Assembly: GCF_030384885.1 (NCBI RefSeq)
Contig: NZ_CP128614.1
Direction: 5' to 3' (one strand)
Source of the DNA: Escherichia coli
GTDB taxonomy: Bacteria; Pseudomonadota; Gammaproteobacteria; Enterobacterales; Enterobacteriaceae
DNA length: 64,000 nt
Positions 1-64,000 of this stretch are shown here, piece by piece. Positions within the stretch are counted from its first letter, which is position 1. The number at the start of each line of letters is the position of its first letter. A model generated the notes under the pieces. That model made no database searches, was not told the DNA's origin, and saw nothing but the letters and a program-made list of their open reading frames with translations. Made by a program: the position numbers and the translations under genes.

Positions 1-78
1 GAGGCGAGCGGCCTGAGGATCGGCTACCTGATCGATCCCGACTGCACGCTGGTGCGGCTGATCCAGAACCCCGACTGA
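1..78 (+). CDS. bleMBL: 3' end of a bleomycin-resistance (VOC/glyoxalase-fold) gene, probably ble(MBL); start lies outside the window
   Basis: Frame 1 is open from position 1 to TGA at 76-78 (…IGYLIDPDCTLVRLIQNPD*), a typical Ble-family C-terminus; trpF starts 4 bp downstream, as in blaNDM-ble-trpF arrays. Confidence 0.4.
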   Translation, partial: EASGLRIGYLIDPDCTLVRLIQNPD

Positions 79-82
79 CCGC

Positions 83-721
83 ATGCCCGCGAAAATCAAG
101 ATTTGCGGGATCAGCACACCCGAGGCGCTCGATGCGACCATCGCGGCGCGGGCGGACTATGCCGGGTTGGTGTTCTATCCAGCGTCGCCCCGTGCGGTTA
201 CGTCGAATGTCGCGGGCGCTTTGACATCGCGCGCAGCTGGCCAGATCGCCATGGTCGGTTTGTTCGTCGATGCGGATGATGCTGTCATCGCCGACGCACT
301 GGTGGCAGCCAAGCTGAACGCGCTGCAGCTGCACGGTTCGGAATCGCCCGAACGCGTGGCCCAGTTGCGCGCGCGGTTTGGCAAGCCGGTGTGGAAGGCG
401 CTGCCCGTCGCCAGCGCCAGCGATGTCGCACGCGCCGCAGCCTATGCCGGGGCGGCGGACTTGATCTTGTTCGACGCCAAGACCCCCAAAGGCGCGCTGC
501 CCGGCGGCATGGGGTTGGCGTTCGACTGGTCGCTGCTGGCCGGATATCGCGGTGCCTTGCCGTGGGGGCTGGCAGGCGGGCTAAATCCGACGAATGTTGC
601 CGAGGCGATTGCGCGCACCGGAGCGCCGCTGGTCGATACCTCCAGCGGCGTCGAAAGCGCGCCGGGCGTCAAGGATACCGACAAGATTACCAATTTCGCC
701 TTTGCGGTGCGCTTGGCCTAA
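83..721 (+). CDS. trpF: Phosphoribosylanthranilate isomerase
   Basis: 212-aa ORF with the TrpF (PRAI) fold signature; position between ble-like tail and dsbD/tat matches the conserved blaNDM downstream segment. Confidence 0.8.
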   Translation: MPAKIKICGISTPEALDATIAARADYAGLVFYPASPRAVTSNVAGALTSRAAGQIAMVGLFVDADDAVIADALVAAKLNALQLHGSESPERVAQLRARFGKPVWKALPVASASDVARAAAYAGAADLILFDAKTPKGALPGGMGLAFDWSLLAGYRGALPWGLAGGLNPTNVAEAIARTGAPLVDTSSGVESAPGVKDTDKITNFAFAVRLA

Positions 722-731
722 ATCGCGTCGA

Positions 732-1763
732 TCAATAGGCGTCGTTCAGCGCAAAGATCGGCTTGCGGGTGCGCCACTGCCCTCGGGTGAAGTCGGGAAA
801 ATCTAACGTGCGATTGCCCTCAGCAATCGATTGTTCCGACAGAGGCGTGATCGCGCTCCAGGCCAGCGCGTCGTAAATGTCGATTGGCATCGGGGCCTTG
901 GCCTTCAGCGCCTCGACAAAAGCGTGGATCACGAACCAGTCCATCCCGCCATGCCCGGCCCCTGCCGCCAGATCGGCGTAGCGTTTCCATAGCGGGTGAT
1001 CGTATTTCGCAAACCAGCCCTCGGCAGGCTCCCAGCGGTGCGGCTGTGGGCTCTTGCCCTCCAGATAGATCGACTTGTTGACGTCCATCCACAGCCCCTC
1101 GGTGCCTTGCACCCGAAAGCCGAGAGAATAGGGGCGCGGCAGCGAGGTGTCGTGGCACAGCATGATCGTTTCACCATTAGTGCAGCCGATCATGGTGTTG
1201 ACCACATCACCCAGTGCGAATTTCACCTCGGCGTTGGGATGATCGGCAGAGCCGTTCTTGACGACATAATCATGCAGCCCGCGCGCCTTACAGCCGAAGC
1301 CGCCAGCGCCCGCTTCGCCCGGCAACGCGACCTTCAGGGTGCGGGTCTGCGGCGGGTAGCACACGCCGGCATCGGCGCAGCCCTGGTACTTCACGGTCAG
1401 GGTGGTCGCGCTCGCGCCGGCCGCGGGCGTGCCGGTGAGGGTGCCGAGCAATTCCTTGCGGTAGGTTTCGACGTCGCCGAAGAATTCGTCGCGGTAGGCC
1501 TTGCCCTTCGGCAGCGCCATGGTCGCGCCGGTGAAGGCGGCATCGGCCTTGACCGAGGTGCGGTGCCGGTACAGGTAATAGCCGTCGGCGATCCGCCAGC
1601 GCACCTCGATGCGGTCCGGCGCGGTGGCCTGCGCGGACAGGACGAAGACCTCGTCGACCGGCGGCAGTTCGAAGTCCTGGGCGACGGCCGAGGTCGCGGG
1701 CAGCGCAAGCAGCAGGGCGAGCCCGGCCAGCCAGCGGCGCAGGCGGATCGTGGATGCGGTCAT
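732..1763 (-). CDS. dsbD: Twin-arginine signal protein with DsbD N-terminal-like domain (the tat/dsbD gene of blaNDM contexts)
   Basis: 343-aa ORF; N-terminus has an RR-containing signal peptide (RLRRWLAGLALLLALPATSAVA); convergent with trpF. Confidence 0.65.
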   Translation of the reverse strand: MTASTIRLRRWLAGLALLLALPATSAVAQDFELPPVDEVFVLSAQATAPDRIEVRWRIADGYYLYRHRTSVKADAAFTGATMALPKGKAYRDEFFGDVETYRKELLGTLTGTPAAGASATTLTVKYQGCADAGVCYPPQTRTLKVALPGEAGAGGFGCKARGLHDYVVKNGSADHPNAEVKFALGDVVNTMIGCTNGETIMLCHDTSLPRPYSLGFRVQGTEGLWMDVNKSIYLEGKSPQPHRWEPAEGWFAKYDHPLWKRYADLAAGAGHGGMDWFVIHAFVEALKAKAPMPIDIYDALAWSAITPLSEQSIAEGNRTLDFPDFTRGQWRTRKPIFALNDAY

Positions 1764-1843
1764 TGGCTCAGTTTACCGGTCGGCTCTCGGCGGCCAGCCA
1801 TTGCAGGTATTCGGGCAGGCCGGACGCGGCTTCGACCGCGAGC

Positions 1844-3997
1844 GGGTATAGGAAGTATAAACCACCTTTTTGCTCCTCATCCGAAGTATCTTACCTGAAA
1901 TTCCCTCACTCGTTTACCGCTCAAGCCCCAATTTTAACTGCCGGTCCAGCCTAAACCGCTCTAATAAGGTTCGATTTGGCGGTAAAATCTCTAGCCTGAT
2001 AGCTCGAGAGATACAAACTGCCCCACCGCCCCGTTTAAAAGTTGGCAGTGTTGAGCAGTGTTGGATTTGGGGTCGTCAGTCAAAGAGACGACTCTGTGAT
2101 GGATCGAACAGGCTGGGAGTCAGTGGCGGCGCTCGTTCTGGTGGCAGCTCACGCTGCTTGGCGGCATTCGCCTTGGCTGTTTTCTGTTTCAGATGCTTGA
2201 GAATCTGCTCAATGACCTTCGGATCTTCGATGCTGGCAATCACTTTGACGTGACCGCCGCAGTGTTCGCAGACTTCAATATCAATATTGAAGACTCGCTT
2301 GAGGCGTTGCATCCAGGTCATGGCGCGGTGGCGCTCTGCAGGACTCTTGTCACGCCAGTTAGTATCGAGACCTTCCGATTTGTCGGGCTTCTTGCCCCGC
2401 TTGGCGGGTGTTACTTGAACTCGGTGTTTGCTGTTCGGTGCAAAGACGCCGTGGAAGCGTGTGAGGTTGACTCGCGGCTTAGGTACCAACGCAGCGAGTT
2501 TGGCGATGAAGTCCAGCGGCTCGAAGATCACATGGGTGGTGCCATTGCGGTACGGAGTTTTGAGCTCGTAACGCACCTGCCCATTGGCGGTTAATGCCAG
2601 ACGTTTTTCTGAAACCGCTGGCCGACTAATGTAGCGACACAAGCGCTCAAGCTTATCCCGCTGATGCGCTTCGGCCATCACACCGGCGTGTAGCGAGAAA
2701 CCAGCATGGTTGGCTACTCGACTGCTTGAGTCGGCTTTATCCTCACGCCCTGGCAAGGTTTGCAGGGTGAAGACTTTGCGCCCTTGCTGGGGGCCGACGG
2801 CAATGCGATACGTAACCGAAGCACCATGTAATTGAGTCAGCGTATCGTCTTCGCCCTCTTCCAGTGTCAACCACGTATTCTCGGCATCACGCTCCAAAAT
2901 CCCACGCTTTTCCATGCAGCGAGCGATGCGATGGCTGAGGGTGTGAGCGAGCGTATTCAGCTCATCGTAAGTGGGTGCCTTGACACGATGGAAGCGTTGC
3001 TTGCCATAGTCATCTTCGGCATAGACACCATCGAGAAACAGCATGTGGTAGTGGACATTGAGATTTAGCGCGGAGCCAAAGCGTTGGATAAGAGTCACTG
3101 AGCCAGTTTGTGCAGAGGCTTTGGTGTAACCGGCTTTTTTGATCAGATGAGTTGAGAGTGTACGATAGACGATACTCAAGACCTGGCCCATCAGCTGGGG
3201 ATGGCGAGCCAGCAAAAAGCGTAGCTGGAAAGGAAAGCTGAGCACCCACTGGCGAATGGGCTCCTTGGGGAAGACTTCGTCTATCAGCAGCGCCGCACTC
3301 TCGGCCATCCGGCGGGCACCGCAGCTAGGGCAAAAGCCGCGTCGTTTACAGCTGAAGGCGACCAGACGCTCGTGATGACAATCCTCGCAGCGAACCCGCA
3401 TGAAACCATACTCCAGACGGCCACATTGGAGGAGGTCGTTGAATTCTTGTTGGATGTAGCGAGGCAGGTGTTGACCTTGGGCTTCGAGTGAGGCTTTGAA
3501 GGCTGGGTAGTGCTGCTCAACCAGCTGGTAGAGCAGCGTCTGGTCGGGTTGGTGGCGTTCGTAACCGTTTGTTTGAGTGGGCGATTGACTCGCCGTGGCG
3601 TTCCTTGCCAGCGACATGGGTATCCTCCGCTGATACTGTGGTTATGTACAGTATCAGCGGCTTGCGTTCAGACGTCCAGTCTGGCCCTAGACATCGCTAA
3701 ATGCTTAACCCGCAATAGCCCTCACGAGTTGTTATCAGCCACTACCGGTTGAGCGAGAAGGTTTTGGGTTCAGGGTGCTATTGCTCCACCAATCACAATA
3801 CTGAAGCCCCAACTGTTATCAGTTGGGGCTTTTTCTTGTCTGTTTGCGGCGGTTGCGTTTTATCGGTAGTCGTCGAGCTCTGCACCATCCCACATAAGAG
3901 CTTAACGGTGCGATCTTCAACGCCATCACACAAAACTTTCTTTTTCACGCACAGTCAACTTATTGGATGTTTTATTAACAACCCAAAAGGAGATATT
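1844..3997 (-). mobile_element. ISCR1: ISCR1 (IS91-like rolling-circle element); boundaries approximate
   Basis: Contains the 513-aa orf513 transposase; oriIS-like end (GGTTTATACTTCCTATACCC on the element strand) near 1844; placed immediately downstream of sul1 as in complex class 1 integrons. Confidence 0.8.
2076..3617 (-). CDS. ISCR1 transposase (orf513)
   Basis: 513-aa ORF beginning MSLARNATASQSPTQTNGYERHQPDQ…, matching the ISCR1 Orf513 protein as recalled. Confidence 0.93.
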   Translation of the reverse strand: MSLARNATASQSPTQTNGYERHQPDQTLLYQLVEQHYPAFKASLEAQGQHLPRYIQQEFNDLLQCGRLEYGFMRVRCEDCHHERLVAFSCKRRGFCPSCGARRMAESAALLIDEVFPKEPIRQWVLSFPFQLRFLLARHPQLMGQVLSIVYRTLSTHLIKKAGYTKASAQTGSVTLIQRFGSALNLNVHYHMLFLDGVYAEDDYGKQRFHRVKAPTYDELNTLAHTLSHRIARCMEKRGILERDAENTWLTLEEGEDDTLTQLHGASVTYRIAVGPQQGRKVFTLQTLPGREDKADSSSRVANHAGFSLHAGVMAEAHQRDKLERLCRYISRPAVSEKRLALTANGQVRYELKTPYRNGTTHVIFEPLDFIAKLAALVPKPRVNLTRFHGVFAPNSKHRVQVTPAKRGKKPDKSEGLDTNWRDKSPAERHRAMTWMQRLKRVFNIDIEVCEHCGGHVKVIASIEDPKVIEQILKHLKQKTAKANAAKQRELPPERAPPLTPSLFDPSQSRLFD

Positions 3998-4021
3998 TAG
4001 CGGGCGGCCGGAAGGTGAATG

Positions 4022-4861
4022 CTAGGCATGATCTAACCCTCGGTCTCTGGCGTCGCGACTGCGAAATTTCGCGAGGGTTTCCGAGAAGGTGATTGCGCTT
4101 CGCAGATCTCCAGGCGCGTGGGTGCGGACGTAGTCAGCGCCATTGCCGATCGCGTGAAGTTCCGCCGCAAGGCTCGCTGGACCCAGATCCTTTACAGGAA
4201 GGCCAACGGTGGCGCCCAAGAAGGATTTCCGCGACACCGAGACCAATAGCGGAAGCCCCAACGCCGACTTCAGCTTTTGAAGGTTCGACAGCACGTGCAG
4301 CGATGTTTCCGGTGCGGGGCTCAAGAAAAATCCCATCCCCGGATCGAGGATGAGCCGGTCGGCAGCGACCCCGCTCCGTCGCAAGGCGGAAACCCGCGCC
4401 TCGAAGAACCGCACAATCTCGTCGAGCGCGTCTTCGGGTCGAAGGTGACCGGTGCGGGTGGCGATGCCATCCCGCTGCGCTGAGTGCATAACCACCAGCC
4501 TGCAGTCCGCCTCAGCAATATCGGGATAGAGCGCAGGGTCAGGAAATCCTTGGATATCGTTCAGGTAGCCCACGCCGCGCTTGAGCGCATAGCGCTGGGT
4601 TTCCGGTTGGAAGCTGTCGATTGAAACACAGTGCATCTGATCGGACAGGGCGTCTAAGAGCGGCGCAATACGTCTGATCTCATCGGCCGGCGATACAGGC
4701 CTCGCGTCCGGATGGCTGGCGGCCGGTCCGACATCCACGACGTCTGATCCGACTCGCAGCATTTCGATCGCCGCGGTGACAGCGCCGGCGGGGTCTAGCC
4801 GCCGGCTCTCATCGAAGAAGGAGTCCTCGGTGAGATTCAGAATGCCGAACACCGTCACCAT
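4022..4861 (-). CDS. sul1: Sulfonamide-resistant dihydropteroate synthase Sul1
   Basis: Translation from the internal Met ([23 protein letters not shown]…) is Sul1; the ORF-track start at 4948 is an upstream extension. Confidence 0.95.
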
Positions 4862-5202
4862 GGCGTCGGCCTCCGCAGCGACTTCCACGATGGGGATCGG
4901 GCGAGCAAAAAGGCAGCAATTATGAGCCCCATACCTACAAAGCCCCACGCATCAAGCTTTTGCCCATGAAGCAACCAGGCAATGGCTGTAATTATGACGA
5001 CGCCGAGTCCCGACCAGACTGCATAAGCAACACCGACAGGGATGGATTTCAGAACCAGAGAAAGAAAATAAAATGCGATGCCATAACCGATTATGACAAC
5101 GGCGGAAGGGGCAAGCTTAGTAAAGCCCTCGCTAGATTTTAATGCGGATGTTGCGATTACTTCGCCAACTATTGCGATAACAAGAAAAAGCCAGCCTTTC
5201 AT
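4855..5202 (-). CDS. qacEdelta1: Truncated SMR quaternary-ammonium efflux protein QacEdelta1 (3'-conserved segment)
   Basis: 115-aa [30 protein letters not shown]… abutting the sul1 start. Confidence 0.95.
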
Positions 5203-5304
5203 GATATATCTCCCAATTTGTGTAGGGCTTATTATGCACGCTTAAAAATAATAAAAGCAGACTTGACCTGATAGTTTGGCTGTGAGCAATTATGTGCTTA
5301 GTGC

Positions 5305-5364
5305 ATCTAACGCCGGAGTTAAGCCGCCGCGCGTAGCGCGGTCGGCTTGAACGAATTGTTAGAC
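5305..5364 (-). other. attC (59-base element) of the aadA2 cassette
   Basis: Imperfect inverted repeat immediately after the aadA2 stop, with core sites GTCTAAC … GTTAGAT on the cassette strand. Confidence 0.55.
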
Positions 5365-5365
5365 A

Positions 5366-6157
5366 TCATTTACCAACTGACTTGATGATCTCGCCTTTCA
5401 CAAAGCGAATAAATTCTTCCAAGTGATCTGCGCGTGAGGCCAAGTGATCTTCTTTTTGTCCCAGATAAGCTTGCTTAGCTTCAAGTAAGACGGGCTGATA
5501 CTGGGCAGGTAGGCGTTTTATTGCCCAGTCGGCAGCGACATCCTTCGGCGCGATTTTGCCGGTTATTGCGCTGTACCAAATGCGGGACAACGTAAGCACT
5601 ACATTTCGCTCATCGCCGGCCCAGTCGGGCTGCGAGTTCCATAGCTTCAAGGTTTCCCTCAGCGCCTCGAATAGATCCTGTTCAGGAACCGGGTCAAAGA
5701 ATTCCTCCGCTGCCGGACCTACCAAGGCAACGCTATGTTCTCTTGCTTTTGTAAGCAGGATAGCTAGATCAATGTCGATCATGGCTGGCTCGAAGATACC
5801 CGCAAGAATGTCATTGCGCTGCCATTCTCCAAATTGCAGCTCGCGCTTAGCCGGATAACGCCACGGGATGATGTCGTCATGCACGACAAGGGTGACTTCT
5901 ATAGCGCGGAGCGTCTCGCTCTCGCCAGGGAAAGCCGAAGCCTCCATAAGATCATTGAGCAATGCTCGCCGCGTCGTTTCATCAAGCTTTACGGCCACAG
6001 TAACCAACAAATCAATATCGCTGTATGGCTTCAGGCCGCCATCCACTGCGGAGCCGTACAAATGCACGGCCAGCAACGTTGATTCCAGATGGCGCTCAAT
6101 GACGCTTAGCACCTCTGATAGTTGGTTCGAAATTTCGATGGTCACCGCTTCCCTCAT
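5366..6157 (-). CDS. aadA2: Aminoglycoside (3'')(9) adenylyltransferase AadA2 (streptomycin/spectinomycin resistance)
   Basis: 263-aa ORF MREAVTIEISNQLSEVLSVIERHLESTLLAVHLYGSAVDGGLKPYSDIDLL…, recognised as AadA2. Confidence 0.9.
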   Translation of the reverse strand: MREAVTIEISNQLSEVLSVIERHLESTLLAVHLYGSAVDGGLKPYSDIDLLVTVAVKLDETTRRALLNDLMEASAFPGESETLRAIEVTLVVHDDIIPWRYPAKRELQFGEWQRNDILAGIFEPAMIDIDLAILLTKAREHSVALVGPAAEEFFDPVPEQDLFEALRETLKLWNSQPDWAGDERNVVLTLSRIWYSAITGKIAPKDVAADWAIKRLPAQYQPVLLEAKQAYLGQKEDHLASRADHLEEFIRFVKGEIIKSVGK

Positions 6158-6162
6158 GATGT

Positions 6163-6453
6163 CTAACGGGCGAGGTAAGCCGACCGCAGAATGCGGGTCG
6201 GCTTGACCGAAATGTTAGAACCAGAAGCCAAAACGGATAACTTGAATTTGGCGACGGGCGCTAACCGTGAAAAAACGCTGCGCCACCGAGGCGGCACAGC
6301 ACTGCAAAAACGATAGCTGCTTGCGCTTGCTACGCAAGGGCTAGAGGCCAAAAAGACTGAAAACCTGCGCAGCCCATGCAGGCGAAGCCCGGAAAAAAGG
6401 CAAAACAGGCACTGAATAACGCCTGAAAAGCTAAATGCCGTTTGAATAAACAT
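6163..6453 (-). CDS. gcuF: Gene cassette of unknown function gcuF (orfF) of the dfrA12-gcuF-aadA2 array
   Basis: 96-aa ORF sitting between dfrA12 and aadA2 in the same orientation. Confidence 0.6.
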   Translation of the reverse strand: MFIQTAFSFSGVIQCLFCLFSGLRLHGLRRFSVFLASSPCVASASSYRFCSAVPPRWRSVFSRLAPVAKFKLSVLASGSNISVKPTRILRSAYLAR

Positions 6454-6564
6454 GAGCTAAATAAAGCTGGGTTTCAGTGGTGCTAACGTTGGACGTAACG
6501 AGAGCCGGAGCGCAGCGGAGGGAACCAAAATGCGCAGCATTTTGGCGTCCCGTTGACGGAATGG

Positions 6565-7062
6565 TTAGCCGTTTCGACGCGCATAAACGGAGTGGGTGTA
6601 CGGAATTACAGCTTGAATGGTTTCGGTTGAGACAAGCTCGAATTCTGTTTCGTTGAGCATTGGGAAGAAGGCGTCACCCTCGAAGGTTTGATGTACCTCA
6701 GATAGAAACACGCCGTGGGCGTGAGGTAGTGCCAGAGTGTATATCTCAGCTCCGCCCGCGACGTAGAGTTCATTGCCGAGTTCGGATGCCAAAGCGATAG
6801 CGTGCGACAGCGTTGAAACAACTACGCAGCCAGTGGCGCGGTAGTTAGCTTGGCGTGAGATTACCAATGTGTGACGGTTCGGTAGAGGCTTGCCGATAGA
6901 CTCAAAGGTCTTTCGCCCCATGACAACGACTTTTCCCTCAGTGAGTCTGCGAAAAATCTTCTGCTCACCCGGAATTTTCCAGGGGATATTAGGACCATTG
7001 CCAATAACCCGATTGGCTCCCATCGCAGCAACGAGATAAATGCGTACTGATTCCGAGTTCAT
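6565..7062 (-). CDS. dfrA12: Trimethoprim-resistant dihydrofolate reductase DfrA12
   Basis: 165-aa ORF MNSESVRIYLVAAMGANRVIGNGPNIPWKIPGEQKIFRRLTEGKVVVMGRKTF…, recognised as DfrA12. Confidence 0.92.
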   Translation of the reverse strand: MNSESVRIYLVAAMGANRVIGNGPNIPWKIPGEQKIFRRLTEGKVVVMGRKTFESIGKPLPNRHTLVISRQANYRATGCVVVSTLSHAIALASELGNELYVAGGAEIYTLALPHAHGVFLSEVHQTFEGDAFFPMLNETEFELVSTETIQAVIPYTHSVYARRNG

Positions 7063-7063
7063 A

Positions 7064-7135
7064 TGGCTAACTTTGTTTTAGGGCGACTGCCCTGCTGCGT
7101 AACATCGTTGCTGCTCCATAACATCAAACATCGAC
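7064..7135 (-). other. attI1 recombination site / first-cassette boundary (approximate)
   Basis: …CTAAAACAAAGTTAGCC followed by the dfrA12 ATG on the cassette strand, between Pc/intI1 and the first cassette. Confidence 0.5.
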
Positions 7136-7206
7136 CCACGGCGTAACGCGCTTGCTGCTTGGATGCCCGAGGCATAGACTGTACAAAAAAACAGTCATAA
7201 CAAGCC

Positions 7207-8075
7207 ATGAAAACCGCCACTGCGCCGTTACCACCGCTGCGTTCGGTCAAGGTTCTGGACCAGTTGCGTGAGCGCATACGCTACTTGCATTACAGCTTAC
7301 CAACCGAACAGGCTTATGTCCACTGGGTTCGTGCCTTCATCCGTTTCCACGGTGTGCGTCACCCGGCAACCTTGGGCAGCAGCGAAGTCGAGGCATTTCT
7401 GTCCTGGCTGGCGAACGAGCGCAAGGTTTCGGTCTCCACGCATCGTCAGGCATTGGCGGCCTTGCTGTTCTTCTACGGCAAGGTGCTGTGCACGGATCTG
7501 CCCTGGCTTCAGGAGATCGGAAGACCTCGGCCGTCGCGGCGCTTGCCGGTGGTGCTGACCCCGGATGAAGTGGTTCGCATCCTCGGTTTTCTGGAAGGCG
7601 AGCATCGTTTGTTCGCCCAGCTTCTGTATGGAACGGGCATGCGGATCAGTGAGGGTTTGCAACTGCGGGTCAAGGATCTGGATTTCGATCACGGCACGAT
7701 CATCGTGCGGGAGGGCAAGGGCTCCAAGGATCGGGCCTTGATGTTACCCGAGAGCTTGGCACCCAGCCTGCGCGAGCAGCTGTCGCGTGCACGGGCATGG
7801 TGGCTGAAGGACCAGGCCGAGGGCCGCAGCGGCGTTGCGCTTCCCGACGCCCTTGAGCGGAAGTATCCGCGCGCCGGGCATTCCTGGCCGTGGTTCTGGG
7901 TTTTTGCGCAGCACACGCATTCGACCGATCCACGGAGCGGTGTCGTGCGTCGCCATCACATGTATGACCAGACCTTTCAGCGCGCCTTCAAACGTGCCGT
8001 AGAACAAGCAGGCATCACGAAGCCCGCCACACCGCACACCCTCCGCCACTCGTTCGCGACGGCCTTGCTCCGCAG
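7207..8075 (+). pseudogene. intI1: intI1 truncated at its 3' end by IS26
   Basis: N-terminal ~289 aa of IntI1 ([44 protein letters not shown]…) run into the IS26 inverted repeat at 8076. Confidence 0.9.
7294..7322 (-). promoter_or_regulatory. Pc: Integron cassette promoter Pc, variant PcW with TGN-extended -10
   Basis: On the cassette strand: TGGACA, 17-bp spacer, then TGG-TAAGCT; the corresponding intI1 codon 32 encodes Pro (IntI1 P32/H39). Confidence 0.75.
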
Positions 8076-8895
8076 GGCACTGTTGCAAAGTTAGCGATGA
8101 GGCAGCCTTTTGTCTTATTCAAAGGCCTTACATTTCAAAAACTCTGCTTACCAGGCGCATTTCGCCCAGGGGATCACCATAATAAAATGCTGAGGCCTGG
8201 CCTTTGCGTAGTGCACGCATCACCTCAATACCTTTGATGGTGGCGTAAGCCGTCTTCATGGATTTAAATCCCAGCGTGGCGCCGATTATCCGTTTCAGTT
8301 TGCCATGATCGCATTCAATCACGTTGTTCCGGTACTTAATCTGTCGGTGTTCAACGTCAGACGGGCACCGGCCTTCGCGTTTGAGCAGAGCAAGCGCGCG
8401 ACCATAGGCGGGCGCTTTATCCGTGTTGATGAATCGCGGGATCTGCCACTTCTTCACGTTGTTGAGGATTTTACCCAGAAACCGGTATGCAGCTTTGCTG
8501 TTACGACGGGAGGAGAGATAAAAATCGACAGTGCGGCCCCGGCTGTCGACGGCCCGGTACAGATACGCCCAGCGGCCATTGACCTTCACGTAGGTTTCAT
8601 CCATGTGCCACGGGCAAAGATCGGAAGGGTTACGCCAGTACCAGCGCAGCCGTTTTTCCATTTCAGGCGCATAACGCTGAACCCAGCGGTAAATCGTGGA
8701 GTGATCGACATTCACTCCGCGTTCAGCCAGCATCTCCTGCAGCTCACGGTAACTGATGCCGTATTTGCAGTACCAGCGTACGGCCCACAGAATGATGTCA
8801 CGCTGAAAATGCCGGCCTTTGAATGGGTTCATGTGCAGCTCCATCAGCAAAAGGGGATGATAAGTTTATCACCACCGACTATTTGCAACAGTGCC
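8076..8895 (-). mobile_element. IS26: IS26 (820 bp), wild-type transposase allele
   Basis: 14-bp terminal inverted repeats GGCACTGTTGCAAA at 8076-8089 and 8882-8895; no flanking target-site duplication. Confidence 0.95.
8128..8832 (-). CDS. tnpA26: IS26 transposase Tnp26 (Gly184)
   Basis: Translation MNPFKGRHFQRDIILWAVRWYCKYGISYRELQ… with …KRIIGATLGF…. Confidence 0.95.
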   Translation of the reverse strand: MNPFKGRHFQRDIILWAVRWYCKYGISYRELQEMLAERGVNVDHSTIYRWVQRYAPEMEKRLRWYWRNPSDLCPWHMDETYVKVNGRWAYLYRAVDSRGRTVDFYLSSRRNSKAAYRFLGKILNNVKKWQIPRFINTDKAPAYGRALALLKREGRCPSDVEHRQIKYRNNVIECDHGKLKRIIGATLGFKSMKTAYATIKGIEVMRALRKGQASAFYYGDPLGEMRLVSRVFEM

Positions 8896-9217
8896 CTCAA
8901 TAACGTGATCGAGGCCGATCACGGAAAGCTCAAGATACTGATCAAGCCGGTGCGCGGTTTCAAATCGATCCCCACGGCCTATGCCACGATCAAGGGATTC
9001 GAAGTCATGCGAGCCCTGCGCAAAGGACAGGCTCGCCCCTGGTGCCTGCAGCCCGGCATCAGGGGCGAGGTGCGCCTTGTGGAGAGAGCTTTTGGCATTG
9101 GGCCCTCGGCGCTGACGGAGGCCATGGGCATGCTCAACCACCATTTCGCAGCAGCCGCCTGATCGGCGCAGAGCGACAGCCTACCTCTGACTGCCGCCAA
9201 TCTTTGCAACAGAGCCC
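8896..9217 (+). mobile_element. IS6100: IS6100 3'-terminal fragment, truncated by IS26
   Basis: Encodes the C-terminal ~88 aa of an IS6-family transposase (…ALRKGQARPWCLQPGIRGEVRLVERAFGIGPSALTEAMGMLNHHFAAAA*) and ends with the IS6100-type inverted repeat TTTGCAACAGAGCC at 9204-9217. Confidence 0.85.
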
Positions 9218-9654
9218 GCCGTGCTAGTCTGCTCGGTGATGGTGGAGTGAAGCCAACCCGCAATCGGGTTATGAATCTGCATCGCGATTCGCAATCAGCT
9301 GTCTCTTGAGCATGTCGAACTCCTGCGATGTTATCTCGCCGTGCTCGTGCTGCTACACCAACTTGTCCAACTCATCCGCCACACCGCTCCCCACCACCTG
9401 CGATGGCCAGGTTGTTTGCTGGGCGCATTGGCGGAGTATCGTCTCGACCCGGGACACCCACACCGGCACAACCTTACGGGAGTGATTCACTGTCAAAGAA
9501 TCGGCCCGGTGCTCTGACGCAAGTATCGGGATGGTCACCATTTGTAAGCCGTAGACCTGAGTGGTGATCAAGACTTCGATACCACCGACCGTACCGGTAC
9601 TAATCGACGACGGTCGTGTTCGTCGCCTGCCGCAGGGACTCTGCACACCTCCGT

Positions 9655-10239
9655 TTACGCATGTGCCTGGAGGAGTTGGAAATCGTCGTGTTCGGGAAAC
9701 ATTAAACACAGGATGGCAGCGATCTGAGCCAGCACATGATCAGCTAGCTCACCATCCGGATCGACGGCCCACTGCATCGTCGCGCCAGCGATGACCGAGT
9801 GCAGGAGCAACTCAGCTGCCGCAGGAGCACCTGGGGGCAGTCGCTTGCGGATCCCCTCCACCACCGCGCGGTTCCGCTGGATCGCAAGCGTGCGTAGCTC
9901 CGGCACCTGGAGCTCGTACCAGGAGATGAGATAGTTCACCGAGAAGTCGTTGCGAGTGTTCATGCTCCGAACGAGCACCTGCAAAAATTCCCAGAGCCCT
10001 TGCGGCCCTGCGCCTATCGGTATCGCATTCAGGTAATGCCGCACCTGCTCGACGCCGCGCTCCATCATCCTCACCAGCAGCGTATCGCGGTTGGTGAAGC
10101 GCTGGATTAACGCTGCGCGGGAGAGCCCCACCTCCTTTGCTACTCCGCTGAGCGTGAACTCTATGGGACCGCAACGCTTCAGCACTACGGTGGCGGCCTC
10201 GAGTACCTCGTCATCGGACTTGAGCTTGGGGCGGGGCAT
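9655..10239 (-). CDS. mphR(A): TetR-family repressor MphR(A)
   Basis: 194-aa TetR-like ORF directly downstream of mrx and mph(A) in the canonical order. Confidence 0.88.
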   Translation of the reverse strand: MPRPKLKSDDEVLEAATVVLKRCGPIEFTLSGVAKEVGLSRAALIQRFTNRDTLLVRMMERGVEQVRHYLNAIPIGAGPQGLWEFLQVLVRSMNTRNDFSVNYLISWYELQVPELRTLAIQRNRAVVEGIRKRLPPGAPAAAELLLHSVIAGATMQWAVDPDGELADHVLAQIAAILCLMFPEHDDFQLLQAHA

Positions 10240-11477
10240 CAGTGTTCACCTTCTGTATGGGTTGGGGCGGAGGCTGTGGCTGCCGCCGCCATTGTAGCAA
10301 ATTGAAGACGGAGCGAGAGTAGAGCCACGAGCCCCGCAAACACGGCCGATACAACGAGGCCAGGGAGCGGACCAGCAAGGTCGACAAACGCGCCGGCCGC
10401 AAGCATAACCATGGGCGAGGCTGACAGCATCACCGCCGAGACCGTGCCGAGTACCCGGCCGAGAAGTTCTGGCGGCGTGCGGTTGTAGATGGCAGCGTTG
10501 AGAATGGGAGAGACTGAGCCGGTCAGCAGTCCCACGAGCGCGCCCAACAACATCAGCACCGGCACGCCTGGCAACTGTGAAAGCAGAAGCGAGCCCACCG
10601 CAGAGCCACAAAATGCCACCGCCAGCCAGTTCTGCGCTGATATCCGGGCGCCGACCGACGCATGAATGGCAATGCCAAGGAGACCACCAGCCCCCATCAT
10701 TGAGGAGAACAGCCCGAGCTCTGCTACTTGGCGTCCTGCATCTACAAACAGCGCAGGCATGATGACGCTGCCGTTGGCGCCAACGATGCCCACGAAGATC
10801 ATCACTATACCAAAGAGAGGGCGCAGCAGGGGTTCGCTCCAGAGAAAAGCGACGCCGGCGCGCATGGAGAGAGTCGCCGTCGTGGTCATCGTCCGAGCGG
10901 CACGCGCGGGAAGCACCCACGCGCCGAGCAGACCTGCAAGGACGGAGCAGAACGCCGTCAGCCCGAGCGTTGGCGCAGCGCCAAGCAGGCCGATTGCGGC
11001 CCCCCCAAGGGCCGGGCCACCTAGAATCGCGACGTTCCCGATCACCGCTTTCAGTGACGAGACGCGCTCAACGGAGAGCCCGGCGACGTGGCCGAGTTTG
11101 GGCAGCTCACTGTCCTGCGCGGCCATACCGGGTGCGTCGAACGCAGCACCGAGCACCACGCAAGCGATCAGCCCAGTGTTCGAGAGGGCGCCAACGGCAT
11201 CGAGCAGTGGGATGCTCGCCATGGCCACGCCGCCCACCACACCCGAGATCAATGCGACGGGCGCGCGCCCGAACCGATCGACGAGGCCACCACCAACCCA
11301 CGCGCCGATGATGGTCGCGATGACGCTGCTAGCGGCCGTGGCGCCCGCCCAGGCCGCGCTCTTTGTATGAGACAGGACGAACCATGGAAGCGCGAGGGCC
11401 GCCACCGCGTTGCCGATCCGGAAGAGAAAGGTCGCCGCGAACAGCGTCGCGAGCGGGCTATATCGACGTTCGCTCAT
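10239..11477 (-). CDS. mrx: MFS-type membrane protein Mrx
   Basis: 412-aa multi-transmembrane ORF between mph(A) and mphR(A). Confidence 0.88.
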   Translation of the reverse strand: MSERRYSPLATLFAATFLFRIGNAVAALALPWFVLSHTKSAAWAGATAASSVIATIIGAWVGGGLVDRFGRAPVALISGVVGGVAMASIPLLDAVGALSNTGLIACVVLGAAFDAPGMAAQDSELPKLGHVAGLSVERVSSLKAVIGNVAILGGPALGGAAIGLLGAAPTLGLTAFCSVLAGLLGAWVLPARAARTMTTTATLSMRAGVAFLWSEPLLRPLFGIVMIFVGIVGANGSVIMPALFVDAGRQVAELGLFSSMMGAGGLLGIAIHASVGARISAQNWLAVAFCGSAVGSLLLSQLPGVPVLMLLGALVGLLTGSVSPILNAAIYNRTPPELLGRVLGTVSAVMLSASPMVMLAAGAFVDLAGPLPGLVVSAVFAGLVALLSLRLQFATMAAAATASAPTHTEGEH

Positions 11478-12379
11478 TCCGCTGCGGCGAGCTGCGCCTT
11501 CGCCGCAGCGAGGTACTCTTCGTTACCCGAGTCGAGGGCGAAGAGTGCGTAGGTGACCGCCCCGAACGCAAGGCGCTCCGCGATGTGGTGGGCGAGCCGC
11601 GGCCACACCCGGCCACCGGCCGCTTCATACGTGAGGAGGAGCTTCGCGAGCCCCTCTTCACCAAAGACCATAAGGTGCGCGGCCATGTCGATGGCAGGGT
11701 CATCAACGCGGGCCTCGCTCCAGTCGATCATCCCGCTGACGCGCTCCGTGTTGTCGATGAGCACATGGCCCACGTAGAGATCGCCATGCACCACCACGGA
11801 GAAATCTGGCCACGACGAATCGTCGTCGAGCCAGCGCTGCCACCGGTGGAGGCGCTTGTCGTTCACCACGAACTCGCGTCGGACGCGGTCAACGTCGTCG
11901 GCCACCTTCTGACGGGCCTGCGTCGGTGTACGGATGAGCATCCCCGCATCCACGGCGGCGGAAATGGGGACGGCATGCAGGGCGGCGAGCGCGGTCGCGA
12001 AGCTCTCCGCGAAGACCTCCGAGTCCTGCGGCACGACCCAGTCGGGCGTGGACGAACCAGGCTGGATGACCATCGCAGTCGAGTCTTCGAGCATGGGATA
12101 GGCAACGAGCTCGGCGTTGGCCACGCGCCAGTCCGGCACCGCGAACGGCAGGCGATTCTTGAGCATTGCCAGCACCCGCGCCTCTGGTTCGACCTTCGCG
12201 CTTACCTCGGCTCGGCGCGGGATGCGCAGCACCCACCGACGTCCATCGTCGACGGTGGCGATCACGATCCTATAGTCGAGCCCAAGCTCATTGACAGTCA
12301 GCGGGCCATGGAGCTTGAGCCCATGTCGGGCTGCAAGTGCGTACAGTTGGGAGGTATCGGCGGTCGTGACTACGGTCAT
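11474..12379 (-). CDS. mph(A): Macrolide 2'-phosphotransferase Mph(A)
   Basis: 301-aa ORF MTVVTTADTSQLYALAARHGLKLHGPLTVNELGLDYRIVIATVDDGRRWVLRIPRR…, recognised as Mph(A). Confidence 0.95.
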   Translation of the reverse strand: MTVVTTADTSQLYALAARHGLKLHGPLTVNELGLDYRIVIATVDDGRRWVLRIPRRAEVSAKVEPEARVLAMLKNRLPFAVPDWRVANAELVAYPMLEDSTAMVIQPGSSTPDWVVPQDSEVFAESFATALAALHAVPISAAVDAGMLIRTPTQARQKVADDVDRVRREFVVNDKRLHRWQRWLDDDSSWPDFSVVVHGDLYVGHVLIDNTERVSGMIDWSEARVDDPAIDMAAHLMVFGEEGLAKLLLTYEAAGGRVWPRLAHHIAERLAFGAVTYALFALDSGNEEYLAAAKAQLAAAE

Positions 12380-12448
12380 GATTCACTCCTGAGGGCTTGA
12401 CGGGTTTAGCCACCTAAATGTAACAGTCACGTCGGTTATATTCAATCC

Positions 12449-13268
12449 GGCACTGTTGCAAAGTTAGCGATGAGGCAGCCTTTTGTCTTATTCAAAGGCC
12501 TTACATTTCAAAAACTCTGCTTACCAGGCGCATTTCGCCCAGGGGATCACCATAATAAAATGCTGAGGCCTGGCCTTTGCGTAGTGCACGCATCACCTCA
12601 ATACCTTTGATGGTGGCGTAAGCCGTCTTCATGGATTTAAATCCCAGCGTGGCGTTGATTATCCGTTTCAGTTTGCCATGATCGCATTCAATCACGTTGT
12701 TCCGGTACTTAATCTGTCGGTGTTCAACGTCAGACGGGCACCGGCCTTCGCGTTTGAGCAGAGCAAGCGCGCGACCATAGGCGGGCGCTTTATCCGTGTT
12801 GATGAATCGCGGGATCTGCCACTTCTTCACGTTGTTGAGGATTTTACCCAGAAACCGGTATGCAGCTTTGCTGTTACGACGGGAGGAGAGATAAAAATCG
12901 ACAGTGCGGCCCCGGCTGTCGACGGCCCGGTACAGATACGCCCAGCGGCCATTGACCTTCACGTAGGTTTCATCCATGTGCCACGGGCAAAGATCGGAAG
13001 GGTTACGCCAGTACCAGCGCAGCCGTTTTTCCATTTCAGGCGCATAACGCTGAACCCAGCGGTAAATCGTGGAGTGATCGACATTCACTCCGCGTTCAGC
13101 CAGCATCTCCTGCAGCTCACGGTAACTGATGCCGTATTTGCAGTACCAGCGTACGGCCCACAGAATGATGTCACGCTGAAAATGCCGGCCTTTGAATGGG
13201 TTCATGTGCAGCTCCATCAGCAAAAGGGGATGATAAGTTTATCACCACCGACTATTTGCAACAGTGCC
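12449..13268 (-). mobile_element. IS26: IS26 variant copy (820 bp) with Tnp26 G184N
   Basis: Same terminal repeats at 12449-12462 and 13255-13268; differs from the copy at 8076-8895 by GG to AA in codon 184. Confidence 0.93.
12501..13205 (-). CDS. tnpA26: IS26 transposase, G184N allele
   Basis: Translation identical to the first copy except …KRIINATLGF…. Confidence 0.93.
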   Translation of the reverse strand: MNPFKGRHFQRDIILWAVRWYCKYGISYRELQEMLAERGVNVDHSTIYRWVQRYAPEMEKRLRWYWRNPSDLCPWHMDETYVKVNGRWAYLYRAVDSRGRTVDFYLSSRRNSKAAYRFLGKILNNVKKWQIPRFINTDKAPAYGRALALLKREGRCPSDVEHRQIKYRNNVIECDHGKLKRIINATLGFKSMKTAYATIKGIEVMRALRKGQASAFYYGDPLGEMRLVSRVFEM

Positions 13269-13412
13269 ACGCAAAGACGTAATGAGCAGTGTATCCCCTG
13301 CCACAATACCCTCTTCAGGGATGCTGTCAGTGGACGTCCAGTACTGACCCGCCAGCAAAGAATGAAATCGCTCTAAACGGTCAATGCTATTTTTGCTGAC
13401 CAGGTCACCCAT
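13269..13412 (-). pseudogene. 5' fragment of a backbone gene cut by the IS26 right end
   Basis: Minus-strand ATG at 13410-13412 opens a frame (MGDLVSKNSIDRLERFHSLLAGQYWTSTDSIPEEG…) that runs straight into the IS26 terminal repeat at 13268. Confidence 0.35.
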
Positions 13413-13662
13413 ATACTTTTCCTTCCAGATTCGTGTGTTAGGTGAATCATACCAGATTGCCCTTGCCGTCTAATAACGCAGAAAACTGTGAATCCAAAAT
13501 TCCTTAAATTCAAACCTGTCCAATATAAAAGATGGCTCTTTTTCTTATCCAGTGTTAAGCGATAATGCTCAATTTTATTTCATTATTGTCAGAATCAAAA
13601 TAATCTGAAAATAAAAAAGGCTTCAGAATTGAAGCCTCTATATTATACAACGTGAATGTATT

Positions 13663-14019
13663 TTATTTATCTTTCACCGGGTTCATTTCCCAGTATCTTT
13701 CACGTACGTTTTCTTGGCAATGGTCCGCTCGCTCCGGCGTGTCCCTTTTACGAGTAGCAAATGCTTCAATTACGGCATTCAAGTCTTTTTCTTTGATTTT
13801 AGATCCAACAGGCAAGTTTTCTTCAAACTCAGTCCTTACCAGTTCTTTCGTTTTTTTATAATCGGTTTCACTTTGGATTTCAGGTTTTAAACAAATATCG
13901 GCAACCATCACATCTGATTTGCCCGGGATCGGTTTTTTCCCGTTTTCAGATGCAAGGACCGCAGAGGAGGTAAAGGCGACAGACAGAGTTGCACATAACA
14001 GAAGGTATTTTAATTTCAT
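13663..14019 (-). CDS. Hypothetical secreted protein (signal peptide)
   Basis: 118-aa ORF with N-terminal signal sequence MKLKYLLLCATLSVAFTSSAVLA. Confidence 0.5.
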   Translation of the reverse strand: MKLKYLLLCATLSVAFTSSAVLASENGKKPIPGKSDVMVADICLKPEIQSETDYKKTKELVRTEFEENLPVGSKIKEKDLNAVIEAFATRKRDTPERADHCQENVRERYWEMNPVKDK

Positions 14020-14168
14020 GACTCACTCCATGATTATCAATGATGGTTGCTCAGACACATCATTTATACCATGCCTGTCACCGAATACGAGATCCCCATA
14101 TTTTGGCTTTAAATATTATCCAATAGGGTTTCATACACCTGGCTTCTGAAAGCAAGGTTCAAGGAGCT

Positions 14169-14786
14169 TCAGGGGGAAATCAGATTGTTGTCGACCCAGT
14201 ACTTGTGCAAACCTACCACCCAATTCCTGGAAATGGACGAAAGTTCATGCGCCAGTTCACGACAGCATTCAGGCGTAAAAATACGTATGGGTCCTGAAGT
14301 ACCGATATCAACAGACATGATAAACTCCAGAATGTTGCCATGGCATAGGTTGTTTCTCAGCCTGACAATTTCTGCTTCAGGTGTTCTCCCGGCTGCTACC
14401 TTAACCAACATATCCTGCTCGGCTGGAAATGAAAGTAATTCTACCGGCACCCCTTCCTGCTTGGCCTTTCTCAGTAAGGCATTACTCATTACGGAGATAC
14501 CCTCCAAGTCCACCAGCTCAGGAGCTGCATGCTGATCGTTAACTGTTGGTTTCAGCATCAGCGACTTCAACGTAACCATGAGTGATGTTTCAATCCCGTT
14601 CAGGAAGCTCGTACAGGCCGGTATCCATAGTTCGTGATGCAACGCCTCGGTTGCTTGTTTAAAGAACCAGTCAATCACGGGGACAGTGTGATAATCATAA
14701 TAGTGATTTATCTCGCTGAATCTTGACATATAAGCATCGTACTCAGCCTGGTCTTCAGGAGATAAAAAATTTGGTGGGAGGGGCAT
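14169..14786 (-). CDS. Hypothetical protein
   Basis: 205-aa ORF, no recognised motif. Confidence 0.45.
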   Translation of the reverse strand: MPLPPNFLSPEDQAEYDAYMSRFSEINHYYDYHTVPVIDWFFKQATEALHHELWIPACTSFLNGIETSLMVTLKSLMLKPTVNDQHAAPELVDLEGISVMSNALLRKAKQEGVPVELLSFPAEQDMLVKVAAGRTPEAEIVRLRNNLCHGNILEFIMSVDIGTSGPIRIFTPECCRELAHELSSISRNWVVGLHKYWVDNNLISP

Positions 14787-14940
14787 CAGAATCCTTTCAT
14801 CCTAGCTTGTATACCTTCTTCGTAGGCCAGCTCGCCATTATCGGTAAAAGATGGTTTTTGGTGTTTGTGACAAAGCTTAATTTTTCGTCAGGCTCGATAG
14901 CGTTACCGGAGAGATTTGATCTTTTCTCTGTAACTCGCAA

Positions 14941-14960
14941 TACTGTTTATACATACAGTA
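14941..14960 (+). promoter_or_regulatory. LexA (SOS) box upstream of the umuD-like gene
   Basis: TACTGTTTATACATACAGTA: perfect CTGT-N8-ACAG palindrome 20 bp upstream of the 14980 start codon. Confidence 0.75.
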
Positions 14961-14979
14961 TGAGAATTCGAGTGTAGCT

Positions 14980-15414
14980 ATGTCTGTTATCCTTGAGCAC
15001 ATTAGCAACAAGCCTTACGAAATGGCACCTTTTTTCAGTGATTTACTGAGCTGTGGAGTGATGAGTCCGTGCGCCGGGCATGAAGATAATGAATTAAATT
15101 TGCATGAATATGTAGTCCGTAACCGCCCCTCAACCTTCTTTGTCAGGGCGGCGGGCCTCAGTATGATCAATGCCGGTATCAATGATGGCGCTATTCTGGT
15201 TGTGGATCGGTCTTTAACGGCACGACACGGCTCTATCGTCGTTGCGCTGGTGGATGGAGAGTTCACGGTAAAGATCTTACACACGTATCCTGAGCTGCTT
15301 TTGATGCCTTCTAATCCAGCCTATAAGCCGATACGTGTAAATCCCGAATCCCTTGAGATATGGGGCGTCGTCACCTTTGCACTGAATCAGTTTAGCCATG
15401 TACATGCACGTTGA
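14980..15414 (+). CDS. umuD: UmuD/MucA-like SOS mutagenesis protein (S24 LexA-like self-cleaving peptidase)
   Basis: 144-aa ORF with a Cys-Gly cleavage dipeptide near residue 25 and an S24 serine motif (GLSMINAG). Confidence 0.8.
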   Translation: MSVILEHISNKPYEMAPFFSDLLSCGVMSPCAGHEDNELNLHEYVVRNRPSTFFVRAAGLSMINAGINDGAILVVDRSLTARHGSIVVALVDGEFTVKILHTYPELLLMPSNPAYKPIRVNPESLEIWGVVTFALNQFSHVHAR

Positions 15415-16657
15415 TATTAACGGGGCCTATGCGGCATTTGAGTGTGCGATGGATCCCAAGCTGGCAAAAAAGCCGCTCATCATAGCCAGCAATAACGATT
15501 CGTCCGTCATTGCAATGAATAAACTGGCTAAAAGCGTTGGTATTAAGCGTGGGACCCCAATTTTTAAGTGCAGGGATTTGATTCAGCAACACCAGATCGA
15601 AGTCCGGAGCTCTAACTTTACTTTGTATGAAGACTACTCAAATCGCTTCCATGAAACGCTGGAAAGCTTCGCGCCTCAATCGAGTCGATATAGCATAGAT
15701 GAAAATTTCATGTTATTGAAAAACATGAACAAGATAATAGATTATGAAGATTACGGCCGGTTGATCAGAAGTACACTTCTTCATAATCTGTCCCTTACCT
15801 GTGGTGTGGGGTGTTCAAGCACCAAAACCCTGGCTAAATTATGCACCTATGCGAGCAAACGATGGGCAGCTACAGGCGGGGTTGTAGTTTTGACTGATCA
15901 GGCCAGGATCAGGAAGCTCCTGGGCCTTATCAGTACCAGAGAAATATGGGGTATTGGTCAAAAGATCAGTGAACGCCTGTCGGCTTTCGGGATCATCACT
16001 GCCGGTGATTTTTATAATAGCGACGTTCGCTTTTTACGTAAAAGCTTTGGCGTTGAAATCGAGCGTACCTGGCGGGAACTGCATGGCGAACCATGTTTCC
16101 GGCTGCATGAATCCCCTCCTGTCCGGCAACAGATTATCGTTTCCAGAAGTTTTGGTCAGCGCCTTAATGAGATAGGCAAGCTACATGAGGCAGTTTCATT
16201 TTTTACCGCCCGGGCGGCAGAGCAGCTGCGCAAGGATGGCTCGTGGACCCGTCAAATCACAGTCTTCATTCAGAGCAGCAATTATGCGCAAGGTGAAAAC
16301 CGCTACAGCAATTGTGGTATCGAGCCGCTTACCGCTACACAGGACACCCGCGATCTGGTTGATGCAGCCATGACCATCCTGAACCGCATTTACAAACCCG
16401 GGATAGCGTATGCGAAAGCTGGGGTAATGCTCTCCGCTATGACTGACGGCACAGAGCAACTCAGCCTGTTTGATGAGCGCCCGGCCAGGCCTGGCAGTCA
16501 GGCACTGATGAAAGTTATGGACCGGTTCAATAAAGAAAAGCGCGGAGCTCTGTTTTTGCTGGGGGAAGGCATTCAACAGGATTTTCGTATGAAACAGGCC
16601 ATGCTATCACCGAGATATACGACCCGCTGGGATGAATTACTCGTTGTAAAAGCGTAG
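15398..16657 (+). CDS. umuC: UmuC/MucB-like Y-family translesion DNA polymerase
   Basis: 419-aa ORF overlapping umuD by a few codons; N-terminus (DINGAYAAFEC…PLIIASNND) is Y-family-like. Confidence 0.8.
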   Translation: MYMHVDINGAYAAFECAMDPKLAKKPLIIASNNDSSVIAMNKLAKSVGIKRGTPIFKCRDLIQQHQIEVRSSNFTLYEDYSNRFHETLESFAPQSSRYSIDENFMLLKNMNKIIDYEDYGRLIRSTLLHNLSLTCGVGCSSTKTLAKLCTYASKRWAATGGVVVLTDQARIRKLLGLISTREIWGIGQKISERLSAFGIITAGDFYNSDVRFLRKSFGVEIERTWRELHGEPCFRLHESPPVRQQIIVSRSFGQRLNEIGKLHEAVSFFTARAAEQLRKDGSWTRQITVFIQSSNYAQGENRYSNCGIEPLTATQDTRDLVDAAMTILNRIYKPGIAYAKAGVMLSAMTDGTEQLSLFDERPARPGSQALMKVMDRFNKEKRGALFLLGEGIQQDFRMKQAMLSPRYTTRWDELLVVKA

Positions 16658-16693
16658 CGGCCATGACCGGCATGGCCGTACTCATCAAAAGTG

Positions 16694-16704
16694 AAAGTAA
16701 CTTT
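16694..16704. repeat. Palindrome AAAGTAACTTT, copy a (intergenic)
   Basis: Read directly; between the umuC stop and the DsbA-like gene stop. Confidence 0.6.
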
Positions 16705-17512
16705 AGGCCCCGCGAGCTTTTTCGATTGCGCCCTGCAAAGTTGCTGCGTCCATAGCCCCGGGGATAAATGTGGTAGTCGCCGCATTCGGCTTTTTCATAT
16801 TCATAATGATGAAGCCGGGTGTGCCGGTGATCCCAAGCGCTTCGCCCAGCTGCATGTTGCCGGAGATCACGTTTTCATATCGGTTTTTTTCCCTGTCAGA
16901 AAACGTGCTGTTAAACCCTGACTTATCCACCACAGTATTAAAGTCGCTGAGTTCGAATTTGCGTTGAGAGGTCATGAAGGTATGAGCCACAGCCATCAGG
17001 TTGTTGTGGTATTTACGATAGGCTTCAGCACCGAAATTCTGATAGACGTGCAGACCCGTAGCGGCCCCCATGGCAGATACAGGTTTTGAACCGGCAAAAA
17101 TCGGGAATTCTTTAAAGAAGAATTTTACATCTTTGCTCTGATTCATTACCGATTCAACAACAGGTGTAACCCGCATGCAGTAAATACACTGATAGTCGAA
17201 GAACTCGATTACCGCGACGTCGGCGTCATCCGGGCCGATGTTTGGCGTCTCCTTGGTATCCAGCAGAGCTGGCGCATATGGAATTATTCGTTCCACTGAG
17301 GCACTTACGTTCTGATTTTCCAGCGCCTTACCTGCTTCCACTAAATAATGGGGATTTTTTACCAGGTAAGTAGCGGCAATTTTGCCAATTTCTTCCTCAC
17401 TGAGCACCTTCGGTTTAAAATAAGTTGCCGCGATTAACGCCGAGGCAGCGGTAGCAATTACCGCAGAAATTAAAATCGTGGCCATCGGTTTTAAATAAAA
17501 TTCTTTAGACAT
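16703..17512 (-). CDS. DsbA-like periplasmic thioredoxin-fold oxidoreductase
   Basis: 269-aa ORF with an N-terminal anchor/signal and a CxxC motif (DYQCIYC). Confidence 0.55.
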   Translation of the reverse strand: MSKEFYLKPMATILISAVIATAASALIAATYFKPKVLSEEEIGKIAATYLVKNPHYLVEAGKALENQNVSASVERIIPYAPALLDTKETPNIGPDDADVAVIEFFDYQCIYCMRVTPVVESVMNQSKDVKFFFKEFPIFAGSKPVSAMGAATGLHVYQNFGAEAYRKYHNNLMAVAHTFMTSQRKFELSDFNTVVDKSGFNSTFSDREKNRYENVISGNMQLGEALGITGTPGFIIMNMKKPNAATTTFIPGAMDAATLQGAIEKARGA

Positions 17513-17618
17513 AGCTACCTTTATGCTTTTCAGCCTGTTAGTTATTAACCTGCGATGGATTATACTGGCCCGGTAAATCGGAATTATTCGTGAAACAATG
17601 CTTTTTGGAGATTAAAGG

Positions 17619-18230
17619 ATGATTAGGCAGGGCTTTATACTCACAACCGCAATGCTTTTGAGTGGTTGTGGATATCATTTCGCAAACCAGGTAGATGCGT
17701 ACGATCTAATGCCTCGTCCTGTTACAAATAAAAGGTTTCAGATAGTCCCTCCGGACGAAAGTATTCAGTCCAGAATGTTTTCAGGCCGTTTTGCTGATGG
17801 ATTAGCAAAAAAAGGAGTCATTATTTCCACTCACCAGCCAGATTATGTGCTCAGGTTCCGAATGAGCAGCTCACAGGAGAACATGCAGTATAGCGAGCAG
17901 CTTCTTACTGGGGTGACAGGCTACGTTGTAGATAAAAAGACAACGAGAACTGACAAGCATGGCGAATCGCATACTGACTATGACTACAGGCCGGTCGATG
18001 GGGTAATAGGCACTGAGACGATGTCGCAGATGCACTATATGCGACAGCTGGATGTCGAGGTATACCCGTCAGCGAAAGGAGCAAAGCAGGTTCTGAAAGT
18101 GAGTATGCAAAGCAATGCACCTGTGCCGTCAGACAGCATTGCTTATTCAGCAATGATCGACGCCTTTACTGATAAATTTGATGCGCCGCTGCGTTCCGGA
18201 AATTATGTTGCAGTGATCCCCTGGAACTGA
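17619..18230 (+). CDS. Putative lipoprotein
   Basis: 203-aa ORF with lipobox (LLSGC) after a short signal peptide. Confidence 0.5.
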   Translation: MIRQGFILTTAMLLSGCGYHFANQVDAYDLMPRPVTNKRFQIVPPDESIQSRMFSGRFADGLAKKGVIISTHQPDYVLRFRMSSSQENMQYSEQLLTGVTGYVVDKKTTRTDKHGESHTDYDYRPVDGVIGTETMSQMHYMRQLDVEVYPSAKGAKQVLKVSMQSNAPVPSDSIAYSAMIDAFTDKFDAPLRSGNYVAVIPWN

Positions 18231-18289
18231 AAGCAGACGGCGGGAAGAGAATGTTCAAAAGTGACTTTTGGACACGCACATAAACGTGG

Positions 18290-18712
18290 CTATCGCCCTC
18301 CCCCATTAAAATCATAAAGTCGGTAAAGATCGCCCATCGTGATGGAATTGGGCTTATTAATGATTAGATACTGTAACTGTTCTTTATGTTGAGTACTGGC
18401 GGCTGCATTCATAAGCACTTCCAGGTAGAACTTGTAGCCTATGCTTCGCTCTGAATACATATACTGGAACTGCATCAGTAAAATGCCTGACATAACATAC
18501 AACAGCAGCAGACTGAGTAACACAGTGCTATCAGGCTGTTCCAGTGCCATACTGACATACCCTGAACCCAGAATGCACAGAAGCCAACCCGTCATTAGAG
18601 CAGGCACCCTACGACTCAGACGTTCATAACAACGTTTTATTACGGGATCCCGGAGATACTTTTTGTCAGGTATCCCCGTTGCCCTGATGACGAAGTTACT
18701 GAGTATCGACAT
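18290..18712 (-). CDS. Hypothetical membrane protein
   Basis: 140-aa ORF with predicted transmembrane helices. Confidence 0.4.
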   Translation of the reverse strand: MSILSNFVIRATGIPDKKYLRDPVIKRCYERLSRRVPALMTGWLLCILGSGYVSMALEQPDSTVLLSLLLLYVMSGILLMQFQYMYSERSIGYKFYLEVLMNAAASTQHKEQLQYLIINKPNSITMGDLYRLYDFNGGGR

Positions 18713-18745
18713 CTTTTTTCCTTCTGGACGCTCTCAGTCAATAAA

Positions 18746-19144
18746 TCAGGCCAGGCGCTCATTGAAAGCTACCACGAGCTGCGAATCGGGATTTTTTACC
18801 AGTTCGGGCCGGATAACTTTTAGTTGCCTCGTTGGGGCGAGCTCATCTGTAGGCCTGATGGTGGTATTACCCGGCCCCTTGCGGGTACTGTCGGTGTTTA
18901 CCTTGAGCTTTTTATTTCCCAGGTAGCTTTCCATCTTTTTAGAGATGGTGTCACCTGTGGTCGCAACACCAGAGAGTTCCTTTAGTTGTTCACCTTGATC
19001 CATTTGTACCGATGACATCAGAAATACGATTCCTGGATCGTTTTCCGTTCCACAGGCTCCGTACTGACATTGTGCAGCGAAAACGGGCTGTACACCTACA
19101 GCAACCAGCATTAACGTACTCAGTAAAGTAGATTTCATACACAC
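18746..19144 (-). CDS. Hypothetical secreted protein
   Basis: 132-aa ORF with signal peptide (MCMKSTLLSTLMLVAVGVQPVFA). Confidence 0.45.
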   Translation of the reverse strand: MCMKSTLLSTLMLVAVGVQPVFAAQCQYGACGTENDPGIVFLMSSVQMDQGEQLKELSGVATTGDTISKKMESYLGNKKLKVNTDSTRKGPGNTTIRPTDELAPTRQLKVIRPELVKNPDSQLVVAFNERLA

Positions 19145-19158
19145 CTCTTACAGTCGGA

Positions 19159-19169
19159 AAAGTTACTTT
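19159..19169. repeat. Palindrome AAAGTTACTTT, copy b (overlaps the DsbC-like stop)
   Basis: Read directly (GGAAAAGTTACTTTTGCGC). Confidence 0.6.
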
Positions 19170-19912
19170 TGCGCAGCGCCCATTTGGGTCACCAGGTTTT
19201 CCGGGCTCAGCCACCCCGTAAATAACTGCGGTTTGCCGCTTAGTGTCACCATGGTAGGAGTACCTTGCAGCGGGATTGTTGAGGCCACCTGGAAATGCGA
19301 TTTGATAATGTTTAAGCAAGCCTCATCAGGACGTCCTTCCGGGATAGTTGAAACCGGATTCATCGCTGCATCCAGAGCTTCGTTTGGCTTTGCTGAACAC
19401 CAGATTTTGGCCATGTTCCCGGCTACTACCGAGTTCAGTCCTGCACGTGGGAATGCAAGAAACTTAATCGAAATACCGGCATCAAGATAAGACTTCAGAT
19501 CATGATGCAGTTTTTGGCAGTATCCACAGGTTATATCGGTAAAGATAGCAAGCCGGTATTTTTCGTTTGGTGATTTGTAGTCGATGGATTTTGTTTTGGA
19601 TGCGAATTCCCGGACGCCCATTAAAATGGCCTGCTCAGTGGTGTTTACCACATCTTTACCTTTCACGTGGAATAAGCTTCCGGTAAAAATGTAATCTCCG
19701 TCTTTGCTCACGTAACTTACCCCCTCCCTGGAAATCACCGTAAAAATATCTTTTACTGGCGAGGGTTCGACGTGCTCGATTGAAAGCCCAATGGCTTTGA
19801 GCTTATCCCGGGCTGCATCTGGCAGTACCATTGTATTAACCGGCTCGGCATTCATCGTGAAGGCGGTACTTAATGAAAGAAGTAATACCGATGCCTTAAT
19901 AATTTTTTTCAT
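19163..19912 (-). CDS. dsbC: DsbC-like thiol:disulfide interchange protein
   Basis: 249-aa ORF with signal peptide and the DsbC active site CGYC. Confidence 0.75.
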   Translation of the reverse strand: MKKIIKASVLLLSLSTAFTMNAEPVNTMVLPDAARDKLKAIGLSIEHVEPSPVKDIFTVISREGVSYVSKDGDYIFTGSLFHVKGKDVVNTTEQAILMGVREFASKTKSIDYKSPNEKYRLAIFTDITCGYCQKLHHDLKSYLDAGISIKFLAFPRAGLNSVVAGNMAKIWCSAKPNEALDAAMNPVSTIPEGRPDEACLNIIKSHFQVASTIPLQGTPTMVTLSGKPQLFTGWLSPENLVTQMGAAQK

Positions 19913-20059
19913 TTATGCTCCTTGAATCGAGCACTAATATTATCACGCCCAAAAATTCCAGAATTTTGCTTAAACGCTTAAATCAACGGGTAAAGCCGAA
20001 AGAAAGTCGATAGATATATGGGAGAATAGATAAAACGTAGATTCAGTGGAGAAATCGTT

Positions 20060-20599
20060 GTGTTTACACCACCAGCAGATGATGTGAAACCTATTCCCGT
20101 TCCTGATGAGATTTACACTCAGTGCATTACGGATGCCGCCCGCTTCTTCGGAATTGATGCCGAACTGGTTTTTACGTTGTTTGACAATGAAGGCGGTAAG
20201 GTTGGTACTTTCAGCAGGAATACTAACGGCACTTATGATATTGGCCCGATGCAGATCAACTCATCCAATCTGCCTGAAATAAAAAAGCATTTCCCGACTG
20301 TAACGTGGCGGGTTCTGGCTTACGATGCTTGCGCTAGTTTCTGGGTTGGAACATGGTGGCTCTACAGAAAAATTGTTGATCGCAAGGGCAATGTGTTTGA
20401 AGGGATTGCAGATTACAACAGCAAAACCCCAAAGGTACGTGCAAAGTACATATTTAACTTCATGGTAAAGTACAATCGCCGGATCCAGCAGCGTAACGGG
20501 ATGGGTGAGCTTTATCAATGGACCCAACAACCTCCTCGATACAATGGCCATATAGCTAAAAATGTCCCGGAGCAAAACCCGACTCCTGTTGTTAAATAA
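20060..20599 (+). CDS. Lytic transglycosylase (SLT domain), probably T4SS-associated
   Basis: 179-aa ORF with SLT-like motifs (GPMQIN, ADYNS). Confidence 0.6.
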   Translation: MFTPPADDVKPIPVPDEIYTQCITDAARFFGIDAELVFTLFDNEGGKVGTFSRNTNGTYDIGPMQINSSNLPEIKKHFPTVTWRVLAYDACASFWVGTWWLYRKIVDRKGNVFEGIADYNSKTPKVRAKYIFNFMVKYNRRIQQRNGMGELYQWTQQPPRYNGHIAKNVPEQNPTPVVK

Positions 20600-20681
20600 A
20601 TTCAACCTGATATTACAGAAGATCATCGAGTAGCTTGGGTACCCCCCCGCAAAAAATTCGCATAGACTCAGGGGTAATAAA

Positions 20682-21248
20682 TTGTCTTTTTCTGCAAGAA
20701 ATATATTTAAGATTCTCTCTTCTTTCTTGATGCAGAAAAGCCCTCTTCATGAAGAAGTATGTGTTCCTGAAGAAACAACAGCTGGTTTATGGGGCCCTCT
20801 CCCTGATTCGCATGTCGTGCTTTTCTTAGATTTCGATGGGGTTTGTCACAGGTGCAAAAATGAAACCTTTGAGCGAATGCCATTGGTGGAAAAATTACTG
20901 GATAAATGCCCTTCCATGGTGATTGTCATCTCCAGTTCGTGGCGTGAATGTGCCAGTATAACTTACCTGAAATCTCTTTTCCGGCTACCTTATAGAGACA
21001 AAGTCATAGGTGCTACCGATTCGGTATATTTAAAACCTAATCAGTCAGGTGTGCGGGCTGCTGAGTGTGAGGACTTTGTATTTTCACATCGAGTTAAAGC
21101 ATTTATCTGCCTTGATGACGACGAATCATTATTCCCGGTCGGTTATCCACATTTGCAAAAAACCAATTATTACACCGGCCTCACCGAATCTGATCTTGCA
21201 GCTCTTAACACCAGGTATCATCTGCTTATGAAACGTTGGGCTTCCTGA
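20682..21248 (+). CDS. HAD-like hydrolase (putative)
   Basis: 188-aa ORF with HAD motif I (VVLFLDFDGV) and a distal DDD motif (CLDDDESLF). Confidence 0.45.
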   Translation: MSFSARNIFKILSSFLMQKSPLHEEVCVPEETTAGLWGPLPDSHVVLFLDFDGVCHRCKNETFERMPLVEKLLDKCPSMVIVISSSWRECASITYLKSLFRLPYRDKVIGATDSVYLKPNQSGVRAAECEDFVFSHRVKAFICLDDDESLFPVGYPHLQKTNYYTGLTESDLAALNTRYHLLMKRWAS

Positions 21249-21251
21249 ATT

Positions 21252-21262
21252 AAAGTAACTTT
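21252..21262. repeat. Palindrome AAAGTAACTTT, copy c (intergenic)
   Basis: Read directly (TTAAAGTAACTTTTACGG). Confidence 0.6.
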
Positions 21263-21355
21263 TACGGAGAGCATGCCCGCATTATCAGTTCTATGCTTCT
21301 CCATTTCTGCCCCGGGTCAAAGCATTGCACAGTTGGAAGAAAACATGCCGGTCTC

Positions 21356-22645
21356 TTAAGCTTGCTGCTCAGTTTGGTTCCGGTGCTGAAAAACCTGCCA
21401 ACGGTGCTTTAGGAATTCAGTATTGATGGGTTTACGCAGCGGCTTAATAAACTCTCCTTGATATGCCGCTAAATCATGATCTACCGCCAAAGCTTCAGCG
21501 AGAATGTTAACCTCCAACGTCACCGGATGAATGGCAATCATGTTTGCGTCGAAAAGATCGTGTATATCATGGCGTAAGAGCAACCCATTTGTATAATGGT
21601 CTACTCCTCCGTTACGATGCTCCATCAGATGAGCAGCCTCAGTGCGCTGGCGCAGTCTAGAGCCTGTAATCACACATTGGTCATAACAGTTGTTGCGGAC
21701 GGCTTCTGCAAATGAGGCCTGATCTGGTCGTGTCTCGACAGTTGTCTTACTACCCTTACGCTTACCCGGTACAGTAGTTTCATCAGGAATATTCGGCTGA
21801 AGCTCCTTTTCTTCTATACCATCAGTCTTCATAGCGACCATAATCGCGGCCGGTGGAGATTTAGGCTGATCTTCCTGCGATCTTTCGCGGCCACCAACTG
21901 GATACCCTAGAAAACCCTCAATGATCTCTAGTGGAGGTAATGTAGCGTTTGAACGTGCATAAATAGCGAACTCTGCGGCACGTCCGCCGGGAATATATCT
22001 ACGTACCAGTATTGGAAGAGAGGCTTCTTCATCTGGTTCCTCTTTTTCCGACAGGATTATTCGTTCGGTGAGACGGGCTGAATTTTTTTTCATTTCACTC
22101 AACAGTCTATTGCGTTCTTTTACCTTTCGGTCATTATCCTCCAACATCTTACGATGACTAACCTTAGCCAGATGGTCTTCCAGTTCCTGTATATATTCGG
22201 GATCGATAGTGTCAATTAGACCGAACGCCATCAACCGCTCCCCCCTTGTTTTACAAGATTCTAGCCGAACGCGAATGTACTCCTTACGCTTGGCCATCAA
22301 ATGTTCTTTTTGTTTTTTTTCTCGAATTACACGGAGCTGAGTATTGTAATTAGAATAAACGGTTTCGCTATTCTGCTCTGTCTCTAGAGCAAATTTTTGT
22401 AGGTGTTCACGTAGTTTTTTACGGGTATTTTTGGGGGCATGCATTACGGTACGCTCAATGTATGAGCCTGTGCAGCGTAAAGAAAGTACAGTTTCAGCAT
22501 GGGAATAACCAGCATTGAGACGATAGCGGGCAATTTTAAGCAAATTATTAAAGTGTGCACCATTACATATACCTAGTTCTTCCAAGACACGACGTTCTCT
22601 ATCATTAATAGATGGATGGTTAATATCTTTTACTTTGTTTGCCAT
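21356..22645 (-). CDS. HNH endonuclease-domain protein with a large charged/coiled-coil N-terminal region
   Basis: 429-aa ORF; C-terminus has an HNH-like motif (…CVITGSRL…EAAHLMEHRNGGVDHYTNGLLLRHDIHDLFD…). Confidence 0.55.
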   Translation of the reverse strand: MANKVKDINHPSINDRERRVLEELGICNGAHFNNLLKIARYRLNAGYSHAETVLSLRCTGSYIERTVMHAPKNTRKKLREHLQKFALETEQNSETVYSNYNTQLRVIREKKQKEHLMAKRKEYIRVRLESCKTRGERLMAFGLIDTIDPEYIQELEDHLAKVSHRKMLEDNDRKVKERNRLLSEMKKNSARLTERIILSEKEEPDEEASLPILVRRYIPGGRAAEFAIYARSNATLPPLEIIEGFLGYPVGGRERSQEDQPKSPPAAIMVAMKTDGIEEKELQPNIPDETTVPGKRKGSKTTVETRPDQASFAEAVRNNCYDQCVITGSRLRQRTEAAHLMEHRNGGVDHYTNGLLLRHDIHDLFDANMIAIHPVTLEVNILAEALAVDHDLAAYQGEFIKPLRKPINTEFLKHRWQVFQHRNQTEQQA

Positions 22646-22730
22646 GTCCTGTGTCTCAGTGCCTATTCAGCCGGAACATCTACTACATAAAGAACGAGAT
22701 TGTACAGAAATCAGCTAAGTTTATGAATAA

Positions 22731-22765
22731 AAAAGGCCGCAAATTTATACTTTGCGGCCTTCACT
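22731..22765 (-). terminator. Rho-independent terminator after trhG
   Basis: GC hairpin (AAGGCCGCAAA…TTTGCGGCCTT) followed by a T-run on the minus strand, about 60 bp past the trhG stop. Confidence 0.6.
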
Positions 22766-22825
22766 GTTTAACACCATATTTTAGTAAATACGTTTAATTT
22801 TCATTAGGTTATATTTGAAACTCAC

Positions 22826-25800
22826 CTACCTTTTATTTTCATTAAGCCACTGATCCGCTTTATCGACACGTGACTGGTAAGGCTCATTTGTGTTGCTCAG
22901 CTCTGACTTCATGTACTGAATGAATTCATCTGCTTTCTGAGGCCCAAAGCGTGGGTCATCCGTCAATTGCTGCCGGATAGCCCTTTCAGAGTTCTGCGCT
23001 GCATTCGCATAAGTCGAAACGCCGTCGCTGCTAATACTCTGATACCGGTCACTTACAGCTGCGACGCCATCAGACATCTGCATGTGATTAAGGACTTTAC
23101 CCTGGAGAGAATCAGGCATATTTGCAGGGTTAGAGGCATCATTTGCTATCGATGTCTGGGTTTGAAGGATGCCCGCTCCCGTAAGCATCTCATTTACCGG
23201 TTTCGCCCCAACGCTGGTTAGCGTATCCGAAACAAATTGCTGGCCCCCGAGTAGCGCACCAGAAATCGCGCCCCGCTCAGTGTTGGCCTCTATCTTTTCC
23301 CCAACCAAGCGATCTGTGACGGTCTGAGTGCGGTTACCAACGAGACCACCGCCCGACCCACCCTCTCCTAGGTTTGCCCGTACGACTGACTCAAGTGAAC
23401 CATCAGCTCTGTTATGAGTGTTGAAACTGCTATGGATGCTCTGAACGTCATTCATACTCCAGTTAACGTTATAGTTACCCAGTTCATTAAGGATCTTCTG
23501 GGTATCCGCTTTGAGCTGCTCTCTTTCGGCACCGGTAGCCATGGTGCTGGCACCATAGGTAAAGACAGCTTGCTGTGCCAATTCAGCTCGCTTATCGTCC
23601 CGGCTTAAGTTCGGGTTGTTGGCAACACGACTAAAGTAGTTATCAGTGTTATTAGATAAGCCACGAACTTGACCGCTCTGATACATACTGTTCAAAGCAG
23701 TGGCTCGTTGATCCATTCCATCACCAACCACCCGACCTCCGGTAGCCTTTTCCAGATCGTTAAATGTGCCTTCTGCATTTCTGACATCCTGACCTGAATT
23801 GACGACTTTCTCTACACCCTGATTATTCAGTACAGGGCCATTCGTTTTGAGAGAATTGAGCACATTCCTTTCTTCATCAGAATAAGTGCGGCCCACGTTG
23901 TTGTTATGTATTCCCTGAATATCGCCTTTGCCCGCGTTATCAAGGTTATACGGAGTAAAGCCAGCTTCACTTTTTCCAGGGACACGCTGAGTCGCGTCCT
24001 GAGCGTTGGAGGAAAGACCGAGTTTAGCCTGCGAATCAACACTTCCACCCAGTTCCCCTACGCGTGACGCACTCATCACGCCAGACGTATTTACGCTGTC
24101 AGGAGTTCTATCCTGTGCCTGAGTGATAGTATTAATTCCTGACCCTTCGCCTGAAATTCTGTCGAGCTGATTGGTGATAGGTAGCAGCTGCTGTGCATTA
24201 CCACCGAAGTCGGAAACCAGACTTTTAAGCAGGCTGGAGGTTTCACGGAGATCCTGTTTATTACTTTCGGCCGTCTCTCCCCGGGCGGTATCAATCGCAA
24301 TTTTTTGCTCACTGAAATCTCGTGTTGCAGCCACAAGCGCGTCAGTACGTTGAAGCTGCGAACCAAGCTGATTACTGGCCTTGAAGGTATCGTTATAGGA
24401 GTTGAATTTCTCCATAAACGCATTCTCATCCAGCCCATTCTTACGAGCAAAATTCCTTACATCATCATCACTGAAGTTTTTGTTGCGAATAGAATCGGAG
24501 AACCTGTCCAGGTTAATGCTTTGTTTAGAATCAAGGCTCATTCCACTATTGGAGCTGGCGTTAGTCGATACCGATGTAGAAATGTTTTGCGCCATCGTCT
24601 GTGTCGCCTGGTTCATTTTCGACGATGCTTCTTTAAACGCATTAGTATTGGATATCTGATCGCTGCTTACCTGAGACGCCGCTTTACTGAACTGGTCAGT
24701 CAAAGCAGAATCCTGGCTAAGCTGATTCGTGATTGCTTTTGAAAGGTCATTTGAAAGCGAGTCACTGCCTGTATTGGTCTTAGATGCGCCGCTACTCAAT
24801 TGCCCTGCTACAGCTGCTTTCAGCCCGGCTCCGTTGCCAGTTCCAGCACCTCCATTAAGCCCAGCGTTTAGAATAACATTTGAAGCAATGCTGGCCATCT
24901 GAGACGCACTCACCCCATGTTTCGTTGCAATACCTTCTGCTACAGAGGCACCAATCTTATCCGAGATCTGCTTCATTGTTTGCAGGTTGGTTGAGAACTG
25001 CTGGCTCGACTGTCCTGACCTTCCAATTTCACTCATCTGACTGTAACCAGCCTGGAATGAATTACTTGCCGCACTCATAACTGATGAGGTTACAGCTGAT
25101 CCTTGCCCCTGGCTGTTAGCGATACTTGAACCAGCATTCCACATTCCAAGACGGAAATTACTTGAATCAACTGCGCCGCCATCGCTGTATCCCTGACCGG
25201 TACTGGTCAAGGCGGTTCGTGTCACGTCACCAAATGAAGATTTACCGCTGTTAGGGCCATCCCATACTTTGGGCGTTACATGACCAGTATCCACCGGCGC
25301 ATCGGGGGTCACTCCCTTAACCGCATTCATCATCGGGTGAATCGACTGTGTCATCAGGAATAATGTGAGTACCGGAATCAGAGCATAAAGCGCGGAAGCA
25401 ACAGACAGGTATGAACTGTATGTTTCCGCAAGCCCTGGGAGCCCCATCCACGTGACGGCATTATTCTGGCTGTTGAGGGTGCTCCAGGTATCCAGATCGG
25501 CCGTCGCGACTTTCTTCACATACGCGTTGACCATTACTGCCGTAAGCGGCCACATATTCACGAAGAGAATAAGTTGCAAATATTTCGCCGCAGCGGCAAC
25601 ACCATTACCACCTAACGCCAGCAGCATAAGCAAAGCAAATGGAGCAACCATGTAAGCAAACATCTCAAGGAATGCGATTGCTGCTCCAGACAGTTGTAAC
25701 CACAACTGGCCCTGTGAAGCCATTGTGTTGGTTCGCTTCAGAGAAGCCTCAAACAACTGCATATCGGAAGCCAGACTGAGTGGGGTCTTATATTTGCTTG

Positions 25801-26779
25801 CGCCATTTCTGAGCTCATTCATTATGAACAGGTTCAGGGTGGCGTCATACGAACCAATAGCCTTACCGTACATACCATTTGCTGACGCCATAACATCAGT
25901 AAAACTTGCGCCGGTAGGTGCACCATTTGCTTCGTCTGGAGTAAGGATGCCGTTTGTCTGTCCTATAAGGGAAATAGTCTGGCGAGCTTCAGCTGTACTG
26001 GTAACCTGTTTCACAGTTGACCAGACCTCATCACACGTACCAGATTTTGAACCGTTAGCGCCAACAATACTGGCAGAGGCATTCTTCAGTGCGCCTTTCA
26101 TCGCCTGATTAATCCGGTCCATGCTATCTGCCAGATTAGCTGAGAAAATATCGTTAAAAATAGTTTCTTTACCGGCAATATTTGCGCTTGAGTTTTGGGT
26201 AGCCTTCAGGCAGTTGTATGCAAGAGACTGAACGGTAGCACATACGTTCATTGGCCCTAGCCCGCTGGCCGGTTCAGGAAATGCAGAACAGTAGCCCTGG
26301 CTATCGCCGCCCCATTGCAAAAACTTCACGAATCGGATCATCGGACCGAGGGTGATGTCATCGTCCAGAGTTGTTGCAGACAGGTCCACCGGAGAAAGCG
26401 GATCAAACGCAGTTTTATAATCCTTCAGCAAACCCTGGCTTAAGTTAGTGGTGACGGTGGCCATCGCAGCAATAAAAATTGGAATTCCGTCGACGTTTCT
26501 GACCTCTCCCGACTTTACAGATTCAATAGTTACATCCACTCGAACCATTGCCATCATGAAAAGGATCAACCCCAAAAACCAGGAGAAAAACGGTAATTCA
26601 TTTTTGGTCGGAGCCTGAAGCCATAGCCACGTTTTATAGAATAGGCTCACACCTGCTACAACGGCGGCCGTGGTCAGGAACTCTTTTACACCAGTATATT
26701 GAGAAAAGATTAGGGCAATACCGGTAAAAGCCGACCAGACAAAATCAATATCACCCAGGGTATATATGTTGTAATCCAT
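22826..26779 (-). CDS. trhG: F-type T4SS TraG/TrhG-like mating-pair stabilisation protein
   Basis: 1317-aa ORF with an N-terminal polytopic membrane domain and long Ser/Gly/Asn-rich C-terminal region; last gene of the trhF-trhH-trhG block. Confidence 0.75.
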   Translation of the reverse strand: MDYNIYTLGDIDFVWSAFTGIALIFSQYTGVKEFLTTAAVVAGVSLFYKTWLWLQAPTKNELPFFSWFLGLILFMMAMVRVDVTIESVKSGEVRNVDGIPIFIAAMATVTTNLSQGLLKDYKTAFDPLSPVDLSATTLDDDITLGPMIRFVKFLQWGGDSQGYCSAFPEPASGLGPMNVCATVQSLAYNCLKATQNSSANIAGKETIFNDIFSANLADSMDRINQAMKGALKNASASIVGANGSKSGTCDEVWSTVKQVTSTAEARQTISLIGQTNGILTPDEANGAPTGASFTDVMASANGMYGKAIGSYDATLNLFIMNELRNGASKYKTPLSLASDMQLFEASLKRTNTMASQGQLWLQLSGAAIAFLEMFAYMVAPFALLMLLALGGNGVAAAAKYLQLILFVNMWPLTAVMVNAYVKKVATADLDTWSTLNSQNNAVTWMGLPGLAETYSSYLSVASALYALIPVLTLFLMTQSIHPMMNAVKGVTPDAPVDTGHVTPKVWDGPNSGKSSFGDVTRTALTSTGQGYSDGGAVDSSNFRLGMWNAGSSIANSQGQGSAVTSSVMSAASNSFQAGYSQMSEIGRSGQSSQQFSTNLQTMKQISDKIGASVAEGIATKHGVSASQMASIASNVILNAGLNGGAGTGNGAGLKAAVAGQLSSGASKTNTGSDSLSNDLSKAITNQLSQDSALTDQFSKAASQVSSDQISNTNAFKEASSKMNQATQTMAQNISTSVSTNASSNSGMSLDSKQSINLDRFSDSIRNKNFSDDDVRNFARKNGLDENAFMEKFNSYNDTFKASNQLGSQLQRTDALVAATRDFSEQKIAIDTARGETAESNKQDLRETSSLLKSLVSDFGGNAQQLLPITNQLDRISGEGSGINTITQAQDRTPDSVNTSGVMSASRVGELGGSVDSQAKLGLSSNAQDATQRVPGKSEAGFTPYNLDNAGKGDIQGIHNNNVGRTYSDEERNVLNSLKTNGPVLNNQGVEKVVNSGQDVRNAEGTFNDLEKATGGRVVGDGMDQRATALNSMYQSGQVRGLSNNTDNYFSRVANNPNLSRDDKRAELAQQAVFTYGASTMATGAEREQLKADTQKILNELGNYNVNWSMNDVQSIHSSFNTHNRADGSLESVVRANLGEGGSGGGLVGNRTQTVTDRLVGEKIEANTERGAISGALLGGQQFVSDTLTSVGAKPVNEMLTGAGILQTQTSIANDASNPANMPDSLQGKVLNHMQMSDGVAAVSDRYQSISSDGVSTYANAAQNSERAIRQQLTDDPRFGPQKADEFIQYMKSELSNTNEPYQSRVDKADQWLNENKR

Positions 26780-26787
26780 GTCAGACC

Positions 26788-28266
26788 TCAGTTACGTGTG
26801 CCACGAATACTTTCAGTGAAAGCCTTCCGTTGCAGGCGACGGTTATCCCAGGTTGAAATGACGTCCGAGCTGGTACCGACCTGGCTGTGCGATAGCTCAT
26901 AGGCGGCTTTAACCTGTTTTGAGAGATTGTCTGTTAATCGGTTGAGATCATCCCTTTTACCCGACAGCGACTCACTCGGTATGCTCATGGTTGAAATTTT
27001 GGCCTCAACCTGGCGCAACATGTTGATTACGAGGCTCGTCGCAGCAATAGTGCTTATGTCCTGAATGTATGCGTACCCTTCCGGTGCTTCGAATGTTTGC
27101 AAAGAGTCGATAATGGTCGGGATGCCGATATAGGAGATAATGCGTAATTCATCATCTGAAACACGAACGTCGTTGATGATTTTTTTCTGTACGTTTAAAA
27201 GAAGATCAGAAATGGTATCCTTCAATCCCTTAAAACCACCGTCATTAACTTCTGACATGACAAGGCACTGAGCCTTTCGTGGGGATGATGGATCTGGTGC
27301 CGGAGAACACTTGAGCATTTTAATTGATCCGCCAGCTGGTGGCCCCATGATGTAATCCGTGACAGTCATGGTAGACGGGCGGACTTCCATTCCCGCTTTT
27401 TCGCCTTTGCTATCCCAGTTGATAATGACAGTACCCACGAGAGACATAAGTTGTTCTGCCAATTTATAACCGGATAACTCCGTTACCCCTCCGATGTTCA
27501 TTGTTCCCTTATCAATATCCATGAACGACATATAGAAGAGGTTACCACTGAATTTTTCAGCGAACTCTTCGGGATCCTTTGCTTTAACCTGAGAAGTGAC
27601 AGCTTCAGGTGACTTTGTCATCGATGAGCCAAAATCAGGAATGAGACCATTAATCGATCCCAGAATTGAGGCTGGTCCAGAGCTAACTGAGTTAGCGAAC
27701 TGGCTTGGCGTACCCACGTTTTCAGAAAGGAAAGAGTAAGTTGCATTGCATGAATCTTTCGCAAATTTATTTAGCGCTTGCAGTTTGTTTTGGATGTCAT
27801 TAATCGTTGCAGCACAGTCAGCACAAATAGCTGAAACAGCAACGTTAAAAGCATAGATAGCCGCACCCTGGGCAATACCACGGGCCACCTGCACAAGCTG
27901 GTCCCCGTTGATCATGCTGAAGGACCCAAGAAAAACGTCAATACCATTACAACCGACAGAAGCTTTTGGAAACGACATGGAAACAAGGTTGGTATTAACG
28001 TTTGTTGTTCGGTAAGACATTGACCCGCCAACTATGCCTGTACGGGTTGCTGTGGAAAAGGTGGCCGGGCTGGTAGACGTCATCATGCCATTGAAAATGT
28101 TACGCATTGCGTTGTCTGCATTTGCAGTCGGGGCTAAAATTGCAGCACAAACAGAAAGAGACAAAAGTAACTTTTTGAAGTTGAAAACGGCATTACTGCG
28201 CATAAGTGCCTCCAAAACTGCCGCCAGCATTGAGATAATTGACCGGATCGGCCGTAGGCATGTCAT
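26788..28266 (-). CDS. trhH: F-type T4SS TraH/TrhH-like protein
   Basis: 492-aa ORF with a signal peptide; the true start is probably the internal Met near 28203. Confidence 0.75.
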   Translation of the reverse strand: MTCLRPIRSIISMLAAVLEALMRSNAVFNFKKLLLSLSVCAAILAPTANADNAMRNIFNGMMTSTSPATFSTATRTGIVGGSMSYRTTNVNTNLVSMSFPKASVGCNGIDVFLGSFSMINGDQLVQVARGIAQGAAIYAFNVAVSAICADCAATINDIQNKLQALNKFAKDSCNATYSFLSENVGTPSQFANSVSSGPASILGSINGLIPDFGSSMTKSPEAVTSQVKAKDPEEFAEKFSGNLFYMSFMDIDKGTMNIGGVTELSGYKLAEQLMSLVGTVIINWDSKGEKAGMEVRPSTMTVTDYIMGPPAGGSIKMLKCSPAPDPSSPRKAQCLVMSEVNDGGFKGLKDTISDLLLNVQKKIINDVRVSDDELRIISYIGIPTIIDSLQTFEAPEGYAYIQDISTIAATSLVINMLRQVEAKISTMSIPSESLSGKRDDLNRLTDNLSKQVKAAYELSHSQVGTSSDVISTWDNRRLQRKAFTESIRGTRN

Positions 28267-29239
28267 AGCCTTCGAGTTTTTGGTCCATTATTTTTTGAAG
28301 TAAGAATGGGTCTGATTCCATTTCGGATTTATTAACGGTAATAACGCCATCATCACCGATGGTATATTGCCTTTTAATATCTAGAGTTGACTGAAACGAA
28401 GCGTCATCGATCAGATTCATGCCCTTCGCGGCAAGTATAATAGTGTTCTTTAATTCATCAGCGGAGATCATGCCTTCACTAATGCGCTGAGCTGATGTCC
28501 CATCCTTTGAAACCAGGAAAATTGTAGGTACCTCTCGAATTTTAAATTGATCAATAATTTGTGCATTGGGGATGTTAAAATCCTGAAAAAGGCCATTATG
28601 CAATGGCCTTCCATCCATACTGATTGGAAGAATATCTACCGAATAATAGTTCTGCATAAATTGAAGTATTTGGCTCTCTTCGTGGCAAAACTGGCAAGTA
28701 CTCTGGAAAAAGAAAAATAAACCTGACTTAGTAAAGATATCTTTCATTACCGTTTGCTGATTTTTTTCAACAACAGTGCGGTGAGCATCCAGTGCCACCT
28801 TTTCCACTGGTTGCCTGCGTTTTTCAGACATCATCGGGTTTTTAAGAAAATAATCTTTTGATTTGTCAGAAAAACGCGTACTGATATCCAGCATTAACCT
28901 TTGCGCCGTGTAATAACGTGATAGATTTTCTGCGGTAGGGTTATCCATTGCCTGCGTTAACAGTCGAGGCATATTCTCTTTTAGCCATTTTGAATTTAAA
29001 TCTACCTTTTCCTCTTTTGAAGGCGAGCTAGCAGCACCGGTTGGTGGCAAAACCTTTTCTTCTTCAGCTTCGCTTTTTTTAGCAGGATCGTCATACCAGA
29101 AGAAACCCTTCTTATAAGCCTGGCCTGATACAAAGGGCGTATCTTTTATTAGGGGTTGCTCAGGGCTGGCGTGGGCACCAGTAATTACCAAAGACATAAG
29201 CAAAACCATCTTTGAAGGCGCTAATGCAATACGAGTCAT
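28193..29239 (-). CDS. trhF: F-type T4SS TraF/TrbB-family thioredoxin-fold protein (TrhF-like)
   Basis: 348-aa ORF with signal peptide and a CxxC motif (CQFC) in a thioredoxin-like C-terminal domain. Confidence 0.7.
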   Translation of the reverse strand: MTRIALAPSKMVLLMSLVITGAHASPEQPLIKDTPFVSGQAYKKGFFWYDDPAKKSEAEEEKVLPPTGAASSPSKEEKVDLNSKWLKENMPRLLTQAMDNPTAENLSRYYTAQRLMLDISTRFSDKSKDYFLKNPMMSEKRRQPVEKVALDAHRTVVEKNQQTVMKDIFTKSGLFFFFQSTCQFCHEESQILQFMQNYYSVDILPISMDGRPLHNGLFQDFNIPNAQIIDQFKIREVPTIFLVSKDGTSAQRISEGMISADELKNTIILAAKGMNLIDDASFQSTLDIKRQYTIGDDGVITVNKSEMESDPFLLQKIMDQKLEGYDMPTADPVNYLNAGGSFGGTYAQ

Positions 29240-29832
29240 AGACCGTTCTCCTTTTCTGATGCGGTTATGATGGCATACAAAAAAAAGGTTAGAGCTCGTA
29301 TAGCATGGTCGTTTTTATGTTGAAAAGGACGGAAAAGGAGTGCTGACTAAGAAGATAGTCTCGGTGATGGAAAGATCATCCATCTTGCACATTGTGAAAA
29401 ATCCGGTGTAACAAAAACATGGTTTTATCGAATATCTAAAAGCAAATATTGCTTTGAAAACAGGTGTATTAAGAGCTGAAAAAAATCATCACCAGTAACG
29501 CTGTTTCTATATTTCAAAGAAGGAATAGCTAAGGATCAAAGAAGCGAACTTAGGCAAGAATATAAAATATATTAATTGAAAGCGATTAAGAAGTCGTCAT
29601 GCATAGAAGGTTTTAGAGAACCTAAGTAGTTTTACGTTTTCAACAGAAAAAAAGGTGAACATTTTTTGGAACGAAGAAAGACTGTATAAAGAAAAATCAA
29701 ATTATATCTTTACTTGTCAAGAGTTAATATTTAAGTTGTAACTAATATTTGATTGTAAAGCAAACAACAGAATTTGACTTAAGTCAATATTTAGATTCAG
29801 ACAAGGCAAGTTTCGCGATATCTTTTTTAAAT

Positions 29833-40133: not shown

Positions 40134-41315
40134 ATGTTAAGCAGTAAAAAAAGGAAGTCCCCTACAAATATCAAAGAATCGCTCAATGATAACGCTGACC
40201 GTTTTTATAAGATGTTTCGCATTCATACCACGGCAAAAGTTGCTATGTCGCTAATTGCCATGACCGCTGTAGGGTTTTCTTTCTACAATCTTTACGAACA
40301 ATGGCAGGACGCTGAAGGGAAGAAAGACCATATAGCTGTAATACGGATTTCTGGCGAGATGGGTACCGGCTCGGAAACGGGCGATGGAACAGTGATCGCA
40401 ACAGCTCTTGCCAAAGCTTACAATAATCCCCATGCCAAAGCAGTTATTATCGAGGCAGAGTCAGGTGGTGGTGGTCCCTCTGACGCCATCATTATTTACC
40501 GCCAGATAAACGCGCTTAAAAACCACCAGCCACAGATTGAACGCGTATCAGATGCCGGTTGCTCTCTTTCATCTGTAGCCGCTGACAAGAGTAACAAAAC
40601 CGGGAGCACAGAACGTGGCGATGAAGCACGGTCGAAGCAAAACTCCCTCGAAGTACTCTCCAGCGGTACCGGTCGTTTTTTCTCTGATATCGCAGACTCA
40701 TATAAACCAATCATCGTTAGTGTGAAAGGCATATGCGCATCCGCATGCTATTACGCGGTATCGCCCGCTGATGCAATTTATGCCGACAGTAATGCCCTGA
40801 TCGGTTCTATCGGTGTGCGTATGGACCACTGGAATCTGTCAGAGATCATGAGCACAGTAGGCGTCAAGAATGAGCCCCTTACGGCCGGTGAGTTCAAAGA
40901 TGCTCTTGACCCCTTCCACCCATTGTCCGATTCAACGAGGGAGTTCATGCAGAAGGAGATCCTGAACACGATGCATGAAAAATTTATAACTGATGTTGAA
41001 CTTGGACGGGGTAAAAAGCTTCTCTCGCGTCATGATGCCGATGCTGTTTCTCTCTATTCAGGCCGTGTATGGCCAACACCTCAGGCAGTTAAGTACGGCC
41101 TGGTGGATGGAGATCTTACGTCAGTAGAGATCCGTACACGTCTTTCAAAAATGTACTCCACTGACACGTTCAAAAACTACAATGAGCCTCATCGTAATCT
41201 CCGTTCTGCACTCGGCATGCTGATGAGCCTGTCTTCAAATATTGAGAGCCTTACCGGTACCACTACCCGCTTGGTAGAATCTGTTAATGCCACCAGCTAC
41301 CCCTCTGTGAGGTAA
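40134..41315 (+). CDS. S49-family (SppA-like) serine peptidase with N-terminal membrane anchor
   Basis: 393-aa ORF; ClpP/crotonase-fold motifs (…AKAVIIEAESGGGGPSDA…SVKGICASACYYAVSPAD…). Confidence 0.55.
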   Translation: MLSSKKRKSPTNIKESLNDNADRFYKMFRIHTTAKVAMSLIAMTAVGFSFYNLYEQWQDAEGKKDHIAVIRISGEMGTGSETGDGTVIATALAKAYNNPHAKAVIIEAESGGGGPSDAIIIYRQINALKNHQPQIERVSDAGCSLSSVAADKSNKTGSTERGDEARSKQNSLEVLSSGTGRFFSDIADSYKPIIVSVKGICASACYYAVSPADAIYADSNALIGSIGVRMDHWNLSEIMSTVGVKNEPLTAGEFKDALDPFHPLSDSTREFMQKEILNTMHEKFITDVELGRGKKLLSRHDADAVSLYSGRVWPTPQAVKYGLVDGDLTSVEIRTRLSKMYSTDTFKNYNEPHRNLRSALGMLMSLSSNIESLTGTTTRLVESVNATSYPSVR

Positions 41316-41316
41316 C

Positions 41317-42048
41317 ATGGATGCTTTCAATCTGCTGTGGAGCATTACGGGGGTAGCTTTCATTATCCTTATTTTCGTCGTGTTGCTGTGTCTGTTGGGT
41401 TTTATGACCTCTGCCATAGCGGAACGGCGGACTGCAAAGGCAATTGAATCTGGGCTTCCTGAAGAAGCTCAGGGGCTACTTAGTGATCTCACCTTTCAGT
41501 TGTCGGCTCATAGCACTACTCAGGTTGATCACATTCTCGTAGCCCCACATGGTATATACGTCATAGAGCAGAAAAACTACGTAGGCAAGCTCTACGGTAC
41601 TCTGGAGGAAAGCCACTGGCGGAAATGGACTCAGTCCCGAACCCTCAAGTTGCAGAACCCGTTTAAGCAAAACCAGGGGCACATCAGGGCTATTCAGTCT
41701 GCTCTTAAGGCTAGAGAACTGGAATGTATCAATGTCGTCATCATAAACGGACGTTGTAAGTTTGATGGCATCAAGCCGGAATGGTTATGTATGGGGATGG
41801 ACGATTTTATCCATAAAGTCAAACAACGACGAGGGCTACGGTTGTTCACACCGGAGTCTGTTCAGCACATCTGTTCGGTGTTGAAGTCAACAAGGAAGTC
41901 GCCAGGGCTCTATACGGACCTTACTCATATTCACAACATAACGACAAAGTACAAAGCCCCGATGAAATTCGAGCAACGAGTAACATACATTCTGCTCAAC
42001 TTTATCCATTATCTGTGGGCAAGTCTGTTCACTAAGCAGAAGCCTTAG
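41317..42048 (+). CDS. NERD-domain (nuclease-related) membrane-anchored protein
   Basis: 243-aa ORF with N-terminal TM helix and NERD-like motif (VDHILVAPHGIYVIEQKNYVGKLYG); start 2 bp after the peptidase stop. Confidence 0.55.
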   Translation: MDAFNLLWSITGVAFIILIFVVLLCLLGFMTSAIAERRTAKAIESGLPEEAQGLLSDLTFQLSAHSTTQVDHILVAPHGIYVIEQKNYVGKLYGTLEESHWRKWTQSRTLKLQNPFKQNQGHIRAIQSALKARELECINVVIINGRCKFDGIKPEWLCMGMDDFIHKVKQRRGLRLFTPESVQHICSVLKSTRKSPGLYTDLTHIHNITTKYKAPMKFEQRVTYILLNFIHYLWASLFTKQKP

Positions 42049-42083
42049 CGCTCTATCATTGGTAAGGCTGTAAAATGTCTGCA

Positions 42084-42120
42084 AAAGGCCCCATCGGTAA
42101 ATTGTTGGGGCTTTTTCTTT
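42084..42120 (+). terminator. Rho-independent terminator ending the relaxase/T4CP operon
   Basis: Hairpin GGCCCCA…TGGGGC followed by TTTTTCTTT just after the NERD gene stop. Confidence 0.55.
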
Positions 42121-42334
42121 GCGTAGTTCTGATACGGTTTATCCTGTGGAGCATTATGGCCACCAGCCAGCTGGTGACTGGCCAACGCTTTGTATGACGT
42201 AGCCTACTCAGGGCAGGCTATTTTAGAGGGACCGATTTTTATCCGGGCTAATTTAGAAAGAGATAATTTGAACTTAGGCGGGCTGACCACCAGCAGAGAG
42301 GTAAATCACTAGCCGGTGATATTGACAGAAGTCG

Positions 42335-42697
42335 TCAGGGGTTTAACGCCGGAATATTTTGCCAGGCCTCCTGCAAGGTCTGCAAGACTTCTACAAGTGA
42401 TAGTGACGGCCACAGGACTGTTTCCGTCATTATCACTCCAGGTGGCTCGCACTCTACTGGTACCAGAATTAAAACAACACGAGTTCCTTTTACCTGGTAG
42501 GCAAGGTTTACTGCCGGTTGGCGGTAGGAGGCCAGTACACCCTCACCATATTGAGCAGGGTTACTTGCCCAGTTCCGCACCATTGCATACACCTGAGGCA
42601 TATACCGACTATCCAGATCCCCTTTGGGCCGTCTGAACGGCACGATTTCTTCTGAGCGGTAGGTGGTCGTTGTTGTATTGGTTGTCATCTTTGTCAC
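42335..42697 (-). CDS. Hypothetical protein
   Basis: 120-aa ORF with Thr-rich N-terminus. Confidence 0.35.
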   Translation of the reverse strand: MTKMTTNTTTTTYRSEEIVPFRRPKGDLDSRYMPQVYAMVRNWASNPAQYGEGVLASYRQPAVNLAYQVKGTRVVLILVPVECEPPGVIMTETVLWPSLSLVEVLQTLQEAWQNIPALNP

Positions 42698-42753
42698 CTC
42701 CCCTGTTCGTCCATTTAGAGTTTTAAGCTGCTTTACACATCACACTCAACTGA

Positions 42754-43038
42754 TTATTTAAGCTGGTCATCGTCTCTGGCCAGCATAGCCCAACCATTCG
42801 ACTGGTTTTCGCGGGAGTAAGGATTCATTTCAAAATAACTATCTACCGCGTCGCTGTCCGCAACAGAACTGTTGTTAGCTCTCTTTGAACCCTGAACCAC
42901 TACAGCATCAACCTCTGCGGCTTTCCCGTTGCGCTGTACCAGGATTTTAACCGTCTTGGGCTTACGTCTTGCGAGCAGTTTGTTGGCGATAAAAAGCACA
43001 ACAATCCAGGCCAAAAGCACGTATAAAAATTTATTCAT
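42754..43038 (-). CDS. Small membrane protein
   Basis: 94-aa ORF with N-terminal TM helix. Confidence 0.4.
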   Translation of the reverse strand: MNKFLYVLLAWIVVLFIANKLLARRKPKTVKILVQRNGKAAEVDAVVVQGSKRANNSSVADSDAVDSYFEMNPYSRENQSNGWAMLARDDDQLK

Positions 43039-43201
43039 AATGCCCTCCTTTGTATGTGATTATTATACCTGCTTCCATTGCAGGCCAAACAGGTTCGGTG
43101 TATGAAAAATAGACTTCTCTCCGGCGTATAGCAATCTACTTACTGATCTGTTTTCGTATCAAACTGTATGGCATAACCGAGGGGCGTACGTGGTGAGTCA
43201 G

Positions 43202-43212
43202 AAAGTTACTTT
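43202..43212. repeat. Palindrome AAAGTTACTTT, copy i (intergenic)
   Basis: Read directly (CAGAAAGTTACTTTTCCG). Confidence 0.6.
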
Positions 43213-43394
43213 TCCGTAATAGTTAATTTCAGATCCTTCTTCCAGTTACGCTTCAGTATAAAACCGATACCCTCTAATTCAGCATCCTTCACGTTTAATA
43301 CGCTTCACTTTAAGGCAGGGCTTTTCGGTTGATATGAATTCTTTTTCCGGTTGCTGGACATGGGTTTCATCCTGATAGTTAAAATTGCAGGCTA

Positions 43395-43697
43395 TCAGTC
43401 ACCACCACCACCTCCTCCTCCTCCTCCTCCACCGCCACCATCACAACCACCAGCTATGCTATTTTCACCATTACAATCACCTCCGAGGGGGTTCAAATGG
43501 CTGCTCCCCTGTAGATGGTGTCCTTGCCAGATCGAACCCGAACCAGCGCCTCCTGAGCGTCTTTGCTTGCCCTGAGGCAATTGTGCAGGCTCACCAGCAC
43601 CGGCGGTCCCAAAAATGTCCCGGGCAATTTTATAAAGAAGGTAAAAAGGTACGCCCAGCATCATAAAAAAGATTACTGAAAATATTACACGTTCCAT
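43395..43697 (-). CDS. Small membrane protein with C-terminal poly-glycine tail
   Basis: 100-aa ORF with N-terminal TM helix; C-terminus G13 encoded by the trinucleotide repeat. Confidence 0.35.
   Translation of the reverse strand: MERVIFSVIFFMMLGVPFYLLYKIARDIFGTAGAGEPAQLPQGKQRRSGGAGSGSIWQGHHLQGSSHLNPLGGDCNGENSIAGGCDGGGGGGGGGGGGGD
43402..43437 (+). repeat. Trinucleotide simple-sequence repeat (CCA)3(CCT)6
   Basis: Tract accaccacca cctcctcctcctcctcct read directly; in-frame within the 43395..43697 ORF. Confidence 0.8.
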
Positions 43698-44129
43698 TGA
43701 TGATCTCCTGTCTTGTGAGAGACCAGTTATATCAGGGTGATTCAGTATTTCCGTTTAGAAAAGAGTACTAATTTGGCCCTGTTCGATCTTAATTTGCCAT
43801 CCGGGAAAAAGTCATAGGGATAGGCCTGCCAGAGTCAATAACTTCCAGTGATCTGGAGGAGACCCCGGCTCTCTGAGCCCTCATGGATGGTACGGCTTTA
43901 CCCCCTGTAAACAGATTCACGTTCCGCAGGACAAACATCGACTACTGACGTCTCATATTTGCTGACGCTAATCCGACGTCTCATTGCCGTCTGCTTGTTT
44001 TCTTTAAAGGGTGTATTAGACGAATATCAAATCGGAATGGTAGGGGATGTGTGGGCACCATGCCCGGCCCTCTTTGAGCATCTGAGAGATTGGAGACCTA
44101 GCCGGGTAAGATAGCTACTTTCTTACGGG

Positions 44130-44498
44130 TTACCCTTCAAATCCAAAGACGAAACGGACGCTGCCGTTCTCCACGTGGAGACGCTTTACTTCTTCGACAA
44201 ATTCCTGGATCACCTCTCCGGCGTTATCGGGTGGTATGGCTGACAAAATTTCTTCCGAAGTCAGCCATGAGTATGAATGTTCACCGAATAAATCATCATC
44301 TTCGGACGGTATATCATCAGGTAATCCGCGTAATGCGTGGATAAAAACTGCTGATGTGCTCGCCCTTTCACGATCTACATCAAATCCGAGCCAGGCAAAG
44401 TGGAGATATGATCGGTCCCCTTTATAATTGCTTGATAAATTAATCCATTTACCAGGCTTTTCTTCCCTTTGAAATCGCCAGCAGATATCAACGCCCAT
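44130..44498 (-). CDS. Hypothetical protein
   Basis: 122-aa ORF. Confidence 0.4.
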   Translation of the reverse strand: MGVDICWRFQREEKPGKWINLSSNYKGDRSYLHFAWLGFDVDRERASTSAVFIHALRGLPDDIPSEDDDLFGEHSYSWLTSEEILSAIPPDNAGEVIQEFVEEVKRLHVENGSVRFVFGFEG

Positions 44499-44662
44499 TA
44501 AGAAACTCCATTACTATCGTTCGTATGAGATAACTATCATTTCAGAATACTATGACTTCTTCCCGTATAGAACTAATCGCTCACGCCAACTGGGCGAAGC
44601 CAACCGGTTCCGCCACTTCGCTCATTGGTTTTTAGGCGTAAGCACTGAAGCCAGTCTCCATG

Positions 44663-45205
44663 CTAACTGGCGAGCCTGCGAAAGTCAGACTCGTTGTTAT
44701 AAAGCGGCATATCGTAAGCGGTGTCTGAAATGAACATGCGGATCTGCTCAAGCGTCATGCCACAATGAAAACGGTTTACGCTCACATTGGCCCGGGGGAA
44801 GTCAGCACAAAACGCATTCAAAACATTTTCATGGACAATGCCAATGTTGATCAACGCAGCTGGCCCGTTGTCACGGAAGGATACGACACGGAATCCCCCA
44901 TACCAGCCTGAATGGGAGAAAAATGAAAATGCGCCGGATGCCAGACCATTAGACAGGTCATAGCGCAATTTCCCGCACAGAGACTGGCTGTCTTTGCTGT
45001 ACACGCGATTAATGAAAATACCGGGACCAACTTCTACCGGCTGCTTGTTGCTTGCTAAACACGGAAAGCCCACCAGCGAAACCTCCCTTTCTCCTGACCA
45101 GTTTACCTGATACCCGGCAGTGAGAAAGTCCGTCAGTTCTACGCCAGAAAGAGCATTAATGGCCGCGATATCGGTAGTCAAAATATTTACGTTTTTCATA
45201 TTCAT
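44663..45205 (-). CDS. Hypothetical protein
   Basis: 180-aa ORF. Confidence 0.45.
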   Translation of the reverse strand: MNMKNVNILTTDIAAINALSGVELTDFLTAGYQVNWSGEREVSLVGFPCLASNKQPVEVGPGIFINRVYSKDSQSLCGKLRYDLSNGLASGAFSFFSHSGWYGGFRVVSFRDNGPAALINIGIVHENVLNAFCADFPRANVSVNRFHCGMTLEQIRMFISDTAYDMPLYNNESDFRRLAS

Positions 45206-45266
45206 CTCATCTTTATTCTAAAGTGCGTTTTTTGTCTATCAGCCCGAGGATTGAAAATTTGAATAT

Positions 45267-45704
45267 TTAATGTGACAGATAAATACCTGTCACTTTTTCA
45301 AAAACAGCCTGTAATTGAATATCGAGAGAGTTCATTTTAAAATCCACCAGCTCAGCTTTATTATCGCAAACCAAATAAAAATAGGAGTCAAATGCGTCTG
45401 TATCTTCATCTTTAAAAATACGGAAGGAATTAATTTTATCATGCCCTTCAAATTCGGCATGAATACCATAGCGAACCGAGCCGTCATCGAACTGAACAAC
45501 CCGTCGTACAGAATTAATCCGGACGTACTGTTTTAAGGCCCTCGCGAAATCGGCATTTAACGCCAACGCTCGTAAGATTGAATCAGCGGTTTCATTCTGC
45601 TTTTTACGATCGTATTCAAATATCCCACAGCCGGTGTTACGAAAGACCGGCTGAAGAGCATTAACCAGGTTGAAGGAATCCACGTTTCTGTCGTTTCTGT
45701 ACAT
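45267..45704 (-). CDS. Hypothetical protein
   Basis: 145-aa ORF. Confidence 0.4.
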   Translation of the reverse strand: MYRNDRNVDSFNLVNALQPVFRNTGCGIFEYDRKKQNETADSILRALALNADFARALKQYVRINSVRRVVQFDDGSVRYGIHAEFEGHDKINSFRIFKDEDTDAFDSYFYLVCDNKAELVDFKMNSLDIQLQAVFEKVTGIYLSH

Positions 45705-45748
45705 GAGATATCTCCTGCCCCTCCGCTATACGAAGGGGCTTGATAGGG

Positions 45749-46045
45749 TTACTGCCAGGCTGCGATCACTTCTTCGCACTGGAAATGAGATAAGCACTGC
45801 TGGAGTAGAAGAGCCAGCACCGCTGTGTTAGGGACGCGATTGTTACACCACGCGTTGAAAAGCAGCTGCCATGGACCGGCATAATACCCGGCCAGTTTCT
45901 TTTTTTGTTTAGCTGTACGGCAGCGGGAAATGGCCTGCTGATAAAGGCTTTCATTCTCATCACCAGCCCGTTTTTGCAGAGTGCGATAAATATACGAATA
46001 AAGACTGTCAGAACAGTTTGAAGCGTACGCCAGTTGTTTTTTCAT
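45749..46045 (-). CDS. Hypothetical protein
   Basis: 98-aa ORF. Confidence 0.35.
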   Translation of the reverse strand: MKKQLAYASNCSDSLYSYIYRTLQKRAGDENESLYQQAISRCRTAKQKKKLAGYYAGPWQLLFNAWCNNRVPNTAVLALLLQQCLSHFQCEEVIAAWQ

Positions 46046-46165
46046 AATACCTCCTGTTTAGAAGTATTATATGTAAACAGCCTCAGCGGCTAATAACCCG
46101 TAGCAATATAATTTGCATTTTTTCTATTTCTGAAGACGCTTTTTAAATTAATATTTACTGAGTTA

Positions 46166-46444
46166 TCACAACTTATTATTCTTCCCGTCTGCTGTTTTAT
46201 TAATCCCCCAGTTAGTAATCACGCCAAGTCGGCGCAATTTTTCACGTTGTTCATAAATAAAAAAATCGCCAAGGCAGTCTTTTAAAACTTCACTATCCTG
46301 ATATTTTATTTTTTGAAGCATCCTCGCAACTATGGCGCGTTTCAGGAATATGGCTGCATCAGACTCAAGCATTTGTGAGGACTGTCTGACGGTCTCCTGC
46401 ATGTCGACGATACTGCTGAGCTTTCGTCTGACCACGCTTAGCAT
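46166..46444 (-). CDS. Hypothetical protein
   Basis: 92-aa ORF. Confidence 0.35.
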   Translation of the reverse strand: MLSVVRRKLSSIVDMQETVRQSSQMLESDAAIFLKRAIVARMLQKIKYQDSEVLKDCLGDFFIYEQREKLRRLGVITNWGINKTADGKNNKL

Positions 46445-46628
46445 AGTGTCCGGGAACCGCTTAGCGGCTGAATGTAACCCGCAACAACGTTACGCATTGT
46501 TTTACTCACTGCAATTTTCCATTTAAGTCTGTTTGTTCCACCAGCTGCTAACATCAGCGTTATTCATCCTGAGGTTTCGCCCGCGATTGACAGATCAGAG
46601 GCAGCATGGATGAAATTGCCAGAGTAGA

Positions 46629-46910
46629 TCACTGCATACGCGAATAGTGGTTTGTATTCAGTTCTGCGTTTGCCTGCTTTTCCAGTGCTGTCATAACCCG
46701 GCGGAGCATCGCCAGAGCCTGAACAGGCGAGCTCCCAAACTGCACTTTCACTTCAGCCGTATCATGATCCTGAATCAGGTCGAGTATATTCACTTCGATC
46801 CCTGCCCCGTTTTCATCTTTTGCCGTGCACTGAATACTTACCCGGGTCACCGAATCCGTCAGGACTGGCAGTGGGTTAGTTTTGTCTACGTTGATAACAG
46901 CCTTCTTCAT
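46629..46910 (-). CDS. Hypothetical protein downstream of the ParB-like gene
   Basis: 93-aa ORF. Confidence 0.4.
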   Translation of the reverse strand: MKKAVINVDKTNPLPVLTDSVTRVSIQCTAKDENGAGIEVNILDLIQDHDTAEVKVQFGSSPVQALAMLRRVMTALEKQANAELNTNHYSRMQ

Positions 46911-46975
46911 TGCCCTGTTTCCCCTTGTCCTGAAAAAGTTACCGACCCGTCCGGATGGAGGGGTCGGTCAGAAAA

Positions 46976-48160
46976 TCATGACTGTCCCTTGTTCATCTTA
47001 TCAGCATGCTTACGCAGGTACTCTTTCAGGTCAGCATGAGCGTTGATGATATCGTTCATTTCATCATTGGTCAGAACAAGCGTGTAAGTATCAGTACTGA
47101 CAGATTCACCTTCTTTAAGCTTGGCTTCTTCAGCAATACGTTCAAAAATCGGGATCGCGGTGTCTGCAATGACGGTCACAGTCTTTTTGTTCAGAACGCT
47201 GGACATGGAAGGTGCTTTACCTGCCGGGTTCTGTTTAGGAGCGCTGTCCTTTGGAGCTGGAGCCGGTTCCTGTACCGGTGGCGTATCCAGCGTCTCCGTA
47301 TTGCTTTCATCGTTCAGTTGATCCGGTACCGGGGTGTTATCGGTAGTATCATCTGCCGGTTGCTCAGCACCGATGTTTTCCGGAGTCTGCGGATCTGCCA
47401 TGCGCTCTTCTACCTTGGCAGCTTTGACGAATTTCAGCGTGTTTTTCGTCGCCTTGCCATAGATGGAGATCGCTTTGTTGATGTTATCTACCGCATCCTC
47501 ACCGCTGTACATATACTCGTCCAGTGCAACGTACATGCTCACCTGATCGCTCACAAGCATGGTCTGTAGTTCAGAAGGCAGGTCCAGTACGCGAACCATC
47601 TGGCGAAGATGCTGCTCTGATTTACCACGTTTTTTTGCCAGTTCCGCAAAGGTCTTAGGCTCTTCTTTATCTTCAACCAGACGCTTAATTGAAAGCGCTT
47701 CAGCTACGACAGACAGCGCCAGGTTGGAGTTGCCGGTCAGGGTGAAGAGTTCTGCTTTTGAAGCGCTACCGCGAAACTCTTCGCAGCGAATACGAGTAAT
47801 GCGTTCACGCCCTTCTGCTTCCAGCTGGCGGTTTGCAATAGCGATGGAACGGATACGGCAAGCCCCCTGACGCAGTACAGGTACGCCATTAACCATCTGA
47901 ACAACGATAGGCGTCACGCTGAACGGGTCTTCCATGTAGGCATCGGCCAGGCTGTTCAGGTGTTCCACAACGTGAGGCATTGAATAGTAGAGCTCGCCCA
48001 TACCGGCCGTGCGGGTGTTAAAGCCTTCCTGCTCTACAACAACCGAAGGGTCAATGATAAGGCCGTTGCCTTTACGGGCACCGTTACCAGTGCGTTCCAG
48101 GTAACCACGAAGGCTGATTTCGTTGCTGTTGTTTTTTACTTCAGTTTCGATTGCGGACAT
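46976..48160 (-). CDS. ParB/KorB-like protein (ParB N-terminal nuclease-like domain, HTH, Pro/Glu-rich linker)
   Basis: 394-aa ORF; ParB-box-like stretch (…VPVLRQGACRIRSIAIANRQ…) and a low-complexity acidic/proline linker; one palindrome copy lies ~90 bp upstream of the start. Confidence 0.5.
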   Translation of the reverse strand: MSAIETEVKNNSNEISLRGYLERTGNGARKGNGLIIDPSVVVEQEGFNTRTAGMGELYYSMPHVVEHLNSLADAYMEDPFSVTPIVVQMVNGVPVLRQGACRIRSIAIANRQLEAEGRERITRIRCEEFRGSASKAELFTLTGNSNLALSVVAEALSIKRLVEDKEEPKTFAELAKKRGKSEQHLRQMVRVLDLPSELQTMLVSDQVSMYVALDEYMYSGEDAVDNINKAISIYGKATKNTLKFVKAAKVEERMADPQTPENIGAEQPADDTTDNTPVPDQLNDESNTETLDTPPVQEPAPAPKDSAPKQNPAGKAPSMSSVLNKKTVTVIADTAIPIFERIAEEAKLKEGESVSTDTYTLVLTNDEMNDIINAHADLKEYLRKHADKMNKGQS

Positions 48161-48250
48161 TTTTGTTCTCTTTTTTGGTTGGTTGTTTAACTGCGCTACA
48201 ACACAACAATACCAGGTTCGACATTTTTCCTAATAGGTTGCGGAGAAGAA

Positions 48251-48261
48251 AAAGTAACTTT
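48251..48261. repeat. Palindrome AAAGTAACTTT, copy j (upstream of ParB-like gene)
   Basis: Read directly (GAAAAAGTAACTTTTTTT). Confidence 0.6.
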
Positions 48262-48376
48262 TTTTAAAAATTTTCCTGAGGCAATACTACTCGATCCGTC
48301 CGTTTTAAATCTTCACAACAGTGGGCCGTTTTTACGTTTAAGCAAAATAACTGGTTCAGAAGGTGACTCAGAGAGA

Positions 48377-48387
48377 AAAGTTACTTT
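48377..48387. repeat. Palindrome AAAGTTACTTT, copy k (intergenic)
   Basis: Read directly (GAAAAGTTACTTTTCCGG). Confidence 0.6.
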
Positions 48388-49261
48388 TCCGGTTGTCTGG
48401 GCCAGTGATGGGAGAGTGGCAGGACAGGAATGGCTAAACCGGTGCGGGTCTCTTGTAAGTCGCAGGGGATTCAGGAGATATAGAGGTAAACTGGTACGTT
48501 CAGTTTTTGGATTGAGCCGGGCTTTTGGCCCGGGCTTAAGGAAGCAGAAATTTGAACGAACTGGCAGGTAATGCTTTATGCCGCCGACAGCTGGCCGTCA
48601 GTGCTTTGCTGTTCTGGTTTGACAGTTGGGGGATAACCGGCAGTTAGCCGCTGGCATTCCGCATCACAGAAAGCCCTGAGGTTGCTGAAGACGGACTCCA
48701 TGAAATCAGCATGAGCATACGAGTCTACAGGACGTGTCTTGTTATCTTTCATCTTGTTCTCCTCAATCATTATTAAAACCAGCGGATTTAGTTTCTGGCG
48801 CTCCATCTGCTGACCGGCTTTCCCAGAGAGCAGCGATGTGTCGGGTTCTTTTTCTCATTTTATCGTTTTCATCGGGCCCATCCGGGCGTATAAGAGACCG
48901 ATTTGGCATGTTTAGGAAACGTACTGGCGTAATTAAAAGCTGAGGTTGGATTTGGAATAAAAGGATGCTTTTCCCGTTTGTCGGGTCTTTCGCCACCGCT
49001 GCACGATGATTCTGTCAGGCATTCTGCGCCCTCCCAGGCTGCACATCTGGAAACAAGCGTTGGGATGTTCCCTTCCCCTGCTCACCGTAGAAAGATCGGC
49101 AAGTCCCGACGGTCGTTCCGTACGAGCCGGGTCCAAATAATGAATAAATAAAACGCCGCTTCAATTGTATTGACAATAGAAGTCAGGAGGATCATAGTGT
49201 CATTCATGGTGCGGCTTTCGCACCACCGCCCCGGCGGTACCGGGCAGAACTGGAGTACCTC

Positions 49262-50206
49262 ATGAAACTTTCCCGTCAGACGACTTCTGATACTTCTGTT
49301 GATGGCCGTTCACGCGCATATGCCTGGGGCCGTGTCCATTATTTCATTATCGAACATGCACCAATGGCTGAGCTGGTCGCTATTGACGAGCTGCTGGAAA
49401 AAGCTGGCTGGAGCAATGACGGCTGTCCGAACTATGAGAAAGATGACGAGTTTGGTAATGCTGGTTACAGCTGTGGTTACTGGATCGATATTGACAGCGT
49501 GGGAAGCTTCAAGGCTGACTACAAACGTCTTAAGGGGGAGATTAGTGCGCATATCGCCTCAAAGGCGGCAGAGGTGGAGATCCGCGTACTGGACTCGATG
49601 TCCGACAAAGAATGTAAAGATGTTGCCTCGGTGGCATCTACTGTTCGCCGTGACTTACGTACGCAGTCCGAATCGCTTCATTCACTGCGTACAATCGTAA
49701 CGGTTGATCATTACAATCCCTATGTGACCACCAGCCGCCCGCTGAGCATTTCCGCCTGGACACTTATCCACGACTGTCTGAAAACAGGCACCATCAATGA
49801 CGTCTGTTCACGGTTGAGTTCATTAATCCTGCACTCTGAAGCCGCGATTGCCCGTTGTAAGGGAAGCTCCGACTACTCTTCGGAACACGCTCAGCTATCG
49901 TTTTTTGCTGGTAACGACTATGTCACCAGACGCACCCTTGTTGATGCAGCTCACGAAGAGGCTCTGCGAATGAACCGCCGCTTTGATGAACGCATTGCAA
50001 TGAACGCGGATTCTGATGCCAGAAGGCTCCAGTGCGAATTCAACCTTAGCAACCATGTCGTACAGCGTAGGACCGTTGAATCTGCTCATATCCAGGCACT
50101 CAATGAAGACGTCACCCGTTCACAGGCGGAACCACGCTGCCCTGGAAAGCTTCTTCTGAATATGACCAGTCATGAGGAAGTGCGGGACTCACTGAGCGCC
50201 TGTTAG
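49262..50206 (+). CDS. Hypothetical protein
   Basis: 314-aa ORF, first of four co-directional ORFs. Confidence 0.45.
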   Translation: MKLSRQTTSDTSVDGRSRAYAWGRVHYFIIEHAPMAELVAIDELLEKAGWSNDGCPNYEKDDEFGNAGYSCGYWIDIDSVGSFKADYKRLKGEISAHIASKAAEVEIRVLDSMSDKECKDVASVASTVRRDLRTQSESLHSLRTIVTVDHYNPYVTTSRPLSISAWTLIHDCLKTGTINDVCSRLSSLILHSEAAIARCKGSSDYSSEHAQLSFFAGNDYVTRRTLVDAAHEEALRMNRRFDERIAMNADSDARRLQCEFNLSNHVVQRRTVESAHIQALNEDVTRSQAEPRCPGKLLLNMTSHEEVRDSLSAC

Positions 50207-50302
50207 TCCAGCGACACCCCCTGCGGCTCTACTACCGGGCCGCAGTCTGCTCCTGCCCAGATGGTGCCAGTGGTGTAATGAATTTGTTTAATAAGGCTAA
50301 GT

Positions 50303-50905
50303 ATGATGAATAAAGAACAACTAATCGACAAACTGGAACGCGTGGTATGTGGTCAGTACTCCTACGAAATGCAGGAGCTTGCGTATTCGGCCCTCTGCTG
50401 CATTAAAGGCACCCCGGACGACTGCGCTAAGTTCCCTGTTACGCGTCCGCTGCCTGACACCTTAGTGGACGTATGGGACGAAATCGGGCAATACCTTGGC
50501 ACAGGCAAAGCCATTGAAACTCGCAGTTGCGGCGTTTCGCTTCTGCTTCATGGACACTGCTACGATTCAAATCATGTGCTTTACTGGCGCAATGCTGGCG
50601 CACTTCCAGCAGCTTGCGATACGCCACTGGCTGGTGGGTCTCGCAAACTGTTCACCTGCTCAGCCTGTGGAGTGGACGGTCTGGATGAACCACCTGAAAC
50701 CAGTTGCCACTGCTGCACAGAGGGGGCCCACTGGGTTGAGAGCAGGCTCTTCACCTCCGGGCAGGCAGACCCTGAAGAATTTAGACCCGTGGCGGTCGTG
50801 AAAGAGTGTGCAGGCTCAACGCCGGATGATCGGCTCATCTGGAGTGTGATTGAACAGCTCAACGGCGAACTGGCGGAAGGCGATAAACTATTTAAGCGAC
50901 GCTGA
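50303..50905 (+). CDS. Cysteine-rich hypothetical protein
   Basis: 200-aa ORF with many Cys residues (CC, C-x2-C, CHCC). Confidence 0.45.
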   Translation: MMNKEQLIDKLERVVCGQYSYEMQELAYSALCCIKGTPDDCAKFPVTRPLPDTLVDVWDEIGQYLGTGKAIETRSCGVSLLLHGHCYDSNHVLYWRNAGALPAACDTPLAGGSRKLFTCSACGVDGLDEPPETSCHCCTEGAHWVESRLFTSGQADPEEFRPVAVVKECAGSTPDDRLIWSVIEQLNGELAEGDKLFKRR

Positions 50906-50958
50906 CAGATCACGGCAGCATTTATAACAGACGAACTCCAGAATAATTTAAAGCAACC

Positions 50959-51315
50959 ATGAACATGAAAAAGCCCAAAGCTGCATTACAGAATGCCATG
51001 AAAGAAGATGTGCCAGCTGTGACACAGATTCAGATGCGATCTACGGTTTCCAGAAAGGTTCGCTATGTAAAACAGGCAAATCGAGAGGGTCTGAAATTAT
51101 CTGAGTGGATGTCGCGGCATCTCGACGCTGTCTGTGATACCGCAGATGAGATTCATAAAGGCAAACGCTCAACTCCGGTTGCGCCTGGGAAGATTCCCCC
51201 AGAGGTATACCAGGTGATATACGATCAGTGCGGCGGGTTCGTGGAGTGTGATGCTAATGCCCAGGTTATCTGGGAAGCCTGCCGTAATGCCATTCTTAAC
51301 GGAGACAAAGGGTAA
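50959..51315 (+). CDS. Hypothetical protein
   Basis: 118-aa ORF. Confidence 0.4.
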   Translation: MNMKKPKAALQNAMKEDVPAVTQIQMRSTVSRKVRYVKQANREGLKLSEWMSRHLDAVCDTADEIHKGKRSTPVAPGKIPPEVYQVIYDQCGGFVECDANAQVIWEACRNAILNGDKG

Positions 51316-51345
51316 ACGGCAGGTATCGCCTGTCATTTTACCCTT

Positions 51346-51564
51346 GTGAGGACAATACTGATGAACCATGAGAGCCGAACTGTATACCTGAACACGGCCA
51401 TTGAGGCCCTGCTGAAAGCTGAGGCGGCTCTGAACGATCTGGCATTAGCCTATGAGCTTAAACCTGATGAAAAGGCAAGCGCATGCCATCCCAGAACCGG
51501 CACACTTTCCACTGCGTCCCAGGTAAAAAAACTCCGCCGTGTCCTTGAGAAGCAGAAGGTATGA
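51346..51564 (+). CDS. Hypothetical small protein
   Basis: 72-aa ORF. Confidence 0.3.
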   Translation: MRTILMNHESRTVYLNTAIEALLKAEAALNDLALAYELKPDEKASACHPRTGTLSTASQVKKLRRVLEKQKV

Positions 51565-51573
51565 AGGGCTGCA

Positions 51574-51876
51574 TCAGCCAGGCCCGGATATAAATACATG
51601 CTCTGCCAGGTGAGTACCACTGCCCGGTAGCCGAATGATAAGTTTTGATTTCACGGTTGCAATTTCTCCCTCTGGCATCACTGCTCCACGATGCACCCCG
51701 ATCAGCTTAGCGTCTGAAAATGAAGATGCACCGGACCTGCATGAAGCGGAACGGTGCCCAGCTGAGTGTTTGTGGGCACAATGAACCGCAATTTCATGAT
51801 GGGAATGAAAGATGGCTGGTGGCCCGCTGATATGAACGCTTACCCTGCATAACGTTACTAACCACAATCTTTTCAC
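51574..51876 (-). CDS. Hypothetical protein (His/Cys-rich)
   Basis: 100-aa ORF. Confidence 0.3.
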   Translation of the reverse strand: MKRLWLVTLCRVSVHISGPPAIFHSHHEIAVHCAHKHSAGHRSASCRSGASSFSDAKLIGVHRGAVMPEGEIATVKSKLIIRLPGSGTHLAEHVFISGPG

Positions 51877-51888
51877 TAAAAGAAAAAA

Positions 51889-51917
51889 GGGTTCCTCCGC
51901 TTTAGAGGAACCCTTTC
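51889..51917 (-). terminator. Terminator-like hairpin
   Basis: GGGTTCCTC-N7-GAGGAACCC flanked by A/T runs. Confidence 0.45.
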
Positions 51918-51970
51918 AAAAGGTGCCGATGGCATACTAATCCACACCCTGAAAAGAGGGGGGTTGCCCC

Positions 51971-53309
51971 CATAAGCGCTAACTTAAGGGTTGAACCATC
52001 TGAAGAATGCGACGCCTCGGTGCCTCGTTAAGACGATGCCTCGCGTTCTTCAATTGCGTTTTGTAGGCTGTCAGGGATACTGTCCCACGAATGGCCACCT
52101 GTAAGCTCCAGATGACCATTTTTGTTATTCTCCACAACGAGTTAGTTCTTCTTTTCGGATCCGGCACTTCTGGGGGGGAAATCCAGCGATGGCTGGATTA
52201 TGTCGTCAATTAAAAATGCGGCGAGTAGATTAGCAAATATCCACGCTTTCGCGAGTTCAGGTTCCTTTGCACGCAAAGCATCCAGGTGCAGCAAACTTTT
52301 GAGCCGCTTAAAAGCCAGTTCAATTTGCCATCGCAGACGGTAACAATCAGCCACTTGCTCTGCTGAATATTCATCTTCCGGTAATGATGTTAGCAATAGC
52401 ACATGGCCCGCTGCTTCCAGCGTTTCCGCCTGAACTACTCGTCCTTTTCGACGATTCTCGCTGAGCAGTCGGGTTTTACTGATTAATGCTTTTTCGGGAG
52501 GAAGTGATACGGCAATGAGACGTGCCGGAAAGGGAGCTCCGGCTTTTTTATTACCTGAATTGCCTATCATTACAGTGGTTTCACCGTTCTTACCGCAATC
52601 CAGCCCGCGCAGAAAACCCATCATGTCAAAGCGCATTCCTTCTGCAGTTAACCAGCGCAATCCTCGCCAGTGAACCCGGACGATATAATCAGCTTCTCCA
52701 AAAGCAAGTGAGCGGATACATTCGGGACGCGAACCGAATCCCCGGTCAGCAATGCGTATCTCGTCTGCCGTTTGCGCAAATCGGTCCAGCCGTTCAGCGT
52801 CTCTGCTGTCGGTTAGCTCAAAATCAGTGAACTGACAGGTATGAGGATCATATCCCATATGTAGTCGCCATTCAGCGCTGCCGCCCCCGGGCGCACTGAT
52901 TGCTGTTCCATCGACAAGACGCAATCTCTTTCCGCTTGTACAACCCGTAACTGCGGCGCGTACAGCAAGTGTTTGTGCGGCAAGTATGCCAAACCAGTCG
53001 GCGGCATTCCGCAGCCGCTTCAGGAGAGCCACGTCAGATAATGTTGCAACGTCATGGAGCTGAGCCCATGCAGTGACTTCACGTAATGACATCCCCCCGG
53101 GGCCGTAAGCCAGCCCCAGACGTAGCAGAGTTGCAGCATCACGAATTTCGCGGCGGCGGGTTAGAGCCCCGGCATTACGTGCCGAAGTATCCAGTTCTTC
53201 GGGCTTACCAATATGGGCCAGAATTGCTGACCAGTTATCGTGAGAGTAATTCATCGGCACGTTAAATCATATCAGGCGTAATACCACAACCCTTAAGTTA
53301 GCGCTTATG
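51971..53309 (-). mobile_element. IS186: IS186 (IS4 family) with 11-bp target-site duplication GGGGTTGCCCC
   Basis: 23-bp terminal inverted repeats CATAAGCGCTAACTTAAGGGTTG at both ends; direct repeats GGGGTTGCCCC at 51960-51970 and 53310-53320. Confidence 0.9.
52142..53254 (-). CDS. IS186 transposase
   Basis: Translation MNYSHDNWSAILAHIGKPEELDTSARNAGALTRRREIRD… matching IS186 transposase as recalled. Confidence 0.9.
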   Translation of the reverse strand: MNYSHDNWSAILAHIGKPEELDTSARNAGALTRRREIRDAATLLRLGLAYGPGGMSLREVTAWAQLHDVATLSDVALLKRLRNAADWFGILAAQTLAVRAAVTGCTSGKRLRLVDGTAISAPGGGSAEWRLHMGYDPHTCQFTDFELTDSRDAERLDRFAQTADEIRIADRGFGSRPECIRSLAFGEADYIVRVHWRGLRWLTAEGMRFDMMGFLRGLDCGKNGETTVMIGNSGNKKAGAPFPARLIAVSLPPEKALISKTRLLSENRRKGRVVQAETLEAAGHVLLLTSLPEDEYSAEQVADCYRLRWQIELAFKRLKSLLHLDALRAKEPELAKAWIFANLLAAFLIDDIIQPSLDFPPRSAGSEKKN

Positions 53310-53332
53310 GGGGTTGCCCCCCTCTTTGTCAG

Positions 53333-53548
53333 CTACTTACCGGATTCGTAGGCCAGGATAGCAAATACCTCCCTTGTTCCGTCTTTCATCCGCAACTCGC
53401 AAAGCGAGTTTCGTGTGAGCCAGGTGAATATCAACAGCGTTAAACAAACTATTAATATGCACAAAACAATGGGTTGGTTCGGCATTTTCATGGCCTTCTT
53501 CTCCTTGCATTTAAGCAGGCAAGAGGCTACGCTGTGTGTGACTAGCAT
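53333..53548 (-). CDS. Small membrane protein between IS186 and IS150
   Basis: 71-aa hydrophobic ORF; its terminator hairpin is the IS186 target. Confidence 0.3.
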
Positions 53549-53589
53549 ACAGGGGCCTCGGGTTGTACTGACCCCAGAAAGTTGGACAG

Positions 53590-54441
53590 TTAAACACGAG
53601 GCATATAGGTCTGATTCCGATATTCAATTGGAGTCAGACCTTTTAATTTCAGGCTAATTCTTCTGCTGTTGTAGTATTCAATATATTCCGTAACAGCATC
53701 CTTCAGCTCGCTTATATTACTGAACTCATCAAGATAAAAACACTCCGACTTTAAGGTTCCAAAGAAACACTCCACCACAGCATTATCCAGACAATTGCCT
53801 TTTCTGGACATGCTTTGTTTAATACCATGTTCTTTAAGGATATTTTGATATCTTCTCATACGATACTGCCATCCCTGGTCAGAGTGCAGAACAGGATGCT
53901 CGTGAGGATTAAGCTTTTTGAATGCCTGATCGAGCATATTCTCGACCATGTTCATCACTGGTCTTTCCGAAAGGCTGTAAGAAATAACTTCGTTGTTGAA
54001 GAGATCTATTACTGGAGACAAATACAGCTTGCGCCCATTGACTGCAAATTCAGTAACATCGGTAACCCACTTCTCGTTTGGCCGCGTAGCCTTGAAATCT
54101 CTTTGGAGAACATTGGGGGCGGTTTGCCCTACCTCTCCTCTGTAAGAGCGGTATCGCTTGACCTTAATCGCTGCCTTCAGTGAGAGGATTCCCATCAGGC
54201 GCTGAACAGCTTTATGGTTAATCTGTTTCCCTTCTCGATGAAGAGACAGCGTTACCCTACGGTATCCGTATCGGCCTCTATTCTCATGATAAATCTCACC
54301 AATACGCTTTTTAACGTCCGCATACTTGTCAGGCTTGCTGAGAGCCTTTAGATGGTAATAAAACGTACTGCGCGGTATCTCCGCAGCCCTGAGAAGCTCA
54401 TCAAGAGGATAAAACTGCCTTAGCTCGTTGAGTACTTTCAC
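53590..54441 (-). CDS. insK: IS150 OrfB (InsK-like DDE integrase domain; OrfAB made by -1 frameshift)
   Basis: 283-aa ORF overlapping orfA by 4 bp in the -1 frame. Confidence 0.9.
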
Positions 54442-54959
54442 TTTTTCGTGGGATGAGCTAAGGCTTTCAGCTTTTTTAGATACACAAGCCGCGTTTCAAG
54501 AAATCGAACTTGCCTTTCAAGATCCTCAATGCGTCGGTCTTTTGACAGCTCCAATGCTGATGCCGCTTTTTCTGGATCAACTGATATTGCAATGTTTCTT
54601 TTGGTGCCAATCTTGAGCGCGCGTAAACCAGCTTCTCCGCGCTCTTCATAAACCTTCAGCCACCTGGCTACAGAACCACTACCAGCAAGCATAAAGTGAG
54701 CAGCAGCCTGATTAAGGGACATGTGCTGCTCGATCACCGCTTTCACGACCTTAATACGCAACTCAGGATCAGCACTAACACCTTTAGGTTTGGGAATTAA
54801 ACCTTTTTCTCCATGTTTTTCATAGAGGGCAACCCATGTCCTGACCTGGGTTCGGGGGACACCAAAACGTGCCGAGATGATCCTGTAACCATCATCAGTA
54901 GTGAAGTAGTGATTCACGACTTCAAGGCGCTTTTCAAAAGGGTATTTTGGCTTTGACAT
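54438..54959 (-). CDS. insJ: IS150 OrfA (InsJ-like, HTH)
   Basis: 173-aa ORF MSKPKYPFEKRLEVVNHYFTTDDGYRIISARFGVPRTQVRTWVALYEKHG…. Confidence 0.9.
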   Translation of the reverse strand: MSKPKYPFEKRLEVVNHYFTTDDGYRIISARFGVPRTQVRTWVALYEKHGEKGLIPKPKGVSADPELRIKVVKAVIEQHMSLNQAAAHFMLAGSGSVARWLKVYEERGEAGLRALKIGTKRNIAISVDPEKAASALELSKDRRIEDLERQVRFLETRLVYLKKLKALAHPTKK

Positions 54960-55291
54960 ATCAGGGGCTATTCCATTTCATCGTCCAACAAAATGGGTGC
55001 AGTACAGGTTAATTGAAAAATTACTCGGGGCTTTCTGCTTTTACCACAGTCAAACAGTGTTACCGCTGGCTGGGGCAAAAGCCTCCAGCACCAGCGTCAT
55101 TATATCACTCTGCCCTGATCAGCCAAACACCCTGCCTGCATAAATCATTGATTTATAATTTATTTGACATGAGTCACTTCCGGTTGTCGGAGACAGTCTT
55201 TTTACACTAAAGAAAAGGGTAACGGGCAGCTGCTTGGTCGGAACATACAGTGCAGTTCCTGCCCGTTTAATTTCCGGATGCAATGGTAGGA

Positions 55292-55897
55292 TCAGGAGGC
55301 ACTGGTTCCGTTGATTAGGGAAAGCTTATGTGCCTGAATACGGCTGTATTCGAGATGGGATGGAATATTACAGATGCGCTCCAGTCGATCATGCAGCCTC
55401 GTGTAGGTCAGTCGATGAATACCGGACATTTCATCAAGTAGCCAGCGCTTGATGTAAGGGTTACAGGAAAGCCGGGCAAGATCGTCGTCATCCACTTCGT
55501 CAAAGAACCAGTACTGCTCCATCGGGACTACCTGAAATATCCACGGCCGGGGATAGTCCCCTGTGACAACCAAAAACCATGCGAGAAAGCATAGACACAG
55601 CTCAACGATCATCAGCATCGAAAATTGCGAATAACTTAGACCAGGCACATAGGGTGAACTATCCGCAACATACCCCCTGAACAATTCCGCCACAAGGTAG
55701 CCCAATAGCGACAAGGCCAGCATCAGGGTCAGGATTAATCCCCCATTAAACGCTACCGAAGCCTTTTGAACCCGATCAGGTGCTGTCCGGCTGCGATAGT
55801 TGGTCACTACTCTTTCTACAAGTGCCCTTATGGCAGCCTGTTCTTTACTGACATCAGCTCCGGAAAAACCGGACGGGCTTTTATTTAATTCAGTCAT
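55292..55897 (-). CDS. Hypothetical membrane protein
   Basis: 201-aa ORF with two or more hydrophobic helices. Confidence 0.45.
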   Translation of the reverse strand: MTELNKSPSGFSGADVSKEQAAIRALVERVVTNYRSRTAPDRVQKASVAFNGGLILTLMLALSLLGYLVAELFRGYVADSSPYVPGLSYSQFSMLMIVELCLCFLAWFLVVTGDYPRPWIFQVVPMEQYWFFDEVDDDDLARLSCNPYIKRWLLDEMSGIHRLTYTRLHDRLERICNIPSHLEYSRIQAHKLSLINGTSAS

Positions 55898-56112
55898 ACC
55901 CCACTCCTGTTATGTGCTCTACTGAACAAACACGTAGATCATACAGAGCTCACGGACGCACTCCTGCCAGATAAAGGAGGGAATTTGGCTGTAAGACGGT
56001 TAGCCAACAGTTCAGGTTATGCGTGGGATCCGGCCAGTCAGAAAGGATTCCGTTATTAACAGGCAAGGTTAAAGGCAGATGGACGTTGAAATTGTGGATG
56101 CTAAAAGGGGTA

Positions 56113-56394
56113 TTACTCTTTTTCCTGCATAGCGGCTTTTTCAGCCCGGGTGGCCAGGCGAGCATTTCCGAAAGGTTCACGGACAAGCAGGGGCTTCTCC
56201 TTCTTCCAGCCCCTGATAGCCGTTTCTCCAAAACGACGTGGTGCATTGCCGTTCCAGCGAGCAATCACATGATTATCATGAATTTCTATAATGACAACGG
56301 GGTGGACAATGACCGTTGTAATGGTGGTATTTCCCATTTTGGTACGGGTTACAGACCAAACCTGCATCCCGGATTCCAGCTGGCTGATTTTCAT
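56113..56394 (-). CDS. Hypothetical protein
   Basis: 93-aa ORF. Confidence 0.35.
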   Translation of the reverse strand: MKISQLESGMQVWSVTRTKMGNTTITTVIVHPVVIIEIHDNHVIARWNGNAPRRFGETAIRGWKKEKPLLVREPFGNARLATRAEKAAMQEKE

Positions 56395-56768
56395 ATTATA
56401 TCCTTAAGCCAACACGAACTGCGCCACAAAAATTAATGTGGCGCAATTTACCATAAACAATAAACATCAGATACCCGTGAAGAGATTTCCCTTTATTTTA
56501 AAATTCTTCTGGAGAAAAAATGATATTTCCAGAAGAAGTCAGCGAAATTCAGAAACGGCCATCACAATGGTGCTGCGCTGACGCTGGCGTTCTGCCTTGC
56601 GCTGCCTGCGGCGATAGATCTATTTTGCGCTGACGTAAGGGCAGTCCTCACGGGTATACCAGCAGCAGCCGCAAGGTTCGGGCCGGGGTTTTCCGGCAAG
56701 TCCAAATGGTTTCATCAAGTCACCTTTTTAATATTTTTAATGGCAAGATACTTCCCTAACACATTGTT

Positions 56769-57080
56769 TTATCGCATATAACGCTGTTGCATAAACAGAT
56801 ACAGATAACCCTCAGGAGAAAACATGCAAAGGTTATCAGTGATAACCGCATCCAGATACCGAGTGTCAGTCTGTAAACGTTTTATCACCAGAAAATGTGC
56901 TGCCGCAGCCTTAATGCCAGAACTACCGTTTACAACATTATGTATACCCGCTTCGAATAACGAACGAGCATGAATTACCTTTTCCCGGGCCGCTTCGATC
57001 TCCGCATTAATAACGCATTGCCGCGCCTGGATGACTGCCTCTCCGGTTAAATCGCGGAAATTCATTAGAGATGTGATCAT
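56769..57080 (-). CDS. Hypothetical protein
   Basis: 103-aa ORF. Confidence 0.35.
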   Translation of the reverse strand: MITSLMNFRDLTGEAVIQARQCVINAEIEAAREKVIHARSLFEAGIHNVVNGSSGIKAAAAHFLVIKRLQTDTRYLDAVITDNLCMFSPEGYLYLFMQQRYMR

Positions 57081-57302
57081 GATTAACTCTCCAGATTATG
57101 TGGAATCATTATAACAACTGGCATCCCGCCACAAATAACCTGAGAAAAATTCTTTGAAATATTCCTATATATAAGGAATTACAGTCGGAAAAGAAACGAT
57201 GAAATAGCGCCGACCGCTTAAAATCGATAAATTAAAATGGACGGCACTGGAATGAAAAACTGAAAGTAGTAAGACCGTAATTATCCTTCACGGATGTAAG
57301 CT

Positions 57303-57503
57303 TTATAAGAGGAGTACTGGCAAAGCTTTGCCAAGTACTTCGGCGGTTGTGTCTACGATTTTACGGATGTCATCGATCTGCGAAGGCTTATTCAACACCA
57401 CCGTAAAAAGCTCTCCTTCGTTATCAGCCTGCTCGCAGTTTCCGTATCGGCTCCCGTCGTACAGCTGCACAATACGTGACATAGAAGACTTTGTTTGTTT
57501 CAT
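57303..57503 (-). CDS. Hypothetical small protein
   Basis: 66-aa ORF just downstream of paralog 1. Confidence 0.3.
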   Translation of the reverse strand: MKQTKSSMSRIVQLYDGSRYGNCEQADNEGELFTVVLNKPSQIDDIRKIVDTTAEVLGKALPVLLL

Positions 57504-57542
57504 GGCTTTGCACCTGCTTTTAGGCAGTTTGGTTACTGGTTA

Positions 57543-57767
57543 TCAGAAGCTGGTTTCATGCGCTTCCGGCTGGGACACGAACTGGTATTTGACGCCGCCA
57601 GGCACACCTACTGCTTCGGCAATAGAGTCGCAAAGCCGCGATAAATCATTTAGTGTCATCGGATATTCAATATCTACAGAATATAAAGCACCTGCATTTT
57701 CAGCATCTTCGATGTTTTTATACTGGGCACTAAATATAGCAATGGTCTGAATTTCGTGGTTATGCAT
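57543..57767 (-). CDS. Small conserved protein, paralog 1 (shares …YPMTLNDLSRLCDSIAEAVGVPGG… with 62732..62971)
   Basis: 74-aa ORF clearly homologous to the 79-aa ORF at 62732..62971. Confidence 0.5.
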   Translation of the reverse strand: MHNHEIQTIAIFSAQYKNIEDAENAGALYSVDIEYPMTLNDLSRLCDSIAEAVGVPGGVKYQFVSQPEAHETSF

Positions 57768-58165
57768 GAACCGGTCCTTATTAAATTATAAAAGCCACCC
57801 GAGAGTGGCCTGAGTTGAAACTTAAATCTGTGAAGTATTTTTGAGAGATTTTTTGCGATCCAGATGCCGGGCAACAATGGTTCCGATAACAAGTAGCATG
57901 ATGACCGCACTGAAGAAGGTGCTGTCAGGGACGCCCTGGAAAAAATCACTGAAACTGTAAACAATAAAAATCAATGCGCAAAAATAGAAAACGATACGAA
58001 CATAAGGGGTAAAAAACATTTTCATCGGTTGCCTTCCATTCAGGGAGAATTCTCAGTAATTACATCACACCTGAAGAGAAACTATTTTCGTATAAATGAG
58101 CATTTTCGACATATCAGAGGGGGGGTTTACTCATAAATGAGGTAGTAAGGGTCACACTTGAGGTG

Positions 58166-58176
58166 AAAGTTACTTT
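58166..58176. repeat. Palindrome AAAGTTACTTT, copy l (intergenic)
   Basis: Read directly (GTGAAAGTTACTTTCCTGG). Confidence 0.6.
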
Positions 58177-58204
58177 CCTGGCTGCGAACGAACTATCTCA
58201 AATG

Positions 58205-58498
58205 TTAGAGGTGTGCGTTCGCCTTGAGAGCCTCATGCCCTGAGGAGCTCAACTTGAGCCGATAGTATAAACCTGGCTCCAGATGGCTTGCTGGCTGGCA
58301 TAACTCCACGAGGCCGAGCCGGAACAGGACCGGAGAGCTCCTGCACGTCACATCATCAGGATTCCCCATAAACGTACGCCGTTCTCTGGCCCGTCTGAAA
58401 TTGCCAGAGATATCATAGACCGTGCCGGATGCCATCCGTCGTAACACGTAAATCTGTGCCATTGTAAGCTTCTGGGCGGAACTGCTTAAACCTGACAT
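58205..58498 (-). CDS. Hypothetical protein
   Basis: 97-aa ORF. Confidence 0.3.
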   Translation of the reverse strand: MSGLSSSAQKLTMAQIYVLRRMASGTVYDISGNFRRARERRTFMGNPDDVTCRSSPVLFRLGLVELCQPASHLEPGLYYRLKLSSSGHEALKANAHL

Positions 58499-58577
58499 AC
58501 CTTCCCCTCCTTATATAAAACAATCCGCCAGCAGCTCGACTGGCGGACAATGTTTGACTGGCAACAGCAAGGACATA

Positions 58578-59069
58578 CTATTTAGTGACAAGTTTGATCT
58601 TGGTTTCACTCATTCGAAGTCGAAACTCCTGAAAACCCTGCTCTACCGCTAACTCCAGCCACTCAACGGGAATGGTATAGCTACAATCAGACCCACCCAA
58701 AGCGGCATCACAAGCGTAATCCCAGTCCTCATCCAGTTTTGGATTCATCCCCTGGGCGTAAGCCACAGTATCGCGGGATGCGGGAGAGCCCTCAAGCTCA
58801 GCATTAGTGATCAGGTATACACCATGACTGTGCGCGAGAAGCACTTTTGGCACCAGATGTGTGCTGGCAATTTTTGAGGATGAGGGAAAGAAAACCCTAC
58901 CAGCTTTACGCGCCTCTTCTTCAGTCTGTCCCTCAGCGTTAAGGAGGGCTCCCCCCGGATAGCATGCCGGGTCATAGATCTGATCTGCGGTGACCGAAAA
59001 CGTTTTTGCGGTGCGAATTTCTTCGATCAGTTTATTAATATCCGCCATTTCAAATACGAGAGTGGTCAC
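58578..59069 (-). CDS. Hypothetical protein
   Basis: 163-aa ORF. Confidence 0.45.
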   Translation of the reverse strand: MTTLVFEMADINKLIEEIRTAKTFSVTADQIYDPACYPGGALLNAEGQTEEEARKAGRVFFPSSSKIASTHLVPKVLLAHSHGVYLITNAELEGSPASRDTVAYAQGMNPKLDEDWDYACDAALGGSDCSYTIPVEWLELAVEQGFQEFRLRMSETKIKLVTK

Positions 59070-59073
59070 AGGC

Positions 59074-59421
59074 TTACTCTCCCTCTTCAGTGGACAACAT
59101 CAGATACTTTGTTGCCAGCAGAAGCTCTCCCACATCCTTGAGGGACAATTCAGCTTTGCCTTCTACGGCAAGCTGCAAGCGCTGTCGAATTGCATGAACA
59201 GAATCTGAAGATAAAGATGCCATTTTGCGCAAAACGGCATTAGCCTTTTCTACAGCAGGATACAGAATTTCTGAGTTGGTATTATCTTCGTCATTATCAA
59301 AGATAATTTCAGAATCCATATTGATGTTATCTTCAAGCCAGCTTGAAAGCACTTCAAGTAATGACATCACCTTTTCAATTTGCATATCGCCTCCTCTGTT
59401 AATGTGAAACAAATATAACAA
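59074..59421 (-). CDS. Hypothetical acidic protein
   Basis: 115-aa ORF 4 bp downstream of the previous gene's start. Confidence 0.4.
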   Translation of the reverse strand: MLYLFHINRGGDMQIEKVMSLLEVLSSWLEDNINMDSEIIFDNDEDNTNSEILYPAVEKANAVLRKMASLSSDSVHAIRQRLQLAVEGKAELSLKDVGELLLATKYLMLSTEEGE

Positions 59422-59900
59422 AGTGGCTTACCCGGCTAATAACCTGAGCAGAAAGTTTTCGCACTTTGTTTGAAAACAACTTTTCTGCTCAGGTTAATGT
59501 TAAAGTCGCTGTGTAAAAGATAAAGGGCACTAAAGATGATTTAAGCATCAAACAGACTAAATCGGATTCCGTCTTTTATATCGCTTTTAAAATAGAATGA
59601 ATGAAATATAAATTTAGCGTTTATGATTGAACGCTGTAGAGGTTGATTTATCCAGTGATATTCAGTTTGGGGCCTTAAAAAGGTTTTATTTTGGATTCGA
59701 ATTACAAAGGGAGCACCGACATTTTTCTGGGGGCTCCCGCAGAGAAAAAGCGGTGAGGCTATGAAGACGAAGAGGAGGTATTCGACGAAATACTGTATGG
59801 CCACAGGAGAGCTTCAGCACCCATATCCTGCCGTCTCGCTCGCCTGTAATGATTTCAACATGTACAACGTCATACCACGTAGTTGTATTTCTCACTTTGT

Positions 59901-60221
59901 TTATGCTTCCTGACACCGTGTGAACGCAATCTTCGTCTGGATGCGTTCATAGATGGAAAACTGCCTTTCAATGGAACCGGCATTAGACAGTAATTCATGA
60001 AGCTCAGCAGAGTCTGTATCGGGAACGATAGCTACAGAAACTCCATATCTCCGTCCAATTTTGATTAGGTGCGCAAGCTGTTCTTTTTCGGATTCTGTGA
60101 GCATTGCCAGATCTCTTCCGGACACCTGCTCTATAAACGAACCAAGGTTTTTGGGAAAAAAGGGTTCGGCATCAGAGTTATGTGCTGGGCGCGTCTGCGG
60201 CTTATCGAAGCTATTGGGCAT
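59901..60221 (-). CDS. Hypothetical protein
   Basis: 106-aa ORF. Confidence 0.4.
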   Translation of the reverse strand: MPNSFDKPQTRPAHNSDAEPFFPKNLGSFIEQVSGRDLAMLTESEKEQLAHLIKIGRRYGVSVAIVPDTDSAELHELLSNAGSIERQFSIYERIQTKIAFTRCQEA

Positions 60222-60372
60222 GAATAGAACCTATACAGTTAGAGAACTGGAGAATGGATAAAGACTCTATGAAAATCAGTTGTGCTACACTCGAATGCTA
60301 ATCAAGCTTTATGATGGCTTTAGTAGGGATGGCCGTCAACTTAAACCGATAAGAAGGGAGCCATTTATCGTT

Positions 60373-60383
60373 AAAGTAACTTT
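60373..60383. repeat. Palindrome AAAGTAACTTT, copy m (intergenic)
   Basis: Read directly (TTAAAGTAACTTTCCCGG). Confidence 0.6.
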
Positions 60384-60400
60384 CCCGGATGATGCTCTTT

Positions 60401-60628
60401 TTACGAAATAAGTTTCTCACACTCCTGTATAAGAGTCGCCCTGGAACGAGATCGACTGGCTTTGCTTAATGAAGAGCGTAGTTGATGTTCATCAACCCCA
60501 TCAGCGATAAACTGACCGATTTTTGTTTCAAGCCGCTGCATTGCCTCGTAAAGCTTGGCATCCGCATTATTTTTAAGAAACCTCAGTATATAATCAGCAA
60601 TAATTTGGACGGGAGTGAACTTATACAT
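60401..60628 (-). CDS. Hypothetical small protein
   Basis: 75-aa ORF; a palindrome copy lies just past its stop. Confidence 0.35.
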   Translation of the reverse strand: MYKFTPVQIIADYILRFLKNNADAKLYEAMQRLETKIGQFIADGVDEHQLRSSLSKASRSRSRATLIQECEKLIS

Positions 60629-60855
60629 TATGTATCCTTAAGACGTTGTGTTAAATGATTCAAAAAAATTTATAACCAGACGTAAATTATTATACATAAG
60701 TAAGCACTTTAGCTAACAAGCTGGAGGAGTGAATTTCGGTTAGCAACTATATTTTAGAAGCTGATTGCTGAATAGACAAAGCCCGGCTTACCGGGCATTC
60801 ATTTAATTAGATGCTAGAAATCTGACCCGTCGTCTGACTTTTATTCCAGGCAGAG

Positions 60856-61467
60856 TTAGGAACTAATAATGATGGCCTGGTCAGTTTGAGGAAGCCGGTT
60901 TCCTCTGATAAATGCAGGGTGGTTTAAACGAGAAGAAGAAATGGTCATCGCCAGAAATGTCTCTTCACGCGAACGCAGAAATTCCCCCCATGAATAGGTT
61001 TCCCATACGTCGTGAGAAAGGTCGGATTCCTTTATGTACCGGGATTGCATTGTTGGCTCAAAATCGACAGGGGCTAAACTGTCATAGGATGGATGAACAC
61101 GGTACCCCAATCCCTCCTCCGTCTGATGGTATGCATGTGCCAAAAGGACATCGTGGGAGACCAGGTCATAGTCGTTGTCCTGAACGAGCGTTTTTACGGT
61201 ATGACTAATTTCCCCAAAGCCGTCTATTTCCCAGAGCGTTATCATTGTGAACTCAGCTAAAGTTCGTGGGCTCTTTACCAGAAAGCCATTTAATGCTCGT
61301 CGCCCCTTCAGCATGCCAACGTGGTAGGTCTTGTTGGGATAGGGTTTCATTGCCACCAGCGAATCAGCTTTAAGCTCAAGTGACAATTCAGGGACAGACA
61401 CGGACATGAGAGTACACTTGTTTTTCATATGGTGAAGAATACGTGGCACAAGATGCAGATACATCAT
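60856..61467 (-). CDS. Hypothetical protein
   Basis: 203-aa ORF. Confidence 0.45.
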   Translation of the reverse strand: MMYLHLVPRILHHMKNKCTLMSVSVPELSLELKADSLVAMKPYPNKTYHVGMLKGRRALNGFLVKSPRTLAEFTMITLWEIDGFGEISHTVKTLVQDNDYDLVSHDVLLAHAYHQTEEGLGYRVHPSYDSLAPVDFEPTMQSRYIKESDLSHDVWETYSWGEFLRSREETFLAMTISSSRLNHPAFIRGNRLPQTDQAIIISS

Positions 61468-61578
61468 TTTCTCCTTTTATGGATATAACTGGCAGATCCT
61501 CAGCAGCATCAAAATAGTTAATAGACTTTTTTAATTGGTTAACCACTGTTGATTGACTTGTTTTATGTCTCTGAGAAA

Positions 61579-62145
61579 TTATTCGTTTTGTTTCTGTTCG
61601 TTATACTGCTCAAACCAGAAGACGACCGGTTTTACTACAATATGAAGCAAACCAAAACGTTCTGCGGTACGGAAATTCACGCTATATGCGCGAGCCCGTT
61701 CAACCTGTTTGGTAATTTCATTTCTCATTCCTTCAACACTAAAAGCTCCTTTAAAAAGGTTGCAGGGAGCGCATGATGGAAATAAGTTTTCTATTGCATG
61801 CAGTTCAGGGTGCATAACCTTACCCGTACTTCGGGCAACATGAGTTACGCCGCTGCCGACCGGGGCTCTCACCAGTTCAAAGTCGCGTCGAACAGGCTCA
61901 ACATGATCGGCATGCCACCCTTTTTCAGGAAGCTTGCAACCACAATAGGCACAACGCCCCCCAAATTTCATTCGCAGCTCAGCTCGCTGTATTTTAGAGA
62001 TCTTATTTTTAGGTTTTGAGAACCTACCATCAGGTGATTCCGCTTTGGATAACTTTGCTGAGGGCTCAGGTAACTCAACTAAATTCCCGTTGATATTTAT
62101 CACCTTGACCATATCATTTTCCGCCTTTACTAATCTCACGGGCAC
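61579..62145 (-). CDS. HNH endonuclease
   Basis: 188-aa ORF with Cys pairs and HNH core (CAYCGCKL…HADHVEP…ENLFPSCAPCN). Confidence 0.6.
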   Translation of the reverse strand: MPVRLVKAENDMVKVININGNLVELPEPSAKLSKAESPDGRFSKPKNKISKIQRAELRMKFGGRCAYCGCKLPEKGWHADHVEPVRRDFELVRAPVGSGVTHVARSTGKVMHPELHAIENLFPSCAPCNLFKGAFSVEGMRNEITKQVERARAYSVNFRTAERFGLLHIVVKPVVFWFEQYNEQKQNE

Positions 62146-62172
62146 AGGAGCTGGCTTAAGTAACCGCTGAAG

Positions 62173-62361
62173 TTAACAGCCACTGACTGCCTCTACCCAG
62201 ACCTTCTGTTTATACTCAATAGGCCACCCCTCTTTATCTGCCCGGATGACGCAATCATTTACCGTGGTGCGTGACCGGATACGAACATCAAGCGGAAGCG
62301 AATCGTTATCCACACGAGCCTGTGCCTCATTTAAAATGCGTAAAAACATCTCTTTGGTCAT
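62173..62361 (-). CDS. Hypothetical small protein
   Basis: 62-aa ORF translationally coupled to the upstream ORF. Confidence 0.3.
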   Translation of the reverse strand: MTKEMFLRILNEAQARVDNDSLPLDVRIRSRTTVNDCVIRADKEGWPIEYKQKVWVEAVSGC

Positions 62362-62669
62362 TCAGATACCCCCTCAACTTTGCGAATTTTGATCAGATGA
62401 GGGCGATTCAGTTTACAAAGTTGTTCTGTCGCTTCATCAATCGAATTGAACCGATGAGCCTCTTCGATATTTAAAGTCCAGTATTTCGCTTTCCCTTCTC
62501 CCAGATCGGACTCAAAATAATTTCGCTTTACATCCATTTTTTTAGGCCTGCCATTTATCTTGACGACATTATGTCTGTCATCAAAAAGAAATTCGTCCCC
62601 CTCAAAAGTGATTAATACAAATGGCCCCTCAGGCTTGGAAGTCCGGGGACTTCCCATTTTCAAAGTCAT
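62358..62669 (-). CDS. Hypothetical protein
   Basis: 103-aa ORF; overlaps the next small ORF (62173..62361) by 4 bp. Confidence 0.4.
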   Translation of the reverse strand: MTLKMGSPRTSKPEGPFVLITFEGDEFLFDDRHNVVKINGRPKKMDVKRNYFESDLGEGKAKYWTLNIEEAHRFNSIDEATEQLCKLNRPHLIKIRKVEGVSE

Positions 62670-62731
62670 ACTTCAGCCTCTCGATAGAACTCATGAAACC
62701 TCAAATTAAAATGGACTCACACCACACTGAT

Positions 62732-62971
62732 TCAGTATTCCTCCTGAACCCCATTAGGCTCTGTTGTGATTTCATATTTAATACCGCCAGGTGCTCCCAC
62801 AGCGTCCGCGACCGACTCACACAGCAGCGAGAGATCGTTGAGGGTCATTGGGTGTTCAATGTCCAGCGTGAAGAGTTTCCCGGCTTGCTTGGCGGCTGTC
62901 TTGTCAGCATGTTCAGCATTAAAAAGGTATACGGTGTGTTTTTCCTGAGCGGGGGTATTTTGATTTTGCAT
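62732..62971 (-). CDS. Small conserved protein, paralog 2
   Basis: 79-aa ORF homologous to 57543..57767 (…HPMTLNDLSLLCESVADAVGAPGG…). Confidence 0.5.
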   Translation of the reverse strand: MQNQNTPAQEKHTVYLFNAEHADKTAAKQAGKLFTLDIEHPMTLNDLSLLCESVADAVGAPGGIKYEITTEPNGVQEEY

Positions 62972-63103
62972 TGATGATCCTTTTGTTTAGTTCCCCGATT
63001 CCGGGGGTGAGTGAATTAATTTAAATTTATATTTGTCTGGTTTAATTAGAACGTTTCCAGGCTATGCGTAAACAGGTAATGCAAAGGCTGTATCAACAGG
63101 ATT

Positions 63104-63114
63104 AAAGTTACTTT
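63104..63114. repeat. Palindrome AAAGTTACTTT, copy n (upstream of paralog 2)
   Basis: Read directly (TTAAAGTTACTTTTCTGG). Confidence 0.6.
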
Positions 63115-63220
63115 TCTGGATGCAGCAACGCTTGGACATGATGTCCACATTACATCACGATCAAAGCTAAGTTTTTTTTGTATAACCCCTTCATTTTCGT
63201 GTGTTTCGCGTTTCAGACGC

Positions 63221-63997
63221 TTATACGACCTGCCTGACCATCCTCATCAGAAGGCGGTTTAACAGTCCTTTCGCTGTCGGGCGATTGCTATCGACATAGT
63301 AAAAACCTGTTTTGGTCGTACCGTGAGCACTGCTCAGCACCCTCAGTTCCCAGATAACGTCACGGATAACGCCGCCATTTTCTGGCTTAAGGCATTCAGA
63401 TAAATGGCGCATGAAACGAGCTCTTACGGCACGGTAATAGCGGAACTCCTCTGGCTGGTTAGTATTTTCTTTCACCCGGAGTCGCTGGTTACACAGAGTT
63501 AGAACTGCATCCATCATTCCCGCCTTCAGCTTCGCCTGGATCGCACCTTGTTGCTGTTCCCTCTCACCTTCGAGTAACGTTAAGATTCTTTCTCCGAGTG
63601 CCGTCTTGTTGTGTACGTGCAACTGTACACAGGCAGCTACGCATGCCCAGAATCTGAACTTTTTTATCTGTCCACGCAATTTCCGGGCTACAACCTGACG
63701 GTATGCAGTATCGCTGAGTATTTTAAAACGCCGACTGGCAACCAGCTCTGGAAGCGACACTCTTTCGCCTATCCCCAGGCGGGAAAAGGTTTGTCCCCGT
63801 TGTGCGAGACGATGATAGACAGCGCCCTTCCCTTTTGAAATTCGGACCGCGCCATAACGAAGAAGATACTGAGCAGCAGTCGTTGGAGTAAACTCACCGT
63901 CAGCGATGCTCTGGCGTAACCCGTCGTATTCATGCCAGATAATCCAGGACGCCGTATCTTCTTCAACAGTCAGCTCATCCTCTTCCTCGAATGCCAC
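63221..63997 (-). CDS. Hypothetical protein (may be N-terminally incomplete at the window edge)
   Basis: 258-aa ORF whose Met sits 3 bp from the window end. Confidence 0.4.
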   Translation of the reverse strand: MAFEEEDELTVEEDTASWIIWHEYDGLRQSIADGEFTPTTAAQYLLRYGAVRISKGKGAVYHRLAQRGQTFSRLGIGERVSLPELVASRRFKILSDTAYRQVVARKLRGQIKKFRFWACVAACVQLHVHNKTALGERILTLLEGEREQQQGAIQAKLKAGMMDAVLTLCNQRLRVKENTNQPEEFRYYRAVRARFMRHLSECLKPENGGVIRDVIWELRVLSSAHGTTKTGFYYVDSNRPTAKGLLNRLLMRMVRQVV

Positions 63998-64000
63998 GAC

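Follow-up and report, generated by a model that had tools for sequence, protein, structure and literature searches.

Small paralogous proteins of the IncHI plasmid backbone and the repeated palindrome that precedes their genes

Two short genes of an Escherichia coli plasmid resemble each other and have copies of the same palindrome upstream, which raises the question of what their products do and whether the palindrome is an operator of their own. The DNA analysed (64,000 nucleotides of contig NZ_CP128614.1, hereafter the window) belongs to the backbone of an IncHI2 plasmid and is conserved across IncHI resistance plasmids, which in Salmonella, E. coli, Enterobacter and Klebsiella are major vehicles of resistance to multiple drugs, to colistin and to carbapenems. 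On so well sequenced a backbone a pair of hypothetical paralogs alone would be ordinary.

Both genes are encoded in the minus strand, p79 (79 aa; acidic, pI 4.6, net charge −7) at 62732..62971 and p74 (74 aa; acidic, pI 4.4, net charge −8) at 57543..57767. The first-pass annotation considered them clear paralogs, and their similarity is indeed significant: BLASTP gives a gapless alignment with 32/64 identities (50%), 78% positives and E 2e-26, and tblastn with either protein against the whole window returns the other copy as the sole match (E about 1e-21). The further small ORFs that it reported behind the pair are also there, with the correction that one of them, p66 (66 aa, 57303..57503, minus strand, downstream of p74), belongs to the family too, as a distant member (hhalign profile-profile probability 97.7%, E 2e-12, reciprocal HMM matches); its homolog is found in the same position of the distant locus L005 (E 5e-11). 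Because dN/dS of p79 against its IncHI1 ortholog is 0.29, dN of p74 is 0.12 with dS saturated, and both copies are present in most of 1299 PLSDB records typed as IncHI1/IncHI2, p79 and p74 are real genes; they are true paralogs under purifying selection. Apart from a few relatives, the family occurs in IncHI1 and IncHI2 alone.

The AF2 model of p79 (pLDDT 77) has the order of elements beta-alpha-beta-alpha-beta, and the AFDB model of p74 has the same fold (rank 3). In all, the conserved IncHI backbone encodes three small alpha/beta proteins of this family, p79, p74 and p66, two of them strongly acidic. Pfam gave no match for p79 even at E 10, PHROG and NCBIfam gave none for any of the three, PADLOC none for p74 and p79, the two members scanned, phage genomes none for the family, and a sequence search of the PDB returned nothing below E 0.1. 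Comparison of folds found no neighbour beyond the family's own members and no fold in common with a characterised inhibitor, and neither sequence, profile nor fold searches revealed a catalytic or known-family signature in p79, p74 or p66.

The two copies have different neighbours. p79 is the first gene after that of a DndC-like protein of the PAPS-reductase family (794 aa, PADLOC DndC E 4e-38, Pfam PAPS_reduct 3.7e-5), whose C-terminal part is encoded at 63221..64000 in the minus strand and whose gene continues past the end of the window. p74 follows TM67 (57822..58025, minus strand), a basic protein of 67 aa with two hydrophobic stretches, read as transmembrane segments; a terminator-like hairpin with a T-run (57792..57811, minus strand) lies between them, and IncHI1 has a hairpin of different sequence at the equivalent place (L008, about 15062-15085). 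The TM67 family is narrow (18 matches), but homologs with similarity clear by eye occupy the same position in L003 and L005. Synteny with the DndC-like gene and TM67 is kept in IncHI1, R27 and the distant loci L003 and L005-L007, and in the distant relatives the unit consists of a membrane protein and two successive paralogs, which come right after the gene for a DndC-like protein of roughly 800 aa. The ancestral unit is probably a three-gene cassette (small membrane protein, paralog A, paralog B) placed directly after the DndC-like gene; in IncHI1 and IncHI2 an extra copy, p79, stays beside this gene, with about 5 kb of other genes between it and the TM67-p74-p66 cassette.

The 11-base palindrome AAAGTNACTTT occurs in 17 exact copies in the window; chance would give about 2.9 even with one mismatch allowed, and none of the shuffles yielded as many as 17. 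One IncHI2 plasmid has 46 copies in 204 kb, versus 0.3 expected. The copies reported at 58166 and 63104 are both exact, and a third was located between them (60373..60388, exact core 60373-60383, plus strand), 152 nt upstream of a 106-aa ORF (59901-60221) and followed by a sigma-70-like hexamer pair (60339-60311). The idea that each paralog has a palindrome upstream holds for p79, where AAAGTTACTTT with a TCTGG extension (63104..63119, exact core 63104-63114, plus strand) lies about 133 nt before the ATG. It does not hold in the same sense for p74: the copy at 58166..58181 (AAAGTTACTTT with CCTGG, exact core 58166-58176, plus strand) is 141 nt upstream of the ATG of TM67 and heads that gene, p74 being second, after the hairpin. 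A pair of copies (48251-48261 and 48377-48387, plus strand) is located upstream of a gene for a ParB-like protein, and the remaining exact ones begin at 16694, 18258, 19159, 21252, 28164, 30783, 31224, 31709, 35132, 36570, 38300 and 43202 (span 16694..43212).

Ten of the 17 copies are fully intergenic, although non-coding DNA makes up 19% (P = 3e-4), and some are intragenic or lie between convergent gene ends. Positional orthologs were found in R27 for 13 of the 17, with flanks that cannot be aligned: the copy at 63104 corresponds to that at 72184 of R27 (flank identity 18%), the copy at 58166 to 85552 (20%), and the pair 48251/48377 to 92231 and 92113. The palindrome is also present in the distant loci and in pNDM-TJ03, and absent from one 14-kb IncC region examined. 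Many unrelated transcription units have a copy in front of them, among them the trhR operon, the traH/mobI operon and the ParB-like gene. The “shared operator” of the first-pass annotation is real as an upstream cis-element kept at orthologous sites of R27, but with 46 copies over the plasmid it is not dedicated to the small-protein genes; probably it is a global control site with about fifty copies plasmid-wide.

Are these genes expressed? In the htdA mutant of R27 at 25 °C the microarray signals of R0091, R0092, R0093 and R0073 are 5.3-, 12.3-, 14.4- and 7.2-fold up, and that of traI is 11-fold up (PMC7366339 Table S4); these values come from an IncHI1 plasmid, not the one analysed here, and from donor cultures rather than new transconjugants, and the four genes correspond to TM67, p74, p66 and p79 as inferred from gene order and gene counts between the IS10, IS1 and corA anchors. 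Mapped by gene order, the R27 orthologs give a microarray signal, which answers the doubt whether the ORFs are expressed at all, and are derepressed 5- to 14-fold in the absence of HtdA as transfer genes are. Both small-protein units are probably transcribed together with the transfer genes, within the HtdA / TrhR-TrhY regulon. The R27 transcriptome paper (PMC7366339) reports that most genes of R27 are “directly or indirectly” under the control of HtdA (139 of 181 expressed genes are htdA-responsive), without naming its DNA target.

The likeliest candidate for the binder of the palindrome, by analogy with known systems, is an orphan ParB-family HTH protein of 394 aa encoded at 46976..48160 in the minus strand (PHROG ParB-like 1.6e-21; Pfam HTH_ParB 1.5e-5; PDB ParB DNA-binding domain 1.6e-4). 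Its N-terminal motifs are invariant across IncHI2, R27 and pNDM-TJ03, where the homolog is 35% identical. Two palindromes precede its gene in IncHI2, two in R27 (IncHI1) and six, all within 760 bp, in pNDM-TJ03. The link between protein and palindrome is circumstantial. By analogy with KorB-OB of IncP and BisD-bisS of ICEclc, AAAAGTNACTTTT (11-13 bp), a plasmid-wide cis-element with one copy upstream of each small-protein unit, could serve as the loading or operator site of this protein. Other ParB-like proteins are encoded on IncHI plasmids (two tblastn places per record), and these plasmids have further regulators in TrhR, TrhY and HtdA, besides one annotated in the AC operon.

Two features of a KorB-OB-type regulon are found in the IncHI backbone, namely a short palindrome in many copies and an HTH protein of the ParB family, encoded by the plasmid, whose own gene has such sites. 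As in the KorB-OB regulon of IncP RK2 with its KorA/TrbA partners (PMC11790492; bioRxiv 10.64898/2026.05.27.728120), the short palindrome is repeated over the backbone, some sites are at promoters while others are promoter-distant or intragenic, and sites lie upstream of the gene of the ParB-family protein itself. The IncHI motif AAAAGTNACTTTT is, however, unrelated to the KorB motif TTTAGCSGCTAAA, its copy number is roughly fourfold higher, no ParA/IncC partner is encoded next to the ParB-like gene, the genes preceded by the palindrome are also controlled by TrhR/TrhY-HtdA, and for IncHI any binding, dependence on CTP or partner of the KorA kind is putative. BisD, a ParB-like CTP clamp of ICEclc, loads at parS-like sites, recognising two bisS sites, and controls transfer-competence promoters from a distance, with BisC as the activator partner (bioRxiv 10.1101/2024.09.16.613209). 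Like BisD, the candidate binder is a ParB-like protein of a conjugative element, but IncHI has some fifty sites, and neither an activator domain nor a partner was identified. In the leading region of the IncN plasmid pKM101 the ardA, ardB and ccg genes form the CUP-repeat regulon controlled by ArdK/ArdR; CUP repeats are several hundred bp long, bear promoters and head several small establishment-region genes, some of them paralogous. IncHI shares with it a repeated control element before each of several small genes with paralogs among them, yet the IncHI element is a palindrome of just 11-13 bp, set in intergenic DNA that is otherwise unrelated, and is not limited to one region.

It is conceivable, though we doubt it, that the palindrome serves instead as the target site of the TrhR/TrhY-HtdA circuit or some other regulator of IncHI. 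The share of htdA-responsive genes is in keeping with the spread of the motif over the whole plasmid, copies are present upstream of trhR and traH/mobI in both IncHI2 and R27, and the fold change rises after the copies at R0067, R0072 and R0091. The promoter of trhF (F operon), however, which is the standard TrhR/TrhY-dependent, HtdA-repressed reporter (27-fold), has no copy in IncHI2 or R27 even at two mismatches. Palindrome-preceded genes are not uniformly HtdA-dependent, a point that also tells against the explanation preferred here: R0104 and R0113, both with upstream copies, are nearly independent of HtdA, with changes of 2.6- and 1.4-fold in the htdA mutant (PMC7366339 Table S4). Copies that are intragenic or between convergent gene ends are hard to square with a promoter-bound activator.

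For the proteins themselves the constant neighbour suggests another role: they could be accessory subunits or regulators of the DndC-like enzyme, delivering or restraining DNA or nucleotide modification without directly targeting host defences. The roughly 800-aa DndC-like gene has a family member behind it, next in line or one gene further on, in every lineage examined (IncHI2, IncHI1, L003, L005-L007); the match to DndC has E 4e-38, and R0071-R0073 are derepressed jointly. We nevertheless regard this role as unlikely. In IncC plasmids a 51%-identical DndC-like protein is followed by neither a family member nor a TM67 homolog, in IncHI1/2 the TM67-p74-p66 cassette is about 5 kb off and behind its own palindrome, and the conserved Cys is not kept in P0044 or the p66 branch. 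The DndC-like domain is present, but the combination of DndC with DndA/B/D/E that makes a Dnd system was not found among the neighbours scanned: p74, p79, HNH, DUF6012, DUF3085 and ParB-like proteins match no Dnd phosphorothioation component in PADLOC.

That TM67-p74-p66 is a self-contained small membrane-protein module, such as a membrane toxin and its protein antidotes or a complex anchored in the membrane, serving plasmid maintenance or the mating apparatus, with p79 as a spare antidote copy, appears very unlikely. The order of a membrane protein and then two soluble paralogs is indeed fixed from IncHI2 to the distant loci, Hok-type and RelE/ParE modules are found nearby in IncHI1, and R0092 gives six times the signal of R0091 in R27, which puts the soluble proteins in excess over the membrane one. 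Against it, NCBIfam, Pfam and PADLOC gave no toxin-antitoxin family match, TM67 evolves fast (28% identity between IncHI1 and IncHI2), and p79 occurs without an adjacent membrane gene. Chance similarity and motif placement, or ORFs that are not genes, for which only the small size of the ORFs speaks, are refuted by the alignment (E 2e-26), purifying selection, synteny in diverged plasmids, the microarray signal of the R27 orthologs and the motif statistics, and can be practically dismissed.

There remains the role in a new host, since the first-pass annotation was reminded of leading-region and anti-defence genes. oriT is presumed to be the intergenic region between trhR and mobI (about 31.2-31.9 kb of the window), and the block under study lies 11-32 kb from it (the small-protein module 25-32 kb), beyond the relaxase operon. 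Backbone genes at 42.3-48.2 kb, at 55.3-64 kb and in about 13 kb beyond the window are in one strand, pointing to oriT; between these co-oriented blocks, at 48.2-55 kb, there are three plus-strand ORFs and two inserted IS elements. Such an orientation fits the F pattern only if IncHI transfer starts rightwards; the papers searched do not state its polarity. Rfam families gave no match in 42-64 kb, and p79, p74 and p66 have no sequence, profile or fold match to the known anti-defence families (ArdA, ArdB/KlcA, Ocr, Acr and others). Like Ocr, ArdA and many anti-CRISPRs they are small, strongly negative, devoid of enzymatic motifs and form a narrow, fast-evolving family, and their genes lie on a conjugative plasmid in a cluster with those of methyltransferase, ParB-like and HNH proteins, as genes of small acidic anti-defence proteins do. 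Acidity and small size are weak indicators of function. Our best guess is that p79, p74 and p66 are establishment or anti-defence binding proteins, which would act by partner binding rather than catalysis and most likely inhibit or modulate a host or plasmid factor during transfer and establishment.

Taken as a whole, a backbone family co-regulated through HtdA, preceded by a ParB-bound palindrome and encoding partner-binding establishment or anti-defence proteins is the best explanation, and we hold it tentatively, at somewhat less than even confidence. A broader proposal is speculative: IncH plasmids (IncHI1, IncHI2 and the Klebsiella pNDM-MAR type) might run a previously undescribed ParB-clamp network, in which the orphan ParB-family protein (R27 R0104 family) would load about fifty AAAAGTNACTTTT sites. 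The network would act jointly with TrhR/TrhY-HtdA to gate the majority of backbone operons, and p79/p74/p66, delivered by it, would be small acidic proteins of a new class, with a role in establishment or anti-defence. A conserved, countable palindrome with a candidate ParB-family binder makes the question of the target of HtdA control directly testable, and p79, p74 and p66 offer a compact, conserved and co-regulated gene trio, which can be deleted and tested for transfer into defence-carrying hosts.

The first-pass annotation had proposed that two small ORFs of the minus strand, p74 (57543-57767) and p79 (62732-62971), are paralogs, and their similarity proved to be significant: 64 residues align without gaps with 50% identity and 78% positives (E 2e-26), while no other close copy of either was found within the window. 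Further small ORFs were also noted after the paralogs. The 66-aa ORF p66 (57303-57503, minus strand) indeed follows p74, and it turned out to be distantly related to p74 and p79, as was registered by hhalign (probability 82% for single sequences; 97.7%, E 2e-12, for profile against profile) and by reciprocal HMM matches. IncHI1 orthologs of p79, p74 and p66 are identical to them by 68, 80 and 48%, respectively. The dN/dS ratio against the IncHI1 ortholog is 0.29 for p79, and for p74 dN is 0.12 with saturated dS. Together p79, p74 and p66 make up a family of three small proteins on which selection acts. By tblastn the family was detected in 1299 plasmid records, usually in two places per record, with identity of at least 95% in IncHI2 and 60–80% in IncHI1 plasmids. 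The sensitive homology search suggested for the paralogs assigned them to no known family. Pfam gave nothing for p79 even at E 10, PHROGs and NCBIfam had no match to any of the three proteins, PADLOC, run with p74 and p79, recognized neither, and for all three neither a solved structure in the PDB nor a match in phage genomes was found. The 32 matches of a word-indexed search in 5.8 billion proteins and the 22 matches of an exhaustive HMM search in 1.84 billion representatives are the family itself, mostly as truncated or frameshifted copies. The p66 branch and TM67, a protein encoded next to p74, are distributed just as narrowly. The paralogs are real, but as genes they are ordinary, uncharacterised parts of the backbone in a plasmid group that has been sequenced heavily.

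The stretch of 57-64 kb matches 1032 PLSDB plasmid records (589 at 99% identity or higher), nearly all of which belong to large conjugative plasmids from Escherichia, Salmonella, Enterobacter and Klebsiella. One representative record was assigned to IncHI2A, with MOBH relaxase and MPF_F. The annotation of this record overlaid on the window places the resistance region at 1-13 kb, then umuDC, dsbA and the transfer genes trhF-trhH-trhG, the regulatory genes trhR and trhY (29833-31147, minus strand), a gap with the presumed oriT, and on the plus strand mobI/traH, the MobH relaxase gene (33129-36281), traD/traG and the remaining operon up to 42 kb. A long run of mostly hypothetical minus-strand genes, to which the paralog units belong, extends from 42.3 kb past the end of the window; its sole interruption, at 48.2-55 kb, consists of three plus-strand ORFs and two inserted IS elements. 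The latter are represented by IS4-family and IS3-family transposase genes at 52142-54959, near the equivalent of which another IS (IS150) is present in the reference record. Within 57000-64000 the window carries no IS, while in each of the 20 best-matching PLSDB plasmids the equivalent region contains a different one (IS1, IS3, IS21/IS100, IS66, ISVsa5), so that this region resembles a hot spot for insertion; one record has IS1 within the 115-aa ORF (59074-59421). In the gap upstream of this ORF there is a perfect 15-bp inverted repeat (59440-59496; TAACCTGAGCAGAAA ... TTTCTGCTCAGGTTA, 27-nt spacer), and a related half-site is located at 57136-57149. An HNH endonuclease gene at 61579-62145 (PHROG 2118, E 1.7e-55), whose product weakly resembles retron/Septu PtuB-type HNH proteins, lies between the two paralog units, and more HNH genes are scattered across the backbone. 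The label “Brucella suis mprF, 100% identity”, given by RGI in PLSDB to the 93-aa hypothetical gene at 56113-56394 (2114-2395 in locus L001), looks like a spurious resistance annotation.

The 11-base palindrome AAAGTNACTTT was originally regarded as an operator shared by the paralogs, with a copy upstream of each. Exact copies are present at 63104 and 58166, and their location at the head of each paralog unit is conserved, but the copy at 58166 precedes the TM67 gene (57822-58025, minus strand), p74 being the second in this unit. A third exact copy near these units is at 60373. Instead of being private to the paralogs, the palindrome is plasmid-wide: there are 17 exact copies in the window, all at 16.7-63.1 kb with the resistance region free of them, and 46 in the 204 kb examined of a 274-kb IncHI2 plasmid, where base composition predicts 0.3. 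No other 5-N-5 palindrome comes close to it in frequency, and eight of the 17 copies are longer, matching AAAAGTNACTTTT. Some copies carry a CCRG extension, which faces away from the downstream gene and is oriented with transcription. Ten copies are fully intergenic versus 19% of non-coding DNA (P = 3e-4), and the distance from an intergenic copy to the start codon that follows is typically 60-220 nt. Five copies lie within genes and three between convergent gene ends, where a promoter-operator role does not explain them. The latter three (16694, 18258 and 21252) separate the 3' ends of umuC/dsbA and of two other pairs, being upstream of no annotated gene, and the copy at 16694 is conserved in the IncHI1 plasmid R27 (122053). 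No sigma-70 consensus promoter adjoins the copies at 63104 or 58166, and promoter-like matches in this region are no commoner than in shuffles. Thirteen of the 17 copies have a counterpart at the orthologous position of R27, and at the two paralog-adjoining sites the palindrome is intact there with flanks only 18–20% identical, which is random. Pairwise alignment of IncHI1 and IncHI2 intergenic DNA is uninformative except for the palindrome. Distant loci have 4-7 copies per 13-16 kb, and a Klebsiella IncHI1B/IncFIB plasmid has 13 in 31 kb. These data show the palindrome to be a functional cis-element that has been conserved in the IncH lineage.

Circumstantial evidence suggests a 394-aa ParB-like protein (46976-48160, minus strand; WP_001272970, presumably R0104 of R27) as a better candidate for the binder than TrhR/TrhY. 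It matches the PHROG ParB-like family (1.6e-21), the Pfam ParB HTH (1.5e-5) and the Caulobacter ParB DNA-binding domain (1.6e-4), and its ParB-type N-terminal motifs (GFNTRTAG, RQGxCRxR) are kept across 35%-identical homologs. Its gene has no adjacent ParA and is preceded by two palindrome copies in IncHI2, two in R27 and six within 760 bp in a Klebsiella plasmid. In the latter (K. pneumoniae pNDM-TJ03, locus L015 14123-14881, ~120.4-121.2 kb of the record) six copies of the 13-bp form AAAAGTAACTTTT stand directly upstream of a 35%-identical homolog, and 3-9 kb downstream there is a CRISPR-Cas cluster of type IV-A (Cas6, DinG-like helicase). Sites placed likewise, beside the gene of the regulator, at numerous promoters and also at a distance from any promoter, are the pattern of KorB on RK2 (PMC11790492) and of the ParB-like clamp BisD on ICEclc. 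IncHI plasmids also encode other ParB-like proteins, and we consider it unlikely, if quite conceivable, that the palindrome is bound by another regulator. In particular, a simple TrhR/TrhY box is unlikely because the promoter region of trhF lacks a copy and some palindrome-preceded genes are almost independent of HtdA. The region upstream of trhF (F operon) is the standard reporter of this circuit, with a 27-fold response to HtdA that is among the largest listed (PMC7366339), and no palindrome was found in it even with two mismatches (29240-29832 in the window; 110222-110834 in R27); the neighbouring trhR and traH promoter regions have one copy each. The palindrome-preceded R27 genes R0104 and R0113 respond only 2.6- and 1.4-fold, and the same transcriptome paper gives no DNA target for HtdA or TrhR/TrhY (PMC7366339). 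The plasmid encodes a Tus homolog, and a Tus/Ter site was considered and rejected: by eye, Ter sites are asymmetric and have only GTAACT in common with the palindrome.

The two most distant relatives of the family (P0043 and P0044, 27–38% identical to p79) were traced to contigs, where a TM67 homolog and, behind it, the family member come after a gene for a ~800-aa protein of the PAPS-reductase family; loci L005-L007 continue with a 68-aa representative of the p66 branch. This order implies an ancestral arrangement in which the DndC-like gene was followed by a membrane protein and then by paralogs A and B. Of the family, p79 is kept after the DndC-like gene in IncHI1 and IncHI2, and ~5 kb with the HNH endonuclease, DUF6012, DUF3085 and several hypothetical genes part it from TM67-p74-p66. 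The synteny of the family with TM67 and the DndC-like gene is fixed. The 794-aa DndC-like protein (63221-64000 and beyond; L001 9999-12383) matches DndC models (E 4e-38) and Pfam PAPS_reduct (3.7e-5), and it is always encoded by a lone gene with a long C-terminal extension. To our knowledge, no function has been ascribed to lone proteins of this kind. An accessory role of the small proteins for this enzyme, their neighbor in the fixed synteny, seems improbable. Relatives of the DndC-like protein are encoded in 2442 plasmid records, among them IncC (~51% identity) and plasmids of Pseudomonas, Vibrio and Burkholderia. IncC plasmids were also considered as a wider home of the module and rejected: the DndC-like gene is there, but the family, TM67 and the palindrome are absent from the 14 kb examined. 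Orphan DNA methyltransferases, Hok, RelE/ParE, Lar-like and GmrSD-like genes give the wider neighbourhood a general flavour of plasmid establishment regions, and no characterised anti-defence gene was found in it.

Microarray values for every ORF of R27 were published by Gibert and colleagues (PMC7366339, Table S4) for donor cultures with this IncHI1 plasmid. RefSeq genes counted between the anchors IS10 (R0085), IS1 (R0094/95) and corA (R0096) are exactly R0086-R0093, and judging by gene order R0091 should be TM68, the counterpart of TM67, with R0092 and R0093 as the p74 and p66 orthologs. At 25 °C their signals change from 221, 576 and 302 with R27 to 1179, 7103 and 4327 in the htdA mutant, i.e. 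they rise 5.3-, 12.3- and 14.4-fold, and are unchanged at 37 °C; traI and trhH rise comparably, 11- and 13-fold (PMC7366339). By the same counting R0071-R0073 should be the DndC-like gene, a 154-aa gene and the p79 ortholog, rising 8.8-, 14.9- and 7.2-fold (PMC7366339). A lack of expression, which would have discredited the ORFs, was therefore not registered: their R27 orthologs, mapped by gene order, are expressed with the transfer regulon in IncHI1 donor cultures. TM67 itself is a small basic 67-aa protein with two hydrophobic stretches. Its gene is separated from p74 by a terminator-like hairpin with a T-run (57792-57811), and a hairpin with a different stem sequence occupies the same position in IncHI1 (L008 ~15062-15085). 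Despite the hairpin, the R27 signal of the downstream R0092 is six times that of R0091. That these membrane and small proteins form a self-contained membrane module of toxin-antidote type is highly improbable.

Returning to a ParB-family site, one can assume that the palindrome may serve as a loading or operator site of such a protein, and that p79, p74 and p66 may act through a partner to which they bind while the plasmid transfers or establishes itself. We favor this combination tentatively, its chances being somewhat short of even; within it the ParB-like protein has about an even chance to be the binder, and an anti-defence function is doubtful. The module and the presumed oriT are 25-32 kb apart, with the relaxase operon between them, and the genes of the module, as well as most of the surrounding run, point towards oriT, as the leading genes of F do. 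A leading position would fit only if transfer starts rightwards; the literature searched contained nothing usable on the transfer polarity or leading region of IncHI plasmids. The motif sequence was not found in the literature searched, and a plasmid-wide, deeply conserved palindrome with a plausible ParB-family partner is apparently undescribed in the searchable literature. It is this plasmid-wide nature of the palindrome, rather than the paralogs, that is the more interesting result.
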